Shown here: piece after piece, positions 1 through 64,000 of the stretch
Numbering within the stretch: position 1 is the first letter of the stretch
Layout: every line of letters starts with the position of its first letter
NCBI GenBank assembly: GCA_964581775.1
Contig: CAZOQA010000002.1
Coordinates: 85,125-149,124, forward strand
Direction: 5' to 3'
Length of the DNA: 64,000 nucleotides
Source of the DNA: an uncultured Thermoplasmatales archaeon
GTDB taxonomy: Archaea; Thermoplasmatota; SW-10-69-26
Position numbers and translations under genes: made by a program
Notes under the pieces: generated by a model
Told to the model about the DNA's origin: nothing
What the model saw: the letters and a program-made list of their open reading frames with translations, nothing else
Databases searched by the model: none

Positions 1-24
1 TCAGGGCGCCCCTTATGGGACTCC

Positions 25-891
25 GTGCCCAAGAGCGCGCCCGAGAAGCTCACGGCCGCGATGTGGCCCAAGCCCCGGGACTCCAGCATCAAGGTCGACC
101 TGGACGTGGACGCCGAACCCATCCAGGCCCTCATCCAAGCGGCGTCGAAAGCGGGCCTGCGCGTGACGCCCACAGCCATCGTGGCCAAAGCTGCCGCCCA
201 AGTCCTCGAAGACTACCCGCGTCTGAACCGGGACGTTCGCGGGTGGCGCCTTCGCGACCGGGAGGCGGTCGACGTGTGGGTGACCATGAGCGACGACGAC
301 GGGCGCCTTCTGGGTCGCCGCGTGGAAGGCATGGACGAGCGGGATCTCGTCGACGTCCAGACGGAGATCACCGAGCACGGCGACGCGCACAAGGACGGGA
401 CCTCGTTCACGTCCCGGCTTGTGCACGGCATCGTGCGGTGGACGCCGCTTCCGATTCTGCGCGGCGTCGTGCGCTCGCTGGAGTTCATCTTGCACACGCT
501 TCGCGTCCCGATCGGTCTTCTCGGCATCGACCGTGAGGGCTTCGGCGCGGTGCACGTCACGAACGTGGGCCCGTTCGGGATCAGGCACGTCTCGGCGCCG
601 ATCCCTCCCATCACGGGCCAGTCGTTCCTCCTGGTCGTCGGGAGGACGCACGAGAAGCCCGTCGTGCGGGACGGGGAGGTCGTGCCGGGAACGGTGCTCC
701 CGTTGACGGCGACGTTGGATCACAGGGTCGTGGTCGGCGTGGAGGCCGGCCGGTGGGCCACGCGCTTCGAGGAGGTCCTGACGGACCCCGCGTGGCTCGT
801 CGAGCAGATGCCCGAGGAGGACCGGGGATCCATCCGGGCCTCCATGGACGCGCTGCTTGAGGGGTCGCGAACCGTGGAGCGCATCCGGTAG
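25..891 (+). CDS. 2-oxoacid dehydrogenase E2-type acyltransferase catalytic-domain protein (possibly 5'-partial)
   Basis: 288-aa ORF with GTG start. The frame stays open to nt 1, so the gene may begin upstream of the window. 'TLDHRVVVGVEAG' fits the DHRxxDG active-site motif of E2 catalytic domains. No lipoyl domain in the visible part. Confidence 0.65.
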   Translation: MPKSAPEKLTAAMWPKPRDSSIKVDLDVDAEPIQALIQAASKAGLRVTPTAIVAKAAAQVLEDYPRLNRDVRGWRLRDREAVDVWVTMSDDDGRLLGRRVEGMDERDLVDVQTEITEHGDAHKDGTSFTSRLVHGIVRWTPLPILRGVVRSLEFILHTLRVPIGLLGIDREGFGAVHVTNVGPFGIRHVSAPIPPITGQSFLLVVGRTHEKPVVRDGEVVPGTVLPLTATLDHRVVVGVEAGRWATRFEEVLTDPAWLVEQMPEEDRGSIRASMDALLEGSRTVERIR

Positions 892-893
892 GC

Positions 894-2339
894 TTACCCG
901 GTCGCGAGGAACCCGATCGCGTCCTCGTCCAGGGGCACGCGGTTGCGCTTGGGCACGTAACAAGGCAGCTGCGTCCCGAAGGGCCTTGCGCACCCGATCG
1001 GCTCCCCCTGGCACGTGACCACGGCGAACCGCTCTGGAACATCGTGGCCCATCCCAAGCTCCACGCTCTGGCCCGAAAGCCACGCTCGCGCCTGCTCGGC
1101 GTCCAGCTCGATTACGGCCTCCGCCTGGCCGCCTATCAGCGTGGCGGCCTCGAAGGACAACCGGGCGCCCTGAGGCTCGGGCGTGGCCACGTACAGGCCC
1201 GCGCGCTCGGGCATCAACCGCATCGCCTCCTCCCGGCTGGGCCCCGTGTACCCGTACGCGCGGCTGGACGTCTCGAAGCCCCGCATCGCCCCCAAGAGAG
1301 GATGCTCGATGCCGTACGCCTCGCGCACCTGCTCAAGGGTCTCGTCCGCGCCCGGAGCCACGTTCGCCTGCCGGGGCTGAGGGTCCCGGCCGTCAGGGAA
1401 CGGCGCCTCCTCGAGCTTGCGGAACCGGGCCACGAAGAAGCTCTCCGAGCCCGTCTCGTCCGCGAACACCAAGCACGCCTCCTCCACGCCCGAGTGGTAC
1501 GCCTCCCCTGCCACCCTCGCGCGTCCCTCCTGCCCGATGCCCGGGTCGAAGGGCTCGATCTCCACCGGGAACTCCTCCAAGAACCAGGACGCCACGGCCT
1601 CGTTCTCCCGCGGCTCGATCGTGCACGTCGCGTACACGATCACGCCCCCCTCGGGCACCGCGTGGAACGCGCTTTTCAGAAGCGATCGCTGCGTGCCCGC
1701 CATCTGGCGGACGTTCTCTCCGCTGAAATGCTTCACGGGCGCCCAGCTCTCGTGGATGGATCCCAACGTGCTGCACGGCGCATCCACAAGCACCTTGTCG
1801 AAGCTCACGGGCCACGCAAGACGGCACCCGTCTAGCTGCGTGGCGATCGCGTTGGGGACGCCCGCCTGGTCCAGGTTCGAGATCATGTTGTTCACGCGGC
1901 CCGGGTGCAGGTCGTTGGCGACGACGAGGCCGTCCCCCTGCAAGCGTTCCGCGATGTGCGTGGCCTTGCCCCCCGGCGCGGCCGCGATGTCCAGCACGCG
2001 GTCCCCCGGCTCGGGGTCCAGCGCCATCACGGGCAACGTGCTGGTGGGGGCCTGCACGAAGACGTGGCCTGCCTGGTGTTCGTACACGTTGCCCAGGCTG
2101 ACTCCGTCCTCCGTCTCGTGCACCCGGAACGCGGTCGGGCACCAGGGCACGGGCTCCAGCTGGAAGCCCAGCGCCTCGAACCGGGCCCGCATCGTCTCGG
2201 GCGTCGCCTTCAAGCGGTTCACGCGGATCGAGCGCTGCGTCTGGACCGACAGGAGCTCGTCCAAGCGCTGGCGAGACCCGAGGATCTCGACGAGGCGGTC
2301 CACGAACCCGCGGGGAAGCTCGTCCACGCGTCCCGTCAC
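894..2339 (-). CDS. NOL1/NOP2/Sun-family RNA (cytosine-C5)-methyltransferase with C-terminal PUA-like domain
   Basis: 481-aa ORF. 'DIAAAPGGKATH' (SAM site), 'VDAPCSTLG' (motif IV Pro-Cys), 'YATCTIEPRENE' (motif VI Thr-Cys), followed by an extra ~130-aa C-terminal domain. An alternative GTG start at 2327 is possible. Confidence 0.85.
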   Translation of the reverse strand: MTGRVDELPRGFVDRLVEILGSRQRLDELLSVQTQRSIRVNRLKATPETMRARFEALGFQLEPVPWCPTAFRVHETEDGVSLGNVYEHQAGHVFVQAPTSTLPVMALDPEPGDRVLDIAAAPGGKATHIAERLQGDGLVVANDLHPGRVNNMISNLDQAGVPNAIATQLDGCRLAWPVSFDKVLVDAPCSTLGSIHESWAPVKHFSGENVRQMAGTQRSLLKSAFHAVPEGGVIVYATCTIEPRENEAVASWFLEEFPVEIEPFDPGIGQEGRARVAGEAYHSGVEEACLVFADETGSESFFVARFRKLEEAPFPDGRDPQPRQANVAPGADETLEQVREAYGIEHPLLGAMRGFETSSRAYGYTGPSREEAMRLMPERAGLYVATPEPQGARLSFEAATLIGGQAEAVIELDAEQARAWLSGQSVELGMGHDVPERFAVVTCQGEPIGCARPFGTQLPCYVPKRNRVPLDEDAIGFLATG

Positions 2340-2366
2340 CGCTGGCTTGCTTAAAGCATCGGGGGG

Positions 2367-3506
2367 CTACGATGGGGCGCGGTCGACGAGCGCGTCCTCG
2401 CCTTCGTCCACGAGCCGTTGAACGGCGTCCGGGTCGACGGGCCGTCCTTGCGCGGCGTCGAGGTTCTGGGCGACGTGCTCGGGCGTGCCCATGCCGACCA
2501 GCGCGGTCGTCACGCCGGGGGCCGATCGGGCGAACTGGAGGATCGCTTCGAGGTCGGTGTCGACGCCGAGGGCGTCCTTGACGGGATCGGGCACGTTGCC
2601 CAGGAGGCGCCCTTGCAGCATGCTTGCGCTTGCGAGGACGCGAAGCTCGGCGTCGCGTGCGGCCTCGAGCAGGGGCACGCGCTCGCCGTGCCAGGGTTGC
2701 GTGGGCGTGCTGAGGGCTTCGGGCATGGCGAGGTTGAACGGGAGCTGGACCCCGCGGAACCCGTGCTCTCCGGTCCCGCCGGCGTCCTCGTGAGCCTTCC
2801 TGGCTGCGTCCATGAGGCGCTCGAGGCTCAGGTGGTCGGGCTGGTGGGGCGGCACGCGCAGCCCGTCCCAGGTGGCGACGCCGTATCCGCGCACGCGTCC
2901 TTGATCGCGTTGGGTCTCGAGGAACGTGAACGCGTCCGTCAACCGCTGGTAGACCGTGTCCTCGTCGATGCCGGCGGCCAGCTGCGTCTCGGGGTTGTGC
3001 ACCAGGTATAGGTCGATCGTGTCGACGCCGAGGTTCTCGAGGCTTTGATCGAGTTCGTGCTCGAGGAAGGCGGGCGTCATCGCGTGCGACCCGCCGGCCA
3101 CGTCGTCGACCTCTAGGAGCCCTTCGTCGACGTACACGTCGCGCACGACCTGGCGCACGGACGCGTTCCGGTCGACGTCCCCGTGCAGGAACCCGCCTTT
3201 CGTGACCACGAACGCGCCGTCCCGGTTCCCGGCCGCGTCCAGGGCTTGCCCGACGTCGCGCTCGCTGGCTTGGTTGCGGTAGTTCGAGGCGGTGTCGACG
3301 ACCGTGATGCCTTCGTCGAGCGCCTGCTGGATGGAGGCTTGGTAGGCCTCGCGGTCCTCGGGGCCCGTGTCCCCGAGGTAGGTGCCGATGCCGAGGGTGG
3401 ACAGCATCAGCCCGTGGCTGTCCCGGTAGAAGGCGTCCCCCAGGGATCCATCGTTGGCCCGCTTGCGCGTGCCTTTGTCCGTGGCGTGACCGCGAGCGGT
3501 GCGCAT
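2367..3506 (-). CDS. aldo/keto reductase family oxidoreductase
   Basis: ORF 2367-3758 trimmed to ATG 3506, because the upstream 84 codons are Arg/Trp/Pro-rich and not protein-like. The blocks 'LGIGTYLG', 'VVDTASNY' and 'IDLYLVHNP' resemble AKR family signatures. Confidence 0.8.
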   Translation of the reverse strand: MRTARGHATDKGTRKRANDGSLGDAFYRDSHGLMLSTLGIGTYLGDTGPEDREAYQASIQQALDEGITVVDTASNYRNQASERDVGQALDAAGNRDGAFVVTKGGFLHGDVDRNASVRQVVRDVYVDEGLLEVDDVAGGSHAMTPAFLEHELDQSLENLGVDTIDLYLVHNPETQLAAGIDEDTVYQRLTDAFTFLETQRDQGRVRGYGVATWDGLRVPPHQPDHLSLERLMDAARKAHEDAGGTGEHGFRGVQLPFNLAMPEALSTPTQPWHGERVPLLEAARDAELRVLASASMLQGRLLGNVPDPVKDALGVDTDLEAILQFARSAPGVTTALVGMGTPEHVAQNLDAAQGRPVDPDAVQRLVDEGEDALVDRAPS

Positions 3507-3920
3507 CGTAGGTTCAACCGCGCGGAAGGGGGTAAGCGTTTGCCCTTCCGGAGGCTGGCGGTGGAAGAGAAGCGGGCTGACCAGGCGTGAAGGGGTGTGC
3601 GCCGCTTGCCCGGCCAGCCCGGTCCTCATCGGCCAAGCTGGTCGACAGCGGCACGGTGCCCGGTCCAGGATCAAAGACCAGCGGGTGAAGGGGACCGCCC
3701 GGATGCTCCAATCGGACGAGGCGTCCCGTGCCTGTGCTCGCCAACGAACACCTTGCACATAAGATTGCCGCGAAACGGTCTCCCAAGCCCGACTGAGGTG
3801 CTCACGCTGGCCCCACCGGCCTCGGTTTCATGACGCATCCACTTGCCTTATACCCCGCCAAGGGGGTCCTCGGGTCCACCCCGGTGGGGCCCCTCGACCC
3901 TGTACCTTCCCCTTGCCTTC

Positions 3921-4045
3921 CAGAAAGGGGCCCCTCGGGGCGATCCGCCCGGGATCCATGCTGGGTTCGACCAGGCGGGGGCCTCCCCCCCGAACTCCCT
4001 CGCTTCCCCGTGCCTCCGCGAGCCCGGGCGGATCCCCCTTTCCCC
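3921..4045. other. nested inverted-repeat element (candidate structured RNA) inside a 738-nt gene-free spacer
   Basis: Perfect 12-bp arms: GATCCGCCCGGG 3942-3953 pairs with CCCGGGCGGATC 4023-4034. Outer 8-bp arms: GAAAGGGG 3923-3930 pairs with CCCCTTTC 4035-4042. Inner hairpins are GGGTTCG/CGAAC(t)CCC and GGGGG-cct-CCCCC. Strand unknown. Confidence 0.35.
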
Positions 4046-4244
4046 GCGCAGGGTTCATCACGCACCCAAGCGTTGGACCGAGGAGGCCATCAGCATCGAG
4101 CAGCCCCGCCAGCACCACGCCCGCCAACGCGCGGCCCGGTCGCGCCAGGACCGAACGCGGGACCCGGGAGAGCGCGTGCTGAGGGCTTACCGGTTGTTCT
4201 GCCTGTGGCGCAACACCCCGCAGGCAGGCCTCGAGGTCGATTCC

Positions 4245-4772
4245 ATGCGAGAGCTCGACGACGTCACCACGGACCTCACGTCCCGCTTCGAGGCGCACGG
4301 CGTCCCCTTCGTCGTGGGCGGCGCGTTCGCCCTGGCCGCGCGCGGCACGCCCCGGTTCACGTACAACCTCGACCTGATGATCCTGGCCCCCCTCCAGCGG
4401 GCCCGCGAGGCCCTCGAGGACCCGCGGTACGAGGAGATCGGGCCCGTCACGTACCGGGAGACCACCACGGACCTGTACCTGGACCTGCACCCGGTCGAGG
4501 ACGCCGCGCAGCGGTGGGCCGCCGACCAGGCCGAGACCGTGGACGTGCTCGGAGAAAGCGTGCCCGTTCTCACGGCCGAGGGCTTGGCGCTGATGCTTCT
4601 TCGCGAGGCCTCCCAGGGGGAAAAGGGGGCTCGCCCGCTTCGCCTGCGCGACGTCGAGCTTTTGGCCCGGGAACCAGGCCTCGACTGGGAGACGATCCTG
4701 GGCCTGGTCCGACAGATGGGCTACGAGGAGGCCTACAAGGACGTGCACGCGCCCGGGAAGCCGCCGGGTTGA
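4245..4772 (+). CDS. minimal nucleotidyltransferase-fold protein (hypothetical)
   Basis: ORF 3843-4772 trimmed to ATG 4245; the upstream part is Pro/Arg-rich junk. 'VVGGAFALAARGTPRFTYNLDLMI' fits the GG-x(n)-DxD pattern of Pol-beta-type nucleotidyltransferases. No HEPN partner nearby. Confidence 0.5.
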   Translation: MRELDDVTTDLTSRFEAHGVPFVVGGAFALAARGTPRFTYNLDLMILAPLQRAREALEDPRYEEIGPVTYRETTTDLYLDLHPVEDAAQRWAADQAETVDVLGESVPVLTAEGLALMLLREASQGEKGARPLRLRDVELLAREPGLDWETILGLVRQMGYEEAYKDVHAPGKPPG

Positions 4773-6674
4773 CTACTCGCTGGGGAACAACTCCGCGACC
4801 TCGTCCTCGTACTGATCCTCGACGATGCGGCGCTTGATCTTGAGCGTCGGCGTCAGCTCGTTGCCGACCTCCCACTGGTCCGGGACCACCTTGTACTTCT
4901 TGACCTGCTCGTGACGGGGAAGCGAGGCGTTGGCGCGCTCGACGGCCTCCTCGAACATGGCCTGGACCTCCTTGTCGTTAACGATCTTCCTCAGCGTGGA
5001 CCGCGGCGGGTCCTCCGGCACGTCGAGCCCCGTCGAGGACGCGATGCCCTCCGGGTCCGGCGTCAAGATCGCGGCCACGTACTTCCTCCCCTCTCCGAGG
5101 ACCAGCACCTGATCGACCACGTCGGACCGCTTGAGCTGACGCGACACGTTCTCGGGCGCCACGTACTTCCCGTACGCCGTCTTGAAGAGCTCCTTCTTGC
5201 GGTCCGTGATCTCCAAGTAGCCGTCCTCGTCGAGCTGACCCACATCGCCCGTTCTGAACCATCCGTCCTCGAGGGCTTTCTCGGTCTTCTCGGGGAGCTC
5301 CCAGTACCCCTGCGTCACGTTGGGGCCCTTGGCGAGGATCTCCCCCTCGCCCTCGGGACCGTCCCACCCCTCCTCGTCGATCCGAAGCTGGACCCTCGGG
5401 AGGGCTTGCCCCACGGTGCCCAAGCGGAGCTTGCCGGGACGGTTCACGGTCAAGACGGGGCTGGTCTCCGTCAACCCGTACCCCTCGTAGACGCTGACCC
5501 CCAGCGACCAGAAGAACCGAGCCACCTCCGGGTCCAGCGCGGCCGCGCCTGACGCGGCCAGACGAAGCTCGTCCAACCCCGCGCGGGCCCGAATCTTCCG
5601 AAGAAGGCGCTCCGCGAGGCCGTGCTTGAAGCCCAGCCATCCATCGGGGTCGCCCCCTTCTTCCAACCGGTGCTCGAGGACCTGCTCGCCCACGCCGATG
5701 GCTTTGTTGACGAGCGTTGCCTTCAGGCCCGTGGCCTCCTCGAGGGCCGTGCGGAATCGCTGGCCCATCTTCTCCCACAACCGGGGGACCGCGATCATGA
5801 GGTTGGGCCGGCACGCCTTGAGGTCCTCCCCGATCGTGTCGATCGAGCGCGCGTACCAGACGTCCATGCCGCTCCCGTACGTGCAAAGGTGCCCCACGGT
5901 GCGCTCGAAGCTGTGTGCCAGAGGCAAAAAGGACAGGAACCGCTCGCCCGAGTAGTAGGGCACGCACTCAAGGATGCTGTCCACGTTGGACCTCAGGTTC
6001 CCGTGCGTGAGGATCACGCCCTTGGGGGCGCCCGTCGTCCCCGACGTGTAGATCAACGTCGCAAGATCGTCCGGTCCGACGGCTTGCCAGCGGTCCCGGA
6101 AGGCCCCGGGGCCCCCTCCCTCGCCCACGAGGGATTGTCCCTCCTCGAAGAGGTTACGTAGGGGGAAGACGGCGTCCACGTTGCCCGCGGCGGCGCCGTG
6201 CGCGGAGTTCTGGCCATCGTCCATGCGCACGATGGTCTCCAGCGAGGCCACGTCCTTCGCGGCGGCTTGCACCTTCTCGTAGAGCTCCTTGTCGCCGACG
6301 ATGGCTACATCGGTCCCGGCATCGTCCATGATGTAGGCCATCTGGTCGGGGGGAAGCTGCGGGTACACGGTCACGGTGACGGCGCCGGCGTGGAGGATGG
6401 CGAAGTCCGCGATGGCCCACTCGGGCCGGTTGTGGCCCACGACGGCGACGCGGTCCCCCGCCTCGACGCCGAGGCTTTGAAGGCCCAGGCTGACCTCTTG
6501 CACGGCGCGGCCCAGCTGCGCGTACGTGCGCGAGCCCCAGGCCTCCCCGTTCATGAGAGCCTCCTCGCTCGGGTCCTCGTCTTTCACCCAGCGCTGAGCC
6601 GCTCGAGGACCGTGCTCCTCGACCGATCGCTGGAACATCGCGCAAAGCGTCCCGGTCTCCTGCACCTCGTTCAT
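4773..6674 (-). CDS. long-chain fatty acid--CoA ligase (AMP-forming acyl-CoA synthetase)
   Basis: 633-aa ORF. AMP-binding signature 'YTSGTTGAPKGV', 'GYGLTETS', and 'TGDVGQLDEDGYLEITDRKKELFK', typical of the ANL superfamily. Confidence 0.9.
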   Translation of the reverse strand: MNEVQETGTLCAMFQRSVEEHGPRAAQRWVKDEDPSEEALMNGEAWGSRTYAQLGRAVQEVSLGLQSLGVEAGDRVAVVGHNRPEWAIADFAILHAGAVTVTVYPQLPPDQMAYIMDDAGTDVAIVGDKELYEKVQAAAKDVASLETIVRMDDGQNSAHGAAAGNVDAVFPLRNLFEEGQSLVGEGGGPGAFRDRWQAVGPDDLATLIYTSGTTGAPKGVILTHGNLRSNVDSILECVPYYSGERFLSFLPLAHSFERTVGHLCTYGSGMDVWYARSIDTIGEDLKACRPNLMIAVPRLWEKMGQRFRTALEEATGLKATLVNKAIGVGEQVLEHRLEEGGDPDGWLGFKHGLAERLLRKIRARAGLDELRLAASGAAALDPEVARFFWSLGVSVYEGYGLTETSPVLTVNRPGKLRLGTVGQALPRVQLRIDEEGWDGPEGEGEILAKGPNVTQGYWELPEKTEKALEDGWFRTGDVGQLDEDGYLEITDRKKELFKTAYGKYVAPENVSRQLKRSDVVDQVLVLGEGRKYVAAILTPDPEGIASSTGLDVPEDPPRSTLRKIVNDKEVQAMFEEAVERANASLPRHEQVKKYKVVPDQWEVGNELTPTLKIKRRIVEDQYEDEVAELFPSE

Positions 6675-6809
6675 AGGGACATGCTAGGAAGAGGCGTACG
6701 ATGGCTTAAGCGTACGGCCTCGCTCCTGGCGCACCCGAGGCGGACCTCCCTGGGGGGAGGAGGCGCTCCGAACGGTTCAAGACCCCGCCCTTTGTTGCCC
6801 GCGGACAGG

Positions 6810-6926
6810 ATGCACGGGCAGCGGGTCGAGGCGTGTTGGCGGTGCGGGCTAGGGTTCCGGACGGCTGTGACGCGCTGCGAGAAGGTATGCCCGAACTGCG
6901 GATGGCGTGCCAGCTGTCACGACTGA
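6810..6926 (+). CDS. possible 38-aa zinc-ribbon mini-protein
   Basis: 'MHGQRVEACWRCGLGFRTAVTRCEKVCPNCGWRASCHD' carries CxxC...CxxC. It overlaps the upstream candidate starts of the methyltransferase in another frame. Very short, so weak. Confidence 0.3.
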   Translation: MHGQRVEACWRCGLGFRTAVTRCEKVCPNCGWRASCHD

Positions 6927-8050
6927 CCGCCCGGGACCGGTTGCTTGATAACGCGATCCCTGCTTGGGGACTCGTGCGGACCGAGCACCGGATCGTGCAC
7001 GGCGATGCTCGCCGGTTGGCCTCGGTGGAGAAGGAAAGCGTCGAACTCGTCGTCACGTCCCCCCCGTACCCGATGGTGGAGATGTGGGACGAGCTCTTCG
7101 CGAGGCTGGAACCCCGCGTCGGCGACGCTTTGCAAGCCGGGGACGCTCAAGCCTCGTTCGAAGCCATGCACCGCGTGCTGGACACGGTCTGGGAGCAGGT
7201 CCAGCGCGTGCTCGGGCCGGGCGGGATCGCGTGCATCAACGTGGGGGATGCGGTGCGACGCATGGACGGGACCTTCCGCGCGTTCCCCAACCACGCGCGC
7301 ATCCTGGACGCGTTCCAGAAGCTGGGCTTCGATCCGCTGCCGGACATCCTGTGGCGCAAGCCCACGAACAGCCCGGCCAAGTTCGTCGGGTCCGGGATGC
7401 TGCCCCCCAGCGCGTACGCGACGCTCGAGCACGAGTACCTGCTCGTGTTCCGCAAGGGCTCGACGCGGCGCTCGTTCGAGCCGAACGCGACGCGCCGCTA
7501 CGAGGCGGCGTTCTTCTGGGAGGAGCGCAACGACTGGTTCTCGGACGTGTGGACGAACGTGCAGGGCACCCTGCAGGCGCTCGACGGGGACGATCAGCTT
7601 CGCGAGCGCTCGGCCGCGTACCCGTTCGAGGTCCCGTACCGGTTGATCAACATGTACTCCGTGTACGGGGACACGGTGCTGGACCCGTTCTGGGGGACAG
7701 GGACCACGACGCTGGCCGCGATGGTCGCGGCTCGCGACTCCGTGGGCGTCGAGCTCGAGGAGGGCTTCATCGAGCGCTTCCACGAGCAGGTCGAACGCGT
7801 CCCGGGGCTCTCTGGCGCGGTGCTCGATGAGCGGTTGGACCGCCACCGCGCGTTCGTCCAGGAGCGACGCGACCAGGGCAAGCCCCCCTCGTACGAGTCC
7901 CAGGCCTACGGGTTCCCCGTCATGACGAAGCAAGAGACTCGTCTCAGGTTGTACGGCAGCGACCAGGTCGAGCGCACCGAGGAGGGCTACCGCGTGATCC
8001 ACCGGCCCGTGTCGACCGAGAAGGCCCTCTCGGCCTCCACGGACGCCTAG
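6902..8050 (+). CDS. beta-class DNA methyltransferase (N4-cytosine/N6-adenine; SPPY type)
   Basis: Motif IV 'VVTSPPYP' lies near the N-terminus and motif I 'VLDPFWGTGTTTLAA' near the C-terminus, which is the beta-class order. Start uncertain (6887, 6902 or GTG 6974). No endonuclease gene adjacent. Confidence 0.85.
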   Translation: MACQLSRLTARDRLLDNAIPAWGLVRTEHRIVHGDARRLASVEKESVELVVTSPPYPMVEMWDELFARLEPRVGDALQAGDAQASFEAMHRVLDTVWEQVQRVLGPGGIACINVGDAVRRMDGTFRAFPNHARILDAFQKLGFDPLPDILWRKPTNSPAKFVGSGMLPPSAYATLEHEYLLVFRKGSTRRSFEPNATRRYEAAFFWEERNDWFSDVWTNVQGTLQALDGDDQLRERSAAYPFEVPYRLINMYSVYGDTVLDPFWGTGTTTLAAMVAARDSVGVELEEGFIERFHEQVERVPGLSGAVLDERLDRHRAFVQERRDQGKPPSYESQAYGFPVMTKQETRLRLYGSDQVERTEEGYRVIHRPVSTEKALSASTDA

Positions 8051-8376
8051 TCTTCGAACTGGAACCCCGGCTCGGGCGGTCGCTCGTCGGGGTCCACGCG
8101 CCCGGCGGCGTGCTCGATGGCGCTGTGCAGCATCACGCGGGCGCTCGTGACGCGCTCGTCCTCGAGGCGCTGGCGAGAGAGCTCGACGCATGCCCAGGCT
8201 TTCTGGGGAAGCGAGTCCTCCTCCACGTTGACCTCCTGGGGGTCCACGCTCCCGGTGGGGTGGGTGCGCATGACGGTGTCAAGGATCGAGCGGCACGCAT
8301 CGAGCCGCTCGCGCTCCAGCGCGTCCAATGCGTCCTCGAGGTCGCTCACGTCCGGAGGGTCCATCGGGCTGGCCAC
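8047..8376 (-). CDS. hypothetical small acidic protein
   Basis: 109-aa ORF. Its stop overlaps the methyltransferase stop (CTAG at 8047-8050). Lies 33 nt downstream of the wHTH gene on the same strand. No recognisable motif. Confidence 0.4.
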   Translation of the reverse strand: MASPMDPPDVSDLEDALDALERERLDACRSILDTVMRTHPTGSVDPQEVNVEEDSLPQKAWACVELSRQRLEDERVTSARVMLHSAIEHAAGRVDPDERPPEPGFQFED

Positions 8377-8409
8377 GGGGGGCCTCCCGTTTGAAGTTGG
8401 CCTCGGATC

Positions 8410-8898
8410 CTACGCGGACTCGACCCAGCCGGCCCCGTCGCGCGTGATCCGCACCTGGTCCTCGTCGGCTTCGATGAGGCCGGCCTCGTCGAGGTACTCG
8501 CGCGTGCGGACCTCACGGTCGCCCTCGAACCCCAGCTCTTCTTGCACCTCGCCCAGGTCGACCTGGACCGCCGTGTCGCCGTCCACGAGCTCGTGCAGGG
8601 TGCGCACGTACGTGCCGCGCTCCTCCCGGCGCTCGTCGACCTCCTCGCTTTGCCCCTCGTCGAGCCGCGTCTCCTCGACGTGATGGATCGCCGGCAGGCG
8701 CAGGCTGAAGGACTCCTTTCCCTCGTCCGCGATCAGGCCCCGGTTGATCAGGTCCCGCCGGACGCTTCGCTTGCGGTCCTCGGAGAGGCCCAAGCGGTCC
8801 TCCACGTCGCGGCGCGAGAAGCTCCGTTGGGGGCTCCCGTCGACCTCGTCGTACGCGAACTCAAGGTACTGGAGGGACGCCTGTTGTGCGTTGGCCAT
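8410..8898 (-). CDS. hypothetical protein with two winged-helix-like repeats
   Basis: ORF 8410-9684 trimmed to ATG 8898 ('MANAQQASLQYLEF'). Two similar segments, '...RRDLINRGLIADEG' and '...REYLDEAGLIEADEDQVRITRDG', suggest tandem wHTH domains. Confidence 0.5.
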   Translation of the reverse strand: MANAQQASLQYLEFAYDEVDGSPQRSFSRRDVEDRLGLSEDRKRSVRRDLINRGLIADEGKESFSLRLPAIHHVEETRLDEGQSEEVDERREERGTYVRTLHELVDGDTAVQVDLGEVQEELGFEGDREVRTREYLDEAGLIEADEDQVRITRDGAGWVESA

Positions 8899-9006
8899 TC
8901 TGCACGACCCCCAGGCGGGGGGTCCGCGATGAACGTTCCGGCCGCGGCCCCGACCTTGCGCATCTCCGCAGGGTTCAAGGCGAGCGTGCCCGTGGCGGGG
9001 GCGAAG

Positions 9007-9783
9007 ATGGGGACTCGTGACGAGGCAACCAGGATCGACCGGATCGTGGCCCTGGACCTGGAGACCACGGGCCTGGACCCGCGCGGGGACCGCATCGTCG
9101 AGTTCGCGCTGATCCTGCTCGATCACGACCTGGACGAGATCGACCGCTGGAACGAGCTCGTCCACCCCGGATGCGCCATCCCCGAGCAAGCCACGAACGT
9201 GCACGGGATCACGGACGACGACGTCCGCGATGCGCCCCCGTTCAAGGAGGTGGCGCCCGTCGTGCAAACCCTGCTCGACGACGCCGTGCTCATGGCGTAC
9301 AACCACGAGTTCGACCTCGAGTTCCTGGACGCGGAGCTGAAACGAGCCGGCGGGCCGGGGATCCAACCCCGCTCGCCCACCATCGACCCCATGCTGCACT
9401 TCCGAGAGCACCACCCGGACACCTCGAACCGGCTCGAGCACGCCGTGCAACACTACCTCGACGAACCCCTCGACGGAGCCCACCGGGCCCTCCACGACAC
9501 GGAAGCCATGGTGGAGGTCTTCCGAGCCATGCGACGCGTCCACCCCGCCCTCTCCCAGGATCTGGCCTCCGCCATCGTGGAACCCCGCGACTGGGTGGAC
9601 GAGGAGAAGAAGCTCTACGCGGACGAGGATGGGACCGTCCGCTTCGGCTTCGGCAAGCACGAGGGCAAGCCGGTGCGCGCGCACGCCTCGTACGCCGAGT
9701 GGATGCTGGATGGGGACTTCCCCGAGGAGACGAAAGCTCGCCTGCGCGAGATCCTCGCGCGCTCCACTGCCAAGAGAGCCTAG
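9007..9783 (+). CDS. DEDDh 3'-5' exonuclease (DnaQ/epsilon-like) with C-terminal DUF3820-like tail
   Basis: Exo I 'VALDLETTG', Exo II 'MAYNHEFDLEFL', Exo III 'HRALHDTEA'. The tail 'FGFGKHEGKPV...YAEWML' resembles DUF3820. Start at ATG 9007, or at ATG 8929 which would leave only 30 nt to the divergent gene. Confidence 0.8.
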   Translation: MGTRDEATRIDRIVALDLETTGLDPRGDRIVEFALILLDHDLDEIDRWNELVHPGCAIPEQATNVHGITDDDVRDAPPFKEVAPVVQTLLDDAVLMAYNHEFDLEFLDAELKRAGGPGIQPRSPTIDPMLHFREHHPDTSNRLEHAVQHYLDEPLDGAHRALHDTEAMVEVFRAMRRVHPALSQDLASAIVEPRDWVDEEKKLYADEDGTVRFGFGKHEGKPVRAHASYAEWMLDGDFPEETKARLREILARSTAKRA

Positions 9784-10306
9784 GGCTGCGATGAACGGGA
9801 AGGATCGAGAAGGAAGAGGGGGACGGGGTCGAACCGCGTTGCAAGCTCGCCGTGGCTTGGAGGCTTACACAACAACCCAACAGGGCGTCAAGTTGCTTCG
9901 GCGAGACAGGGACCCCGCACCTTCCCCTCGGCCCCCTCAACCCTGTCACGCGTTATCAATCTTGTCGACGTGTCGTGCAACGCTTGCATCCGGGTTACGG
10001 GAGGCTCGGTTGGGGCCTTCGACGCTTGTCCGGTCTCGGCATCGGATCCGGACGACGATCAGGATCACCGACCTCGTGGCTCCAAGGAGCGCTGGATCTC
10101 CGACGCATCGTGAGCAACACTCCCACCTGTCCGGTCGGCACCCTAAAAGGTCTGGGATACCTCACACGGGGTGGTGGGTCTGTCGACGGGGACGTGCGAT
10201 TGGGACTGGTTCCAGCGCTGTGCCCGCATGTTGACAGGCCGGGCAACACGTCTGCGGACTGCGGTTTCACGGCCCGATGGTCCCCGAGGCCAGCGGTGCC
10301 GGAACG

Positions 10307-10313
10307 CTTATAG
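10307..10313 (+). promoter_or_regulatory. TATA-like box (CTTATAG) for the 10335 gene; leaderless or short-leader geometry
   Basis: The only AT-rich heptamer in the vicinity, centred about 25 nt upstream of ATG 10335. The same GCTTATAG octamer recurs upstream of ATG 17531. Confidence 0.45.
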
Positions 10314-10334
10314 CCGGACGTGGTATCCTCTAAC

Positions 10335-10823
10335 ATGGAGGCGAAGGAGTTGAACATCCGCTTGACGGTACTTCTGGGAGCTTTCTTGTTGACCGCCACC
10401 TCCGGCACGGCCCTGGCAGGACCGGGGGATCCCTTGAAGGGGATTAACGGGAGCCTTACCGCCTCGGGTGCCGCGGACGGGTCCGGGGACGCCGAGTGTC
10501 AGACCCCCCTCGAGGAGGGTGCGGCAGACCCCACGGTGGGCGACATCCATGAGGCTGAGTGCGGAGTCGGTGCCCAAGCAGGACCAGGCGATCCCTTGAC
10601 GGGGATCAACGGGAGCCTGTCGGTCCACGCGGACAACCATGGCGACTGCCAGGCGGGCAGCTACGGACACTCCGGCGGCGACGGGACTGCGGGTCCGGGC
10701 ATGGGCACCCAAGCGGGCTGCTCAGTCCAAACAGGGATGGGGGTCGTCTCGTGCGAGGCAGGCGCGCACCTTGTCGTGCTCGACCCGCCAAGCCCCACCG
10801 CCGGTTGCGTGGGGCCCGGATAG
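10335..10823 (+). CDS. secreted Cys-containing repeat protein (hypothetical)
   Basis: Signal-peptide-like N-terminus 'MEAKELNIRLTVLLGAFLLTATSGTALA'. Duplicated module 'AGPGDPL(K/T)GINGSL' spaced 54 aa apart. Confidence 0.5.
   Translation: MEAKELNIRLTVLLGAFLLTATSGTALAGPGDPLKGINGSLTASGAADGSGDAECQTPLEEGAADPTVGDIHEAECGVGAQAGPGDPLTGINGSLSVHADNHGDCQAGSYGHSGGDGTAGPGMGTQAGCSVQTGMGVVSCEAGAHLVVLDPPSPTAGCVGPG
10417..10618 (+). repeat. intragenic 40-nt direct repeat pair (10417-10456 and 10579-10618)
   Basis: caggaccgggggatcccttgaaggggattaacgggagcct versus caggaccaggcgatcccttgacggggatcaacgggagcct, offset 162 nt and in frame. Confidence 0.7.
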
Positions 10824-10892
10824 GTCCAAGGCGATTCACGGGGGCCCGGTCCCACGGGGCCCAGGCAACCACCCCCGCGGCCGCCCCCTGAG

Positions 10893-10900
10893 CGTTAAAC
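10893..10900 (+). promoter_or_regulatory. weak TATA-like box (CGTTAAAC) upstream of GTG 10926
   Basis: AT-rich patch about 29 nt upstream of the start codon, in otherwise GC-rich sequence. Confidence 0.3.
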
Positions 10901-10925
10901 CCCGCACACCGCCTACACCCGCCCC

Positions 10926-11342
10926 GTGTCCGAGTGGCGCCTTTACCCCACGCTGATCTCCTACTGGGAAAGGCAAGGCTACCACGTCGCCTCCCAGGTC
11001 ACGGATCCCCGAGGCGCCCGCTTCGAGGTGGACGTGGTCGCGTTCACCCCCCGCCTGGACGACGTGCGCATCACGGAGGTCAAGCTCGAACCCAGCCCCT
11101 CCTTCCGCGCCCAATGCCTGGACCGCCTCAGGCTGGCCCCCCGCGTGTACGCCGCCCTCCCCGCTCACCACGCCGACCGCATGATGGACCTGCTCGACCA
11201 CGCCGACGCCGACACCCTCGGCCTGCTCGCCGTCCACGCAGACCTCGTCGAAGAGACGAAACCCGCCACGCCCGCCCACGAGCACCGCCAGGAAGGCAAA
11301 GCCTGCGTGCTTGAGCGAGCCCTCCGCTCCACGCTCGCCTGA
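10926..11342 (+). CDS. PD-(D/E)XK nuclease-fold protein, MmcB-like
   Basis: 138 aa. 'FEVDVVAF' + 'RITEVKL' give the D...ExK core. The downstream blocks 'RVYAALPAHH' and 'DTLGLLAV' match the layout I recall for MmcB-family DNA repair proteins. Confidence 0.6.
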   Translation: MSEWRLYPTLISYWERQGYHVASQVTDPRGARFEVDVVAFTPRLDDVRITEVKLEPSPSFRAQCLDRLRLAPRVYAALPAHHADRMMDLLDHADADTLGLLAVHADLVEETKPATPAHEHRQEGKACVLERALRSTLA

Positions 11343-11398
11343 CCTGCGAACCCGAAGAACCCAACCGCTAAGCGTTGAACGCCCCTTCACCCCGGCCC

Positions 11399-11791
11399 AT
11401 GGCGGACGAGACCGAGGCCCAGCTCGACGTGCTCGACGTGCTCGACGACGAGATCGAGATGTTGCTTGCAAGCCTCGACCAGAAACAGGACCCCAGCGCG
11501 TACACGCAAGGCCAGATTGCGTACCTCGAAGCCCTCCAAGACCGCCTCACGGACGTCCCCCTGGGCGCCCTCCCGCGCGATCTGCTCGAGGAGACCGCTC
11601 ACGAGCTAGGGCTCACCTTCCAAGACGGCGCCCCCGAAGACCCCATCCGCGACGACCAAGACGCCGGCATCCTCGCAGCCTGGGCCCTTTGCCTGGGCTT
11701 CGTCGAAGGCGCAGCCCGAGGCGCCCAAGCCGCCGCCGACGCCCTCGACGCCTACAACGCAGGCCGCGACGAACGCGGCATCCCCCGCTGA
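11399..11791 (+). CDS. hypothetical strongly acidic protein
   Basis: ORF 11375-11791, start taken at ATG 11399 ('MADETEAQLDVLDVLDDEIE'). Helical and acidic with no known motif. Sits between the MmcB-like and AddB-like genes. Confidence 0.45.
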   Translation: MADETEAQLDVLDVLDDEIEMLLASLDQKQDPSAYTQGQIAYLEALQDRLTDVPLGALPRDLLEETAHELGLTFQDGAPEDPIRDDQDAGILAAWALCLGFVEGAARGAQAAADALDAYNAGRDERGIPR

Positions 11792-11858
11792 CCCGTCCGA
11801 ACGGACATCGAACAGACCGCCCCGAAGCCTCATCCCCCACCACGCCCTGGCCTCCCCC

Positions 11859-14528
11859 GTGGCCGTCCGTCGAGCCCTCACCATCGAAGAGCTCCAACAA
11901 CGAACCCGCCACCACGACCGCGTGATCACGCCGGACGCCCCCCTGGCCCTCGCCCTCAACCGACGCACCCAACAACCCCGCCTCGGGACGCACGCCGCCA
12001 CGCCCAAAAACCTCGCCACGCAAGGCATCCCCCGCCCCGACAAACGACGCCTCTTCCACACCCTCACCCAAGAAACCCCCCTCTCCTTCAAGGAAGCCGC
12101 CACGCGCCTGGACCTGTGCCTCTCCGCCTGGGAACACACCGGCCGCCGCGACGGCATCCTCGACTGGGACCGCTACGACGTGCCCGGCACCCACCACGTC
12201 CTCGACACCCTCGCCACAGAAGACAGCACCCACCACGCCCGCGAAGCCTACACCCTCCCCCCCGACCAAGACATCGCCATCGTCGACTACGACGCCCTGA
12301 CCCCCCTCGACCGCACCATCCTCCCCCCCGACACGAGGACGCGACACGGCGCCCAACAAGCCCCCCACGTCGACCTCATCGAACCCCTCGCACACGAACC
12401 CACCCAACTGCCCCCCTTCCGCATCCTCCCCTCCCAAGCCGCCATCACGAGCACCCTCGCCGACACCGTCACCCCAGACAACGCCAACCAGATCGGCATC
12501 GTGCTCGACCCCAACGGCCCCCTTCGCCCCCTCGTCGAATCCCTCCTCGATGCCCAAGGCATCCCCTACCAAACCCAGGACACGCTCAACCAGGACCCCC
12601 ACCTCCGAAGCCTCCTGCGCGCCCTCCGCCTGGGTCTCTCCGAGACGAACCTCACGGGACGCGACGTGCGAGGTCTCCTGGCCACCATCGACAAGAAACC
12701 CCACCCCCGCACCGACCACCGTCTCCTGCCCGCCATCACCGACCCCCCCGTCCGGCGCCTTCGACGCCTCTGGAGCGACCTCCAAGGCGCCCCCCTCAAA
12801 CAAGCCCTCTCCGCGTTCGAGGACCTCGCCAACCGCTCGCTCCCCGAGACCCGCGCCCTCCTCGAAGACCTCGCCCTCCTCGACGACCCCCTCACGCAGG
12901 ACCTGCTCGACGCCCTCGACTTCTACCTCGACACGTTCACCATCGAGCACGACTACGAACGCGACGGCGTCCTCCTCGCCTCCGCCCTCGAGAACGCGTA
13001 CGTCGACCGCGCCCTCGTCCTCCACCTCGGCATGGATGCCTCCTGGACCCGACCCATGCCCGGGCACCCCTGGATCGACGACGAACACCACAAACAACGC
13101 AACCTCGCCCGCCTCGAACGCCTCCTCCAAGCCGGAACCACGACCGCGTACCTCGTCCAAGACACACGCCAAGGCAAACCCGTCTCCCCCTGCTTCCACC
13201 TCCACGAGCTCCTCGACGCCCGCTTCGAGACATTCAAGGACCTCGAAACCCAAGGCCTCGCCACCCGCCACGCCCCTCCCCGACGAGCCCCCCAGGAGGC
13301 CTCCTGCCCCTTCCCCCCCGGAGACCAAGAAGACGACCCCGGAGCCCCCGACCCTCCCACGCTTTCCCCCTCCACCCTCGACACGCTCGCGACGTGCCCC
13401 CGAGACTGGTACATGGACCAACTCGTCCACACCGTCCCCCGCCCCCACCTCGAACGAGGAACGCTCCTGCACGAGTTCGCCGAAACCTACGCCCGCCACC
13501 CCGACAAGATCGACCTCGACGACGACGATCAACTCGCCTCCCTCGTCGACCGCTGCCTGGAAGAGATCCGACCCTACGTCCCAGCAGAACGACACGCCCT
13601 TCACCGCACCGAGCTCCGCATCGCGCTGACCACCGTCGCCCGTTGGCTCGACGAGAACCCCCCCACCTCCCCCCCACCAGGAGGCTACGAGGGCCTCCCC
13701 GACGACAAACACCGCTCCCCCAACCGCATCGCCCAACACCTCGGTCTCAAGCTCGACGGGGACCGCACCGAGCGATGGTTCGAGAACCCCGATCTCGGGA
13801 TCCACGGAGTCGTCGACCTCCTCCACGGCCCCGCCCGCATCGTGGACTGGAAGAGCACCAAGAACCCCCCCTCCCTACGGGCCGCCATCCGCGCCGCCTG
13901 CCTCGACGACGACGCCGACCCGGACCTGCAACCCACCGCCTACCTCGCCCACCTCCGAAGCCAAACCACGCACGACTCCCTCGCCTGCACCCTCGTCCAC
14001 GTGCTCGGGAACAGAAACGACACCCTCCGAAGCGGCACGCCCGAGCCCTCCACCTGCACCGTACGATACCACGACCTCCCCTTCCAAGACTACATCGCCA
14101 CGCCCCACGCCTTCGAAGCCCTCACCCAGAAGAACCACAACCGCCAACGCGTCCTCAACAACCTCGGCGAAGACGCCTGGGCCCGCCTCATCCAAGACGC
14201 CCCCCTTCCCCCCTTCGAGGACAAAGACCACGCAAGCGAGCACGAGCTCAAAGACCGCCTCGGAGAGCAAGCCCGCGCCGCCATCGGGGAATCCTACAAG
14301 TACATCGAGAAAGGAGCCCGATCCACGCTCCGCGAACTCGTCAACCTACGAAACCAAGCCCTCTACGAGGAAGACCTCGACGCGTTCGAGAACCATGTCC
14401 AAACCACCAAACAGAACCTCCACGCCTGGCTTCGAACCCGCTTCCCCGTCGACTGCGACGATCTGACCTCGACCACGCACCCGGACCTGATCCTCCGACG
14501 CCTTGGACGCTCGCCCCCGCCCCCGTGA
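11859..14528 (+). CDS. AddB/AdnA-like protein: degenerate helicase-like N-region + RecB-family PD-(D/E)XK nuclease
   Basis: 889 aa. No Walker A motif seen. C-terminal nuclease blocks 'LATCPRDWY', 'HGVVDLLH', 'RIVDWKSTK', 'QPTAYLAH' (QxxxY). No CxxCxxxxxC iron-sulfur motif. Confidence 0.75.
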   Translation: MAVRRALTIEELQQRTRHHDRVITPDAPLALALNRRTQQPRLGTHAATPKNLATQGIPRPDKRRLFHTLTQETPLSFKEAATRLDLCLSAWEHTGRRDGILDWDRYDVPGTHHVLDTLATEDSTHHAREAYTLPPDQDIAIVDYDALTPLDRTILPPDTRTRHGAQQAPHVDLIEPLAHEPTQLPPFRILPSQAAITSTLADTVTPDNANQIGIVLDPNGPLRPLVESLLDAQGIPYQTQDTLNQDPHLRSLLRALRLGLSETNLTGRDVRGLLATIDKKPHPRTDHRLLPAITDPPVRRLRRLWSDLQGAPLKQALSAFEDLANRSLPETRALLEDLALLDDPLTQDLLDALDFYLDTFTIEHDYERDGVLLASALENAYVDRALVLHLGMDASWTRPMPGHPWIDDEHHKQRNLARLERLLQAGTTTAYLVQDTRQGKPVSPCFHLHELLDARFETFKDLETQGLATRHAPPRRAPQEASCPFPPGDQEDDPGAPDPPTLSPSTLDTLATCPRDWYMDQLVHTVPRPHLERGTLLHEFAETYARHPDKIDLDDDDQLASLVDRCLEEIRPYVPAERHALHRTELRIALTTVARWLDENPPTSPPPGGYEGLPDDKHRSPNRIAQHLGLKLDGDRTERWFENPDLGIHGVVDLLHGPARIVDWKSTKNPPSLRAAIRAACLDDDADPDLQPTAYLAHLRSQTTHDSLACTLVHVLGNRNDTLRSGTPEPSTCTVRYHDLPFQDYIATPHAFEALTQKNHNRQRVLNNLGEDAWARLIQDAPLPPFEDKDHASEHELKDRLGEQARAAIGESYKYIEKGARSTLRELVNLRNQALYEEDLDAFENHVQTTKQNLHAWLRTRFPVDCDDLTSTTHPDLILRRLGRSPPPP

Positions 14529-14533
14529 GAAGC

Positions 14534-17476
14534 ATGCCCAGCGATCAAACCGCGACGCGCCAACCCGCACCCGCCATCGCCCCCCTCGACCCCAACGAAG
14601 CCCAACAGGACCTCATCACCACGCTCGAGGGCCCCCTTCTGTGCGACGCCGGTGCCGGCACCGGGAAGACGTTCACCATCGCGCACCGCTACCTGCGCAT
14701 CCTCCAAGACCGAGACCTCGACCCTCAAGACGTCCTCCTGATCACGTTCACCAACAACGCAGCCGAAGAGATGCGAGAGCGCATCCTGCGCTTAGGAGGC
14801 GACCAGACCACGCCCACCCAGCTCCACGACGCCCCCATCTCCACGTTCCACGCTCTCGCCAAGCGCCTGCTCGAGCGACACGGCTTCCAAGCCCCCGCCC
14901 ACCTCGGCCTCGACGCGCGCCTGGCGCCCGGGTTCACCGTGCTCGGCGACGAGGTCCGCGAAACGCAGATCTTCGACCAGTTCCTGCGAACCTTCCAAGA
15001 CGAGCACCCCGAGCACGACACGATCCTCGCCTCCCTCGTGGACCCCTCCAACCTGCTCACCCTGCTCCACGAGATCGCCGCCAAAGGCATCCTGCCTACC
15101 ACGACCGGCTGGTACAGAGACTCCAAGTCGATGCTTCTCGGGGACGAGAACGCGTTCTTCGAGGCGTTCGAAACCGCCAACACGCCCCGCAATGGGACCC
15201 AAGCGCCCGCCCGCAAGCGGTTCTACGACGCTGCTCGCGGGAAGCTCTTTTTCCCACCCACCCGGGACCGCGACGATGCCACGGACGGCAACCGCATCGA
15301 CCCCCAAGCCGTCCACGACGCCTGGCAAGCCCCCCGCGAGGACCTTCTCGCGTTCGTGCACGACGTCTACGTCGAGTACCTCGAGCACGCCATCCACCGC
15401 AACCAGCTCAACTTCCAGTTCCTCCTCGTGCTCGCGCTCGTGCTCCTCATCGAGGACGACGACCTGCGCGAACGCGAACAGTTCGACTACGTCATGATCG
15501 ACGAGTTCCAGGACACCAGCGAGATCCAGCTCCAACTTGCCCTCCTCTACGCCGCTGAACCCAACCTCTGCTGCGTCGGCGACTGGAAGCAATCCATCTA
15601 CAGCTTCCAATATGCAAGCGTCGACAACATCCTCAACTTCGACGACCGCGTCCAACGATACGCCCAGCGCCTCAACGCCGACCGCGACCGCGTCCCCCCA
15701 GCCACGAAGCTCACCCCCGCGCAACGCATCCACCTCACCGAGAACTACCGATCCACCCAACCCCTCCTCGACGTCGCCCCTGACGCGCTCGTCTGCCCCG
15801 CCACGCAACGCGAAACCCTCGACGAGGACGCCATCCAAGACGCCATCACGAACCTCCAAAGCCGAACGCCCACCGACGAAAGCCGCATCCAAACCCTCCT
15901 CTGCGACGACGAACCCACGAACGTCCTAGCCCTCATCCAGACCATCGTCGACAACCCCCGCTACGCCCTCCACGAAACCGCCACCGTCGACGGCGACAAG
16001 ACCGTCCTCACCCGGCCCCCCACCTACGACGACATCGCCGTGCTCACCCGGACCCGCCGCTTCGCGCTTGAACTCCAAGAACAAGCCACCCTCCATGGCC
16101 TCCCCGTCGCGTTCGAAGGAGGCGTCGAGGTCTACAAGACCGACGAAGCCAAACTCCTGCTCGCCTGGCTGCGCCTGCTCGAGGACCACCGCTCCCGCCG
16201 CGGCTGGGCCGTGATCCTCGAACATGCCGGGTTTACGCTCCCGCAAGCCCGGCGCATCCTCGACGAACACGCGCACCCCGACCCCATGACCGCGTTCCTG
16301 GCCCACCTCCGAGAGCTCCCCACACCCGGAGCCAAAGCACGGGCCATCTTCGAGGCCTACGACCTCTTCAACGGGACCACCGAGACGCTCATCGCGAACC
16401 TCCAACGCGCCTACGAAGACACGCGCTGCACGCCCGCTGAGCTCGTTCGCCTGATCGAAGACCACCACGAAGCCGGCACCGTCGAAGACGTCGACGACCA
16501 CCCCGGCGGGAACGTGACCACCGTGCAGACCATCCACGCCGCCAAAGGCCTCGAGTACCCCATCGTAATCCTCGCCGACGTCAACCAAGGACGCTTCCCC
16601 TCCACCGGCGGCGGATACCCCACGCGCCTGCGCTACGACGAGACCCTCGGCCTTCGCCTGACCAAGCGCTTCATCGACGAGACCGGCACACCCCCCTACG
16701 TGTACGACGACTGGGCGACAACTCTGCTGAAAAGCGTGCTCGACACCTCCCAATACGACGAAGAACGGCGCCTCCTCTACGTCGCGCTAAGCCGCGCCAA
16801 ACAACACCTTCTCATCACCGCGCAACAAGGACGATCAAGCCGCTTCTTCGAAGCCCTCCCCCCCGACCCCATCGACTACGACGCCGATCCCTCCCCCACC
16901 GAACACGCTCCGAGACACCACGCGCCCCTCACGATCGAGACCCCCGACCAGCGCGTCCCCCAGACGCTGCCCGTCGGGGAGCTTACCCCCGAGCCCCAGA
17001 TCCCCGAAGGGGGCCGAGGGAAACGCTTCGGGAAACAGATCCACGCCTACGCCGCCCGCGCGGCCCGAGACCAGACCCTCGCGCCCACGAACCAACACCA
17101 AACGAACGTCGACCGCATCCTCGAAGACTACCGATCCCGCGGGTTCCAGCTCGACCCCGAGGTCGACGCCCGGCTCCCCCTCGCGCTCGACGAGCACGAC
17201 ATCATCCTAGAAGGGAAGATCGATCTCGTCGCCCGCGGCGACGGACGCATCGAGATCCTCGACTGGAAGACCACGCCGCCCGGAGCCGGGCTCCGCGCGT
17301 ACCGACGCCAAGTCGGCCTCTACGCGGCCATCGTCGAACGCGCCCACCCCGACAAGACGGTCCAAGGATGGATCGTGTACACAGACGACGGAAGCAGGGA
17401 ACCCGTCCAGCCCCTCGGCGCCGATGAGCTCGAAGAGGCCATCCGGCAAGCCCTCGACGCCTCTCCACCCCCGTGA
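14534..17476 (+). CDS. UvrD/PcrA-type SF1 helicase fused to C-terminal RecB-family nuclease (AddA-like)
   Basis: Starts at ATG 14534, 6 nt after the previous stop; it is the in-frame tail of ORF 12116-17476. Helicase motifs 'DAGAGTGKT', 'MIDEFQDTS', 'VGDWKQSIYSFQYA', 'TENYRST', 'IHAAKGLEYP', 'LLYVALSRAK'. Nuclease 'IDLVARGDGRIEILDWKTT', 'YRRQVGLY'. Confidence 0.9.
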   Translation: MPSDQTATRQPAPAIAPLDPNEAQQDLITTLEGPLLCDAGAGTGKTFTIAHRYLRILQDRDLDPQDVLLITFTNNAAEEMRERILRLGGDQTTPTQLHDAPISTFHALAKRLLERHGFQAPAHLGLDARLAPGFTVLGDEVRETQIFDQFLRTFQDEHPEHDTILASLVDPSNLLTLLHEIAAKGILPTTTGWYRDSKSMLLGDENAFFEAFETANTPRNGTQAPARKRFYDAARGKLFFPPTRDRDDATDGNRIDPQAVHDAWQAPREDLLAFVHDVYVEYLEHAIHRNQLNFQFLLVLALVLLIEDDDLREREQFDYVMIDEFQDTSEIQLQLALLYAAEPNLCCVGDWKQSIYSFQYASVDNILNFDDRVQRYAQRLNADRDRVPPATKLTPAQRIHLTENYRSTQPLLDVAPDALVCPATQRETLDEDAIQDAITNLQSRTPTDESRIQTLLCDDEPTNVLALIQTIVDNPRYALHETATVDGDKTVLTRPPTYDDIAVLTRTRRFALELQEQATLHGLPVAFEGGVEVYKTDEAKLLLAWLRLLEDHRSRRGWAVILEHAGFTLPQARRILDEHAHPDPMTAFLAHLRELPTPGAKARAIFEAYDLFNGTTETLIANLQRAYEDTRCTPAELVRLIEDHHEAGTVEDVDDHPGGNVTTVQTIHAAKGLEYPIVILADVNQGRFPSTGGGYPTRLRYDETLGLRLTKRFIDETGTPPYVYDDWATTLLKSVLDTSQYDEERRLLYVALSRAKQHLLITAQQGRSSRFFEALPPDPIDYDADPSPTEHAPRHHAPLTIETPDQRVPQTLPVGELTPEPQIPEGGRGKRFGKQIHAYAARAARDQTLAPTNQHQTNVDRILEDYRSRGFQLDPEVDARLPLALDEHDIILEGKIDLVARGDGRIEILDWKTTPPGAGLRAYRRQVGLYAAIVERAHPDKTVQGWIVYTDDGSREPVQPLGADELEEAIRQALDASPPP

Positions 17477-17482
17477 AGCCCC

Positions 17483-17510
17483 AGGGGCTTGCTTATAGGT
17501 AGAAGCCCCT
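17483..17510 (+). promoter_or_regulatory. 8-bp hairpin with a TATA-like CTTATAG in its loop, between the AddA-like stop and ATG 17531
   Basis: AGGGGCTT 17483-17490 pairs with AAGCCCCT 17503-17510. The loop gcttataggtag contains GCTTATAG, the same octamer as at 10306-10313. Confidence 0.4.
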
Positions 17511-17530
17511 AGGCCCGCGGCCACGAAGGC

Positions 17531-17866
17531 ATGACGATCCCCAAGCGCGCCATCAAGATTAGCGGCCACGCCCACCACCGAGCCGTCTCCCGGTTCGGAT
17601 GGACCAAACCACAAGCCACCCGCTCCATCCGCGAAGCCATCCAGCGCGGCGACTGGTACCCCAGCCCCGAGGACCCCCACGAGTACCTCGTGCTCCACCG
17701 CGTCCAAGGAACCCAAACCTGCATCATCTGCGCCATCCAAGACGACACCGTTCACGTTCGCACGCTCTACCCTCTCCGCAACCCCGGCCAACTCCACGCG
17801 TACAAGCAACAGGACGGGCCCTTCACGAGCCGCCAGATCCAACGCCACTACCGGGTCGGGGACTGA
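17531..17866 (+). CDS. hypothetical small basic protein (weak DUF4258-like N-terminus)
   Basis: 111 aa. 'IKISGHAHHRAVSRFGWT...IREAIQRG' loosely recalls the H-x3-R start of DUF4258-type small proteins. Last gene of the AddAB-like block. Confidence 0.4.
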   Translation: MTIPKRAIKISGHAHHRAVSRFGWTKPQATRSIREAIQRGDWYPSPEDPHEYLVLHRVQGTQTCIICAIQDDTVHVRTLYPLRNPGQLHAYKQQDGPFTSRQIQRHYRVGD

Positions 17867-18679
17867 CTACGCGTCGAACACCCGGCCCAAGACGCGATCC
17901 TGGACCTTCGCCGGCAACCACGACGCCAGCACCGCCCCCGCCCACGCCCACCACCCGACCGGGACGCGCGCCGGAACCCACCGACCCGTCAACGCGCGAA
18001 TGATCGCCCCCGCCACCTTCTCCACGGGAATCTCGCCCGCCGCCTCCAAGATCGACTCGTCGATCCGCTCGTACGCGGACCGATGCGGGCTCGCCTCCAC
18101 GTCCACATACCGATCCAGAAGATCCCCCGCTCGGTCCTGGAATTCCGTCCGCACCGGGCCCGGCTGCACGATGCACACCTCCACGCCCGCCTCCCGCAGC
18201 TCGAACCGAAGCGCGTCCGCGACCGCCTCCAACGCCCGCTTGCTCGCGCAGTACGCGCCGTAATAGGGGACCGGCGTGATCGCGGCCTGGCTCGACACGA
18301 ACACCACTCGCCCCTTGGCGGATCGCAACGCCGGGGAAAGCTGCCGGGTCAGCTCGATGGGGCCCGTCACGTTCACATCGAACTGCTGCTGCCACGCGCC
18401 CGGCCCCAGATCCTCGATCGCGCCGGGGATGCCCACGCCCGCGTTGTGCACAAGCCCGTCCAACGTGGACTCGATGCCGACCTCTCGCGCAGCCTCTTGG
18501 ATGCTCTCGAGGCTTGAGAGGTCCAGCCGCACGGGCGTGCAGCCCCGTGCTTTGAGCTCTTCGAGGTCCCCGTCTCGCCGGGCCGTCGCGTACACGGTCC
18601 AGTCCTCCGCCAACAGGCGCGTCACCGTAGCCTCCCCGATTCCGCTTGTGGCCCCCGTGAGCAAGACGCGCCGACCCAT
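17867..18679 (-). CDS. short-chain dehydrogenase/reductase (SDR)
   Basis: 'LLTGATSGIGEA' (TGxxxGxG), 'HNAGV' and the catalytic 'YCASKRALE' (YxxxK). Its stop abuts the convergent gene's stop (TGA/CTA at 17864-17869). Confidence 0.9.
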   Translation of the reverse strand: MGRRVLLTGATSGIGEATVTRLLAEDWTVYATARRDGDLEELKARGCTPVRLDLSSLESIQEAAREVGIESTLDGLVHNAGVGIPGAIEDLGPGAWQQQFDVNVTGPIELTRQLSPALRSAKGRVVFVSSQAAITPVPYYGAYCASKRALEAVADALRFELREAGVEVCIVQPGPVRTEFQDRAGDLLDRYVDVEASPHRSAYERIDESILEAAGEIPVEKVAGAIIRALTGRWVPARVPVGWWAWAGAVLASWLPAKVQDRVLGRVFDA

Positions 18680-18727
18680 CAGCCGGCCGATGCGCGACCA
18701 GCGTAAAACCCCTTCCCGGCACGCATG

Positions 18728-19423
18728 CTATCCCCTGCGCATGTGGGCATGCAAGAACGTCTCGGCCACGCTTGGGACCGAAGACAGGTCCTCGACCACG
18801 CGACAAGCAGCCTCCTCCAAGGTAGGATGGCACGGGTCCAGCGCCAACCCGAGGTCGGCCTGTCTGGCCATGCATGCGTCGTTGGCTCCATCGCCCAGGG
18901 CGGCCGTCATGGGCGCGTTCACGCGGGAAGCCCATGCCTCGAGCACGGACGCCTTGCAGATCCACTGCCCGCAGGCCCCGTGCACGCGCCCGTCCAGCAC
19001 CCTCCCTGTCAGCCGACCAGCCTCGCGCTCGAGGGGGACCCCGATGCTGAAATCCAACCCTAGCTCGCGCCGAGCCCGCTCCGTGGCCAGCCCGTAGCTT
19101 GCGCTTGCCACGCCCACTTGGAACCCGAGCTGGTGCAGCGCGTCCACGGCGCCTTGCGCCCCTTCCCGGAAGGGGACCTCGTGCACGGCTTGCCTGAACG
19201 CATCGAGGGGCACGCCCTCGAACAGGCGGGCGACCTCGAGGGTCTCTCGTTCCCCGGCGGCCAGCTCCCCGCGGTGCTTGTCCCAGATGGCCTCCAGGTC
19301 TTCGCGCACGTCGAATCGGTCGGCCAGGTGGAGGACGGTGCGTGACGTCAGAAGCGTCTTGTCCAGATCGAACAGGAAGACGGGCGCGCTCGAGGGGAGG
19401 GTGCGGTCGGGGGTCGGGCTCAT
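18728..19423 (-). CDS. HAD-superfamily phosphatase, phosphoserine-phosphatase-like (subfamily IB type)
   Basis: ORF 18728-20530 trimmed to ATG 19423. Motif I 'FLFDLDKTL', C-terminal 'LGDGANDACM'. Its ATG overlaps the mpgS stop (ATGA at 19420-19423). Confidence 0.8.
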   Translation of the reverse strand: MSPTPDRTLPSSAPVFLFDLDKTLLTSRTVLHLADRFDVREDLEAIWDKHRGELAAGERETLEVARLFEGVPLDAFRQAVHEVPFREGAQGAVDALHQLGFQVGVASASYGLATERARRELGLDFSIGVPLEREAGRLTGRVLDGRVHGACGQWICKASVLEAWASRVNAPMTAALGDGANDACMARQADLGLALDPCHPTLEEAACRVVEDLSSVPSVAETFLHAHMRRG

Positions 19424-20610
19424 CGTGGCTTCACGCGGAGCCGTTCTTGGTTCTCTGCCAACCATTGGGCGATCTTCTTGAGGTCCCCGTCTTCGGGCGT
19501 GGGCAACGTCATGGGTTCGGGGGGTTCTTGCTCGAGGCCTAGCTCGGCGAGCTCCTCCTGAATGTCGTCTCGGAGCGAGGGTGGGCAGAGCCCGGAGTGG
19601 TAGATGCATCCCAGCGAGCTGGCTAGCATGTCGCGGATGTGGTCCCCGTCGCCGGGCTCGTGGAAGTGGGGGTTCCGGGCTTCGATCTGCAGCACGTCGA
19701 CGCCGGTGCTTGTGATGCCGCGGGAGATCTCCTCGATGCCGCCCCAGCGTTCCAGCATCCAGATCAGCTCCCAGGTTTCTACGGCGTACCCGGCGGCCAG
19801 CGGCATCTTGCGGGCGAGGGTCGCGTTGAAGGCGTGTTCGCCTGCGTTCCCGGTGCGGATCACGTTCGTTTCGAACCCGGTGTGCGTAGCCACGAGCTTG
19901 TTGAGGAACCCGTTCGTGCGGCGGCTGACGCGTCCGCCTTTGCGGAACACGAGCTCGTCGCGGACCTTGGGTTTGCTGTTCCAGACCTCGCGGACGCACA
20001 CGTGGTCGCTTTCCACGTGGGCGAACCCGGCGGCGTAGTTGCGGATGTGCTCGAGCACGGCGCCGGGGACGAAGTTGTCGGAGTCCACGAACCCGATGTA
20101 CTCGCAGCCTTTGGATAGGGCCAGGAGCACGCCCAGCGTCATCGCGCCGCCTTTCCCGTGCCCGACGAACCCGTCTTCGTCGAGCAGCTCGTCGTAGCCT
20201 GCGTCTTCGAGCGCTTTGGACAGGCGCGGGTCTTGCTGGTGGAGGACGGTGTATTCGCGTCCGGTTGCGCGGGAGAAGGATTCGATGGCTTCGCGTTCCA
20301 CGTGGAAGCGGTCGACGGGGCGTCTGCGGGAGTCGGAGATCACGATCACGTCGACGGCTCGGGGGAGGCCCGAGAGGACGCCTTCGAGGAACTTGACGCG
20401 TTCGTCGCAGACGGGGATCACGACGGCCATGCGGTCGAGGACGCGTTCGAGGTCTCCCGAGTTGACGTGGATGCGTCCGGGCACGGCCCCGTTGGGGCCT
20501 CCGGTGCCGTCGAGTTCGAGCACGCGCCACGTCTTGAAGCGGGCTAGCCCGACCTGCTCGATCTCGGGTCGTGCGTGGTACAGCATCGAGGTTCCGTTGG
20601 TCTTGGTCAT
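19420..20610 (-). CDS. mpgS: mannosyl-3-phosphoglycerate synthase (GT55)
   Basis: 396 aa from ATG 20610. The blocks 'RMAVVIPVCDER', 'GFVDSDNFVPGAVLEHIRNYAAGF', 'TGNAGEHAF' and 'ARNPHFHEPGD' closely parallel the Pyrococcus MpgS sequence as I recall it. Confidence 0.88.
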   Translation of the reverse strand: MTKTNGTSMLYHARPEIEQVGLARFKTWRVLELDGTGGPNGAVPGRIHVNSGDLERVLDRMAVVIPVCDERVKFLEGVLSGLPRAVDVIVISDSRRRPVDRFHVEREAIESFSRATGREYTVLHQQDPRLSKALEDAGYDELLDEDGFVGHGKGGAMTLGVLLALSKGCEYIGFVDSDNFVPGAVLEHIRNYAAGFAHVESDHVCVREVWNSKPKVRDELVFRKGGRVSRRTNGFLNKLVATHTGFETNVIRTGNAGEHAFNATLARKMPLAAGYAVETWELIWMLERWGGIEEISRGITSTGVDVLQIEARNPHFHEPGDGDHIRDMLASSLGCIYHSGLCPPSLRDDIQEELAELGLEQEPPEPMTLPTPEDGDLKKIAQWLAENQERLRVKPR

Positions 20611-20726
20611 GGAAGGCTCAACCCTCGTGTCTCCCGTCGGCGGGGCCCTGTCGGGGACGCGGCGTTCGGTCCGGCGGGTCGCGCGGAGCGCGCGAGCCGG
20701 GGGTGTCCTGGCGCAGGTGTCGAGGA

Positions 20727-20741
20727 GGGGAAAAAGAGTCG
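20727..20741 (-). terminator. oligo-T tract downstream of asnB (archaeal-type terminator candidate)
   Basis: The minus strand reads CTCTTTTTCCCC about 95 nt after the asnB stop, in an otherwise GC-rich spacer. Confidence 0.35.
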
Positions 20742-20833
20742 ACCGGGCGTACATGCTCGGAGGGGGCTGTCCTGGGGCGGCAGGGGGGCGTGTCGAGGCG
20801 CAGGGCGGGCGCCTTGGGGGCCCTGGTGCATCC

Positions 20834-22516
20834 TTATCCTCGGCGCGTCGGTTCCTCGGGGGCGACGCCGATGGATCGCTTGACGGTGGCTTCTTCCCAG
20901 GGGGGGATCGCGCCGGCTTGGGCGGCGATGTGGTCCAGGCGCCATTGGAGCGGGATGTCCAGGGTCCACTTGGCGTCCTCGTCGGTGTACTTGTGGCCGT
21001 AGCGTTGGCTGGAGCCGACGACGCCGAGCTGGGGGTCGTACGCATCGGGGGGCTGGGAGCCCTCCACGAGGCGGGCGGCTTCCTTGAGGACCTCCCGGCT
21101 GCCGCTGCCGTGTTGGGCGGCTTCTTTGGGGCGCCAGGCCGTGGACGCGGGCACGCCCCAGGCTTCGGCGAGTTCGCGGTGCAAGCGTTTGCCCATCGCG
21201 TCGTCGGTCCCGTTGAGGTAGAACTCGAGCGGGATGCGCTCGGCGGCTTGCACAACTTCGGGGTCCAGGAAGGGGACGCGAAGCTCGAGGCTTTGCGACA
21301 TGCTGATGCGGTCCTCGCGCTCGAGCGTCTCCTTGAACAGGAGGTCGCGGTCTTCCCGCATGCGGGAGCGCAGCTCCTGGGGCCCGTCCGCTTCGAGCAC
21401 CTTCGGGTACCAGGGGTACCCGCTGGTGAGCTCGTCGGCGCCTTGCCCGGTCAGGAGCACCCGGTAGCCTTCCTCGCGGGCGGCTTGGCACACGGCGAAC
21501 AGGGGCAGGGCGGTCTCGATGTGCAATTGGTTGCGCGCCTCCGTGGCCCTCAACAGCTCGGGGAGCCACGTGGCCACCTCGCGGGGCTCGAGCGGGGCCA
21601 CGCGAAGGTCCAGCCCCATCGCGTCGGCGGTCTCCTTGGCGGCTTCGACGTCCGGCGTCCCGGGGGCGCCCGCGACCCAGCTGGTCGCTTCTTCGCCCAA
21701 GCGCTCGGCGCCTGCAGCCACGAGCGCGCTGTCCACGCCGCCGCTGAGCACGACGACGACGTCCTCGACGTTGCGTACGCGTTTCGCGATGGCGGCCTCG
21801 ACCGCGTCCGCGTACGCGCGGTAGGCGTTCTGGAACGAGTCGATGGTTCCTTCGCGGGGGTCGACGCGGCGCAGGCCCTGGCGGGTGTCGACGCCTTGGG
21901 GGGAGAGGACCACGAGGCTGTTCGGGGGCACGCGCTCGGCGGTCAGGCCCGCGCTCCAGAGGGCTTTCTGTTCGCTGGCGAACGCGAACCCGTCGTCGCC
22001 GTGCCCGTAGTAGAGCGGTTTGACGCCCAGCGGGTCGCGCGCGAGCACAGCGGTGTCCGGGTCCATGACGGCGATGGCGTACTCGCCGTCGATGTCCCCG
22101 AGCGCGCTCTCGACGGCGTCGGGGAGGCTGGACCCGCGCGCGACGTAGCGCTCGATCACGTGCGGGACGACGGAGGCGTCCGAGTCGTGGGCGAGCTTGT
22201 GCTCGTCTTCAAGCTCGTCCCGGAGCTCCTTGTGGTTCCAGATCTCGCCGTTGAACGCGGTCACGAACCCTTGGGTGCAGTCGTGCAGGGGCTGGAAGCC
22301 TTCCTGGCCGGTGATGGCCAACCGGAGGTGCCCGAGCACCGCCTCTCCATCCAGCCCGTCCGTGGGAAGGTCTTGGGCGTGGTCGCTGTGGCATCGGTCG
22401 TGAAGGTCCGCGATCCCGGCTTGGTCTGGGCCCCGGTGCGCGGTGGTTTCCATCATCCCGACGACGAGCTGCGCGTTGTCCTCCGTTCCGAAACGGGCCC
22501 CTGCGATCGAACACAT
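20834..22516 (-). CDS. asnB: asparagine synthase (glutamine-hydrolysing)
   Basis: Start trimmed to 'MCSIAG' (Ntn Cys2) at 22516. 'HRGPD' and the PP-loop 'VVVLSGGVDSALVA'. 560 aa. Confidence 0.9.
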   Translation of the reverse strand: MCSIAGARFGTEDNAQLVVGMMETTAHRGPDQAGIADLHDRCHSDHAQDLPTDGLDGEAVLGHLRLAITGQEGFQPLHDCTQGFVTAFNGEIWNHKELRDELEDEHKLAHDSDASVVPHVIERYVARGSSLPDAVESALGDIDGEYAIAVMDPDTAVLARDPLGVKPLYYGHGDDGFAFASEQKALWSAGLTAERVPPNSLVVLSPQGVDTRQGLRRVDPREGTIDSFQNAYRAYADAVEAAIAKRVRNVEDVVVVLSGGVDSALVAAGAERLGEEATSWVAGAPGTPDVEAAKETADAMGLDLRVAPLEPREVATWLPELLRATEARNQLHIETALPLFAVCQAAREEGYRVLLTGQGADELTSGYPWYPKVLEADGPQELRSRMREDRDLLFKETLEREDRISMSQSLELRVPFLDPEVVQAAERIPLEFYLNGTDDAMGKRLHRELAEAWGVPASTAWRPKEAAQHGSGSREVLKEAARLVEGSQPPDAYDPQLGVVGSSQRYGHKYTDEDAKWTLDIPLQWRLDHIAAQAGAIPPWEEATVKRSIGVAPEEPTRRG

Positions 22517-22704
22517 GACGTCTCCAGCGGGACGGTTACCTTCCAGCCCCCTATCGCGTTTGCTTGCCCCGAACATCTGTAGGCACGGACAAGTACAGGC
22601 GTTCCAAGCGCGGTGCAAGGGTCGACCGTGCCACGCTGTTGTTCGCTTGCTGGATCCGCCCCGTTGGATCGTCCCGTTGGCCGAGGGGCTTGGAGGGGGA
22701 AGGG

Positions 22705-23616
22705 ATGGAGCTGATCATCCAGGGCGTCTTCCGGTCGGGGACCACGATCGTGTTCCAGTGCCTTCGGCGTGACCCGAGGGCTCGATCGTTCTACGAGCCC
22801 TTGCATCCGCAGTTGCCGGAGATGGTGCAAGCCGCTCGGAAGGGCGCTTCGCGACCGTTGAAGAACGAGCTGTTCCGCGAGTACGTGCCGCTGGAGGACG
22901 AGGTGCTCGAGCGGTTCGATCGCTCCTTCGGGTACGACGATGCGGTGCTGGGCGCTGGCGACGAGCATCCGGAGCTGGAGGCGTACCTGCGAGCCCTGGA
23001 CGAGCCGGCCGAGCGCACGAACCTCCAGTTCAACCGGGCCTTCTGGATGATCCCGTGGCTGGCCCAGGCCTTCCCGGAGGCCAAGCTGTTGCACGTCGTG
23101 CGCGACCCGCGCTCCGTGATGTACTCGCAGATGCGAAGGCGCCCCGAGCACGAGTCCGTCGTCTTGGAGGGAGGCCGTCATAACGGGGACCCGGGCGCCG
23201 TCTTCGAGGAGGGTGCCGACTACTCGTACTACTACACGGACCGCTACCTGCGGGTCGGGGACAAGGCCCAGCGCTTGGACGACGACCCCGCCGCGCCGCC
23301 CTACGTGCGGTGGCTTCGCCTGTGGGAGGCCCAGGTGGGGGCCTGCCACCGTGACGGGCATCAGGCCCTGGGGGACCGCTACATGAGCACCACGTACGAG
23401 GCGTTCGCGCGGCACCCAGGGAAGGTCCTCGGGGACCTGTACGACGCGTTGGATCGACCCTGCCCCCCCGAGGTCTCCCGGTTCGCCAAGGAGACCGTTC
23501 ACCCGCCCCGGCCCAAGCCCTGGGAGAAGGACCCCGCGCTGGCCCGACGGTTCGAGCAAGCCATCGAGCAGGCCGGCATCCAGGACACGATGGACACGTT
23601 CCGGTACGAACCCTGA
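22705..23616 (+). CDS. sulfotransferase-family protein
   Basis: Start at ATG 22705, preceded by GGAGGGGG. 'GVFRSGTT' matches the 5'-PSB loop and 'LHVVRDPRSVMYS' the 3'-PB motif of PAPS-dependent sulfotransferases. Confidence 0.7.
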   Translation: MELIIQGVFRSGTTIVFQCLRRDPRARSFYEPLHPQLPEMVQAARKGASRPLKNELFREYVPLEDEVLERFDRSFGYDDAVLGAGDEHPELEAYLRALDEPAERTNLQFNRAFWMIPWLAQAFPEAKLLHVVRDPRSVMYSQMRRRPEHESVVLEGGRHNGDPGAVFEEGADYSYYYTDRYLRVGDKAQRLDDDPAAPPYVRWLRLWEAQVGACHRDGHQALGDRYMSTTYEAFARHPGKVLGDLYDALDRPCPPEVSRFAKETVHPPRPKPWEKDPALARRFEQAIEQAGIQDTMDTFRYEP

Positions 23617-23659
23617 CCCTCAAGGCCCCCCCGGGGCCCGTTTCTACGCTCATCTTTAG

Positions 23660-23667
23660 TTTTTAAG
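23660..23667 (+). promoter_or_regulatory. TATA-like box TTTTTAAG
   Basis: Strongest AT-rich patch in this part of the window (ctttagtttttaagtaccaaaa), 41 nt upstream of ATG 23708. Confidence 0.5.
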
Positions 23668-23707
23668 TACCAAAATGGTATCTATCAGCGCTGGAGTGCT
23701 GGGTTGC

Positions 23708-25390
23708 ATGCTTGAGAAACGCGCGTTGGAGGACGTTCTCGACCTCGACGGGCCCGTCGCCACCGAACCCGACGACCTCGCCGAGGAGCTGCGCATCACG
23801 CGCTTTCCCCACTCCAAGGACGCCACCGAGCGCGAGGAAGCCTTCGCGCAGGAGCTGCTGGAAGCCTTCGGCGAGACCGGGGCCGACGTCGTCGAGTACG
23901 AAGACACGCTGACGACGCTCTCCTTCGACGTCGCGTTCAAATGGCTCAAGCGCGCCCTCGTCCGCACCGTGAAAAGCCCCATCGAGAGCCTCACCGGGGA
24001 CGGCGACGCCTCGTACGAGCAAGCCAAGCGGCCCACGCTCCGCGCCCTCCTCGACGTACGGCTGGGCGATCTGATCAAGCCCGGCCACACGGTCGTCTCC
24101 GTGGGCCAAGGCGAGCCCGGGAACCTCGCCGTGGACTACATGGCCGACTTCCAAGACATCACGGTCCTCACCGTCATCGACAAGCCCGAGCACGTCCGCG
24201 AGGAGATGCCGTTCACCGACCACTACGAGACCGCGCTCGACCTGTTCGCTCAACACATGACGCACATCGTCGTCGGCGTCGGCGAGGACGACTGGTTCCT
24301 GTACAACTTCAACGGGTCCCACCCCTTCTACGGGAAGGACGGAGACCGCACCGAGCAAGTGCTCGCCTCGCTGGTGCCCAAGCTGGCCGCGCCCATCCGC
24401 CCCCCTCGCCTGTCCAACTTCGAGGTGCGCGAGGAAGCCTTCGACCCCACCGACGACCTGCACGCACCCATCGTGGACGAGATCGTTCAAAGCGCCAACA
24501 TGCTCGACGAGAGCGGGCTCTACCCGCCCGGCAAGGACCTCGACGAGCTCGACTGGCACAACGAGTTCTACCGATGGGCCGGCAAGATCCACCTCGACGA
24601 CCGCGCCGGCATGAGCTACGGGTTCCTGGCCCGCCAGCTCCGCACCGAGCTCCCGCCCGTGTGGACCCCGGACGAGGCCGGGAAGCTGCTCGGAGCCAGC
24701 CCCCCCGAGCCGGGTCGAACGAAACGGTACGAGGACCGACTCGTCGCGACGCTGGACACGCCGGATGGCCCCCGCGTGGCCCGCGTGCCCCCCGTGAGCG
24801 TGATGACGCTCCGAAGCGGGTGCGACAAGACCAACCCCGACCCCGAGACGGACCTGGTCAAGCTTGGCCTCGAGGACGGGCAGATGGTCATGGAGACCCC
24901 CGAGGGCACCCTCGTCGAGGACGGGTACCGCCCCAGCTTCGACACGAAGGTCATCCTCGCCCACGCGGTCGGGAACGCGCTCGTGGCCACCCTGCAACAA
25001 GACCTCGACCCGAGCGCCCGGTTCGCCGATCACCTGCAAGAAGAAGGCATGGCGCTGGCGCACTGGCACGGGTACCCGAACCCCGAGCACGTGCCGGACG
25101 GCTGGCACGTGCACGGCGCCGACAAGCCCCCCATCTCCTGTGGGACCCCCCACGCGGCCCTGTTCGCCCTGGAAGGCAAGCTCTCAACCTTCCAGCGGGC
25201 CCTCCAGCACGACCAACCCTTCGACGGGGACGTCCACATCGAGCCCCAGCACGGCACGAACCTGACCCACCGCACCCTCGAGGAGATCGGCCGATACCTC
25301 ACCAAAAGCGACGAGGTCGCAGGCCTCGGCAACGAGCACCTGGACGCGTACAAAGAGCAAGCCAGAACCCAGGCGCAAGCGACCCTGTAA
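23708..25390 (+). CDS. large conserved-looking hypothetical protein (560 aa), no recognisable domain
   Basis: ORF 23675-25390, start preferred at ATG 23708 given the TATA position. Globular, acidic composition. I recognise no family motif. Confidence 0.6.
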   Translation: MLEKRALEDVLDLDGPVATEPDDLAEELRITRFPHSKDATEREEAFAQELLEAFGETGADVVEYEDTLTTLSFDVAFKWLKRALVRTVKSPIESLTGDGDASYEQAKRPTLRALLDVRLGDLIKPGHTVVSVGQGEPGNLAVDYMADFQDITVLTVIDKPEHVREEMPFTDHYETALDLFAQHMTHIVVGVGEDDWFLYNFNGSHPFYGKDGDRTEQVLASLVPKLAAPIRPPRLSNFEVREEAFDPTDDLHAPIVDEIVQSANMLDESGLYPPGKDLDELDWHNEFYRWAGKIHLDDRAGMSYGFLARQLRTELPPVWTPDEAGKLLGASPPEPGRTKRYEDRLVATLDTPDGPRVARVPPVSVMTLRSGCDKTNPDPETDLVKLGLEDGQMVMETPEGTLVEDGYRPSFDTKVILAHAVGNALVATLQQDLDPSARFADHLQEEGMALAHWHGYPNPEHVPDGWHVHGADKPPISCGTPHAALFALEGKLSTFQRALQHDQPFDGDVHIEPQHGTNLTHRTLEEIGRYLTKSDEVAGLGNEHLDAYKEQARTQAQATL

Positions 25391-25432
25391 CCCCGGCGCG
25401 CCGACCCGTTCGAAGAACCCCTCGACAAACCC

Positions 25433-25438
25433 TTTATA
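25433..25438 (+). promoter_or_regulatory. TATA box TTTATA for the MoxR-DUF58 operon
   Basis: ccTTTATAcc lies 40 nt upstream of ATG 25475. GGGAGG lies 6-11 nt upstream of the ATG. Confidence 0.5.
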
Positions 25439-25474
25439 CCTCCAGGGTCAAACCCGTGACGCTCAGGGAGGTCC

Positions 25475-26098
25475 ATGCAAGAGACCACGCGCGCGCTTGG
25501 GATCCTCGCCCTTGCCGTCCTCCTCGTCGCCCCCGTCGCGAACACGGTCCTAGACGAGGCCCTCGCGGCAGCCGACAGGCTCCCCTTCCGCGACGCGGAC
25601 TGGGACATCCAACCCCCCGATCAGGACCCCCCCGAGGACCCGCCCGAGGGCGAGGGGGACCAAGACGGCGACGCGGACGCGCCCACGCAAGGCGGGGCAA
25701 GCTGCCCCCTCCAACGGGACATCGTCGCCCTGTTCAACCACCCCCCCGTCGATGAAGACCCCCTCGACGCGACCGCGGCCCGCAGCGACTCGACGGGCAC
25801 CCCCGCCCAACGAACCTTCGAGGTCACCAACCGGACCCGCGGGCTCGGCATCGCGTTCGAGGTCGACAACGCCACGGGCACCCTCGAAGCCCTCGTCCAC
25901 GCCGACGGCCAAGAAGACACCCCCGCGTTCTCCGTGGACAAATCCAACCCCGCCCCCGACTCCCTGAACGTCACCGGCACCGTGACGCCCCCCGAACTCG
26001 AACCCGGCCCCTGGATCGCCCAGCTTAGCCACGAATCCCACCACGACGAGCTCGTGTTCTTCGTCGTGGCGTTCTCCTGCCAGGAGGCCGACGCGTGA
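25475..26098 (+). CDS. secreted/anchored acidic protein (hypothetical), first gene of the MoxR operon
   Basis: N-terminal hydrophobic segment 'ALGILALAVLLVAPVA', an acidic Pro-rich linker, then a beta-rich C-terminal part. Its stop overlaps the next start (GTGA). Confidence 0.55.
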   Translation: MQETTRALGILALAVLLVAPVANTVLDEALAAADRLPFRDADWDIQPPDQDPPEDPPEGEGDQDGDADAPTQGGASCPLQRDIVALFNHPPVDEDPLDATAARSDSTGTPAQRTFEVTNRTRGLGIAFEVDNATGTLEALVHADGQEDTPAFSVDKSNPAPDSLNVTGTVTPPELEPGPWIAQLSHESHHDELVFFVVAFSCQEADA

Positions 26099-27006
26099 GC
26101 CTGGCCCAACGCCTGGGCCTTCCCCGCCTGCCAGGGTACGTGCCCGCCGCGTTCGTCGCCACCGCGTTCGCCCTGGGCGTGCACGCCGCGCTCGTGCTCG
26201 AAGCCCTGCGCGGGTCCGGGTACCCCCCCGACGGGCGCGCCCTCGCCACGTGGTCCACCCTGGCCGTGATCCTCGCAAGCCTCCTGCTGCACGCCCCGTT
26301 CGAGCGCGCCGCCTCGCTCGCGCAAAGCGCCCGACGGTCCCTGCAGGACCCCTTCCAGCGCCGAGCCGTCATCCTCGAACCCCATCCCGAAGCGCACGCC
26401 CCCCCGACCGTTCGACGACCCGAACACAACGGTCAACCCCCCGCCCAGCGCTTGTCCGCCCGCATCCACTCCCCCCTGGCCGCAGGGCCCGTGGTCGCCC
26501 CCGACGAGACGCTTCCCGTCACCGTCGAAGCCGAACCCGAACCCCTCACCGAGGCCCTCTCCATCACGTTCGAGGTGCACGGGCCCGAGGCCTCCCGCAC
26601 CGTGCACCGCACCATGGAAGGCACCCGCATCGTGGAAGGCTTCCAGTTCAAACACGCAGGCGGGTTCGAGGTGCACGTGCGCCTTGAACACCCCGACGCG
26701 GACCCGGTCGAGCAGACGCTCAAGGGCCGCGTGGGCCCGTACCGAGAGGAGACCGCGCGCCTGTTCGAAGCCCTCAAAGAGCGCCTGGCCGAGCCCGGGC
26801 TCGACGTAGGACCCCAGTCCACGCCGCGCGAGGTCTGCAACGCGCTGGGCACCATCGACGCCGGCGACCCCGCGAACCTGGCCGACCTCGCCGTCGAGCT
26901 CGAGGTCGCCCTCTACGGGGACGCCCCCGTCGAACGAGCCACGTACGAGACCGTGTACACGGCCATCCAAGGCCTCAGCCTGCCATCCCAGGGGGCCCGC
27001 TCGTGA
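26095..27006 (+). CDS. membrane protein with DUF4129-like C-terminal domain
   Basis: Two N-terminal TM segments. The C-terminal 'STPREVCNAL...LAVELEVALYGDAPV' matches the TPxE...ArYg pattern of DUF4129, which is commonly linked to MoxR/DUF58 loci. Confidence 0.6.
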   Translation: MSLAQRLGLPRLPGYVPAAFVATAFALGVHAALVLEALRGSGYPPDGRALATWSTLAVILASLLLHAPFERAASLAQSARRSLQDPFQRRAVILEPHPEAHAPPTVRRPEHNGQPPAQRLSARIHSPLAAGPVVAPDETLPVTVEAEPEPLTEALSITFEVHGPEASRTVHRTMEGTRIVEGFQFKHAGGFEVHVRLEHPDADPVEQTLKGRVGPYREETARLFEALKERLAEPGLDVGPQSTPREVCNALGTIDAGDPANLADLAVELEVALYGDAPVERATYETVYTAIQGLSLPSQGARS

Positions 27007-27943
27007 AGGACGATGCCCCCCCCGTGGCGCACCTGGGCCTTGCCGCCGTCGCCGGCGTGCTCTTCCTGCTCGGAGGCCAGGCCCGCCTGGGCGACTGGGG
27101 CCAGGTGGCCCTTCGACCGCTGGCCGGGTACGTGATCGCCGCCGTGTCCCTGCACGCGGCCTCCCACTACGTCCCCCACGGCGCGTGGGCGCGGGGGGCC
27201 GCCTGGACCGTGCTCTTGGCCAGCACCCTGCACCTTTCCCCCCTCTTCCGAGCAGAGGTCCTTGCGCCCGTCGCGGTCGCGGGCGTGATCGATCTCCTGC
27301 TGCACCGACGCGCAGGCAAGGCCTCCTGGGGGGCCCCCGCCACGCGCAAGGGCAAGACCGTGGCCGGCGCGGCGACCGTCGCGATGCTGATCCTGCTGGC
27401 CTGGCTGATGCTCGTGGCTCGCGACGCGCTCGTGCTCACCCGGCTGGGCCTCGTCGTCGTGACCGCGTGGGCGCTCGTCGCGACGATCGCGCTTCGACCC
27501 TCGCTGGGGACGCCCAAGCTGTTGCTTGGCGCCGCGGGCGCCTTCAGCGTCGTGTTCTTCCTCCTCGCAGCCCCCGTGCTCCCCTACGGGCCCCTGCTGG
27601 CGTACGTCGCGCTCGTGGCAAGCGTCTCGCTTGCCATCCTCGTCGCGACCCTCCAACGAACGGGGCCCGCACTCGCCAAACACCTTGCACGTCACGAGCA
27701 AACCGTGCGAACCTTGCGCGACCCGCACGTGGCCCCGCTTGCCACGCGCCTGGAGCGCTACCTGGAGACCGGACACGGCGCCTCCACGGTCAGCCACCGC
27801 GTCGAGGCCCTGCTCGGTCGCGACGAGGGCGGCAGCCTCGTGCCCCGCCTCGTCGAAGCCCACGCGACCGGCGAAGCCACGCGAGAGGACCGCATCACGG
27901 TGCTCTCGAGCCTGCTCGGCGAGGACGTCCTGGAGATGGAACC

Positions 27944-27947
<4 letters not shown>
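27003..27947 (+). CDS. polytopic membrane protein (hypothetical)
   Basis: 314 aa with about 6 hydrophobic segments. GTGA overlaps at both ends (27003-27006 and 27944-27947). Confidence 0.6.
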
Positions 27948-28927
<980 letters not shown>

Positions 28928-28937
28928 GGGACCCCCC

Positions 28938-30215
28938 GTGCGCCACACCCCCCTTTCCCGCACCCTGCTCCTGTTCGCCTACCTGCAAGCCGCCCTCGGG
29001 CTCCTCCTCGCAAGCGCCCCCCTGATCATCCTCTCCAGCCTCCTCCTCTTCACCCTCCTCAGCGCCCGCCAAGCCCCCCCCGAGCACGCCAGCGTGGACA
29101 CCCGCCCCGAGCACGAACGCGCCCAACGCTCCACCCCCATCACCGTACACGCCCGCGCCCGCCTGGACCCCGGCCCCCGGCTGGGCCTGCTCCACCAGCC
29201 CCTGCCCGAAACGTTCCTGCTCACCGACGGGTCCAACCTCCTGCTCGCCCACGAAGACACCCTCGAGGAACGCTTCCAGATCGCCGCCCCCCGACGCGGA
29301 CGCTACAAGCTCGAGGCCCCCACGCTCACCCTCGTGCACCCCCTGCTTTTCGCCCCCAGCACCGAGCACGCCCACGGGACCCCGCACGAGGTCACCATCG
29401 AACCCACCTCGCGCCCCCTCACCACGCTCGAAGGCATCCGCGGCCCCGGCACGCCCGAACCCGGCGAAGACCCCGGCTCCAAAGGACCCGCCAGCACCGA
29501 GTTCCGAGAGCTGCGCGACTACCAGCAAGGCGACCCCCTCAAACACGTCAACTGGAAAGCCACCGCCAAACGCAGCCCCCAAGAGCTCGACCTCGTCGTC
29601 AACGAGTACGAACCCGAAGCCCGCAAGAACATCTGGTTCTTCCTCGACCTCCACGACAGCCTCGAGGTCGGCACCACGCTCGACACCGCCCTCGAAGACG
29701 CCATCGAGATGACGCTCGCCCTCGTCCACCACTACGCCACGCGCGGACACCGCGTCGGAGGCACCACCTTCAACGGGCCCGACCCCGACACGTTCTACCC
29801 CGACGCCGGCACGCGCCAACACCTCATCATCGCGAGAACGCTCGCCCACGCCGACCCCGGCCCCCGCCACGAGGGACTCCCCGCCGCCGTCGAACGCGTC
29901 CAAGGCTTCCTGGCCCGCGAGAGACCCCTCACGTTCGTCCTCACCCGCCCCGAAGTCCACACCGACGCCCTCCACACGGGCCTCCAACGCATCCACCGCT
30001 ACGTCTCCACCCGCCAACGGACCACGCCCGTCACCGTGCTCGCCCCCCAACCCCCCCACGCAACGCCCAGCGACCGCCTCGCACACGCCCTCCGAGCCCA
30101 CGAAGCCGACCAAGCCCTCGCGCGACACGCAACGCCCCTCGTCCGCGTGCACCGGCTCACCGACGGCGCCCGCGGCCTCGAACGCGCCCTCGCACAAGGA
30201 GCCATGCAACGATGA
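28938..30215 (+). CDS. DUF58-family protein
   Basis: N-terminal TM pair, then 'FRELRDYQQGDPLKHVNWKATAKR', the characteristic DUF58 block. Immediately downstream of MoxR. Confidence 0.85.
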   Translation: MRHTPLSRTLLLFAYLQAALGLLLASAPLIILSSLLLFTLLSARQAPPEHASVDTRPEHERAQRSTPITVHARARLDPGPRLGLLHQPLPETFLLTDGSNLLLAHEDTLEERFQIAAPRRGRYKLEAPTLTLVHPLLFAPSTEHAHGTPHEVTIEPTSRPLTTLEGIRGPGTPEPGEDPGSKGPASTEFRELRDYQQGDPLKHVNWKATAKRSPQELDLVVNEYEPEARKNIWFFLDLHDSLEVGTTLDTALEDAIEMTLALVHHYATRGHRVGGTTFNGPDPDTFYPDAGTRQHLIIARTLAHADPGPRHEGLPAAVERVQGFLARERPLTFVLTRPEVHTDALHTGLQRIHRYVSTRQRTTPVTVLAPQPPHATPSDRLAHALRAHEADQALARHATPLVRVHRLTDGARGLERALAQGAMQR

Positions 30216-30877
30216 CCCCGACCCGATCGAACCTTCCTCGCCTGGTCCTCGTCGCCACCGCCTCCGGAGCCCTCGCCACCCTCGCCGCCGCCCAAAGCCC
30301 CCTCCTCGCCGCCATCCCCCCCCTCCCGACGCCCTGGGTCCCCCTCGATCTTAGATGGTTCGCGCTACCCCTCGCCTTCGCGCTGACCCAAACCGCCCGC
30401 CCCCTACTCCCCTGGCCGCTGGACGCCACCGCCGTCACCGGTCTCGCCGTCCTCGCAGCCGTGCTCACCCACGCCCACCAAAGCGCCCTCCTCGCCTTCA
30501 TCGGAACACCCTGGGCACGCCCCGGCACGCACGTCCAACTGCTCCCCATGCTCGCCTCCCTGGCAAGCATCCTCGCCGGGGTGTTCATCACGCTCGAGAC
30601 CGCAGGCGCCCGCCTGGCCGCGATCCTTGAACGCCGCGGCTTGAACCCACGAGACCAACAACGAGGCCTCATGGAAAGCCGCCACGTCACCGCCCACACC
30701 CTGACCCTGGCCGCGCTCGGATCCGCCACGCTCCTGATCCTCCTACGCCTCGGCGGGCGCGGACTGGCCGGCACCCGCCTTCCCTACGGCGAGATCGCCG
30801 CCATCGCCCTCGTGCTCCTCCTCGGCGCAGCCTACCTCGGGCTCCAACGATCCCTGACCCGCGACGACGACGCTTGA
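30212..30877 (+). CDS. polytopic membrane protein (hypothetical), last gene of the MoxR operon
   Basis: 221 aa, multiple hydrophobic segments. ATGA overlap with the DUF58 gene. Confidence 0.55.
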   Translation: MTPTRSNLPRLVLVATASGALATLAAAQSPLLAAIPPLPTPWVPLDLRWFALPLAFALTQTARPLLPWPLDATAVTGLAVLAAVLTHAHQSALLAFIGTPWARPGTHVQLLPMLASLASILAGVFITLETAGARLAAILERRGLNPRDQQRGLMESRHVTAHTLTLAALGSATLLILLRLGGRGLAGTRLPYGEIAAIALVLLLGAAYLGLQRSLTRDDDA

Positions 30878-30945
30878 CACGGCTCGACGTTTGTGCCAGA
30901 ACCCTCTTATCCGCGACGCGACAGGGAAGGTCCTGGGTGAACCCC

Positions 30946-31212
30946 ATGTCCGCGTTCAAAACCTGGAAGATCCTCCCCGACGCGTCCGGCTGGATCGTGC
31001 AAAGCCACGACGGCACCGAGTACGAAAGCCGCCACGGGGACAAAGCCATCGCGATCCGGGAAGCCAAGCTTCTCGCCACCGAGACGCGCCCCAGCCAAGT
31101 CGTCATCCACGACGCCGAAGGCTCCGTCACCGCAGCCATCCACTACAACGACCTCGACAACGGCCACGGCCACGACCCCAGCCCCGGCCACGCCTCCTCC
31201 GGCGTCGCCTGA
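30946..31212 (+). CDS. DUF2188-like small protein
   Basis: Start at ATG 30946. 'KTWKILPDASGWIVQSHDG...HGDKAIAIREAKLLA...VVIHDAEGSV' fits the DUF2188 pattern, followed by a His/Gly-rich tail. Confidence 0.55.
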   Translation: MSAFKTWKILPDASGWIVQSHDGTEYESRHGDKAIAIREAKLLATETRPSQVVIHDAEGSVTAAIHYNDLDNGHGHDPSPGHASSGVA

Positions 31213-31552
31213 CCCCCCCCCAGCTCTCCCCTCCGCCCCGCACCCCTACCGGTACGCCTCTTGGAGCAAGGCCACCGTCTCCTCTTGCTCCTCCTCCGGC
31301 ACCTCGCGTGGGATCTCCATTCACGCCCACCCCACGAACGAACGACGTGGAGCGTTCCCCGGACCGCGCTCGGACCTTCTCGAAGCATCACGAACCATCG
31401 ACATCCCTTCCCCCCCTCGTCCCCGCCGCCCCACCAAGGCCTTTCCTTCAGGGACCTCGAAACGTGTGACCCACACCCCACTCCCGGTCCGGGGAAGACG
31501 CTTCGAGAGATGAGAGAAAGCCCCTATCTATGCGCCAACCCTCGTAGCACGC

Positions 31553-31747
31553 ATGAACCGGGAAGCCGCGCACCCCCCCGCAGACGTCTACGAGACGGCC
31601 GGGCACCGCTACCGCGAAGCTGCCCTCTACGTGGCCAGCTTCCAAGCCTACGTGCAACTCCACAAGATGCGCCTCGAAGGCGACCCCCTCGCCGTCGAAC
31701 TCGGCGAAAGCCGCCTCGACGAAGCCGACCGCAAGCTCCTCCGGTGA
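31553..31747 (+). CDS. possible 64-aa helical protein
   Basis: Only plausible ORF in the 790-nt spacer 31213-32004. No motif; weak. Confidence 0.25.
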   Translation: MNREAAHPPADVYETAGHRYREAALYVASFQAYVQLHKMRLEGDPLAVELGESRLDEADRKLLR

Positions 31748-32004
31748 CCGCCTCGCCCCCCGCCGAAGATCCTGACCCCCCAACCACCACGACGCTGTAT
31801 CCAACACGGATCCCAAGACCCCTCCCCCCTCCAAAATCCTCCAAGCGACCCGCTACGAAGATTCGAGAACCCTGAAAGAACCGTTTTGAACGCTCCCCCA
31901 GGATGGCTCCCCCGGACGACATGCCGGAAAGCACCGCCCACGCGCCCGCCCCAAGGCCCCACACGGGACCCCCTGATCGGGAGTCCGCGAGGTGAACAAC
32001 ACGC

Positions 32005-32994
32005 ATGAACAGAGGACGCGCTCTCATCACCTTGATCGCCGTCCTGACCCTCCTTGCCCCCACCGCCGCCTCCACGCACGCCCTGCTCGAGCAACCCTGG
32101 CACACGCAAGAACGCCACGTCGAGTTCGACGGCGAACCCGACCACCGCTTCCAAGCACGCAGCATCCACGACTCCGACGACGGGTTCGACGTGCTCGAAA
32201 CCGCCTTCAACGTGGACGAGACCGCCTACCACGTAAGCTTCCTCCACACAGACCCCGCCACCCCGGACGACGCATCCCCCCTCACCATGACGCTCGACTT
32301 CATCGACCTCGTCCGGTTCCACGACCAACACGACGACGACGCCTTCTCCCCGCCCGCCGACCAGATCCAACACCGAACCCCCCTCGACGACCCTGACGCC
32401 TCCACGCTCACCCTCCACGAACGCGACGACGCACACGAAGCCATCTGGACCTACGAAACCCCCCACGCAACCCTCAACGTCACCTTCCACATCGCGCCCA
32501 CCCAACACACCCACCAAGGCACCCAACACCCCCCCACCCTCACGAACCTCGACATCCGCATCACCGACCACGCCGACGGGACCAACCCCGCCCTCCACAC
32601 CCGCCTGACCACGAACACGACCCTCCAACCCGACGCGAACAACCACGCCGCCGAAGCCCCGCTCCCCCACGACGACCACGGCTTCAAAGGCCTCTACGCC
32701 TGGGAACCCAACCTCACAGGCACCAACCACCAAGCCACGCCCCTCGTCGTCGAGCTCCCCCCCGACGACGACCCCCACCGATCCCACGCCAACATCCTCT
32801 TCGCCTACCCCCCCGGCCAAACCCTGCACCACACCGCCCAAATCGGGGTCGCCCACGACGCCACCCTCCAAGAACGCGTGCTCACCCTCATCGGAGACTG
32901 GTCCCTGTTCAGCCTCGGCATCTTCGGCAGCCTCCTCGTCCTCGGAGCCACGCTCTACCACCGCATCGACCACCCCCTGGCTGACCCACCATGA
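32005..32994 (+). CDS. His-rich acidic secreted protein with C-terminal TM anchor
   Basis: Signal peptide 'ALITLIAVLTLLAPTAAS' and C-terminal 'LFSLGIFGSLLVLGATL'. I count 30 His in 329 aa, mostly in H-x(2-8)-H/D contexts. Confidence 0.6.
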   Translation: MNRGRALITLIAVLTLLAPTAASTHALLEQPWHTQERHVEFDGEPDHRFQARSIHDSDDGFDVLETAFNVDETAYHVSFLHTDPATPDDASPLTMTLDFIDLVRFHDQHDDDAFSPPADQIQHRTPLDDPDASTLTLHERDDAHEAIWTYETPHATLNVTFHIAPTQHTHQGTQHPPTLTNLDIRITDHADGTNPALHTRLTTNTTLQPDANNHAAEAPLPHDDHGFKGLYAWEPNLTGTNHQATPLVVELPPDDDPHRSHANILFAYPPGQTLHHTAQIGVAHDATLQERVLTLIGDWSLFSLGIFGSLLVLGATLYHRIDHPLADPP

Positions 32995-33254
32995 CCGCGA
33001 TCATCGAGAACCTCACAACCGCCGCCCTGCTCGTGTTCGCCCTCGCCCTCACCATCATCGCCGCGCGAGCCTGGCGCCACAGCCGCACCCGCAACGTCGC
33101 CTTCATCAGCCTAGGCTTCGCCCTGTTCCTCAGCAAAGGCCTCCTCCTCGCCGTCGGCCTGTTCACCGTAAGCCCCTGGAACCAGCTCCTCATCCCCAGC
33201 GTCGTCCTCGACCTGCTCATCCTCGCCGTCTTCTACGGCGCCGTCATCGCCTAA
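32991..33254 (+). CDS. small 3-TM membrane protein
   Basis: 87 aa with three hydrophobic segments. ATGA overlap with the His-rich gene. Confidence 0.55.
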   Translation: MTAIIENLTTAALLVFALALTIIAARAWRHSRTRNVAFISLGFALFLSKGLLLAVGLFTVSPWNQLLIPSVVLDLLILAVFYGAVIA

Positions 33255-33277
33255 CCCCCCCCCCCAGGCGGGACAGA

Positions 33278-35257
33278 TCAGGGCTGAACGTCCAGCCACG
33301 CAGCCTTCGACGGGAACACGCCCTCCCCCGCGTCCTCGTTCACGAAGAGCATGTACGCTCCAGGCACCAACGACGCCTGCTCCGGGCTCGGGATCTCGAC
33401 CTCCACCACGCTGGCACCCTGACCCTGATCGACGACGCTCGCGGACACCGTGATCCCCATCTGGTCCGCGGTGAACTGGTGCGTGGCCGACCCAGGCTTC
33501 ATCAGGACCACGCTGTCCAACCCCTCATCCAGGTTCTCCACGGGGACCTCGATCGTGTCCCCGAACGAGGCGGTCAGGTCCACGCTTGCGTCCTCGGCCG
33601 GCGCGTGAGCCGGGTTCCGGGGTCCCAGCTCGGAGACCAGGATCCTGGGACGGTCCTCGTCTTCGTGGTGCAGGTAGGCGGGCTCGTAGATCTCGAACGT
33701 CGTGTCTACGTGCTGGGGGTTCATGTGCGTGCGTTGCGCGTCGTGGAAGGCGGGCAGGGGGACGTGGCCGCCGAGGAGCACGCGCCCGTCGTCGAGGAGG
33801 ACGGCGGAGCTGTGGTAGGCGCGCACGTCCTCCATGCCGGGCAGGCGTTCCCATTCTCCGTCCGTGCCGGTCTCGTCGGGCACGAAGCGTTCCAGGTTGA
33901 GGGGCCCCATCGTGGGCGCGCTGAAGGCCATCACGTTGTCGAAGACGCTGCCGCCGGCCGCGATCACGCTTCCATCGGGCAGGAGCACGCCGTTGGCGGT
34001 CCAGCGGGGGAGATCCATGCTGTCGGTGGGGTGGCTGGTGACGGTGTCTTGGCTTGCGTCGATGATCTCGGCGGTGTCGGTGGCGAGTGTGGATTGGTGC
34101 AGCGTGCCGCCGAAGGAGAGGTACCGGGGTTCGGGGTTTTCTGCGTCCACCATGAGGGGCACGCTGGCGCCGAGGTTGCGCAGGTTGAAGGGGCTGGTTT
34201 CGTGCAGGGTCCAGTGGCCTTCGTCGAGGTCGAGGGTTTGCATGTGCCCGAAGAGGGGTTGGTTGGGGTGGTGCCCGAAGGGGGCCCAGACGTCCCCGTT
34301 GGCGGCGTAGAGGACGTCGCCTTGGTGGGGACCCCCGGGGAGCACGTGCAGGCGGGGGTACATGGGCAGGTTGGGGAGGCCTTGGTGGGTTTCGTCGATG
34401 AAGGCCAGTCCCGTGTTGGGCGTCTGGGGGAGCGTGTTCTGGGGGACGGTGGCGCCGTCGGCGATCTCGAGGCCGATGTCGTCGTGGACGGTCCAGGTTT
34501 CTGTGGTGGGGTCGAAGGTCTCGAGGAGCGTGTTGTACGTGTTGGGGAAGAAGAGGGTTTGGACGCCGCTGGCGACGAGCGCGTCCCCGCTTGGCAGTTG
34601 CAGCGCGCTGGGGTACCAGCGGGGTTGGGCCATGTCGTCGGTTTGGTGCCAGCTGCCGCCTTGGTCGCCGGGGGCGGCGTCCTCGTGCGCGGGGTCGTAG
34701 AGGAGGGTCTGTTCGCCGCCTTTCAGGGGCGTGTAGAGGTTGTTGGGGGGGTCTTCGTCGAGCGTGTGCCAGTGCGTGGCGCCGGGGGCGAGCGCGTTCC
34801 CGTTGCTCATCAGCGTGATGCCGCTGCAGAAGATGTCGGCGGGGCCGCCGTGGCTGGGTGTGGGCGTGCGCACGTCGTACTGGACGTGGTCTTCGGTGAC
34901 GGTGTCGAGGCTCATGACGCGGCTTTCGGCGGGTTTGGGGTGGGCTTGCGAGATGAAGTGCAGGTCCGTGGGCCCGTCTCGGGTCTGGTCGGCTTCGGCT
35001 CCGCTGTAGTAGAGCAGGTCCCCTCCGGGGAGCACGGCGAGGCTGACGGCGGCGACCTCCCCTTCGATGGGGTCGAGGATCTGGCCGATGTCCTCGGGGC
35101 CTCCTTGCGTGGGCAACAGGATGCCGCGCTCTTGGTACTCGTTGTCTTGGACCTGGGGCAGCTCGGTCTCGGGGGTGCCTGCGTGGGCCGCGGCCGAGGA
35201 TACGAGCGCGGGGGCCACGAGCAGGCAGGCCGTGATCAGGATGATGCTTCGCCTCAA
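33278..35257 (-). CDS. copper-radical oxidase (glyoxal/galactose oxidase-like Kelch propeller + DUF1929 C-terminal domain)
   Basis: Signal peptide, 'IFCSGITLMSNG' (the Cys of the Tyr-Cys cofactor context), 'PRWYPSALQLPSGD', 'RAYHSSAVLLDDGRVLLGG', and C-terminal 'PGAYMLFVNEDAGEGVFPSKAAWLDV'. Confidence 0.85.
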   Translation of the reverse strand: MRRSIILITACLLVAPALVSSAAAHAGTPETELPQVQDNEYQERGILLPTQGGPEDIGQILDPIEGEVAAVSLAVLPGGDLLYYSGAEADQTRDGPTDLHFISQAHPKPAESRVMSLDTVTEDHVQYDVRTPTPSHGGPADIFCSGITLMSNGNALAPGATHWHTLDEDPPNNLYTPLKGGEQTLLYDPAHEDAAPGDQGGSWHQTDDMAQPRWYPSALQLPSGDALVASGVQTLFFPNTYNTLLETFDPTTETWTVHDDIGLEIADGATVPQNTLPQTPNTGLAFIDETHQGLPNLPMYPRLHVLPGGPHQGDVLYAANGDVWAPFGHHPNQPLFGHMQTLDLDEGHWTLHETSPFNLRNLGASVPLMVDAENPEPRYLSFGGTLHQSTLATDTAEIIDASQDTVTSHPTDSMDLPRWTANGVLLPDGSVIAAGGSVFDNVMAFSAPTMGPLNLERFVPDETGTDGEWERLPGMEDVRAYHSSAVLLDDGRVLLGGHVPLPAFHDAQRTHMNPQHVDTTFEIYEPAYLHHEDEDRPRILVSELGPRNPAHAPAEDASVDLTASFGDTIEVPVENLDEGLDSVVLMKPGSATHQFTADQMGITVSASVVDQGQGASVVEVEIPSPEQASLVPGAYMLFVNEDAGEGVFPSKAAWLDVQP

Positions 35258-35291
35258 CAGCCTCGCCTCGCCGTGGGAAAGCGTCGCATCT

Positions 35292-35298
35292 TCTTATA
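35292..35298 (-). promoter_or_regulatory. TATA-like TTATAAG (minus strand) about 38 nt upstream of the oxidase ATG 35257
   Basis: cttcTTATAAcc sits in the 44-nt divergent spacer. It is too close to ATG 35302 to serve the plus-strand gene. Confidence 0.4.
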
Positions 35299-35301
35299 AC
35301 C

Positions 35302-36225
35302 ATGTCGGCGCAACCGTGGTCTGATGTACCCGGGCAACGATGCGGGGGCGTGCTCGTTGCAGGGACCACGGCCTGGGATACGATCCTGCGCGTGGACGAC
35401 CTTCCGGGCCCGGACACGGCGCGTCGAGCCAGCACGATCGTGGACGTGCCGGGCGGGTGCGCCGCGAACACGGCGGTCGCGCTGGCCCGCTTTGGCCACG
35501 AGCCGGTGCTCTTGTCCGCGGTCGGAGGGGACTTCGACGAGGTGGGGCTGCGTGAGCATCTGGCCTCGGCGGGGGTCGAGCTGGGGCACGTGCACCACGA
35601 GCCCGACGCGGTCACGGCGCGGGCCGTGTTGACGACGGACGACCGGGGCCGGCAGACCATCGCGTACCAGGAGGGCGCGACGCCGTCGATGACGAGCTTG
35701 GAGCCGGTGGGGGCGAGCATCGGGCACTTCGCTCCGGGCGAGATCACGGCGTACCCGGACCTGATGGCCGCGTGCGAGGCCGTCACGTACGATCCGGGCC
35801 AGGAGACCTTCTACCGCGCCATCGACGAGGTGCTCGCGCCGGTCCCGCTCACGGACGTTTTGCTCGTGAACGAGCACGAGGCCGAGCGCATCGCGGAGGC
35901 GTACGGCGGCGTCGAGCCCCTTCTGGAGGACGTGGGGGCGATCCTGGTCAGCGACGAGAAGGGCCAGCGGTTGCTCACCGAGGACCGGAGCTTGCGCTTG
36001 GATGCGGTCCCTGCGGACCCGGTGGATCTCACGGGCGCGGGGGACGCGTTCGATGCGGGGTTCGTGCACGGGTTGCACGAGGGGTGGCCGCTCGAGGATG
36101 CGGCCTGCTTTGGCAGCGTCGTGGCCGCGTTCGCGATCGAGGCGCTGGGCGCCCAGGAGGGCTTGCCCACGCTGGACGAGGCGATCGCGCGCTTCGAGCA
36201 GGCCTACGGCGAGCAACCGGGGTGA
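35302..36225 (+). CDS. PfkB-family carbohydrate/nucleoside kinase
   Basis: 'VDLTGAGDAFDAGFVHGL' is the PfkB signature 2, on a ribokinase-like fold of suitable length. Alternative GTG start at 35350. Confidence 0.85.
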   Translation: MSAQPWSDVPGQRCGGVLVAGTTAWDTILRVDDLPGPDTARRASTIVDVPGGCAANTAVALARFGHEPVLLSAVGGDFDEVGLREHLASAGVELGHVHHEPDAVTARAVLTTDDRGRQTIAYQEGATPSMTSLEPVGASIGHFAPGEITAYPDLMAACEAVTYDPGQETFYRAIDEVLAPVPLTDVLLVNEHEAERIAEAYGGVEPLLEDVGAILVSDEKGQRLLTEDRSLRLDAVPADPVDLTGAGDAFDAGFVHGLHEGWPLEDAACFGSVVAAFAIEALGAQEGLPTLDEAIARFEQAYGEQPG

Positions 36226-36280
36226 CGCGTGCAAGCGTCGGCTGCGAAAGTACAAAGCCCCGTGCACGCGTGAGGCCCGC

Positions 36281-36550
36281 ATGGAGAAGGTCCTGTTCGA
36301 AAGCGAGGAGCGGGCCACGCGCGACCGCGTGGCGTCGTTCCTTCGCGAGCTTGCCGACAAGATCGAGGCGAACCAGCTCGTGCTCAAGACCGACCGGGAC
36401 GAGGTGCCCGTGGACGTGCCGAGCTCGGTCACGTTGGAGGTCAAGCTGGAGGAGGAGATCGAGGACGGGGACACGGAGCACAGCTTGGAGGTCGAGCTCG
36501 AGTGGGGCCCCGGCGGCGAGGAGGGCCGGGGCGCGATCGAGCTGGGATGA
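36281..36550 (+). CDS. amphi-Trp domain protein
   Basis: 89 aa. 'VLFESEERATRDRVASFLRELADKI...SLEVELEW' matches the amphi-Trp domain layout known from archaea. Confidence 0.6.
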   Translation: MEKVLFESEERATRDRVASFLRELADKIEANQLVLKTDRDEVPVDVPSSVTLEVKLEEEIEDGDTEHSLEVELEWGPGGEEGRGAIELG

Positions 36551-36679
36551 GGCGCTCGGCCGCTCTGGGGGACACCTTTATCAGGGAAACGGCCTCACAC
36601 GGGCACGAGGAGCCGCCCGGTCGACAGCGGTGAGGGCTTCCTCCACGCGCAAGCGGGGCTTTCCTCGAGAGGGATACAC

Positions 36680-37927
36680 GTGTCCGATCAGCCATCGTCG
36701 AGCCAACGCGCGCGGTACGAGTTCAAACGCGCCCTGGAGGAGCTCGAGGACGCCCGCGGGCGCGGCACCGAGCTTGTCAGCTTGTACATCAAGCCCGACA
36801 AGAACCTCGACGACGTGCGCGAGCAGATCGCGACCGAGATCGGGGAAGCCCAGAACATCAAATCCAAGAAGACCCGCAAGAACGTGACCAGCGCGCTTGA
36901 AACCATCGAGCAAAGCCTCAAATCGTACCGCCACACGCCCGAGAACGGGCTGGTCCTGCTCGTGGGCGAGGTCTCCGCGCAAGGCGACAGCACGGAGATG
37001 GTCAAGCACGTGATCGAGCCCCCCGAGCCGGTGCCCGTGAACCTGTACCGGTGCGACAACACGTTCCACCTGGAACCTTTGCGTGGCATGCTGGGCACGA
37101 AGGAGGCCTACGGGCTGATCGTGGTGGACCGCTCCGAGGCCACCATCGGTCTGCTCGAGGGCGAGCGCATCAAGGTGCTTCGCAACCACCAGTCCATGGT
37201 GCCCAGCAAGCACACCAAGGGCGGTCAATCCCAGCAACGGTTCGAACGCTTGATCGAGGAGGCCGCGCAAGGCTTCTTCAAGAAGGTCGGCGAGTCCGCC
37301 ACGGAGCTCTTCCAGCGCGTCGACGACCTGCAAGGCATCCTCGTGGGCGGGCCCGGCCACACGAAAGAGAAGTGGCTCAAGGGCGATTTCTTGCACCACG
37401 AGCTGCGCAACAAGGTCCTCGACACGTTCGACACCGGGTACACCGACGAGCACGGGCTCGACGAGCTCGTGGAGAACGCGCACGCCTTCCTCGAGCAACG
37501 CGGCCTGACCCGCGAGAAGGACCTGATGAACGCGTTCCTCAGCGAGGTCCGCCAGGAAGAAGGCAAGTTCTCCTACGGGGAAGAACAGGTCCGCGAGCGC
37601 TTGAAGATGGGCGCCGTGGACACGCTTCTTCTCAGCGAGGAGCTTCGCCGATGGCGCCTGAACCTGGCCTGCTCGAGCTGCGAGAACGCCTGGAAGGACA
37701 CCACCACGGACCTCGAGAAAACCAAGACCACCCCCCCCTCGTGCCCCGCGTGCGGGGACGACGACGTGAACATCGCGGAGACCACGGACGTCGTCGCGGA
37801 GCTCACCGAGATGGCCGACCAACGAGGCACCGACGTCGAGCTGATCAGCATGCAAAGCGAGGAGGGCCAGATGCTCATGAACGCGTTCGGCGGGACCGCC
37901 GCGATTCTCCGGTTCCGCATCCGCTGA
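36680..37927 (+). CDS. prf1: peptide chain release factor aRF1
   Basis: 'AQNIKSKKT' (NIKS), 'HTKGGQSQQRFERL' (GGQ), and a C-terminal Cys4 insertion 'CSSC...CPAC'. GTG start. Confidence 0.95.
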   Translation: MSDQPSSSQRARYEFKRALEELEDARGRGTELVSLYIKPDKNLDDVREQIATEIGEAQNIKSKKTRKNVTSALETIEQSLKSYRHTPENGLVLLVGEVSAQGDSTEMVKHVIEPPEPVPVNLYRCDNTFHLEPLRGMLGTKEAYGLIVVDRSEATIGLLEGERIKVLRNHQSMVPSKHTKGGQSQQRFERLIEEAAQGFFKKVGESATELFQRVDDLQGILVGGPGHTKEKWLKGDFLHHELRNKVLDTFDTGYTDEHGLDELVENAHAFLEQRGLTREKDLMNAFLSEVRQEEGKFSYGEEQVRERLKMGAVDTLLLSEELRRWRLNLACSSCENAWKDTTTDLEKTKTTPPSCPACGDDDVNIAETTDVVAELTEMADQRGTDVELISMQSEEGQMLMNAFGGTAAILRFRIR

Positions 37928-37940
37928 CGAGGCCCCTCCC

Positions 37941-38663
37941 GTGATCGCCATCGACCTGGCACGGCTCGTCGTCGCCATCACCGTGCTCGCGTTCGCCGCC
38001 GTGTGCGATCTCCGGTGGCGACGCGCACCCGACGCGTGCTGGCTGATCGTGGCCGGCGCCGGCGTCCTCTTGCTCGCGGCCGAGTGGCTTGCCACGCCCG
38101 CGTTCTTCGCCCTCTACCGACCCGCGCTGTTGACCGCGCTCATGGTGCTTGGCCTGGCCGTGGTCGGGTACCTGACGGGGTTGATCGCGGGTGGCGCGGA
38201 CGCGAAAGCCCTGGCCAGTTTGGCCCTGCTCGCACCCGTGCCCCTGGCGCCTTCCTGGCAGATCCCCCTGGCCTCGCCCTTCCCGTTGGCCCTGACCGCG
38301 CTCACGAACGCCCTGTTGCTCGCCCTCGTGGTGCCCGGGGTCCTGCTCGTCGTGAACCTGGCCCGCGGGGACATCGACGGCGCGCGCACGTTCCTGGCCT
38401 TCCGCACCCGCCTGGAGGGCCTCCGGCGGCGCGTCGTGTGGCCGCTGGAGTACGTGGACGAGGACGGTGAGCACGTGGTCGCCTCCTCGCCCCGGCTCCT
38501 CCCGCGGGACGCGTTCGACCCGGACGCGCTGGCCCGGTTGGGCCGCGAGCGCGTGTGGGTGACGCCCAAGGTGCCCTTCCTTGTCCCGTTGTGGGCGGGC
38601 CTGATCGTCGCGATCCTCCTGGGGGACCCGTTGGCGTGGTCCTTGAGGAGCCTGATGGGCTAA
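37941..38663 (+). CDS. A24-family archaeal prepilin/preflagellin peptidase
   Basis: Polytopic membrane protein with the two catalytic-Asp contexts 'AAVCDLRWRR' and 'IAGGADAKAL'. Confidence 0.75.
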   Translation: MIAIDLARLVVAITVLAFAAVCDLRWRRAPDACWLIVAGAGVLLLAAEWLATPAFFALYRPALLTALMVLGLAVVGYLTGLIAGGADAKALASLALLAPVPLAPSWQIPLASPFPLALTALTNALLLALVVPGVLLVVNLARGDIDGARTFLAFRTRLEGLRRRVVWPLEYVDEDGEHVVASSPRLLPRDAFDPDALARLGRERVWVTPKVPFLVPLWAGLIVAILLGDPLAWSLRSLMG

Positions 38664-39604
38664 CCCGCCGCGGCCTCGCCCTCGTCTTCGCCTTCGTCCT
38701 CCTCCGGGGGGGAGGGGCTGGGGCCTTCCTGGGCGCCCTCGTCCACGCGCGTGAGCGTCTTCACGGTCGTCGAGGGGCCGCCCTCCGGTTTCACGGCCAG
38801 CTTGGCTACGCACAGGTCCCCGGGCTTGGCCTCGGGGGGCGCGCGCACCATCAGGTACACGGTGCGGGTCTCCTTGCCGCCCAGCTCCAGGTCCGGCAGC
38901 GTCGTCAACGCGCTCCAGCCCTCCTGCACGTCCACGACCTCCAAGCGCACGGGGGCGGGGTCGCTGGATTTGTTCTTCAGCGTGACGGGGAAGCTGGTGC
39001 CTCGACCCGCGACGACGTCCTTCTCGCTCTCCTCGACCGTCGCATCGATGCGGGGCCCCCGGCGCTGGTAGGCCACGGGCACGCCCACGACGGCTCCGGC
39101 CACGATGACACCGAACACGATCCACGGCCAGGGAAGGCCCCCGTCCTCGGGCGCCTGGATGGGAGCGTGCGTGAACGTGAGCGTCTGGTCATCGTTGGTG
39201 GACCCGTCCACGGTGGCTACGCCCAGGGGGCTCTGGCACTCGACGTTCTCCAGGCTCGCCGTGAACGAGGCGTCCCGTTCGTCCTCGCCCTCGTAGGTGA
39301 CATCGATGCTGAACTCCTGCTCCTCGCCGCCTCCCAGGGAGATGCTGGGCATGCTGGTCGGCCACGACCACCCGGGCGGGGGCTCGGAGATGAACACGCT
39401 AGCCTCCGCGTCGAGCGTCCCGGTGTTCTGCGCGAGGAACGTGAAGGCGCGGTCTTCACCCTGCTCGAACCCATCCGTGTCCGGGTTGGCATCCCCGCTT
39501 AGAAGCTCCACGTGGCACTGGTCCTCGAGCTGAGCCACGGCGCTGCTCGAGAACCCGATCGCGGCCACCGCGAGGATCATGATCCAGACCCCGGAGGTTC
39601 GCAT
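38660..39604 (-). CDS. membrane protein with two CARDB/NEW3-like domains flanking a TM segment
   Basis: Signal peptide, 'FLAQNTGTLDAEASVFISEPPPGWSW', TM 'WIVFGVIVAGAVVGVPVA', and 'FPVTLKNKSSDPAPVRLEVVDVQEGWSA'. Its stop overlaps the peptidase stop (CTAA). Confidence 0.6.
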   Translation of the reverse strand: MRTSGVWIMILAVAAIGFSSSAVAQLEDQCHVELLSGDANPDTDGFEQGEDRAFTFLAQNTGTLDAEASVFISEPPPGWSWPTSMPSISLGGGEEQEFSIDVTYEGEDERDASFTASLENVECQSPLGVATVDGSTNDDQTLTFTHAPIQAPEDGGLPWPWIVFGVIVAGAVVGVPVAYQRRGPRIDATVEESEKDVVAGRGTSFPVTLKNKSSDPAPVRLEVVDVQEGWSALTTLPDLELGGKETRTVYLMVRAPPEAKPGDLCVAKLAVKPEGGPSTTVKTLTRVDEGAQEGPSPSPPEEDEGEDEGEAAAG

Positions 39605-39729
39605 GCGACCCCACGACCTGGGGTCGCGCGCTTAAGCCCTTCGCAACTGCACCACCACGCCCCTCGCACTGGAACTTTCACGCCTCCCCCATGGAGGTGG
39701 TATCCCCACGGAGCACGAACCAGGGCCCG

Positions 39730-41979
39730 ATGAGCCAGCCCGACGCCAGCTTCCCGCTGGCCCACGCCGAGCCCCGCGACTACCAGACCCGCATCGCTCG
39801 CGCCTGCCAAGGACGCAACAGCCTCGTCATCCTCCCCACCGGCCTCGGCAAGACGATCGTGGCCGCGCTCCTCGCAGCCCACCACCTCGACCACGACGAG
39901 CGCGTGCTCGTGGTCGCCCCCACGCAAGCCCTCGTCCAACAGCACGCCGACGTCTACCAAGACCAACTCCCCCACGCGGACGTGGCCACGCTCACCGGGA
40001 ACACGCCCCCCCAAGAACGCACCGACGCCTGGACACGCGGCGACATCCTCGTCGCCACGCCCCAAACCGCCCGCAACGATCTCACCCAAGGCACCCTGGA
40101 CCCTCGCGACTGGGGCCTGCTCATCGTCGACGAAGCCCACCGCGCCACCGGGAAACACGCCTCCACGGAGGTCGCAGCCGCCTTCCGCAAGCACGGGACC
40201 CCCCTCCTGGGCACCACCGCCTCCCCCGCCGAGGACCCCGACGCGATGCAAACCGTGATCGACAACCTCGCCATCCACCACATCGAAGCCCGAACCGAAC
40301 GCGACCCCGACGTGGCCCCCTACGTCGACCCCGTCACCATCGACTGGATCCGCATCAACCTCCCCGAAACGCTCCAAGAAGCCTCCTCCGAGCTGCGCAC
40401 CCTCGCAGAATCCTACGTGGACGAGCTCCGCTCCATGGACCTCTACCGATCCCGCTTCGTCAAACGAGGCGACCTCCTCACCCTGCGCAAGCGCCTCCAG
40501 AACGAACAGGCCCCCGACGACGCGCGCACGCACGTGACCGCCGCCCTGCGCGCGCTGCACGCGATCGAGCTCGTCGAGACCCAGAGCACGACCGCCGCCC
40601 GCGCCTACCTTGACACGCTGGCCTCCTCGCGCTTGGCCGAGCATCCCTCCTTCCAGCACGCCAAGCGCCGGCTGGAAAGCTACCTCGGCGAGCACCCCAA
40701 GATGCGCCGGTGCGCCCGCAGCCTCGAGGAGGAACTGCGCCAGGACGAGGACGCCAGGGGCCTCGTCTTCGTGAAGACCCGGGAGACCGGTCGAGCGCTC
40801 CTGGAGACGCTCGAGGACGAGACCAGACTGCGATGCCAGGTGTTCTTCGGCAGATCCGGCGAGGACGGTCTGACCCCGGACCAGCAGCGCGAACGGCTCG
40901 ACGCGCTCCGGGACGGGGACGTCGACGTGCTCGTGGCCACCAGCGTCGGCGAGGAAGGCCTGGATGTCCCCTCCGTGGACCTCGTCGTGTTCTACGAGCC
41001 CGTGGCAAGCGCCGTACGAGCCGTGCAACGCAAAGGCCGCACCGGCCGAGACGGGCCCGGGCACGTGCTGGTTCTCGTCACGCGGGGCACCCGCGACGAG
41101 GCAGCGTACTGGTCCGCGGCCAAGCGGGAGCGGCGCATGCGACGCTTGGTCCGCCAGCTCCAAAGCACCTCCAAGAAGGCCCCCGAGCCCTCGGTCCGCT
41201 CGAACCCGTCCGCGTACGAAGAGGCCACGTGCTCGGACTCCGATCCCACCGTGCTCGTGGACCACAAACATGCCAACGGTCCCCTGGCGCGCCGCCTTCG
41301 ACGCGAAGGCATCTCCATCGAACCCGCCCGCGTTCCCCACGGGGACGCCGTGCTCTCCTCGCGCACCGTCGTGCACCACACGACCGTGCCCGAGGCGGAA
41401 AAAGCCCTCCAGGACGAGACGCTTCCCCGCCAGATCCGGATCCTCAAACGAGGGTTCCCCTCCCCGGTCCTCATCCTCGAGGGCGATCCCTTTGCAGATG
41501 CCGCCCAGTCGGGCCTTCTGGGCGAGTTGACGGAGCTTGCCTCCCGGTGGGGGGTCCCCATGATCCAGGCGCACGATCCCCGCCAGACCGCGAGCCTGAT
41601 CGCGCAGCTGGCTCGACGCGAGAACCAGCAGGCCGGGGCCCCCACGAGCCGGGACGGGACCGGCGGACGCTCGCTGGCTCACAACCAGCGGTTCCTCCTG
41701 CAAGCGCTCCCCAACGTCTCCCAGCGCCTGAGCGACCGCTTGCTGGAAGCGTTCGGGACGCCCGGCAACGTGCTCGGGGCCAGCGAGGACGAGCTCGCAA
41801 GCGTGCCCGGGATCGGCCCGAACACAGCAACGGCCATACGCAGGGTGCTGCATGCCGACCCCGAGACGCCGTGGCGGAACGGAACCTCGACGTCCACCCC
41901 AGCCCCGGGGACCACAACGCGCTCTGGTACTGGGCCCAAGAGGTCGGCTTCCTCAAGGTCGCGCGCAACTACACCCTGA
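39730..41979 (+). CDS. hef: Hef-type helicase with ERCC4-like domain and C-terminal HhH2
   Basis: 'LPTGLGKT', 'LIVDEAHRATG', 'GTTASP', 'QRKGRTGR'. ERCC4-like region 'VLVDHKH...GDAVLS...VVHHTTVPEAE'. HhH2 'LPNVSQRLSDRLLEAFG...VPGIGPNTATAI'. Start at 39730 or 39691. Confidence 0.9.
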   Translation: MSQPDASFPLAHAEPRDYQTRIARACQGRNSLVILPTGLGKTIVAALLAAHHLDHDERVLVVAPTQALVQQHADVYQDQLPHADVATLTGNTPPQERTDAWTRGDILVATPQTARNDLTQGTLDPRDWGLLIVDEAHRATGKHASTEVAAAFRKHGTPLLGTTASPAEDPDAMQTVIDNLAIHHIEARTERDPDVAPYVDPVTIDWIRINLPETLQEASSELRTLAESYVDELRSMDLYRSRFVKRGDLLTLRKRLQNEQAPDDARTHVTAALRALHAIELVETQSTTAARAYLDTLASSRLAEHPSFQHAKRRLESYLGEHPKMRRCARSLEEELRQDEDARGLVFVKTRETGRALLETLEDETRLRCQVFFGRSGEDGLTPDQQRERLDALRDGDVDVLVATSVGEEGLDVPSVDLVVFYEPVASAVRAVQRKGRTGRDGPGHVLVLVTRGTRDEAAYWSAAKRERRMRRLVRQLQSTSKKAPEPSVRSNPSAYEEATCSDSDPTVLVDHKHANGPLARRLRREGISIEPARVPHGDAVLSSRTVVHHTTVPEAEKALQDETLPRQIRILKRGFPSPVLILEGDPFADAAQSGLLGELTELASRWGVPMIQAHDPRQTASLIAQLARRENQQAGAPTSRDGTGGRSLAHNQRFLLQALPNVSQRLSDRLLEAFGTPGNVLGASEDELASVPGIGPNTATAIRRVLHADPETPWRNGTSTSTPAPGTTTRSGTGPKRSASSRSRATTP

Positions 41980-42380
41980 TGGCCCTGGCCCGCGTATCCC
42001 CCTCCCTGCGGTTCAAGAACTGGCTGTACCGCCGCATGGGCATCACGGTCGGGAACCACGCCAGCATCGGGCTCGAGGCCACGATGGACATCTTCTTCCC
42101 CGAGCTGATCACGATCGGATCGGACGCGATCGTAGGCTACGACTCCACGGTGCTGTGCCACGAGTTCCTCGCGGACGAGTACCGCACGGGCCCCGTCGAG
42201 ATCGGGAAGCGCGCCAGCATCGGGGCCAACGTGACCATCCTGCCCGGCGTGACCATCGGCGAGGAGGCCACCGTGTCCGCGCACAGCCTCGTGAACCGCG
42301 ATGTGCCCCCGGGCGCCTTCTACGGAGGCGTCCCCGCGCGCGATCTTGAGGAGCAGACCCGGCCCCGGGCCGAGGCCTAG
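41979..42380 (+). CDS. hexapeptide-repeat (LbH) acetyltransferase, WcaF/MAT-like
   Basis: 'GITVGNHASIGLEATM...IGSDAIVGYDSTV...IGKRASIGANVTILPGVTIGEEATVSAHSLV'. ATG 41979 overlaps the Hef stop (TGATG). An in-frame GTG at 41871 would add a family-typical N-terminal segment. Confidence 0.75.
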   Translation: MALARVSPSLRFKNWLYRRMGITVGNHASIGLEATMDIFFPELITIGSDAIVGYDSTVLCHEFLADEYRTGPVEIGKRASIGANVTILPGVTIGEEATVSAHSLVNRDVPPGAFYGGVPARDLEEQTRPRAEA

Positions 42381-42501
42381 GGCCTTCCGGCTTGGCCCCT
42401 TGTCCGCCCAGCACGAGGGGAAACCATTTTGTAATAGTTTCGGCTACGAGGGCATCAACGTAGCTCCCGGACGTCTCGCCCGCGCGGACGCCGAGGTGGT
42501 G

Positions 42502-42768
42502 ATGATGGATTCTCAAGAGGAAAAGCTCCGACAGGTCACGGTCGTCATCGACCAGCTGATCGAGGACAACTCGGTGCCCCGCAACATCCGACGAGGGGCC
42601 GAGGACGCCAAGGAACGGTTGCTCAACCAAGAAGAAGCGCTCGACGTGCGCGTCGCAAGCGCCGTGAGCACCTTGGACGACCTCGCCAACGACCCGAACA
42701 TCCCGTTGCATGGGCGCACCGTCATCTGGAACATCATCTCCGGGCTCGAATCCATCTCGGCCAAGTGA
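42502..42768 (+). CDS. UPF0147-family archaeal protein
   Basis: 'DNSVPRNIRRGAEDA...LDVRVASAVSTLDDLANDPNIPLHGRTVIWNIISGLE' matches the UPF0147 conserved core. Confidence 0.75.
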   Translation: MMDSQEEKLRQVTVVIDQLIEDNSVPRNIRRGAEDAKERLLNQEEALDVRVASAVSTLDDLANDPNIPLHGRTVIWNIISGLESISAK

Positions 42769-42882
42769 CGACCCCCTGCCGGGGCCCAAATGCCCCCGCG
42801 CCTGCTCCCTCTCAACCAGCCACACGGCTAGCTCGGACCTGGTCCGAGCCCTGGGACGGCGTCCCACCTTTCGAAGCGTCGG

Positions 42883-42897
42883 TTTTTTACCGAATTA
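42883..42897 (+). promoter_or_regulatory. T6 tract plus AT-rich box (TTTTTTACCGAATTA): terminator of UPF0147 gene and/or TATA for ATG 42918
   Basis: Lies about 115 nt after the upstream stop and 21-35 nt before the next start codon. Confidence 0.45.
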
Positions 42898-42917
42898 GTG
42901 GATTGGCCCCGCAGGTG

Positions 42918-43085
42918 ATGTCGTTGATCATCAACAAGAGCCGAGTCAAAGACGCTGCGGGCGATTTCCGGGTGAGCTCCGACTTCTACGACGCCATCGA
43001 CGAGGTCGTTGCCAACGAGATCAAGGAAGCCAAACGGCGCGCCGACGAGAACGGCCGCTCCACCCTGATGCCCTACGACCTCTGA
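42918..43085 (+). CDS. DUF1931-like histone-fold-related small protein
   Basis: 55 aa. 'KSRVKDAAGDFRVSSDFYDAIDEVVANEIKEAKRRADENGRSTLMPYDL' matches the archaeal DUF1931 pattern as I recall it. Confidence 0.6.
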   Translation: MSLIINKSRVKDAAGDFRVSSDFYDAIDEVVANEIKEAKRRADENGRSTLMPYDL

Positions 43086-43140
43086 AGGGCTCTCCCGCGC
43101 CGTAGCGCGACGCTCCCGTCGCGCCTTCCCCCCGCTTTCC

Positions 43141-43150
43141 TCTTTTTCTC
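43141..43150 (+). terminator. oligo-T tract (TCTTTTTCTC) after the DUF1931-like gene
   Basis: T-rich run about 55 nt after the stop at 43085. Confidence 0.35.
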
Positions 43151-43241
43151 CCCCTTCCACTGCCGTGGGCAAGGAACGTTCCAGACCCTGGGCAACGATC
43201 GTTCCTGAACCCTTGACCCCCCCACCCCACGAGGCTCAACC

Positions 43242-43766
43242 ATGAGCCCCGCCGGAAGCCCCGCAGGGACCCTCCTCCTGGCCACGCTCGTCGCCAGCCT
43301 GGGCATCAGCGCGTACGCCCTCGACGCGGCCGCGCACCTCGACTCCGCGCTCGACGACGCGGTCGACGACGCCCTGCGCGATCTGTCCGTCGACTGGGTG
43401 ACCCTCTACGACGCGCACGGCACCGTCACCGACGACGCCGTGGACACCGTCGTGCTCACCCTGCGCCTAAGCGGGCCCCTCGACCAGCTCGACCTCGACG
43501 ATCTGGACGCCCGGCAAGGACAAACCCCCCTGACCCTCACGCTCCAGGACGCGGTCCAGGACGCGGACGGGTCCCTCGAGGACGGGACCCTCACCGACGG
43601 CGACCTCGCCCGGGTCAGCATCCCTCTCGAGGATCCCCTCCCCGCGAAGAGCACCGCTCAGATCGAGCTTCACCACGACGCGGGACGCCCCATGATCGTG
43701 GAGATCACCACGCCCCTTTCGCTCGAGGACGGACGCGAGCGCTTGGAGCACCGCACCTACTGGTGA
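43242..43766 (+). CDS. N-terminally anchored acidic protein (FlaG/FlaF- or pilin-like beta-sandwich?)
   Basis: 174 aa. One N-terminal hydrophobic helix 'GTLLLATLVASLGISAYAL', then an Asp-rich beta-like region. No clear class III signal cleavage motif. Confidence 0.45.
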   Translation: MSPAGSPAGTLLLATLVASLGISAYALDAAAHLDSALDDAVDDALRDLSVDWVTLYDAHGTVTDDAVDTVVLTLRLSGPLDQLDLDDLDARQGQTPLTLTLQDAVQDADGSLEDGTLTDGDLARVSIPLEDPLPAKSTAQIELHHDAGRPMIVEITTPLSLEDGRERLEHRTYW

Positions 43767-43767
43767 C

Positions 43768-46245
43768 TCAGTCCCGGATCCCCTCGCGCTCGATCTGGAA
43801 CACCGCTTCCCCCTCCGGCAGGTTCGGCGCGTCGATCAACCGCGCGATGCGCTTGCCGCCCCGGCTTTTGCGCAGGTAGATCCGGTACGTGGCCGTGTGG
43901 CCCACGATGTGCCCCCCGATCGGGCGCGTGGGGTCCCCGAAGTACGCATCCGGCTTGGCCTGCACCTGGTTCGTGACGGCCACCACCGCGTTGTGCACGT
44001 CCCCGAAGCGCAGGATGTCGTGCATGAACTTGTTCAGCTTCTGCTGCCGCTCGGCCAGCGCACCCCGGCCGATGTACTCGGCCCGGAAGTGCGAGGTCAG
44101 GCTGTCCACGATCAGGCACCGCACGTCGTTCTCCTTGGCCAAGTCCAGCGCCTTGTCCGCCAAGAGCATCTGGTGGTGGCTGTTGAACGCGCGCGCGACG
44201 TGGATCTTCTCCAGCACCTCCTCCGGGTCCAACCCGAACCCCTCGGCCATCTGGCCCACGCGCTCGGGCCGGAACGTGTTCTCCGTGTCGATCATCATGA
44301 CCTCGCCCCCCAAGCCTCCCTCCTCCTCGGGCAGCTGCGTCGACACGGCCAGCTGGAGCACGACTTGCGTGTTGTGGATGAACGTGGGCACGGTCCCGCC
44401 CACGAACGCGTGCCCGTCCGGGACGACCAAGTCGTAGACGTAATCGTCGTAGGGTTCCTCCTCGATCTCGACGATCTCGTCCCACGCCATCTTCTCGATG
44501 TTCTTCAGGTGAGGCCAGGCGTCCTCAAGCACCTTCTCGCGCTCGCGAAGCTCAGCCACCAGGGCCTCACGGATGCTCTGCCTCTTCTCGGCGTCCTCGG
44601 GAAGCTGCCGTTGTACGTAGTTCTGAAGGGAGCTCTTGGCGAGGCCCAGCTCGCTGGCCAAGCTGTTGAGGGGGAAGGGGAGAAGGTCCACGAGTCGAAG
44701 GAACGCCTCGTGGTCGAGGTCATCGAGGTCCTCGGCGAGGTCGAGGGCTTCCCCGAGACGCTCTCGGCCTTCCTGGAACTCGTTCAGGATCCGCTCGAGC
44801 GTGGCTCGGTTGATCGCCCGGTCCCCGTAGGCTCCCCTCGTGAGGACGTGGTAGAAGGTCTCGTCACCGTTCTCCTTGCGCCCGATGGGCTTGGCTCGAC
44901 GGCCTCGGTTGCCTCCCAAGCTCTCTTGGTAGACCTTCGCCAAGTACTGGGGGATCCGTGTGGGGTACCCGTGAGCGCTGTTCCGGGGGGTCCCCTCGAA
45001 GGAGCCCTTGATCTTGAGCGGGAGCTCGTTCACGACCTCGCGGTCGAACCCCGTAAGGCGGACGACGTGGAAGGTGGAGTCGTCGACGAGCTTCTCGGAA
45101 CGCGTGACGCGCGCCCCAAGGCGCGAGAACAGGTACGCGATGCCGGTAGCCAGGTCTTGGCTCTTCGTGGTGGCCGAGACCTCATCGCCGACGGTGCCGT
45201 CCCCGTCCAGGTACCCCGCAAGGAACGCGCGCACGATGTCATCTCGCGCTGCAAGGACGTGCTCCGGGACGCGCTTCGTCCCGGCGGTGGCGTTGGCCAA
45301 GAATCCAAGCAGGTCCCGCGCGTCGTGGGGAACGAGCACGGTCTTCACGTGCTCTCGACGCGTATCGGATCGGACGGTGGCCGTCTTGCCGTAAGCATCC
45401 TCGACGAACGAGGAGAGCCATTCAACGAGCTTGGGCTGGGCTGATGTGATGCCGAGCGGGTTGCGGGAGCCGTCCGCGGCGAAAAGGCCGAGGAAGTACG
45501 CTTCGTCCTTCGAGAGGCGCTCCTCGTCGCCGGGCATCGTCTTGGGCCCGGCGAGCACGTCGCCTTCCTCGAGCTTGGCCGCTGGGGCCCACGCGACGCC
45601 TTCCTCTGTGACGGTGAGGAATCGGTGGGCGCCCGTGGTGCGGTAGGTTTGGCCGCGTCGGGTCTTGACGCGGTAAACGGTCTCCGCGTGCTCCTTGTAG
45701 AGGGCCGCCGCGGAGGTCCTCTCGAACCCTTCCTCTGGGAGGCCGAGCACTTCGACAGGGATGCCTTCGACGATGTGACCGTCATCGTACGCTTGTTCCC
45801 CGTGCTCGTCCGCGTACTTCTCGTAGGCTTGTTGGAGGGTCTCGAGGTGGGGTTCGGCGTCGTTGTAGTAGAAGACGGGCGTGTCGCCGGCCACGCATTT
45901 CCCGCTGCCGTACTCCCCGAAGACCTCCGTGATGGACTGCGTCTCAAGCCCGCCACCCATCAGGTCGTCGAAGCCCTCGCTGCCGGTGGTGACCTTCGAG
46001 ATGTCCTTTCGCCGGTCCATGATGCTGGTCCCGGTCTCGAACCCGCCCACGTCGGCCTGCTTGCGCGCGGCCTGGATGATGCGGATCGAGGCGGCCTCCC
46101 CGACCTCGGCGGTCTCGGAGAGCACCGACGGGCTCGCCACCGCGATCGACAAGAGATCGTCGAACCCGGCGTCCCGGAGCTTCTCTGCGGTTGCTGGACC
46201 GACCCCTGGAAGGTCCTGGAGCTCGACGTCGTCGTCTTCGGCCAT
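43768..46245 (-). CDS. radA: DNA repair and recombination protein RadA, interrupted by an intein in the Walker A loop
   Basis: Start ATG 46245 ('[23 protein letters not shown]', HhH). The Walker A 'GEYGSGK' is split from 'TQVVLQLAV' by 509 aa. C-extein carries '[14 protein letters not shown]' and 'AVVAVTNQV'. Confidence 0.95.
44371..45897 (-). mobile_element. RadA P-loop intein with LAGLIDADG homing-endonuclease domain (509 codons)
   Basis: Starts 'CVAGDTPV' (Cys1 codon at 45895-45897) and ends 'TFIHN' followed by the +1 Thr (codon 44368-44370). Block B 'TGAHRFL'. LAGLIDADG motifs '[11 protein letters not shown]' and '[12 protein letters not shown]'. Confidence 0.9.
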
Positions 46246-46375
46246 GGGAATCTCCTTCTCCCGACCCCGCCTCCGGGGGAGGACATGCAGGTCGGGAGGT
46301 GTCAACGCGGGTAAGGACCTCTCCCTTATCTAACCCATCCAGGGACGGTAGCGAAACAACCGCTCGTCGCGGGGT

Positions 46376-46948
46376 TCAGGCCGGGCCCGCATCCGCGCTC
46401 GGGGATGCCTCGGGGGCCTCTTCGCCGGCCTCGTGCACGACGCGCACGCGAGCATCCCGGCCCGTGTGCAGCTCCACCTCGCCCCGCCGATCCTTCGTGT
46501 ACAACCCGTCGAACCGGACGCGCGTGCCCGGGTCCACGCCCACCAAGGCACGGATGTGCTCGTCCCACAACGTCACCTCGTACACGCCCTCTTCGCCCCG
46601 CACACGCGCATCCGTGACGAAGCCCGTGGAGCCGTCCCGTTTCTCGAACGTGCGCGTAGGCTCCATGCCCAGAAGCTCCCCCTCCACGATGACCCCGTCC
46701 AAGCCCGCCTCGAGATCCTCCGGCGGCAGCATCTTCGCGTAGTCCGGCGCCACGAGGGGAGCCTCGGGCGCCACGCCCATCTCGTCCAACACGGTCAACG
46801 CGGCCACCTCCGGGTCCAGCAAGTCGCCGCTCTCGCCCACAAGCTTCCCCACGCGGTCCAGGAACTCGCGCTCGTCCACGATCTCCTTGGCCCGCTCGAG
46901 CGCCTCCTCGACCCCGGGTGGCATCCCGCGGAAAGGGTCCCCCGTCAC
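46376..46948 (-). CDS. single OB-fold (RPA-like) ssDNA-binding protein candidate
   Basis: 'RTFEKRDGSTGFVTDARVRGEEGVYEVTLWDEH' resembles the RPA/SSB OB-fold core. GTGA overlap with the upstream ParB-like gene. Confidence 0.55.
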   Translation of the reverse strand: MTGDPFRGMPPGVEEALERAKEIVDEREFLDRVGKLVGESGDLLDPEVAALTVLDEMGVAPEAPLVAPDYAKMLPPEDLEAGLDGVIVEGELLGMEPTRTFEKRDGSTGFVTDARVRGEEGVYEVTLWDEHIRALVGVDPGTRVRFDGLYTKDRRGEVELHTGRDARVRVVHEAGEEAPEASPSADAGPA

Positions 46949-47370
46949 GAGCGCTCCCTCCGGGGTCGAAGCTTGGCAAGCGGCGTGGCCTTCTGGGGGA
47001 TATCTCGAAGCGTACGGTGACGCGTGGTCTTGACGGGAAGAAGCTCGCCGGAGAGCCCTTTCTCGAGCAGGGCGTGCTTGTCCAGCGGCTCCCCGTTCTC
47101 CCAGCCCTCTACGCGGATCATGGGGTCCAGGTAGTCGACCAGGTGACAGGGGATAAGCCGGCAGCCGAGCTCGCCGAGCGCGTGGAAGCGGTGGTGTCCG
47201 TCGAGGATCACGCGGGTGCCTTCGTCCACGATGACGGGGTTGTAGATCATAGCGTCTTCGCGGATGGCTTCGCTCAGGCGTTTGACGCGGGCGGGGTCGG
47301 TCTCTTCGTGGGGGTGCAGGCGGCGTCGGGGCACAAGCGCGAACCGGGGGGGCGTCGTCAATCGGGCCAT
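46945..47370 (-). CDS. ParB/sulfiredoxin-fold (ParB-like nuclease domain) protein
   Basis: ORF 46945-48021 trimmed to ATG 47370. 'NPVIVDEGTRVILDGHHRFHAL' is the DGHHR core of ParB N-terminal-like domains. 141 aa. Confidence 0.65.
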   Translation of the reverse strand: MARLTTPPRFALVPRRRLHPHEETDPARVKRLSEAIREDAMIYNPVIVDEGTRVILDGHHRFHALGELGCRLIPCHLVDYLDPMIRVEGWENGEPLDKHALLEKGLSGELLPVKTTRHRTLRDIPQKATPLAKLRPRRERS

Positions 47371-47981
47371 CCTCCGACGCGCTTTTCCCCTTCGATGCGT
47401 CGAAGCCCCAGGGTGCGTCGCACGTCCGCGCTGATCATCTCGCCCCATGGGTACGTGAAGGCAGCCACGGTTCGGGGGGGCTCTTGGCGCAGAAGCGAGG
47501 TCAGGCGCTCGGAGAGGGATCGTCGCCGTCGTTTGGCCAGCGGGCCGACCTGGGCGTCGTCGAGCAGAGCGTCGAGGGCGGCTTTCGCGCGCGCTTCGGG
47601 GCCTTGCGCGTCGGTGCCTGTGGCGGTCCGTTTGATGCGTCGGGCTTTGACGAGGCCGACGCTGGAGCGCGAGCCGAGCGGGTGCACGTCCATCTCGCGT
47701 TCGCTGGCCCAGGACAAGAGCCGATCGTAGGGCTCGAGGGGGTCCTCGGCGGCGTGCTCCTCGACGGCTTCGAGGTGGGCTTTGAGGAAGGGGTCCTCCA
47801 TCTCGCTGGACCCGATGCGGCCGAGGTCCTCGACGGTGAGGTCCACGGCGAGCGTGTCCGGGTCCAAGCGGTCCAGGATCTGGATGAGCTGGCTGGCGGT
47901 GCCTTCGCCCCCGAGGACCATGTCGCAGGTCACGAACGTGACCTGGCCGACGTTCTGGTGGACGCGCATCCGGTGGGCCAT
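47358..47981 (-). CDS. hypothetical protein (weak TraB/GumN-like layout)
   Basis: 207 aa. 'VTFVTCDMVLGGEGTASQLIQILDRLDPDTLAVDLTVEDL' parallels the TraB N-terminal block, but without its GTAH residues. Overlaps the next gene by 13 nt. Confidence 0.4.
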   Translation of the reverse strand: MAHRMRVHQNVGQVTFVTCDMVLGGEGTASQLIQILDRLDPDTLAVDLTVEDLGRIGSSEMEDPFLKAHLEAVEEHAAEDPLEPYDRLLSWASEREMDVHPLGSRSSVGLVKARRIKRTATGTDAQGPEARAKAALDALLDDAQVGPLAKRRRRSLSERLTSLLRQEPPRTVAAFTYPWGEMISADVRRTLGLRRIEGEKRVGGWPD

Positions 47982-48050
47982 CCGGCCAGGGGGCTGAAAC
48001 GTTTGTGGTGTCGACCCGCAAGAGGTTGCATGCTTGCTGGTGGCGAAGTG

Positions 48051-48533
48051 TCAGGCGTCTTCGTCGTCGTGGAGCTGTTGGATCCAGTCGGGGTTCTCGT
48101 CGGCGTGCGCGACGAACGCGGCGATGCGTTCGAGCGTGGGCGCGTCGATGTGGTGCTCGATGCCTTCCGTGACGCGGTGGGCGGCTTCGTCGTCGATGCC
48201 GATCTGCTTGAGGAACGTGGTGACGAGGCTGTGCCTGCGGCGCAGGTCCTCGGCGAGGGTCTCGCCTTGGTCGGTGAGGGTCACGCCGCGGTAGCGCTCG
48301 TAGACGAGCAGGCCTTCGTCGTCGAGGCGTTGCACGGTCTTAGAGACGGTGGGCGAGGAGACGGCCAGGTGTTGGCTGATGTCGGCGATGCGCGCGTAGC
48401 CTTTCTGGATGATCAGCTCGTAGATGACCTCGATGTAGTCCTCGACCCGGGGCGAGGGGCCTTCCTCGTCCTGGGCTTGCTGGTGTGCGCGCTTGAGATC
48501 GCGCAGCCGGTGTGCTTTGGGCCGCCGGGTCAT
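48051..48533 (-). CDS. DtxR/MntR-family metal-dependent transcriptional regulator
   Basis: 'VEDYIEVIYELIIQKGYARIADISQHLAVSSPTVSKTVQRLDDEGLL' (wHTH), followed by 'RRRHSLVTTFL...IEHHI', the metal-site helix region. Confidence 0.85.
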   Translation of the reverse strand: MTRRPKAHRLRDLKRAHQQAQDEEGPSPRVEDYIEVIYELIIQKGYARIADISQHLAVSSPTVSKTVQRLDDEGLLVYERYRGVTLTDQGETLAEDLRRRHSLVTTFLKQIGIDDEAAHRVTEGIEHHIDAPTLERIAAFVAHADENPDWIQQLHDDEDA

Positions 48534-48609
48534 CCACGCCCCGCATGCACCCGGGCACCTAAAGGCTCACGTGGGAGACCGTGTCGAGCCCGCGGCCCGG
48601 CCAGGAGGG

Positions 48610-49827
48610 TCAGATCGTGACCAGGAGCGCGGTCAGGTACATCACGACGAGGCCCACGAAGAACGCCACGAGGTTCAACGGCGTGCCGAGCCCCGCGTCC
48701 TCGGCCGTCATCACGCGGCCTAGCTCCCAGACGACCTGCACGATGGCGCCCACGCCGATGGCGAGGAACAGGGCACCGATGGTCGGGGACAGGGTCGAGG
48801 CGCCGATCCAGCCGCCCAGCACGACCGGGCCCCCCGCCAGGAGGGCCAGCAGCCCGAAGTGGTAAAGCGCCGGGCGTTCCCCTCTAGCCATGGGAGCCAC
48901 GACGGCGGGGCCTTCGGTCACGTTGTGCAGCATGAAGCCCAGGATGAGGAACGTGGCCAGCGAGGCTTGACCCAGCGCGTAGGTGCCGCCGATGGCGAGC
49001 CCCTCGGCCAGGTTGTGCAACCCGATGGCCAGCGCGATCAGGTAGGCCAGGTGCAACCCGTGCGGGGCTTGGCCCGCGCGGGTCCCGATGCGGCTTGCGG
49101 CTTGCACGAGCACGAGCGCGCCCAGCGCGCCGAGCACGACGAGCGCTTGGCCTTCGAAGGCGCCGGGGATGCGCTCGGTCATCTCGAGCGCTTCGAACCC
49201 GGCGTCGATGGCGAGGAAGACGAGGATGCCGGCTGCGAAGGCCAGGGTCGCGTGCACCCAGCGCGTCCCGATGGACCGAAGCGCGGGGTACCACGCCATC
49301 CCGATGCCAACCGGCACGATGCCGACCAGGAGCCCGATGCCGGCCAGGAGGCCCAGGCTTTCGGAGTCGAGGCCTTGCGTGGTTTGCACGCCGACGACCT
49401 CGTAGTCGATCTTCTCCCCGCCGTCGAGGAGCAGGGACATCTCCATCTCCGTGTCCGGGGACAGGGTCAGGTGGTAGGGAACGTGCACGCGGGCTCCCTC
49501 GCCCGCAGCGAGCGTGTTGGGACCGTCCCCCGTGGGTAGGAAGGGGAGCCGTGGCGTCTTCTCGACCGTGAAGTTCCAGTAGGCATCGTCCACGAACAGT
49601 TGCTGGATCGTGACCGCTTCGGGCCCGTTGTTGGTCACGTGGAGCACGACGGTCTCGCCGTCGGGGATCGTGTGGTGGCTGACGGTGACGTCGGGCGCGG
49701 CGCCGCCTCGTTCGAGCGCTGGCGCCATCGCGAAAAGGGCCACGAGCACGATCGCGAGCAGGCCCAGGGGGAGAAGGATCTGGCCCCATCGCGTCACGGT
49801 GGAGCCTTCGCGCTCGCGGGGGCTCAT
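48610..49827 (-). CDS. ZIP-family divalent metal transporter with N-terminal extracytoplasmic domain
   Basis: Start ATG 49827 (ATGA overlap with the oxidase stop). 'AIGLHNLAEGLAIG' and 'GFMLHNVTEGPAV' are ZIP signatures. About 125 aa of beta-rich domain follow the first TM. Confidence 0.85.
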   Translation of the reverse strand: MSPREREGSTVTRWGQILLPLGLLAIVLVALFAMAPALERGGAAPDVTVSHHTIPDGETVVLHVTNNGPEAVTIQQLFVDDAYWNFTVEKTPRLPFLPTGDGPNTLAAGEGARVHVPYHLTLSPDTEMEMSLLLDGGEKIDYEVVGVQTTQGLDSESLGLLAGIGLLVGIVPVGIGMAWYPALRSIGTRWVHATLAFAAGILVFLAIDAGFEALEMTERIPGAFEGQALVVLGALGALVLVQAASRIGTRAGQAPHGLHLAYLIALAIGLHNLAEGLAIGGTYALGQASLATFLILGFMLHNVTEGPAVVAPMARGERPALYHFGLLALLAGGPVVLGGWIGASTLSPTIGALFLAIGVGAIVQVVWELGRVMTAEDAGLGTPLNLVAFFVGLVVMYLTALLVTI

Positions 49828-51104
49828 TCGGTCACCTCGAAGAAGCTCATCCAGCCGAGCTCGGCGAACTCGGATTGGTGCGCGTGGAACATGTAGAGGC
49901 CGGGCTCGTGGTCGCTGTAGTCGAGCTCGATGATGCCGCGCTGGGCTTGCGTCTGCGTGATGGTGTCCACGTTCTTCTTGGTGGGCAAGAGCGTGGTGCC
50001 GTGGTCGTAGTAGTCGAAGAACTGGGAGTGGGAGTGGAAGCTGTTGATGGGGTCGAACTCGGTCACGTTGACGAGGTAGATGCGCACGGGGCGGTCTTTC
50101 TCGATGCGGATGGGGGCGCGGGTTTGGCCGGCTTGCCAGGTGCCTTTCCCGTCGGTGGATCCGACGCTGTAGCAGAACGCGCGCGTGTTCACGGCGTACA
50201 CTTCGTTCTCGCCGTCGAAGTTCGTGTCGAACCCGTTCATCATCATCACGAGCTCGTCGACGTCGTCGTTCTCGGCGTACTCGTGGTTGCGGGAGCGGGC
50301 GGTGTCGACGAGGTGGTCGGTGTACTCGCTGGTGAGGGGGCCGTGGTGGTTCGCGTACGCGCGGGGGTCTTCTTGGACGCGTTCGGGGTCGGGGTCGACG
50401 ATGAGGGTCCCGTACATGCCGCGGTGGATGTGCGCTTTGAGGGGGGCGGCGTGGCAGTGGTACAGGTGCACGCCGGCGGGGCGGGCGGGCCATTCGTACG
50501 TGAAGGATTCGCCGGGGTCGAGCACGCCGGGTCCGTTCTGGGGGACGCCGTCCATGATGGGGTCGGGGTTGACCAGGTGGGGGTGGATGGTGTGGGCGTG
50601 GCGGCTTCCGTTCTCGAACGTGATGCGCACGAGGTCGCCTTCGACGGCGCGCAGCGTGGGGCCGGGGACTTGCCCGTTGAAGGTCCAGGCGGGTACGGGC
50701 AGCTTGATGCCGGGGGCGATCTCGAGCTCGCGGTCGGTGGCGTGCAGGTGGAAGTGGCGAACGGTGCGTCCGTCCTCTTCGTAGACGCGTTGGTCGACGA
50801 TGTCTTGCCCGTCGTGGCCGGTGTTGAAGGCTCTCAGGTACTCGTGGGGGTCGAACGTGGTGGTCTCGTACTCGCCCACGGGACCCATGTTGCCGTGCGC
50901 GTGGGACCCGTCAGGTTCGTGGGAGGGGCCCTCCTGGGCGGAGGTGAGCCCGGTGAGGGCGGCGAGGAGCCCGCCTCCGGCCAGTCCGAGCCCTCCCAGG
51001 AGCTTGCGGCGGTCGATGTTCGCGTTCTCGTCGAGGCTGGAGCTGAGCCGTTGCTCGAGCCGGCGTACCGTGGCCTTGGCGTCGTCGGGTTGGAGGGGTC
51101 CCAT
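49824..51104 (-). CDS. Tat-exported two-domain multicopper oxidase (NirK-like cupredoxin pair)
   Basis: Twin-arginine 'NIDRRKLLGGLGLAG'. Copper-ligand contexts 'HAHTIHPH', 'LYHCHAAPLKAHIHRGMYG', 'SFHSHS', 'MFHAHQ'. Confidence 0.8.
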   Translation of the reverse strand: MGPLQPDDAKATVRRLEQRLSSSLDENANIDRRKLLGGLGLAGGGLLAALTGLTSAQEGPSHEPDGSHAHGNMGPVGEYETTTFDPHEYLRAFNTGHDGQDIVDQRVYEEDGRTVRHFHLHATDRELEIAPGIKLPVPAWTFNGQVPGPTLRAVEGDLVRITFENGSRHAHTIHPHLVNPDPIMDGVPQNGPGVLDPGESFTYEWPARPAGVHLYHCHAAPLKAHIHRGMYGTLIVDPDPERVQEDPRAYANHHGPLTSEYTDHLVDTARSRNHEYAENDDVDELVMMMNGFDTNFDGENEVYAVNTRAFCYSVGSTDGKGTWQAGQTRAPIRIEKDRPVRIYLVNVTEFDPINSFHSHSQFFDYYDHGTTLLPTKKNVDTITQTQAQRGIIELDYSDHEPGLYMFHAHQSEFAELGWMSFFEVTE

Positions 51105-51146
51105 GGTGGCACCGTGTGCGCAGACTACACCAGAGTTAGACGGCTC

Positions 51147-51157
51147 TAAATATATTA
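51147..51157 (-). promoter_or_regulatory. TATA box (TAAATATATTA) for the oxidase-ZIP operon
   Basis: Most AT-rich 11-mer in the window, about 48 nt upstream of ATG 51104. Confidence 0.5.
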
Positions 51158-51285
51158 GTTTGCATGAACATGGCTAGTGGAGGCCAACGACGCGGGCCTA
51201 CCTCTGCCTGTGATCATGGAAGAAGAGGAGAAGAAGAAGCCGCCCGGGGAGGACCCGGGCGCCAAGGGGAACCTTCAGGCGCGGG

Positions 51286-53754
51286 TCAGCACTCGCTGTA
51301 CCCGCACTGGTCGCACTTCACGCAGCCCTCCTTGAACACGAGCATCGCGCTGCAGTCCGGGCACTCCGGGCTCATGCCGCTTGAGACCATCTCGCGCACG
51401 CTCTCGTCCTCGGACCGGTGCTCCTTTTCAAGCTCCGTGTCCGTCTTCACGGGCACGCTCTCGCTGTTGGCGCCCGTGCCGGGGCCCTCGGCGAACGTGT
51501 CCACGCGGGCCTGGATGCTCTTGCGGAACTCGCCGCTGAGCTGACGGTTGAGCGCGGTGGCCATCGCGTCCGGCACCGAGTAGATGCGGTCCCCGTGGTC
51601 CCAGGCGATCTTGGGCGACCGGATGCCCTCGAGCTGCTCGACGACCTCCTCCACGTCGATGCCGCTTCGCAGGCAAAGCGACGCCAAGCGCGCCACGGCC
51701 TCCGTGAAGCTGGCCGTGTACCCGCCGCCGCGGCCGATCTGGGCGAACACCTCGAACAGGCCCCGCTCGTCCTCGTTGATGGTCACGTACAGGGACCCGT
51801 ACCCGGTCTCGATCTTCTGCGTGGTCCCCATCACGACGTCCGGGCGCGGGCGCGGCGTGGTCTGCGGCTGGCTGACCTCGGCCGGCGGGGAGGCCTGCTC
51901 GCGGGTCTCGGTCTCGGTGACCGTGGCCTGCGCGGTGGCCTCGGTCTGACCCGGGTCCGCGTCCGCGGCCTCGGCCTGGCCGTCGTCCCCGTCGTCGCTG
52001 ATCAGGATCCCTTCCCGCGAGGACTCGCGGTACACGGTGATGCCCTTGCAGCCTTGCTCCCAGCCGTACTGGTAGATCTCCTTGACCGTGTCCACGTCGA
52101 TGTCCTGGGGCAGGTTCACGGTGCTGGAGATCGCGCTGTCCACGTACTGCTGCAGCGTGCCCTGCATCTTGACGCGGAAGAACGGGTCGATGTCGTGCGC
52201 GGTGACGAAGAAATCCGGCAGCTGGCCCTCGTCACCGGTCGCATCCCGGTACTCCTGCACCAAGCGGTGCTCCACCTCGTACCACTCCTGGCTGAGGCTC
52301 TCGCTTCGCCGCTTGTACTTGAGCTGGAAGATGGGCTCGACGCCGCTGGTGGTGCCCGTGAGCACGCTCCCGGAGCCCACGGGGGCCACGGTGAGGACGC
52401 ACACGTTGCGAAGGCCCGTCTCCTGGATGCCCTCTCGCACGTGCTCAGGCAGGCGCTGGACGAAGGGCCGCTCGAGGTGCTTGTCCGCTTCGAAGAGCGG
52501 GAAGGGCTCCTTCTCGTCCGCGATGTCGATGCTGCCCTCGTAGGCCCAGTCGCGGATGCGCTCCATGAGCCCGTCGATGAACTCGATCGCTTCGTCCGTG
52601 TCGTACTTGATCCTCAACTTGGCCAGCATGTCGCCCAAGCCGGTCACGCCCAGCCCGACGCGGCGCGTTTTGCGGGCCTGCTCCGCCTGGTCCTCGTGCG
52701 CGTGCAGCGGCAGGTTGTACTCGACCACGTCGTCCAGGAAGCGGACCCCGGTCTTGACGGCGCGCTCGACGCCCTCCCAGTCCACGTGCGCGTCGTCGGT
52801 GAAATCATCCTCGACGAACCACGCCAGGTTCACGTGGCCAAGCGTGCACGCACCGTTGGACTCAAGCGCCTGCTCGCCGCAGGGGTTCGTGCCTTCGACG
52901 GGGGCGCAGTACTCGCTGGGGCTTTCCTCTTGCACGGTGTCCCAGAAGAGGATCCCGGGCTCGGCGCTCTTGTGCGCGCTCGAGATCATCTTATCCCACA
53001 AGCGCTCGGGGTCCACGGTCGCCTCGACGCGTCCGGTCTCCTCGCTCTCGTAATGCAGCGTGTAGGGTTCGTCGTTGCGCAGCGCTTCCATGAACGCGTC
53101 GTCGATCTTGACGCTGATGTTCGCGTAGCGCACCGAGTCCAGGTCCTCGCTTTTGATCTCGACGAAGTCCTCGATGTCGGGGTGCCAGACGGGGCACGAG
53201 ATCATGAGCGCGCCTCGGCGGCCGTGTTGGCCGATGGTGCCCGTGGTCGTGCTGAAAAGCTCCATGAAGCTGACGGCGCCGCTGCTGGTGCGGGCCGCGT
53301 TGTTCACGGGCGTGCCTTTGGGTCGAAGGATGCCGATGTCGACGCCGTTGCCGCCGCCGTAGGAGTAGGTGCGGGCGGCGGATTTGCACCAGTCGAAGAT
53401 GCCTTCGAGGCTGTCCTGCTCAATGCCGGTGTAGTAGCAGTTGGTGAGCGTCACGTCCCGCGGGTTGCCTGCGCCGTGCAGGATGCGCCCGCCTGGGACG
53501 AACTTGAAGTCCTCCAAGAGCCAGTAGAACTCCTCGAACCAGGTCTCTTGGTCGTCCTCGACGCTGGCCATCGCTTCGGCGACGCGCTCCCACATCTGCT
53601 GGGGATGCGTCTCGATGAGCCCTTCGTCCCCCGTCTCGAGCGCGTACTTCTCGATGAAGCAGCGTGCTTGCAGCTCGTCCCCGTCGAAGTAATCCAGAGC
53701 ATCTTGTGGAAGCTCGGTGGACGGCTCCTGTTGCTTCGTGACCACGCTTGGCAT
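51286..53754 (-). CDS. nrdJ: class II (adenosylcobalamin-dependent) ribonucleotide reductase
   Basis: 822 aa. 'EGTNPCGEQALESNGACTLG' active-site block, an acidic low-complexity linker, and a C-terminal Cys4 tail 'CPDCSAMLVFKEGCVKCDQCGYSEC'. Confidence 0.95.
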   Translation of the reverse strand: MPSVVTKQQEPSTELPQDALDYFDGDELQARCFIEKYALETGDEGLIETHPQQMWERVAEAMASVEDDQETWFEEFYWLLEDFKFVPGGRILHGAGNPRDVTLTNCYYTGIEQDSLEGIFDWCKSAARTYSYGGGNGVDIGILRPKGTPVNNAARTSSGAVSFMELFSTTTGTIGQHGRRGALMISCPVWHPDIEDFVEIKSEDLDSVRYANISVKIDDAFMEALRNDEPYTLHYESEETGRVEATVDPERLWDKMISSAHKSAEPGILFWDTVQEESPSEYCAPVEGTNPCGEQALESNGACTLGHVNLAWFVEDDFTDDAHVDWEGVERAVKTGVRFLDDVVEYNLPLHAHEDQAEQARKTRRVGLGVTGLGDMLAKLRIKYDTDEAIEFIDGLMERIRDWAYEGSIDIADEKEPFPLFEADKHLERPFVQRLPEHVREGIQETGLRNVCVLTVAPVGSGSVLTGTTSGVEPIFQLKYKRRSESLSQEWYEVEHRLVQEYRDATGDEGQLPDFFVTAHDIDPFFRVKMQGTLQQYVDSAISSTVNLPQDIDVDTVKEIYQYGWEQGCKGITVYRESSREGILISDDGDDGQAEAADADPGQTEATAQATVTETETREQASPPAEVSQPQTTPRPRPDVVMGTTQKIETGYGSLYVTINEDERGLFEVFAQIGRGGGYTASFTEAVARLASLCLRSGIDVEEVVEQLEGIRSPKIAWDHGDRIYSVPDAMATALNRQLSGEFRKSIQARVDTFAEGPGTGANSESVPVKTDTELEKEHRSEDESVREMVSSGMSPECPDCSAMLVFKEGCVKCDQCGYSEC

Positions 53755-53778
53755 TACAGAGTCACCTCGGTATGTTTC

Positions 53779-54228
53779 TTATTTCGCTGAGAGGTCGGCG
53801 AGCTCGCGGACGAACTGGGATCCGTCCGAGAACTCCTTGTACACGGATGCGAAGCGGAGGTAGGCGACCTCATCCTCCTCTTTCAGGCGTTCGCAGACCT
53901 TCTGGCCGATCACGTCGCTTGACACGGTGGCCTCGCGAAGGGACCGGATCTCCTCCTCGACGGCGGCGATGATCCCTTCCAGCCGCCCGTCGGTGATGGG
54001 CCGCTTCTCGCAGGCTCGTCGGATCCCTGCGGCGAGCTTGCCTCGATCGAACGGCTCGGTGGTGCCGTCCCGTTTCTCGACCTCGATGTGACGAAGTTGG
54101 GCCCGCTCGTACGTGGTGAACCGTTCCCCGCAGTCCAGGCATTCGCGGCGGCGTCGGACCGCGCGCCCGTCCTGGGTGTCGCGGGAGTCGACGACGCGGG
54201 TGGCTTCGTCACAATAGAGGCACTTCAC
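53779..54228 (-). CDS. nrdR: transcriptional repressor NrdR (zinc ribbon + ATP-cone)
   Basis: GTG 54228. '(M)KCLYCDEATRVVDSRDTQDGRAVRRRRECLDCGERFTTYE' followed by an ATP-cone ('VEKRDGTTEPFDRGKL...'). 24 nt upstream of nrdJ on the same strand. Confidence 0.9.
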   Translation of the reverse strand: MKCLYCDEATRVVDSRDTQDGRAVRRRRECLDCGERFTTYERAQLRHIEVEKRDGTTEPFDRGKLAAGIRRACEKRPITDGRLEGIIAAVEEEIRSLREATVSSDVIGQKVCERLKEEDEVAYLRFASVYKEFSDGSQFVRELADLSAK

Positions 54229-54273
54229 GTAGATCCCATCCCCTGGAAGGTGCTGCGACCCGCTGCCCTCAGG

Positions 54274-54324
54274 CCCTACATGTTGGGGGTCCGGGGGCGT
54301 GCGAGCACGATGTCTCGTATGCTC
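54274..54324 (-). promoter_or_regulatory. two inverted repeats between the TATA-like box and nrdR (candidate operator pair)
   Basis: GAGCA-n12-TGCTC at 54303-54324 and CCCtACATGTtGGG at 54274-54287. Centres are about 33 bp apart, immediately downstream (minus strand) of the AT-rich box at 54333-54340. Confidence 0.3.
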
Positions 54325-54332
54325 TCCCCCCT

Positions 54333-54340
54333 TTTTAATG
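54333..54340 (-). promoter_or_regulatory. AT-rich TATA-like box (minus strand ATTAAAAA) upstream of nrdR-nrdJ
   Basis: Only AT-rich octamer in the 282-nt divergent spacer, about 105 nt upstream of GTG 54228. Confidence 0.35.
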
Positions 54341-54510
54341 GACCTGGATTGGCTTCGCGTTCTTCGTTTGGAACGGGTGCCCATGGGGCCCCGACCGAGG
54401 CACGCCCGGCTTGTCAACCTCCTCCGCGGAGAGCACCGAAAGTACGCGCGCGTGGTGGAGCCCGCGCGCACCGCAACGGCTAAACCGGGCACCCGCCTAA
54501 ATCAAGCCCC

Positions 54511-55173
54511 GTGCGCGTGCTCTTGCTCCTCTCCGGCGGCATCGACTCACCCGTTGCCGGGCGGCTGCTCCAGGAGAACGGCCACGACGTCGCCGGGGTG
54601 CACTTCAGCCAAGAACCCTTCACCGACGCCAGCCCCGAAGACAAATCGCGAGCCTGCGCCGAGCACCTCGACATCGCCCCCCTGTGGGTCTCCCGCGCCG
54701 GCGAAACCTTCGGTACGTTGACGCAAGAATGCGACCACCGCCTGTACTTCGTGCTCTCCAAACGCCTGATGCTCGCCGCCGCAGACCGGTTGGCCGAACG
54801 CGAAGGCTACGACGCGATCGCCACCGGCGAGAACCTGGGCCAGGTCTCCTCCCAGACGCTCAAGAACCTCTCCTGCATCCACCAAGCCCCCACGCTCCCC
54901 GTGCTCACCCCTCTTCTGGCCCTCGACAAGGAAGAGATCATCGAGCTGGCCCGCGAGATGGGCACCTACGAGATGTCCACGGGGCCCGAGATGTGCGACA
55001 CGCTTGGCCCCGCTCACCCCACCACGGAAGCCACGATGGCGCAGGTCCACGACGCCGAAGACGCCATCGACCTCGACCAGCTCGCCCAACGCCTCGTCGC
55101 CGAGGCCACGCTGGACGAGGTGCTTGAACCCCCGCGCCCGTCGCCCTCCGCAAGCCACCCCGGGACGGGCTAG
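54511..55173 (+). CDS. ThiI-like PP-loop ATP pyrophosphatase domain protein (no THUMP or rhodanese domain)
   Basis: 'LLLSGGIDSPVAG' (PP-loop), 'ATGENLGQVSSQTLKNL', and 'PVLTPLLALDKEEIIELAREMGTYEMS' match the ThiI catalytic domain. Only 220 aa. Confidence 0.75.
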   Translation: MRVLLLLSGGIDSPVAGRLLQENGHDVAGVHFSQEPFTDASPEDKSRACAEHLDIAPLWVSRAGETFGTLTQECDHRLYFVLSKRLMLAAADRLAEREGYDAIATGENLGQVSSQTLKNLSCIHQAPTLPVLTPLLALDKEEIIELAREMGTYEMSTGPEMCDTLGPAHPTTEATMAQVHDAEDAIDLDQLAQRLVAEATLDEVLEPPRPSPSASHPGTG

Positions 55174-55478
55174 TCCTCGAGGACCTCGCCGTCCTCCTTG
55201 TACGTGGACACGATCATCATCGTCTTCGTGTCCTCGACCCCCTCCAACGGCGCCAGGCCCTTCACGATGAAATCCTTGAGCTCCTGGTACTCCGGGAAGG
55301 TCCCCTTCAGGACGAGATCGTCCTCCCCCGTGACGAGGTACGCGTGCTCGATCTGATCGAACGTAGCCAGGGTCGATCCGATCTCGTCCACGTGCGCCGT
55401 GTCCACCTTCAACAAGATTACGGCCTCGACGCCTTCATCACCGCTCTGCGCAGCGACCTCCTCCTCGAACTCGTTCAT
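55170..55478 (-). CDS. stand-alone Lrp/AsnC ligand-binding (RAM) domain protein
   Basis: 102 aa. 'AVILLKVDTAHVDEIGSTLATFDQIEHAYLVTGEDDLVLKG...LKDFIVKGLAPLEGVEDTKT'. No HTH. Confidence 0.7.
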   Translation of the reverse strand: MNEFEEEVAAQSGDEGVEAVILLKVDTAHVDEIGSTLATFDQIEHAYLVTGEDDLVLKGTFPEYQELKDFIVKGLAPLEGVEDTKTMMIVSTYKEDGEVLED

Positions 55479-55538
55479 GGGAACTCCCGGTCCCCAACAA
55501 GAACGGTCCGCATAAAGGGTCCGGGAACGGCCCCGGTC

Positions 55539-56747
55539 CTACACGACCAGCATCGGCAACGCCCGGAAGAACACGTACGAGAGCACCAACGACGTGGACG
55601 GCCCCAACACCCACATCGAGACGTACTTCGCGATCACGCGAGGGTTGAAAAGCTCCCGCGCCTCCCGCACCCTGCGCGGCTCCGACTCCCCGATCGCCGG
55701 CGGATCCTCCAACGGGCCCGCCGTCAACACCCCCAACACGACCGACTCATCCCGCTCGCCCCGCAGGAAATCCCCCGCCTCGAACGGCCGGCTGGCACGC
55801 CCCCACCCCAACCCCACGATGGTCGCCACCGTCGCCAACACCAAGCTGATCGGCACCCCCAGGTACGACAAGATCGTCGTGATGGTCGCGCTCGTGAACA
55901 TCACCAACAACGCCGCCATCAACGGCACCTCCGACAACTCCCCCCCCACCGACTCCATCGTCCTGCGCGCGATCGTGAACCCCCCCAACCCGATCGCGGC
56001 CGTCGCGATCAAGATCGCCACGTTCGCCCCCAACGCCCCCCCGCTCGTCAACGGAGCCACCGCGTTCGGCACGTTGCTTGCGCCCGCGCTGAACGCCATG
56101 TAACACCCGATCACCAACACCATCCCCGACCCGATCGCCTCCTCGCGAGACGTACCCGGCCCCAACCGCACCCACGGGAACCCCCCCTCCACCTCGAAAA
56201 GAGGACCCTCCGAACCCTCGATCCGGAACCGCTGGGTCAACTCCGTGTACACGTACCGGCCCACGATCACCCCGATCCAGAACCCAAGGAAGGGAGCCAT
56301 CATCCACCACACCATGATCCACGCGACCGTGTACACGTTCAACGTCTCGGTGGCCAACCCGAGCCCCGCGATGGCTCCCACCGTCGTCATGGACGTAGGA
56401 ACCGGGACCCCCCACACGTTCGCGATCAAGATGCCCAACCCGATGAAGAACAGCACCACGACCCCCGCCTCCAGCGAGATCGGGACCCGGATGATGTCCC
56501 CGCTCAACGTATCCAACACGTTCCGACCCACCGTCCACCCCCCCAGGAAGACGAACACGGTCATCAGGCCCGCCGCGACGCTCTTGCGCAACACGCCCGC
56601 ACCCACGGCGGGACCCCACGCGATGCCCGTGGATGAGCCCCCGATGTTCAACCCGACGAACACGGAGGCCACCACGCCCACCGCGAGCACGAAAAGCGAC
56701 CACACGATTCCCCCAACGAGGATGCCCCCCATCAGTGAAACGGACAC
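55539..56747 (-). CDS. PiT-family inorganic phosphate transporter
   Basis: Polytopic. 'GLNIGGSSTGIAWGPAVGAG' and 'AFSAGASNVPNAVAPL' are the duplicated PiT signature regions. Confidence 0.9.
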   Translation of the reverse strand: MSVSLMGGILVGGIVWSLFVLAVGVVASVFVGLNIGGSSTGIAWGPAVGAGVLRKSVAAGLMTVFVFLGGWTVGRNVLDTLSGDIIRVPISLEAGVVVLFFIGLGILIANVWGVPVPTSMTTVGAIAGLGLATETLNVYTVAWIMVWWMMAPFLGFWIGVIVGRYVYTELTQRFRIEGSEGPLFEVEGGFPWVRLGPGTSREEAIGSGMVLVIGCYMAFSAGASNVPNAVAPLTSGGALGANVAILIATAAIGLGGFTIARRTMESVGGELSEVPLMAALLVMFTSATITTILSYLGVPISLVLATVATIVGLGWGRASRPFEAGDFLRGERDESVVLGVLTAGPLEDPPAIGESEPRRVREARELFNPRVIAKYVSMWVLGPSTSLVLSYVFFRALPMLVV

Positions 56748-56789
56748 CGTGATATCTACGCGGTCCGGACCCGAGGCAGACCCCCCGCG

Positions 56790-56797
56790 TATTTACA
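56790..56797 (+). promoter_or_regulatory. TATA-like TATTTACA about 30 nt upstream of ATG 56823 (leaderless geometry)
   Basis: AT-rich octamer in the 75-nt spacer. Confidence 0.45.
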
Positions 56798-56822
56798 AGG
56801 AGGCGTCGTATCACCCGGTAGC

Positions 56823-57614
56823 ATGCCCGTCTCGGCGAACCTCCAGTTGCTTCGCCGCATGGCAGACGCCGTCGAGAGACGCCTGCGCGAAGCCTCCACC
56901 ACCTCGTACGGGGACGAGACGGGCACCGGCGCCGACGGCACGATGACCAAGCACGTCGACGCCATCGCCGAGGAGGCCATCCTCGAGAAGCTGGAAGCCT
57001 CCCCCAAGACCCTGAACGTGCTCAGCGAGGAAGCCGGCTACGTGGACAACGGAGGCGACGACCTGCTCGTCACCGACCCCATCGACGGGACCACGAACGC
57101 CACGCATGGGTTGCCCGTGTACGCGGTCAGCCTCGCCATCGGGACCGACGATCTCGCCGGCGTCACGACCGCGCTCGTGCGCAACATCCCCACCGGCCAA
57201 ACCTACGAGGCCGAAGCGGGCCAAGGCGCCACGCTCGACGGGGACCCAATCCAAGCACAACCCTTCGACCCCGCCTGGGCCATGGTCTCCTCCGCCGTCA
57301 GCGCCGAGCCCACGCCCGAGACCCTGACCCGAGCCCTCCAACAAGACCGCCTCCACGACTTCCGCCACCTGGGCTCGGCCGCGCTCGAGCTCTGCTTCGT
57401 CGCACACGGCGCCCTGGACGTGTACTACCACCCCGAGAAGAGGCTACGCGTCACCGACATCGTGGCCGGCACCCTCATCCTCCGGGAGGCCGGCGGCCAC
57501 GTCCTCACGCCCCAGGGAGACCCGCTGGGGATGGCCCTCGACCTCAAACCCCGAGCCTCGCTGCTCGCCGTGGGCGACCTGGAGGCCCTGGAGACCGTGG
57601 AGGTGCTCTCATGA
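56823..57614 (+). CDS. inositol monophosphatase-family phosphatase (IMPase/FBPase/NADP phosphatase type)
   Basis: 'LSEEAGY' and 'LVTDPIDGTTNATHGLP' (DPIDGT motif), with 'WDxAAG'-equivalent region 'VTDIVAGTLILREAGG'. ATGA overlap with the NAD kinase gene. Confidence 0.85.
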   Translation: MPVSANLQLLRRMADAVERRLREASTTSYGDETGTGADGTMTKHVDAIAEEAILEKLEASPKTLNVLSEEAGYVDNGGDDLLVTDPIDGTTNATHGLPVYAVSLAIGTDDLAGVTTALVRNIPTGQTYEAEAGQGATLDGDPIQAQPFDPAWAMVSSAVSAEPTPETLTRALQQDRLHDFRHLGSAALELCFVAHGALDVYYHPEKRLRVTDIVAGTLILREAGGHVLTPQGDPLGMALDLKPRASLLAVGDLEALETVEVLS

Positions 57615-58420
57615 GGATCGGGCTGGTGGGACGCGGCGACGTGCCCGAGCGCGTCAAGATCGCCAAGGATGCGGCCTCCCACCTGGACGGCCGGGCCGAG
57701 GTCGTGGCAAGCCCCCCGCTGGCCGCGCAGCTCGACGTGCCCGGCGAGCGGGTCGAGCAGATGGAGGTGGACGCGATCGTCACGGTCGGAGGCGACGGGA
57801 GCATCCTCTACTCCGTGCAACGCAACCCCGCGCCCGTGTGCGGGATCAACATGGGCCGGATGGGGTTCCTCACGAGCGCGGAGCCCGAGGACCTCTCGAA
57901 CGCGCTCGACGACCTCCTGGACGGAGCATACACGCTCGAGGAGCGCATGCAGATCGAGTGCCGCCTGGACGGCGAGCTTCTCCCCTCGGCCGTGAACGAG
58001 ATCGTGTTCAAGTCCCCCGACCCTTCCAACGTGCTCGACGTCGATGTCGAGATCGACGAGAGCGAACCGCTGAGCCTCCGCTCCGATGGCGTGATCATCT
58101 CCACCCCGACGGGGTCCACCGCGTACAGCGTCAGCTCGGGCGGCCCTTTCGTGCACCCGGATGCCAAGTGCCTGCTCGTGGTTCCCCTGGCCGACTTCAA
58201 CCTCTCCTCGCGCCCCCTCGTCGTCCCCCCTGAGCACGTGATCGAACTCCACTTGCAGGAGGGCTCCGCGGATGCGGTGTTCGCGATCGACGGGCAGTAC
58301 ACGACGCCCTTCCAACCCGGGAACACGATGTCGATCCGCCGGTCCGATACGCCGGCGCGTCTGATCCGGTTCGGGCGAGATTTCTACGAACGGTTGAACC
58401 AGCAGTTCCTGGACCCTTGA
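57611..58420 (+). CDS. nadK: NAD kinase
   Basis: 'DAIVTVGGDGSILY' (GGDG), 'AVNEIVF', 'DGVIISTPTGSTAYSVSSGGP'. Confidence 0.9.
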   Translation: MRIGLVGRGDVPERVKIAKDAASHLDGRAEVVASPPLAAQLDVPGERVEQMEVDAIVTVGGDGSILYSVQRNPAPVCGINMGRMGFLTSAEPEDLSNALDDLLDGAYTLEERMQIECRLDGELLPSAVNEIVFKSPDPSNVLDVDVEIDESEPLSLRSDGVIISTPTGSTAYSVSSGGPFVHPDAKCLLVVPLADFNLSSRPLVVPPEHVIELHLQEGSADAVFAIDGQYTTPFQPGNTMSIRRSDTPARLIRFGRDFYERLNQQFLDP

Positions 58421-58580
58421 CCTCCTTGCTGAGACCCGGTTCCAGGGGCTCCCCGAGGCGTGTGATGATGCCCCGTTGTCCCCCGATACCAAGGGAGGAG
58501 AAGGTTCAAGAGCCCGAGGGGGTTTGGGCGGTCAAGTTGGCCCCGGGAACCCCGGACCTTGAGAGGAAGATGATTCCGAC

Positions 58581-59825
58581 ATGAATCCCAAAGAGATCGC
58601 CGACCAACAGTTCGACGTGGCGGCGGACCGGCTGGATCTGGACCCTTCCATCCGCAAGTTCCTGAAGAGCCCCAAGAACATCATCAAGGTGTCCCTCCCG
58701 GTCGAGATGGACGACGGGTCCATCGAGGTGTTCGACGGGATCCGGGCCCAGTACAACGACGCGCTTGGTCCCTTCAAAGGAGGCATCCGGTACCACCCCG
58801 GCGTGACGGAGGACGAGGTGGTCGCGCTGGCCGCCTGGATGACGTGGAAGTGCGCCGTGGTGGATGTCCCCTTCGGCGGCGGGAAAGGGGGCGTCGTCTG
58901 CGATACGAAAGAGCTCTCCGAAGGCGAGAAAGAGCGTCTCACGCGCCGATACACGTCCGCCATCGCGCCCTACATCGGGCCCAGCAAGGACATCCCCGCG
59001 CCGGACATGTACACGGACGCGCAGACCATGGCGTGGATGATGGACACGTACAGCCAGATCAAGGGCGAGCGCTCCCTGGGCGTCGTCACGGGCAAACCTG
59101 TCGAGGTCGGCGGCTCGTACGCGCGCAACGAATCCACCGGGCGAGGGATCCTCATCGTGGCCCGGGAAGCCTTCCAAGCCCAGGGCCTCGACACGGAGGA
59201 TGTCTCCATCGCGATCCAAGGCTTCGGGAACGTCGGGTCCAACGTGGGCCTGCTCGCCGAGGAGGTGTTCCCCGGTGCTCGCCTCGTCGCGGTCAGCGAC
59301 ATCACCGGCGGGATCTACAACGAGGACGGCCTGGACCCCGAAGCCGTCACCCAGCACGTCGAAGAGACCGGCGGCGTCTCGGACTTCGATGGCGCCAAGA
59401 ACATCACGAACGACGAGCTTTTGATGCTCGACGTGGACCTCTTGGTCCCCGCGGCCATCGAGGGCGTGATCACGGAGGACAACGCGGACGAGGTGGACGC
59501 ACGCATCGTCGTCGAGGCCGCCAACGGCCCCACGAACCCCGAGGCGGACAAGATCCTCGACGAGCGCGGGATCCCTGTCGTCCCGGACATCCTCGCCAAC
59601 GCCGGCGGCGTCACGGTCAGCTACTTCGAATGGGTCCAGGGCTTGTACGCCTTCCAGTGGGACGTCGGGGAGGTCCGCTACATGCTGGAACGACGCATGA
59701 AACAGGCCTTCCACGACGTGCACGAGCTCGCCGAGGAGGAGGGCATCACGTACCGCACCGCCGCGTACATGGTGGCCGTAGGGCGCGTCTCCGAAGCCGT
59801 GGACCTGCTTGGCATCTGGCCTTGA
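58581..59825 (+). CDS. gdhA: glutamate dehydrogenase
   Basis: 'GPFKGGIRYHP', 'KCAVVDVPFGGGKGGV', 'IAIQGFGNVG'. 414 aa. Confidence 0.95.
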   Translation: MNPKEIADQQFDVAADRLDLDPSIRKFLKSPKNIIKVSLPVEMDDGSIEVFDGIRAQYNDALGPFKGGIRYHPGVTEDEVVALAAWMTWKCAVVDVPFGGGKGGVVCDTKELSEGEKERLTRRYTSAIAPYIGPSKDIPAPDMYTDAQTMAWMMDTYSQIKGERSLGVVTGKPVEVGGSYARNESTGRGILIVAREAFQAQGLDTEDVSIAIQGFGNVGSNVGLLAEEVFPGARLVAVSDITGGIYNEDGLDPEAVTQHVEETGGVSDFDGAKNITNDELLMLDVDLLVPAAIEGVITEDNADEVDARIVVEAANGPTNPEADKILDERGIPVVPDILANAGGVTVSYFEWVQGLYAFQWDVGEVRYMLERRMKQAFHDVHELAEEEGITYRTAAYMVAVGRVSEAVDLLGIWP

Positions 59826-59972
59826 GCGCCTCCCGGGCCGGCCCGCGGACATGGTCGGTACCGGGAGGAGTGGATCCCCGCGAACCCCCCGTTCGGGTGC
59901 GTCCCCGGAGGGTTCAACCCAAACGTTCAAGCTTCCGGATGACCTGACCCTCCCAGGCTTGGAGGCTAGGCT

Positions 59973-60728
59973 ATGAAACGAAGGACCCTCTCCGTTTTGA
60001 CCTTGAGCGCCGCGCTTTTGACCATCGGGCTCGTGCCCGTCACCGGATCCCAGGTGGCCCTTCCCCCGGACATCCTGATCTACGATGACTACACCGATGG
60101 GGAATCGCCGGCCGCGCTCGCTGCGGACAACCTCGCCCTCGACTACCAGTTCGTAGACGACGCGTGCGACTTCGCGGACGCGCTGGAGAACGAACCCAGT
60201 CTCGTGATCGTGAACGGCGTGTTCAACGGGATCTCCCACTGCAAATCGGACATCCTCTTGGACCTGGCCGAGCACGCCAGCGGTCCCGGCAAACTGATCT
60301 TCCAATCCTGGGAGATCACCGCGTGCGGCGACGGCTGGGCCCAGTGCGAGGACGAGCACGTGGACGAGCTCTTGGCCACGCTGGGCGTCGAGGGGCCCAC
60401 CGAGACGTACACGTCCCCGCCCACGCTGGTCAGCACCCCGACGGTCTCCGCATGCAGCATCGGCCCGAACCCCCTGCTCCCCGCGGGCCTCGAGGAGATC
60501 GAGCCCGAGCAGGACCCGGCCATCATCGATGCGCAGGGCGTCACGGCCACCACCGGGATCGTGTGCTTGGAGTCTGCGCAGGGCGACGCGCAGCTTGTGG
60601 CCAGTGAGAACGGCGCCTACATGGGGTTCGCGCCGCACCACTATGAGGGCTCCACGGACACCACCCTGCCCGGGCCCGAGGACCCGATCAAGATCTTCGA
60701 GAACCTGATCACCGCGAACCTCGTCTAG
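59973..60728 (+). CDS. secreted acidic Cys-containing protein (hypothetical)
   Basis: Signal peptide 'MKRRTLSVLTLSAALLTIGLVPVTG'. 251 aa, no known motif. Confidence 0.5.
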   Translation: MKRRTLSVLTLSAALLTIGLVPVTGSQVALPPDILIYDDYTDGESPAALAADNLALDYQFVDDACDFADALENEPSLVIVNGVFNGISHCKSDILLDLAEHASGPGKLIFQSWEITACGDGWAQCEDEHVDELLATLGVEGPTETYTSPPTLVSTPTVSACSIGPNPLLPAGLEEIEPEQDPAIIDAQGVTATTGIVCLESAQGDAQLVASENGAYMGFAPHHYEGSTDTTLPGPEDPIKIFENLITANLV

Positions 60729-60858
60729 GGCCGCGGCCAGGACCCACGCCCGCGCCCCGTCCCAGCGCGGCCTCTCCTGGGTCCGCGAGCTCCCGGGGGC
60801 TCCCACCCGGGCCCGTGCCAGGCAAAGAGCCATAAGCCCCCGCCCTGCTCCCGGGAGC

Positions 60859-61929
60859 ATGGACTTGGGAGGTTCACAACACCCATCGAAGACGCTCGTC
60901 GTCGCGACCGCGGTCGCCCTCGTCATCGGGTTCGCCATGCCGGCCATGGCCTGGCACAGCGATCTGCCCGTCGTCGCGGAGATCGAGGGCACCGGCGAGG
61001 ACGCGTGGGGCGTCGACATCACGCTGCACGAGGAGGGAGACTACGCCATCGAGCTGGAAGGGTACACGGACCCGGACGCCAGCCAAATCGCCATCGGCGC
61101 CATGGGCTTCGACAGCTCCGGGGACCCTTCCGGTTCCTCCACGCTGATGGCCCTAACCTCGCAAGAGCGCGTGATCGCGAGCCAACAGGACGTCAGCGAG
61201 GCCTTCGGGCAGGACGGGCTCAAGGTCACCGGCGAATCGTTCGGCGAGACCATGTTCCTCGGCGTCGCCGCCACGCAAGAGGACGTCGACCCCGGCACCG
61301 ACTCGTACGGGTTCTACTTGGCCGGGTTCGAGAACGCGACCCTCACCGTGCGGGCCGACGTGGACGTCACCGTCGAGACCTCCCAAGGCGCCATCCACGC
61401 CATGAGCGAGACCGACTTCGACGACGGGGCCCTCAACCTGCAGGCCCAAGCGCCCCACCTGGAAGCAGAAACCGTCTCCACCACCGGCCCCGGGGCCAAG
61501 GTCATCCAGGACTCCACGCAGCTCATCGACGTCGAGCACCAACTGATGGGCGACTTCCTGGCGCTTCCCCCCGGCGACTGCCAGGTCATCCAGGGCAGCA
61601 CCTGCGTGCCCCTGGACGCGCTCCTTGACCAGGGGCTCACCATCGCCGAGGACACGTGCGAGACCCGCACCGGCATCGACTGCGGGCAACCCCGCGAAGA
61701 CGTGCGCGGCGAGGACAGCACCAGCATCTCCTGGGACGGCCCCGACGGCGCCGGCGAGGAAGGCTACGAATGGTACCTCTACAGGGGCGAAAGCCCCGGC
61801 ACGTACGCGTTCAACGTGGACGAATCCACGGACGCGTACGGCTGGGGGTACGACTCAGAGACGGGCACGTTCTTCGGGTACGAAGAGCACCACATCATCC
61901 TCGTCGCCGTGGACCTGGCCCCGCCCTGA
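60859..61929 (+). CDS. secreted/anchored acidic protein (hypothetical)
   Basis: N-terminal hydrophobic 'LVVATAVALVIGFAMPAMA'. 356 aa, beta-rich, with a Cys cluster 'CQVIQGSTCVP...CETRTGIDC'. Confidence 0.5.
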   Translation: MDLGGSQHPSKTLVVATAVALVIGFAMPAMAWHSDLPVVAEIEGTGEDAWGVDITLHEEGDYAIELEGYTDPDASQIAIGAMGFDSSGDPSGSSTLMALTSQERVIASQQDVSEAFGQDGLKVTGESFGETMFLGVAATQEDVDPGTDSYGFYLAGFENATLTVRADVDVTVETSQGAIHAMSETDFDDGALNLQAQAPHLEAETVSTTGPGAKVIQDSTQLIDVEHQLMGDFLALPPGDCQVIQGSTCVPLDALLDQGLTIAEDTCETRTGIDCGQPREDVRGEDSTSISWDGPDGAGEEGYEWYLYRGESPGTYAFNVDESTDAYGWGYDSETGTFFGYEEHHIILVAVDLAPP

Positions 61930-61970
61930 CGCAGCACGCAGCGGGCCCGCGCCCCCGCGTTGGCGCCCCG

Positions 61971-62699
61971 TCACTGGACCGAGATGCGCGAATCCAGGAT
62001 CCCCGCGTCCTCGTGCCAGTTGATGCTCATCACGGACCAGGTCCCCCACTGGGACGGGTGCACATCGCCCCGCGTGATCGCGTAACAGTTCACCAACGTC
62101 GGATCCGGGTCCTCCGCCACGTCCCCCGGGCCCTCCCAGAACCAGTCCCCATCGTCCGGGGTCCGGTCCGCGAACCCGAACGTGCCCCCGCACCACACCG
62201 TGAACAAGCCGTACTCATCGTGATGGTAGGCCTGGATGCCCGCATGGTAGCTGCCCGCGGAGACCAAGCGCACGTGCTGCATATCCTGCTGGATGGGCAC
62301 GGGCGCGAACGTGCACCCGTCCCCGCCAACCGAGGCCGCGGCCCCCGGAGGCGCCGCCAGGCCTCCGACCGAGGGACCCATGAACACGCCCAGGACGCCG
62401 CCCAAAAGGTTCGTGCACGCCACATCGCCCGCAGCGGGAAGCGGCCGATCCAACGCCTCGTCCAGACCCACCGCGTGAGCCTGCATCGTCATGCGCTCGA
62501 CGTCCACATCCAACACGACCGCTTGGCCAGGAAGCGCGAAGGCCTGCACCCGAAGGGCATCCTCGGGCGGGTCCTCCACGTCGAACGCGAACCCGTCCCC
62601 CGCGTCTTGCTCCGGCGGCGACGCGGCGGGGATCGCGCTCGCCGTCACCATCAACGCGGCCATGCACACGGCTACGAGCCAGCTTGTCGATCGTCTCAT
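61971..62699 (-). CDS. secreted protein (hypothetical)
   Basis: ORF 61971-62789 trimmed to ATG 62699 ('MRRSTSWLVAVCMAALMVTASA' signal peptide). 242 aa. Confidence 0.5.
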   Translation of the reverse strand: MRRSTSWLVAVCMAALMVTASAIPAASPPEQDAGDGFAFDVEDPPEDALRVQAFALPGQAVVLDVDVERMTMQAHAVGLDEALDRPLPAAGDVACTNLLGGVLGVFMGPSVGGLAAPPGAAASVGGDGCTFAPVPIQQDMQHVRLVSAGSYHAGIQAYHHDEYGLFTVWCGGTFGFADRTPDDGDWFWEGPGDVAEDPDPTLVNCYAITRGDVHPSQWGTWSVMSINWHEDAGILDSRISVQ

Positions 62700-62805
62700 C
62701 CAGACTCCTCCCAAGGCGCGCCTCGACGCCCCTTCGGAGACGAACAAGCCCCAGGGGGGATAGAGCTTCGGGTCCCGGCCACCACGCACCCCACGCTAGC
62801 CAAGC

Positions 62806-62822
62806 AAGAAAAAGAAAAAACG
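62806..62822 (-). terminator. oligo-T terminator candidate (minus strand TTTTTTCTTTTTCTTGC)
   Basis: Begins about 40 nt after the stop of the Gly-rich gene (62864). Longest T-run in the window. Confidence 0.5.
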
Positions 62823-62863
62823 GGGAGCGAGGGGGTCCCCCCCTCGCCGAGGGAAAGACGCCT

Positions 62864-64000
62864 CTAGGGCGTGTTGGGCAGGTCGATCTGCGCGCCGAGC
62901 ATGCCCTTGGGGGCCACCGTGTTGTCCTGGCCGGTGCCGCCCGCCTCGTCCTCGTACGAGTCCGAGCCGGAGCCGTCCAAGAGCACGCCGACCGTGCTCG
63001 GGGCGCACGCGAACACGAGCGTGACAGCGCACTCGTCCCCGCTGGCGCCGCCGTTGACGCCGCGATCGCCCGGGCTGACGTACGTGTCGTCGCCCTGGAT
63101 GTCGTACAGGGTCCCGTACCCGGCTCCGTAGACGCCGCCGTTCGTCCCGACGTCCCTTCCGGACTCGTAGTGGTTGTCGCCCCCACTGTTGACGAGCAGG
63201 GCGTGCCCGTCGGAGGCATCGTGGGCGCCGCCGTTGACGCCGCTTGCGCGGTTCGTCTCGAACGTGTCGTCCCCGGGTCCGGAGACGAGCAGGCCCGCGC
63301 CGGAGCCGCCGCGGACGGCCCCGTTGACGGCTTGGTGGTTCCCGGTGTACGTGCTGCCACCGTCTTGGTCAACCACGAACGCTGCGCCCACGCTGTCGCC
63401 GCCTGTGTGGGCGGATCCCGTCGCGCCGACGGTGCCGCCGTACGTGTTGCTGCCGCCGCCGTTCACGATGAACGCGTGGGCCACGCTCGTGCTGCGGGTG
63501 TACACGCCGCCCGTGGAGCCGAAGCTGGGCGAGCTCGAGCCGGTGCGATGGATCGCGTCGTCGCCGCCCGTGCTGATCAGGCCTCCGTGCGCGTTCCCGA
63601 AGCCCCACTCGACGGCGCCGCCGTTGGTGCCGATGCTGAACCCGTCGACCTCGTCGGCCCCGCCGCCGAGCACGAGCAGGCCGACGCCGATGCCGATGTC
63701 CTCGAAGTACCCGTTCGCGGCGCCGCCGTTGCCTCCGAGGCTCCCGCCGTAGAGGTAGTTCTGGCCGTCTCCGTCCACGGCGAGCCCGATGCCGACGCCT
63801 CCGCCGCCGCCGTACCCGCCGCCGTTGGCGCCCACGCTCCCGTGGTAGGTGTTGTCGCCGCCGGCGGTGACGAGCAGGCCGACGCCGACGCTTCCGTGGG
63901 CGAGGGCCCCGACGCCGCCGCCGTTGGCGCCGCAGTAGTAGTAATCGTCGGGGTCGCTGAACTCCTTGTCTTGGGTGCCCAGGTCGATCAGGGCGGCCGT
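62864..64000 (-). CDS. Gly-rich beta-solenoid-like repeat protein (5'-partial; continues beyond window)
   Basis: The frame stays open to nt 64000. Many degenerate ~20-25-aa units of the form 'xNGGxxxGxGxLLVxxGGDxxY'. Likely secreted or surface-located. Confidence 0.6.
   Translation of the reverse strand, partial: TAALIDLGTQDKEFSDPDDYYYCGANGGGVGALAHGSVGVGLLVTAGGDNTYHGSVGANGGGYGGGGGVGIGLAVDGDGQNYLYGGSLGGNGGAANGYFEDIGIGVGLLVLGGGADEVDGFSIGTNGGAVEWGFGNAHGGLISTGGDDAIHRTGSSSPSFGSTGGVYTRSTSVAHAFIVNGGGSNTYGGTVGATGSAHTGGDSVGAAFVVDQDGGSTYTGNHQAVNGAVRGGSGAGLLVSGPGDDTFETNRASGVNGGAHDASDGHALLVNSGGDNHYESGRDVGTNGGVYGAGYGTLYDIQGDDTYVSPGDRGVNGGASGDECAVTLVFACAPSTVGVLLDGSGSDSYEDEAGGTGQDNTVAPKGMLGAQIDLPNTP

Follow-up and report, generated by a model that had tools for sequence, protein, structure and literature searches.

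An AddAB-like helicase-nuclease gene pair in a halophilic Thermoplasmatota archaeon

Gene layout and the two large proteins

The window, that is the whole 64-kb stretch of DNA analysed here, carries five co-oriented open reading frames (g1 to g5) on the forward strand between positions 10926 and 17866. The preliminary description had presented them as five genes, and both their coordinates and their coding-type codon-position GC (GC3 of 0.83-0.89 versus GC2 of 0.43-0.46 in all five) confirm that they are real. Its assignment of the DNA to an archaeon is likewise confirmed by the Hef, intein-bearing RadA and aRF1 proteins encoded in the window. The neighbouring genes are housekeeping genes and the GC content of the locus is typical for the window. 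The host archaeon is salt-loving and has an acidic proteome.

The AddA-like protein encoded by g4 (14534-17476, forward strand) has 980 amino acids, and its gene starts 5 nt past the stop codon of g3; the near-contiguity reported earlier thus holds, with a measured gap of 5 rather than 6 nt. Pfam matches UvrD-helicase (2e-55), UvrD_C (6e-31) and PDDEXK_1 (2e-8, residues 860-955) on the protein. The helicase core, placed at approximately residues 21-765 (14594-16828) from motifs read in the translation and from the Pfam envelopes, contains SF1 motifs I (GAGTGKT), Ia (TFTNNAA), II (DEFQD), III (GDWKQSIY), IV (ENYRS), V (TIHAAKGLE) and VI (LYVALSRA), and the nuclease domain covered by PDDEXK_1 (approximately residues 860-970; 17111-17443) features IDLV ... 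ILDWKTT ... YRRQVGLY. Translation and Pfam therefore agree on the UvrD/PcrA helicase with every SF1 motif and its own RecB nuclease that had been described. A weak match to the TIGR00372 Cas4 model lies at residues 885-970. Among NCBIfam models, pcrA (228 bits), addA_Gpos (172 bits) and recB (160 bits) all remain under their family cut-offs; g4 is far under the AddA and RecB equivalog cut-offs, its motor being nearer to PcrA/UvrD. Sequence searches of the PDB returned PcrA (139 bits), UvrD1, AdnB (92 bits), AddA (67 bits) and RecB; the partner helicase from Ignavibacteria is much the nearer relative, at 431 bits, in keeping with co-variation of the two partners. From its sequence, g4 is predicted to combine an SF1A UvrD/PcrA-type 3'-5' motor with a C-terminal RecB-family nuclease.

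The preceding gene, g3 (11859-14528, forward strand), encodes an AddB-like protein of 889 amino acids, described before as lacking a Walker A motif and carrying a RecB-type nuclease. Both observations are upheld. In the N-terminal helicase-like region (approximately residues 1-470; 11859-13268), delimited by alignment, secondary structure and fold match, the strand-loop-helix position is occupied by a conserved DAPLALALNRR; g3 has no Walker A motif, and GxxxxGK[ST] was found in 0/140 full-length members of its family. The nuclease domain (approximately residues 501-760; 13359-14138), placed by invariant columns, cross-family alignment and the Pfam envelope, is matched by PDDEXK_1 at residues 501-758 (E 5e-19) and features the RecB-type residues E638, D653, D663, K665, Q691 and Y695, spaced as D663-x-K665 and Q691-x3-Y695 and invariant in 21 homologues. 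C513, in CPRDWY, is a vestigial first cluster ligand.

A confident AlphaFold (AF2) model of g3 (pLDDT 85.9) was compared with PDB structures using Foldseek. The best match is the AddB chain 4ceh_B (E 1e-13, over the full length), followed by AdnA (4e-11) and RecC (3e-8), all three ranking above simple helicases (UvrD, PcrA, Rep); the N-terminal region matches the folds of AddB, RecC and UvrD. The TM-scores are low (0.38) and signify domain-level rather than rigid global agreement, as is expected because multi-domain proteins of different length are compared. At the sequence level, g3 matched neither AddB, AdnA or RecC in the PDB nor the NCBIfam AddB models. Sequence and model together suggest that g3 consists of an inactivated SF1-helicase-like N-terminal half and a RecB-family nuclease in its C-terminal half, and the full-length match to AddB supports the earlier recognition of an AddB/AddA-like pair with a single motor and two nucleases.

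Distribution of the pair and loss of the Fe-S ligands

The genes g3 and g4 are the sole conserved unit among the five. They are adjacent wherever a related locus is long enough to show it, a set comprising Nanohaloarchaea, two other Thermoplasmatota lineages, Ignavibacteria, Methanococcus maripaludis and approximately 30 species of Halobacteria, and at the loci examined we found neither a third gene consistently linked to the pair nor a RecD-like gene beside it. The g3 family has 537 representatives, and the pair is widespread among halophilic archaea, one copy being carried on a Haloarcula plasmid; bacterial members of the g3 lineage include Ignavibacteria and Poribacteria. Methanococcal copies, like the haloarchaeal ones, often lie in low-GC islands. 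We place the pair in an AddB lineage without Walker A that occurs also in some bacteria and in M. maripaludis. We found no experimental characterisation of the archaeal pair in the literature. The novelty that the preliminary description had attached to an archaeal pair is nevertheless not sustained, given its wide distribution and given that Cromie had suggested as early as 2009 (cited in PMC2887965) that archaea acquired addAB by transfer.

Bacterial and methanococcal relatives of g3 keep a CxxCx5C Fe-S motif at the C terminus. In alignment with these relatives, all three cysteine ligands are replaced in the corresponding segment of g3, RFPVDCDDLTSTTHPDLIL (14439-14498, forward strand). The motif, searched as CxxCx3-8C, is present in 44/140 representatives of the family, all of them outside the halophile clade, and in none of the 94 halophile-clade proteins, so that the alignments and the motif count bear out the missing CxxCxxxxxC staple noted earlier. 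In a neighbour-joining tree the halophile clade is monophyletic, and the ligand loss is confined to this single clade, which spans three unrelated lineages (Halobacteria, Nanohaloarchaea and halophilic Thermoplasmatota). This distribution is consistent with horizontal exchange among organisms of hypersaline habitats and, together with the existence of bacterial relatives, makes the horizontal acquisition proposed before plausible. In B. subtilis AddAB, the Fe-S cluster is essential for binding DNA ends. As this cluster is absent here, DNA-end binding by this pair must work differently.

Small neighbouring genes and defence contexts

Upstream of the pair, g1 (10926-11342, forward strand) encodes a protein of 138 amino acids whose AF2 model (pLDDT 92.7) adopts a compact PD-(D/E)XK fold, the same as that of SPO1766 (PDB 3DNX), which is the best Foldseek match (TM 0.72, E 1e-7), ahead of SfsA, NucS, Can2 and Hjc. 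Its conserved residues are E34-x-D36 and E51-x-K53. We take 3DNX to represent the MmcB-like/DUF1052 family, and it is documented as a PD-(D/E)XK structure (PMC3045609). Of the MmcB-like nuclease originally proposed, the nuclease fold therefore stands; neither g1 nor its 10 homologues, all from halophilic Thermoplasmatota, matched any Pfam family, the MmcB-like one included. The acidic protein g2 (11375-11791, forward strand) measures 130 amino acids from the ATG at 11399, as first reported, but alignment with its homologues, found only in L028 and L045, favours 138 amino acids from a TTG start. With a pI of 4.05 it is ordinary for the window (many proteins at 4.1, median 5.06), and the halophile proteome thus accounts for an acidity that had prompted comparison with DNA mimics. 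Downstream of the pair lies g5 (17531-17866, forward strand), encoding a basic protein of 111 amino acids (pI 9.9). Profile searches returned no family match for g2 or g5. TATA-like elements, recognised by eye, precede g1, g2 and g5 and suggest that each is transcribed separately; with TTATAGG at 17493-17499, approximately 35 nt upstream of its ATG, g5 probably has its own promoter.

That all five genes form one module, with the g1 nuclease, a DNA-mimicking or inhibitory g2 and the basic g5 acting together with the AddAB-like pair, is suggested by their co-orientation and tight spacing in the window and by the nuclease fold of g1. Partial versions of the arrangement recur. Outside the window, g1 and g2 lie just upstream of g3 in L028 and, separated from it by a TFB gene, in L045, and in no other locus; a g5 homologue follows the helicase directly in L003, L004, L005 and L010 alone. 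However, all five genes occur together in no locus but the window; L046 and L050 carry g1 without linkage to the pair, and in L003 it lies 6.6 kb from the pair, across opposite-strand genes, whereas L001 has the pair with none of the small genes. Homologues of g1, g2 and g5 are confined to close halophilic Thermoplasmatota, in loose synteny with the pair, and none was found at the loci from Nanohaloarchaea, Methanococcus, Ignavibacteria and approximately 30 Halobacteria. With the proteome-typical acidity of g2 and the separate TATA-like elements also speaking against it, we consider a five-gene module highly improbable. The 'fixed association' of the preliminary description is thus not supported, linkage being variable or missing across related loci, and with the pair widespread and the small genes not conserved, its finding largely fails on the grounds it had itself named. 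On comparison of the loci, g1, g2 and g5 appear to be lineage-specific neighbours rather than components of the system.

A different question is whether the pair serves mainly in defence against viruses and plasmids by degrading linear or cleaved foreign DNA, in which case it might act downstream of restriction-type systems such as McrBC or BREX and not in chromosomal recombinational repair. Defence genes frequently surround the pair in Halobacteria and Methanococcus, which may indicate such a role: McrBC directly adjoins it in L016, L019, L027 and M. maripaludis, where a DinG/XPD-like helicase and an OLD-UvrD (Gabija-like) gene pair are further flanking neighbours; BrxA/BREX genes adjoin it in L007 and lie within approximately 4 kb in L015 and L039; OLD and Mrr occur nearby in Halorubrum; and DISARM-, Hma- and Dpd-like genes, PbeA and TnpB turn up here and there in its neighbourhood. 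In haloarchaea the loci are for the most part islands of low GC (48-60%), and the Haloarcula plasmid copy as well as the defence roles proposed for UvrD-Cas4-like fusions by Hudaiberdiev et al. 2017 (PMC5704561) point in the same direction. A review of H. volcanii repair lists no AddAB-like genes and a 2026 preprint states that the species lacks direct homologues of RecBCD or AddAB, which fits an accessory gene. Most neighbours of the pair are, however, unrelated housekeeping or unknown genes with no constant third gene, the context is a housekeeping one in the window and in Ignavibacteria, and variable islands receive horizontally acquired genes regardless of function. PADLOC models gave no match for g3 and only generic UvrD-type matches for g4, and IMG/VR viral contigs yielded no copy of the pair. 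Given the defence genes beside the pair in other archaea, a defence role retains some probability, but as the main function we regard it as rather unlikely; since bacterial RecBCD and AddAB do both repair and defence, the two readings are compatible.

Proposed mechanism and comparison with known systems

Taken together, we propose, with a probability of roughly 0.72, that g3 and g4 each contribute one subunit to a helicase-nuclease of AddAB type that processes DNA ends and combines a single motor with two nucleases. Assembly into a heterodimer, the strand polarity, any control by Chi-like sites and the role in the cell are inferred, the mechanism by analogy with the AddAB enzymes of B. subtilis and B. 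fragilis. In such a mechanism, the g3-g4 heterodimer would bind a double-stranded DNA end and g4 would hydrolyse ATP to translocate 3'-5' along the 3'-ended strand, which its C-terminal RecB-type nuclease would cut. The helicase-shaped, motor-dead N-terminal half of g3 would guide, and possibly scan, the unwound DNA, and its C-terminal nuclease would cut the 5'-ended strand, so that linear DNA would be degraded or a 3' single-stranded tail produced for RadA.

Among known systems, RecBCD offers in RecC a motor-dead helicase-like scaffold resembling g3, the nuclease-like domain of RecC being inactive whereas the nuclease motifs of g3 are intact; it also has RecD, of which no counterpart adjoins the pair. 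Mycobacterial AdnAB is a heterodimer of two UvrD-like/RecB-nuclease polypeptides that keep ATPase motifs in both subunits, unlike g3. The architecture of g4 is exactly that of the UvrD-Cas4-like fusions reported from bacteria and from mesophilic archaea, frequently in a defence setting, and given as stand-alone or linked to type III R-M or Dcm/Vsr genes; the passages of that study consulted here mention no obligate AddB-like partner, whereas an AddB-like partner is invariably adjacent to g4 (Hudaiberdiev et al. 2017, PMC5704561). B. subtilis AddAB (PDB 3U4Q/4CEH) follows the same single-motor, dual-nuclease logic, but its AddA is approximately 250 amino acids longer than g4, and its AddB, approximately 280 amino acids longer than g3, has the Walker A motif and the 4Fe-4S cluster that g3 lacks. 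Also close is the B. fragilis AddAB class with Walker-A-less AddB (classes of Cromie 2009), in which a two-gene operon encodes an A subunit with a UvrD-like SF1A motor and a RecB nuclease, as in g4, and a short B subunit (approximately 880-960 amino acids) without Walker A, with a helicase-like N-terminal half and a C-terminal hDxK nuclease, as in g3. The terminal CxxCx5C motif of B. fragilis AddB is shared with the bacterial and methanococcal members of the g3 family, whereas the halophile clade, including the window protein, lacks its three cysteines. It is the architecture that suggests that g3 may be orthologous to B. fragilis AddB, a short protein with a VDYK nuclease motif, whose AddAB complex functions in double-strand break repair and can replace recBCD in E. 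coli by complementation (PMC2887965).

An AddA-like helicase-nuclease and its AddB-like partner

Five co-oriented ORFs fill positions 10926-17866 of the window, as the preliminary description had it, and all five (g1 to g5) have the high GC3 and low GC2 that mark real genes in this genome. The two large genes form the pair considered here: g3 (11859-14528, + strand, 889 aa) encodes the AddB-like subunit and g4 (14534-17476, + strand, 980 aa) the AddA-like UvrD-type helicase-nuclease. AddAB subunit genes are adjacent, and in the window only 5 nt separate the g3 stop from the g4 start, with co-transcription predicted.

Pfam places UvrD-helicase, UvrD_C and a C-terminal PDDEXK_1 domain in g4, and its translation displays all SF1 motifs (I-VI) in legible form together with the nuclease motifs hDxK and QxxxY. 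This is the architecture of an AddAB A subunit, a complete SF1A motor followed by a C-terminal RecB-family nuclease, and it bears out the reading of g4 as a UvrD/PcrA helicase with every SF1 motif and its own RecB nuclease. Comparison with NCBIfam ranked PcrA best (228 bits), followed by AddA (172) and RecB (160), all far under their equivalog cut-offs (addA_Gpos, 172 with a cut-off of 708; addA_alphas, 132 with a cut-off of 861); the equivalog cut-offs for AddA and AddB were reached by neither g4 nor g3. Matches to PDB sequences came in the order PcrA, UvrD1, UvrD, Rep, AdnB, AddA and RecB, and in PADLOC only generic UvrD-type models (GajB, DRT helicase) matched g4, without their partner genes. 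An exact look-up of the g4 helicase returned no gene record.

The sole Pfam match of g3 is PDDEXK_1 (residues 501-758). Aligning g3 with 21 homologues showed the nuclease residues E638, D653, D663, K665, Q691 and Y695 to be invariant, and neither a Walker A motif nor a CxxC was present in this alignment. Walker A is also absent from all 140 full-length members of the g3 family, and the description of the 889-aa protein as one that lacks Walker A and carries a RecB-type nuclease is confirmed. Sequence comparisons gave no family in NCBIfam at E <= 0.1, no significant match in PADLOC and, with the family profile, nothing significant among PDB sequences (best Cas4, E 0.17). The AlphaFold model built from the family alignment is confident (mean pLDDT 85.9). 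In a Foldseek comparison with the PDB it agrees best with the five B. subtilis AddB chains, aligned over the full length with E about 1e-13, followed by mycobacterial AdnA (4e-11), RecC (3e-8) and then UvrD/PcrA/Rep. This ranking, AddB ahead of AdnA, RecC and plain helicases, indicates that g3 is probably AddB-like: a scaffold with the shape of a helicase and a dead motor, joined to a RecB nuclease that looks active. In the predicted structure g3 thus has the make-up of an AddAB B subunit, in which a helicase-like fold lacking motor motifs is joined to a RecB-family nuclease, and the relationship to AddB appears at the level of the modelled fold only. The AddB-like identification, originally proposed from motifs alone, gains support at that level.

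The small genes and the surroundings of the pair

The window is archaeal, since it encodes Hef (39691-41979), an intein-bearing RadA (43768-46245, - strand; Pfam: Rad51 in two stretches, Intein_splicing and LAGLIDADG_3) and aRF1. The RadA intein carries a LAGLIDADG homing-endonuclease domain by Pfam. GC is about 68% across the whole window, the closest homologues belong to MAGs of halophilic Thermoplasmatota, among them 'Thermoplasmatales archaeon SW_10_69_26', and the five-gene locus has normal GC and housekeeping-type neighbours: an RsmB-type methyltransferase, an aldo-keto reductase, an acyl-CoA synthetase, a short-chain dehydrogenase (SDR), a HAD-family phosphatase and, upstream of the cluster, an N6/N4 DNA methyltransferase (6902-8050, + strand) and a DEDD (RNase T/DnaQ-like) exonuclease (8593-9783, + strand). 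These last two are some 1-4 kb away from it; the exonuclease has an N-terminal extension of about 150 aa, and no restriction-endonuclease match to accompany the methyltransferase was found among the scanned neighbours. The 1.1 kb 5' of g1 (9784-10925) is without a confidently called gene; an ORF at 10320-10823 (+ strand, 167 aa) has a hydrophobic N-terminus by eye and no family matches, and tRNA and Rfam scans found no RNA gene in this interval or anywhere in the window.

Among the three small genes, g1 (10926-11342, + strand, 138 aa) has ten database homologues only, all from one halophilic Thermoplasmatota lineage, and its family conserves E34-x-D36 and E51-x-K53. The g1 model (pLDDT 92.7) adopts a predicted PD-(D/E)XK nuclease fold, best matched by 3dnx (TM 0.72), which we take to belong to the MmcB-like family (PF06319), and then by SfsA, NucS, Can2 and Hjc. 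The structure 3dnx is on record as PD-(D/E)XK (PMC3045609). None of the 11 members of the g1 family matched Pfam, even at E <= 10 and with the PF06319 profile included, and the family profile found nothing among PDB sequences. The PD-(D/E)XK part of the earlier assignment of g1 therefore stands as a predicted fold, and its MmcB-like part finds no match to the Pfam profile (0/11). Translation of g2 (11375-11791, + strand) begins either at a TTG, which gives 138 aa, or at the ATG at 11399, which gives 130 aa. We rejected the suggestion that this acidic protein is a DNA mimic: its pI is 4.05, many proteins of the window have a pI of 4.1, and the acidity is a signature of a salt-in proteome. g5 (17531-17866, + strand) encodes a basic protein of 111 aa. 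By eye its N-terminal 'SGHAHHRAVSRFGW' and its size presumably resemble DUF4258/BrnT-like toxin proteins, a likeness for which Pfam, NCBIfam, PADLOC and PHROGs gave no profile match; nothing in these four collections matched g1 or g2 either.

The proposal of a fixed five-gene association did not survive neighbourhood comparison across related loci. In one of them (L028) g1 and g2 immediately precede g3, and in another (L045) they are also upstream, with a TFB gene between g2 and g3; elsewhere g1 is 6.6 kb from the pair with opposite-strand genes between (L003) or is unlinked to it (L046 and L050). A g5 homologue follows the helicase only in L003/L004/L005/L010, and one locus (L001) has the pair and none of g1, g2 and g5. 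Homologues of the small genes were absent from all haloarchaeal, nanohaloarchaeal, methanococcal and bacterial loci examined, and a metagenome scan for g1 found one locus, unlinked to the pair. With linkage this variable and no homologues outside close relatives, the arrangement is local synteny and not a conserved system, and a five-gene operon was rejected. A/T-rich elements noted by eye upstream of g1, g2 and g5 suggest that the small genes have separate archaeal promoters; the one before g5 (TTATAGG, about 35 nt 5' of its ATG) follows a short GC-rich inverted repeat (AGCCCC.GGGGCT) in 17477-17530, right after the g4 stop. Between 12001 and 18000, C exceeds G on the g3/g4 coding strand more strongly than anywhere else in the window (GC skew -0.41 to -0.26), and both proteins are unusually His-rich, with 44 His in g3.

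Distribution of the pair and loss of the Fe-S cluster

A search with g4 returned thousands of UvrD-like matches, of which the best 120 are full-length (940-1000 aa, 40-58% identity) and come from many haloarchaeal genera and Thermoplasmatota. Scanning genomes for the AddB-like protein with a single peptide pattern, which sets a lower bound, gave at least 36 loci, three in Thermoplasmatota and the rest in Halobacteria, including Haloferax profundi, Halarchaeum, Natrinema, Halomicrobium, Haloarcula, Haloplanus, Halorussus, Halobacterium and Natronorubrum. One copy of the pair resides on plasmid p5 of Haloarcula salina, and no viral copy of the AddB-like protein was found in the IMG/VR contigs scanned. 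An exhaustive HMMER search widened the g3 family to 537 cluster representatives (282 at E <= 1e-30), with Candidatus Poribacteria, Ignavibacteria and Methanococcus maripaludis among the named members. In every related locus with enough sequence a g3 homologue is directly followed by a g4 homologue. The pair is likewise adjacent in M. maripaludis and, in a housekeeping context, in Ignavibacteria. The helicase of the Ignavibacteria pair reaches 431 bits with g4, a score well beyond those of PcrA and AddA, so the two subunit families move together. On a Candidatus Poribacteria-type contig (L049), the AddB-like gene at 8001-10646 is bacterial and has the Fe-S motif; no UvrD-type helicase gene adjoins it, and it is followed by an outer-membrane-type gene and then a 774-aa protein without Pfam matches.

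The 4Fe-4S cluster of AddAB is coordinated by one N-terminal and three C-terminal cysteines, and B. subtilis AddAB requires this cluster for end binding. It is missing from g3, which has no CxxCx5C and carries D/S/L at the aligned positions, in line with the earlier remark that the AddB-like subunit lacks CxxCxxxxxC; the Poribacteria 'CDECNYSDIC' aligns with 'DLTSTTHPDL' of g3. The upstream 'CP[RK]' cysteine is retained in Thermoplasmatota and is Ser in Haloprofundus and Nanohaloarchaea. A C-terminal CxxCx3-8C occurs in 44/140 full-length family members, all of them among the remoter members, where the named ones are from Poribacteria, Ignavibacteria, soil metagenomes and M. maripaludis, and in 0/94 halophile-clade representatives. 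An approximate, midpoint-rooted tree of the g3 family, made by fast neighbour-joining, has one clade of 94 tips without the Fe-S motif, which holds the window, Haloprofundus, a Thermoplasmatota MAG and Nanohaloarchaea, and a second of 47 tips, 44 of them with the motif. The Thermoplasmatota homologues fall into a 58-tip sub-clade that contains a single named haloarchaeal sequence (Haloprofundus). The Fe-S-free AddB clade is thus monophyletic and common to three hypersaline archaeal lineages, and the simplest account is that the cluster was lost once and the clade then spread among hypersaline archaea. This loss is a natural experiment on the purpose of the cluster. The cluster is found in 'many', not all, AddB proteins, and B. 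fragilis AddB is short, with C674 and C946/C949/C955 and a VDYK motif (PMC2887965). In architecture, the broader g3 family thus appears to match an AddB class that is already known, of which the halophile clade would be a cluster-less derivative.

Repair, defence and known systems

In contrast to the normal GC of the window locus, most copies of the pair in Halobacteria sit in 48-60% GC stretches. Genes in these low-GC islands were called by longest ORF, and no partner recurred when about 195 neighbouring ORFs were scanned for families. As aggregate counts of ORFs, the neighbours included BrxA (3), McrBC (3), DISARM-/Hma-like helicases (2), DpdE (2), Mrr (2), type II restriction enzymes (3), PbeA (1), an OLD/AriA-like ATPase (1) and TnpB (5). 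Of the loci individually named (L006, L007, L015, L016, L019, L023, L027 and L039), McrBC directly adjoins the pair in L016, L019 and L027, and BrxA/BREX lies near it in L007, L015 and L039. OLD, MCM and Mrr are near the pair in L006. The M. maripaludis locus (L051, JACDUL010000002.1, 1-13476) is a dense defence island in which the pair retains the Fe-S motif and the order is an OLD-family nuclease and UvrD helicase (Gabija-like), McrBC, the pair and a DinG/XPD-like helicase.

Such scattering of defence and mobile genes around the haloarchaeal and M. maripaludis copies fits a defence-related role of the pair; it also fits the tendency of horizontally acquired genes to settle in variable islands. 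In the window PADLOC recognised no component models in a required gene combination, with g1, g2, g3 and g5 unmatched. We consider a defence-related role unlikely, and keep it as a live rival and not as the main reading because bacterial RecBCD and AddAB serve both repair and defence. A broader proposal, to which we give a probability of roughly 0.2, is that the Fe-S-free AddAB clade, spread by horizontal transfer among three unrelated hypersaline archaeal lineages and often located next to McrBC, BREX or Gabija-like genes, may be a working archaeal counterpart of RecBCD/AddAB, which would degrade linear foreign DNA and, at a Chi-like sequence, switch to making 3' tails for RadA. If so, archaea would have bacterial-style, sequence-regulated resection with self/non-self discrimination alongside Mre11-Rad50, and the counterpart would also be a source of spacer substrates for archaeal CRISPR systems.

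Archaeal double-strand-break resection is usually described in terms of Mre11-Rad50 and HerA-NurA only, and the abstract of Cromie 2009 is said to report unexpected archaeal addAB genes and AddB subsets without a Walker A or Fe-S motif. Transfer of addAB genes 'even into the archaea' is a suggestion of Cromie 2009 cited in Reuter et al. 2010 (PMC2887965). A review of repair in H. volcanii lists no AddAB-type system, and according to a preprint of 2026 both RecBCD and AddAB are 'not present in archaea' (bioRxiv 10.64898/2026.05.08.723854). Dozens of haloarchaeal species carry the AddAB-type pair, as do Nanohaloarchaea, halophilic Thermoplasmatota and M. maripaludis; its presence in those haloarchaea contradicts the preprint's general statement, not necessarily for H. 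volcanii. The pair is widespread in halophilic archaea. In the literature searched, no archaeal member of the pair turned out to have been studied experimentally. Several hosts that carry it (M. maripaludis, Halorubrum, Haloarcula, Natrinema) are genetically tractable, so that three questions become directly testable: does bacterial-style end processing operate in archaea, is it under Chi-like control, and does it affect virus defence or CRISPR spacer acquisition? The interest that remains is modest, and lies in a monophyletic Fe-S-free AddB clade of three hypersaline lineages that is frequent in defence islands.

Comparison with known systems places the pair closest to AddAB, an enzyme that works as a Chi-regulated heterodimer with dsDNA-end-dependent ATPase, helicase and dual nuclease activity. 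AdnAB has ATPase/helicase motifs in both subunits, whereas g3 has none, neither Walker A nor Walker B, which rules out membership. RecBCD is a three-subunit enzyme with RecD as its SF1B motor and a RecC that lacks nuclease activity; membership is ruled out, as no RecD-like gene is present in the window locus or related loci and the nuclease motifs of g3 are intact. The Firmicutes-type AddB subset differs from the g3 family in its Walker A. In Hudaiberdiev et al. 2017 (PMC5704561), UvrD-Cas4-like fusions, a monophyletic helicase clade that combines a UvrD helicase with a pfam12705 nuclease, are noted in mesophilic archaea, with suggested defence roles; g4 has the architecture of such a fusion. 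The preliminary observation was thus largely correct in its AddAB-like pair, supported at the fold level, and incorrect in its new five-gene system; the pair would be an enzyme of a known kind, already reported bioinformatically in archaea.
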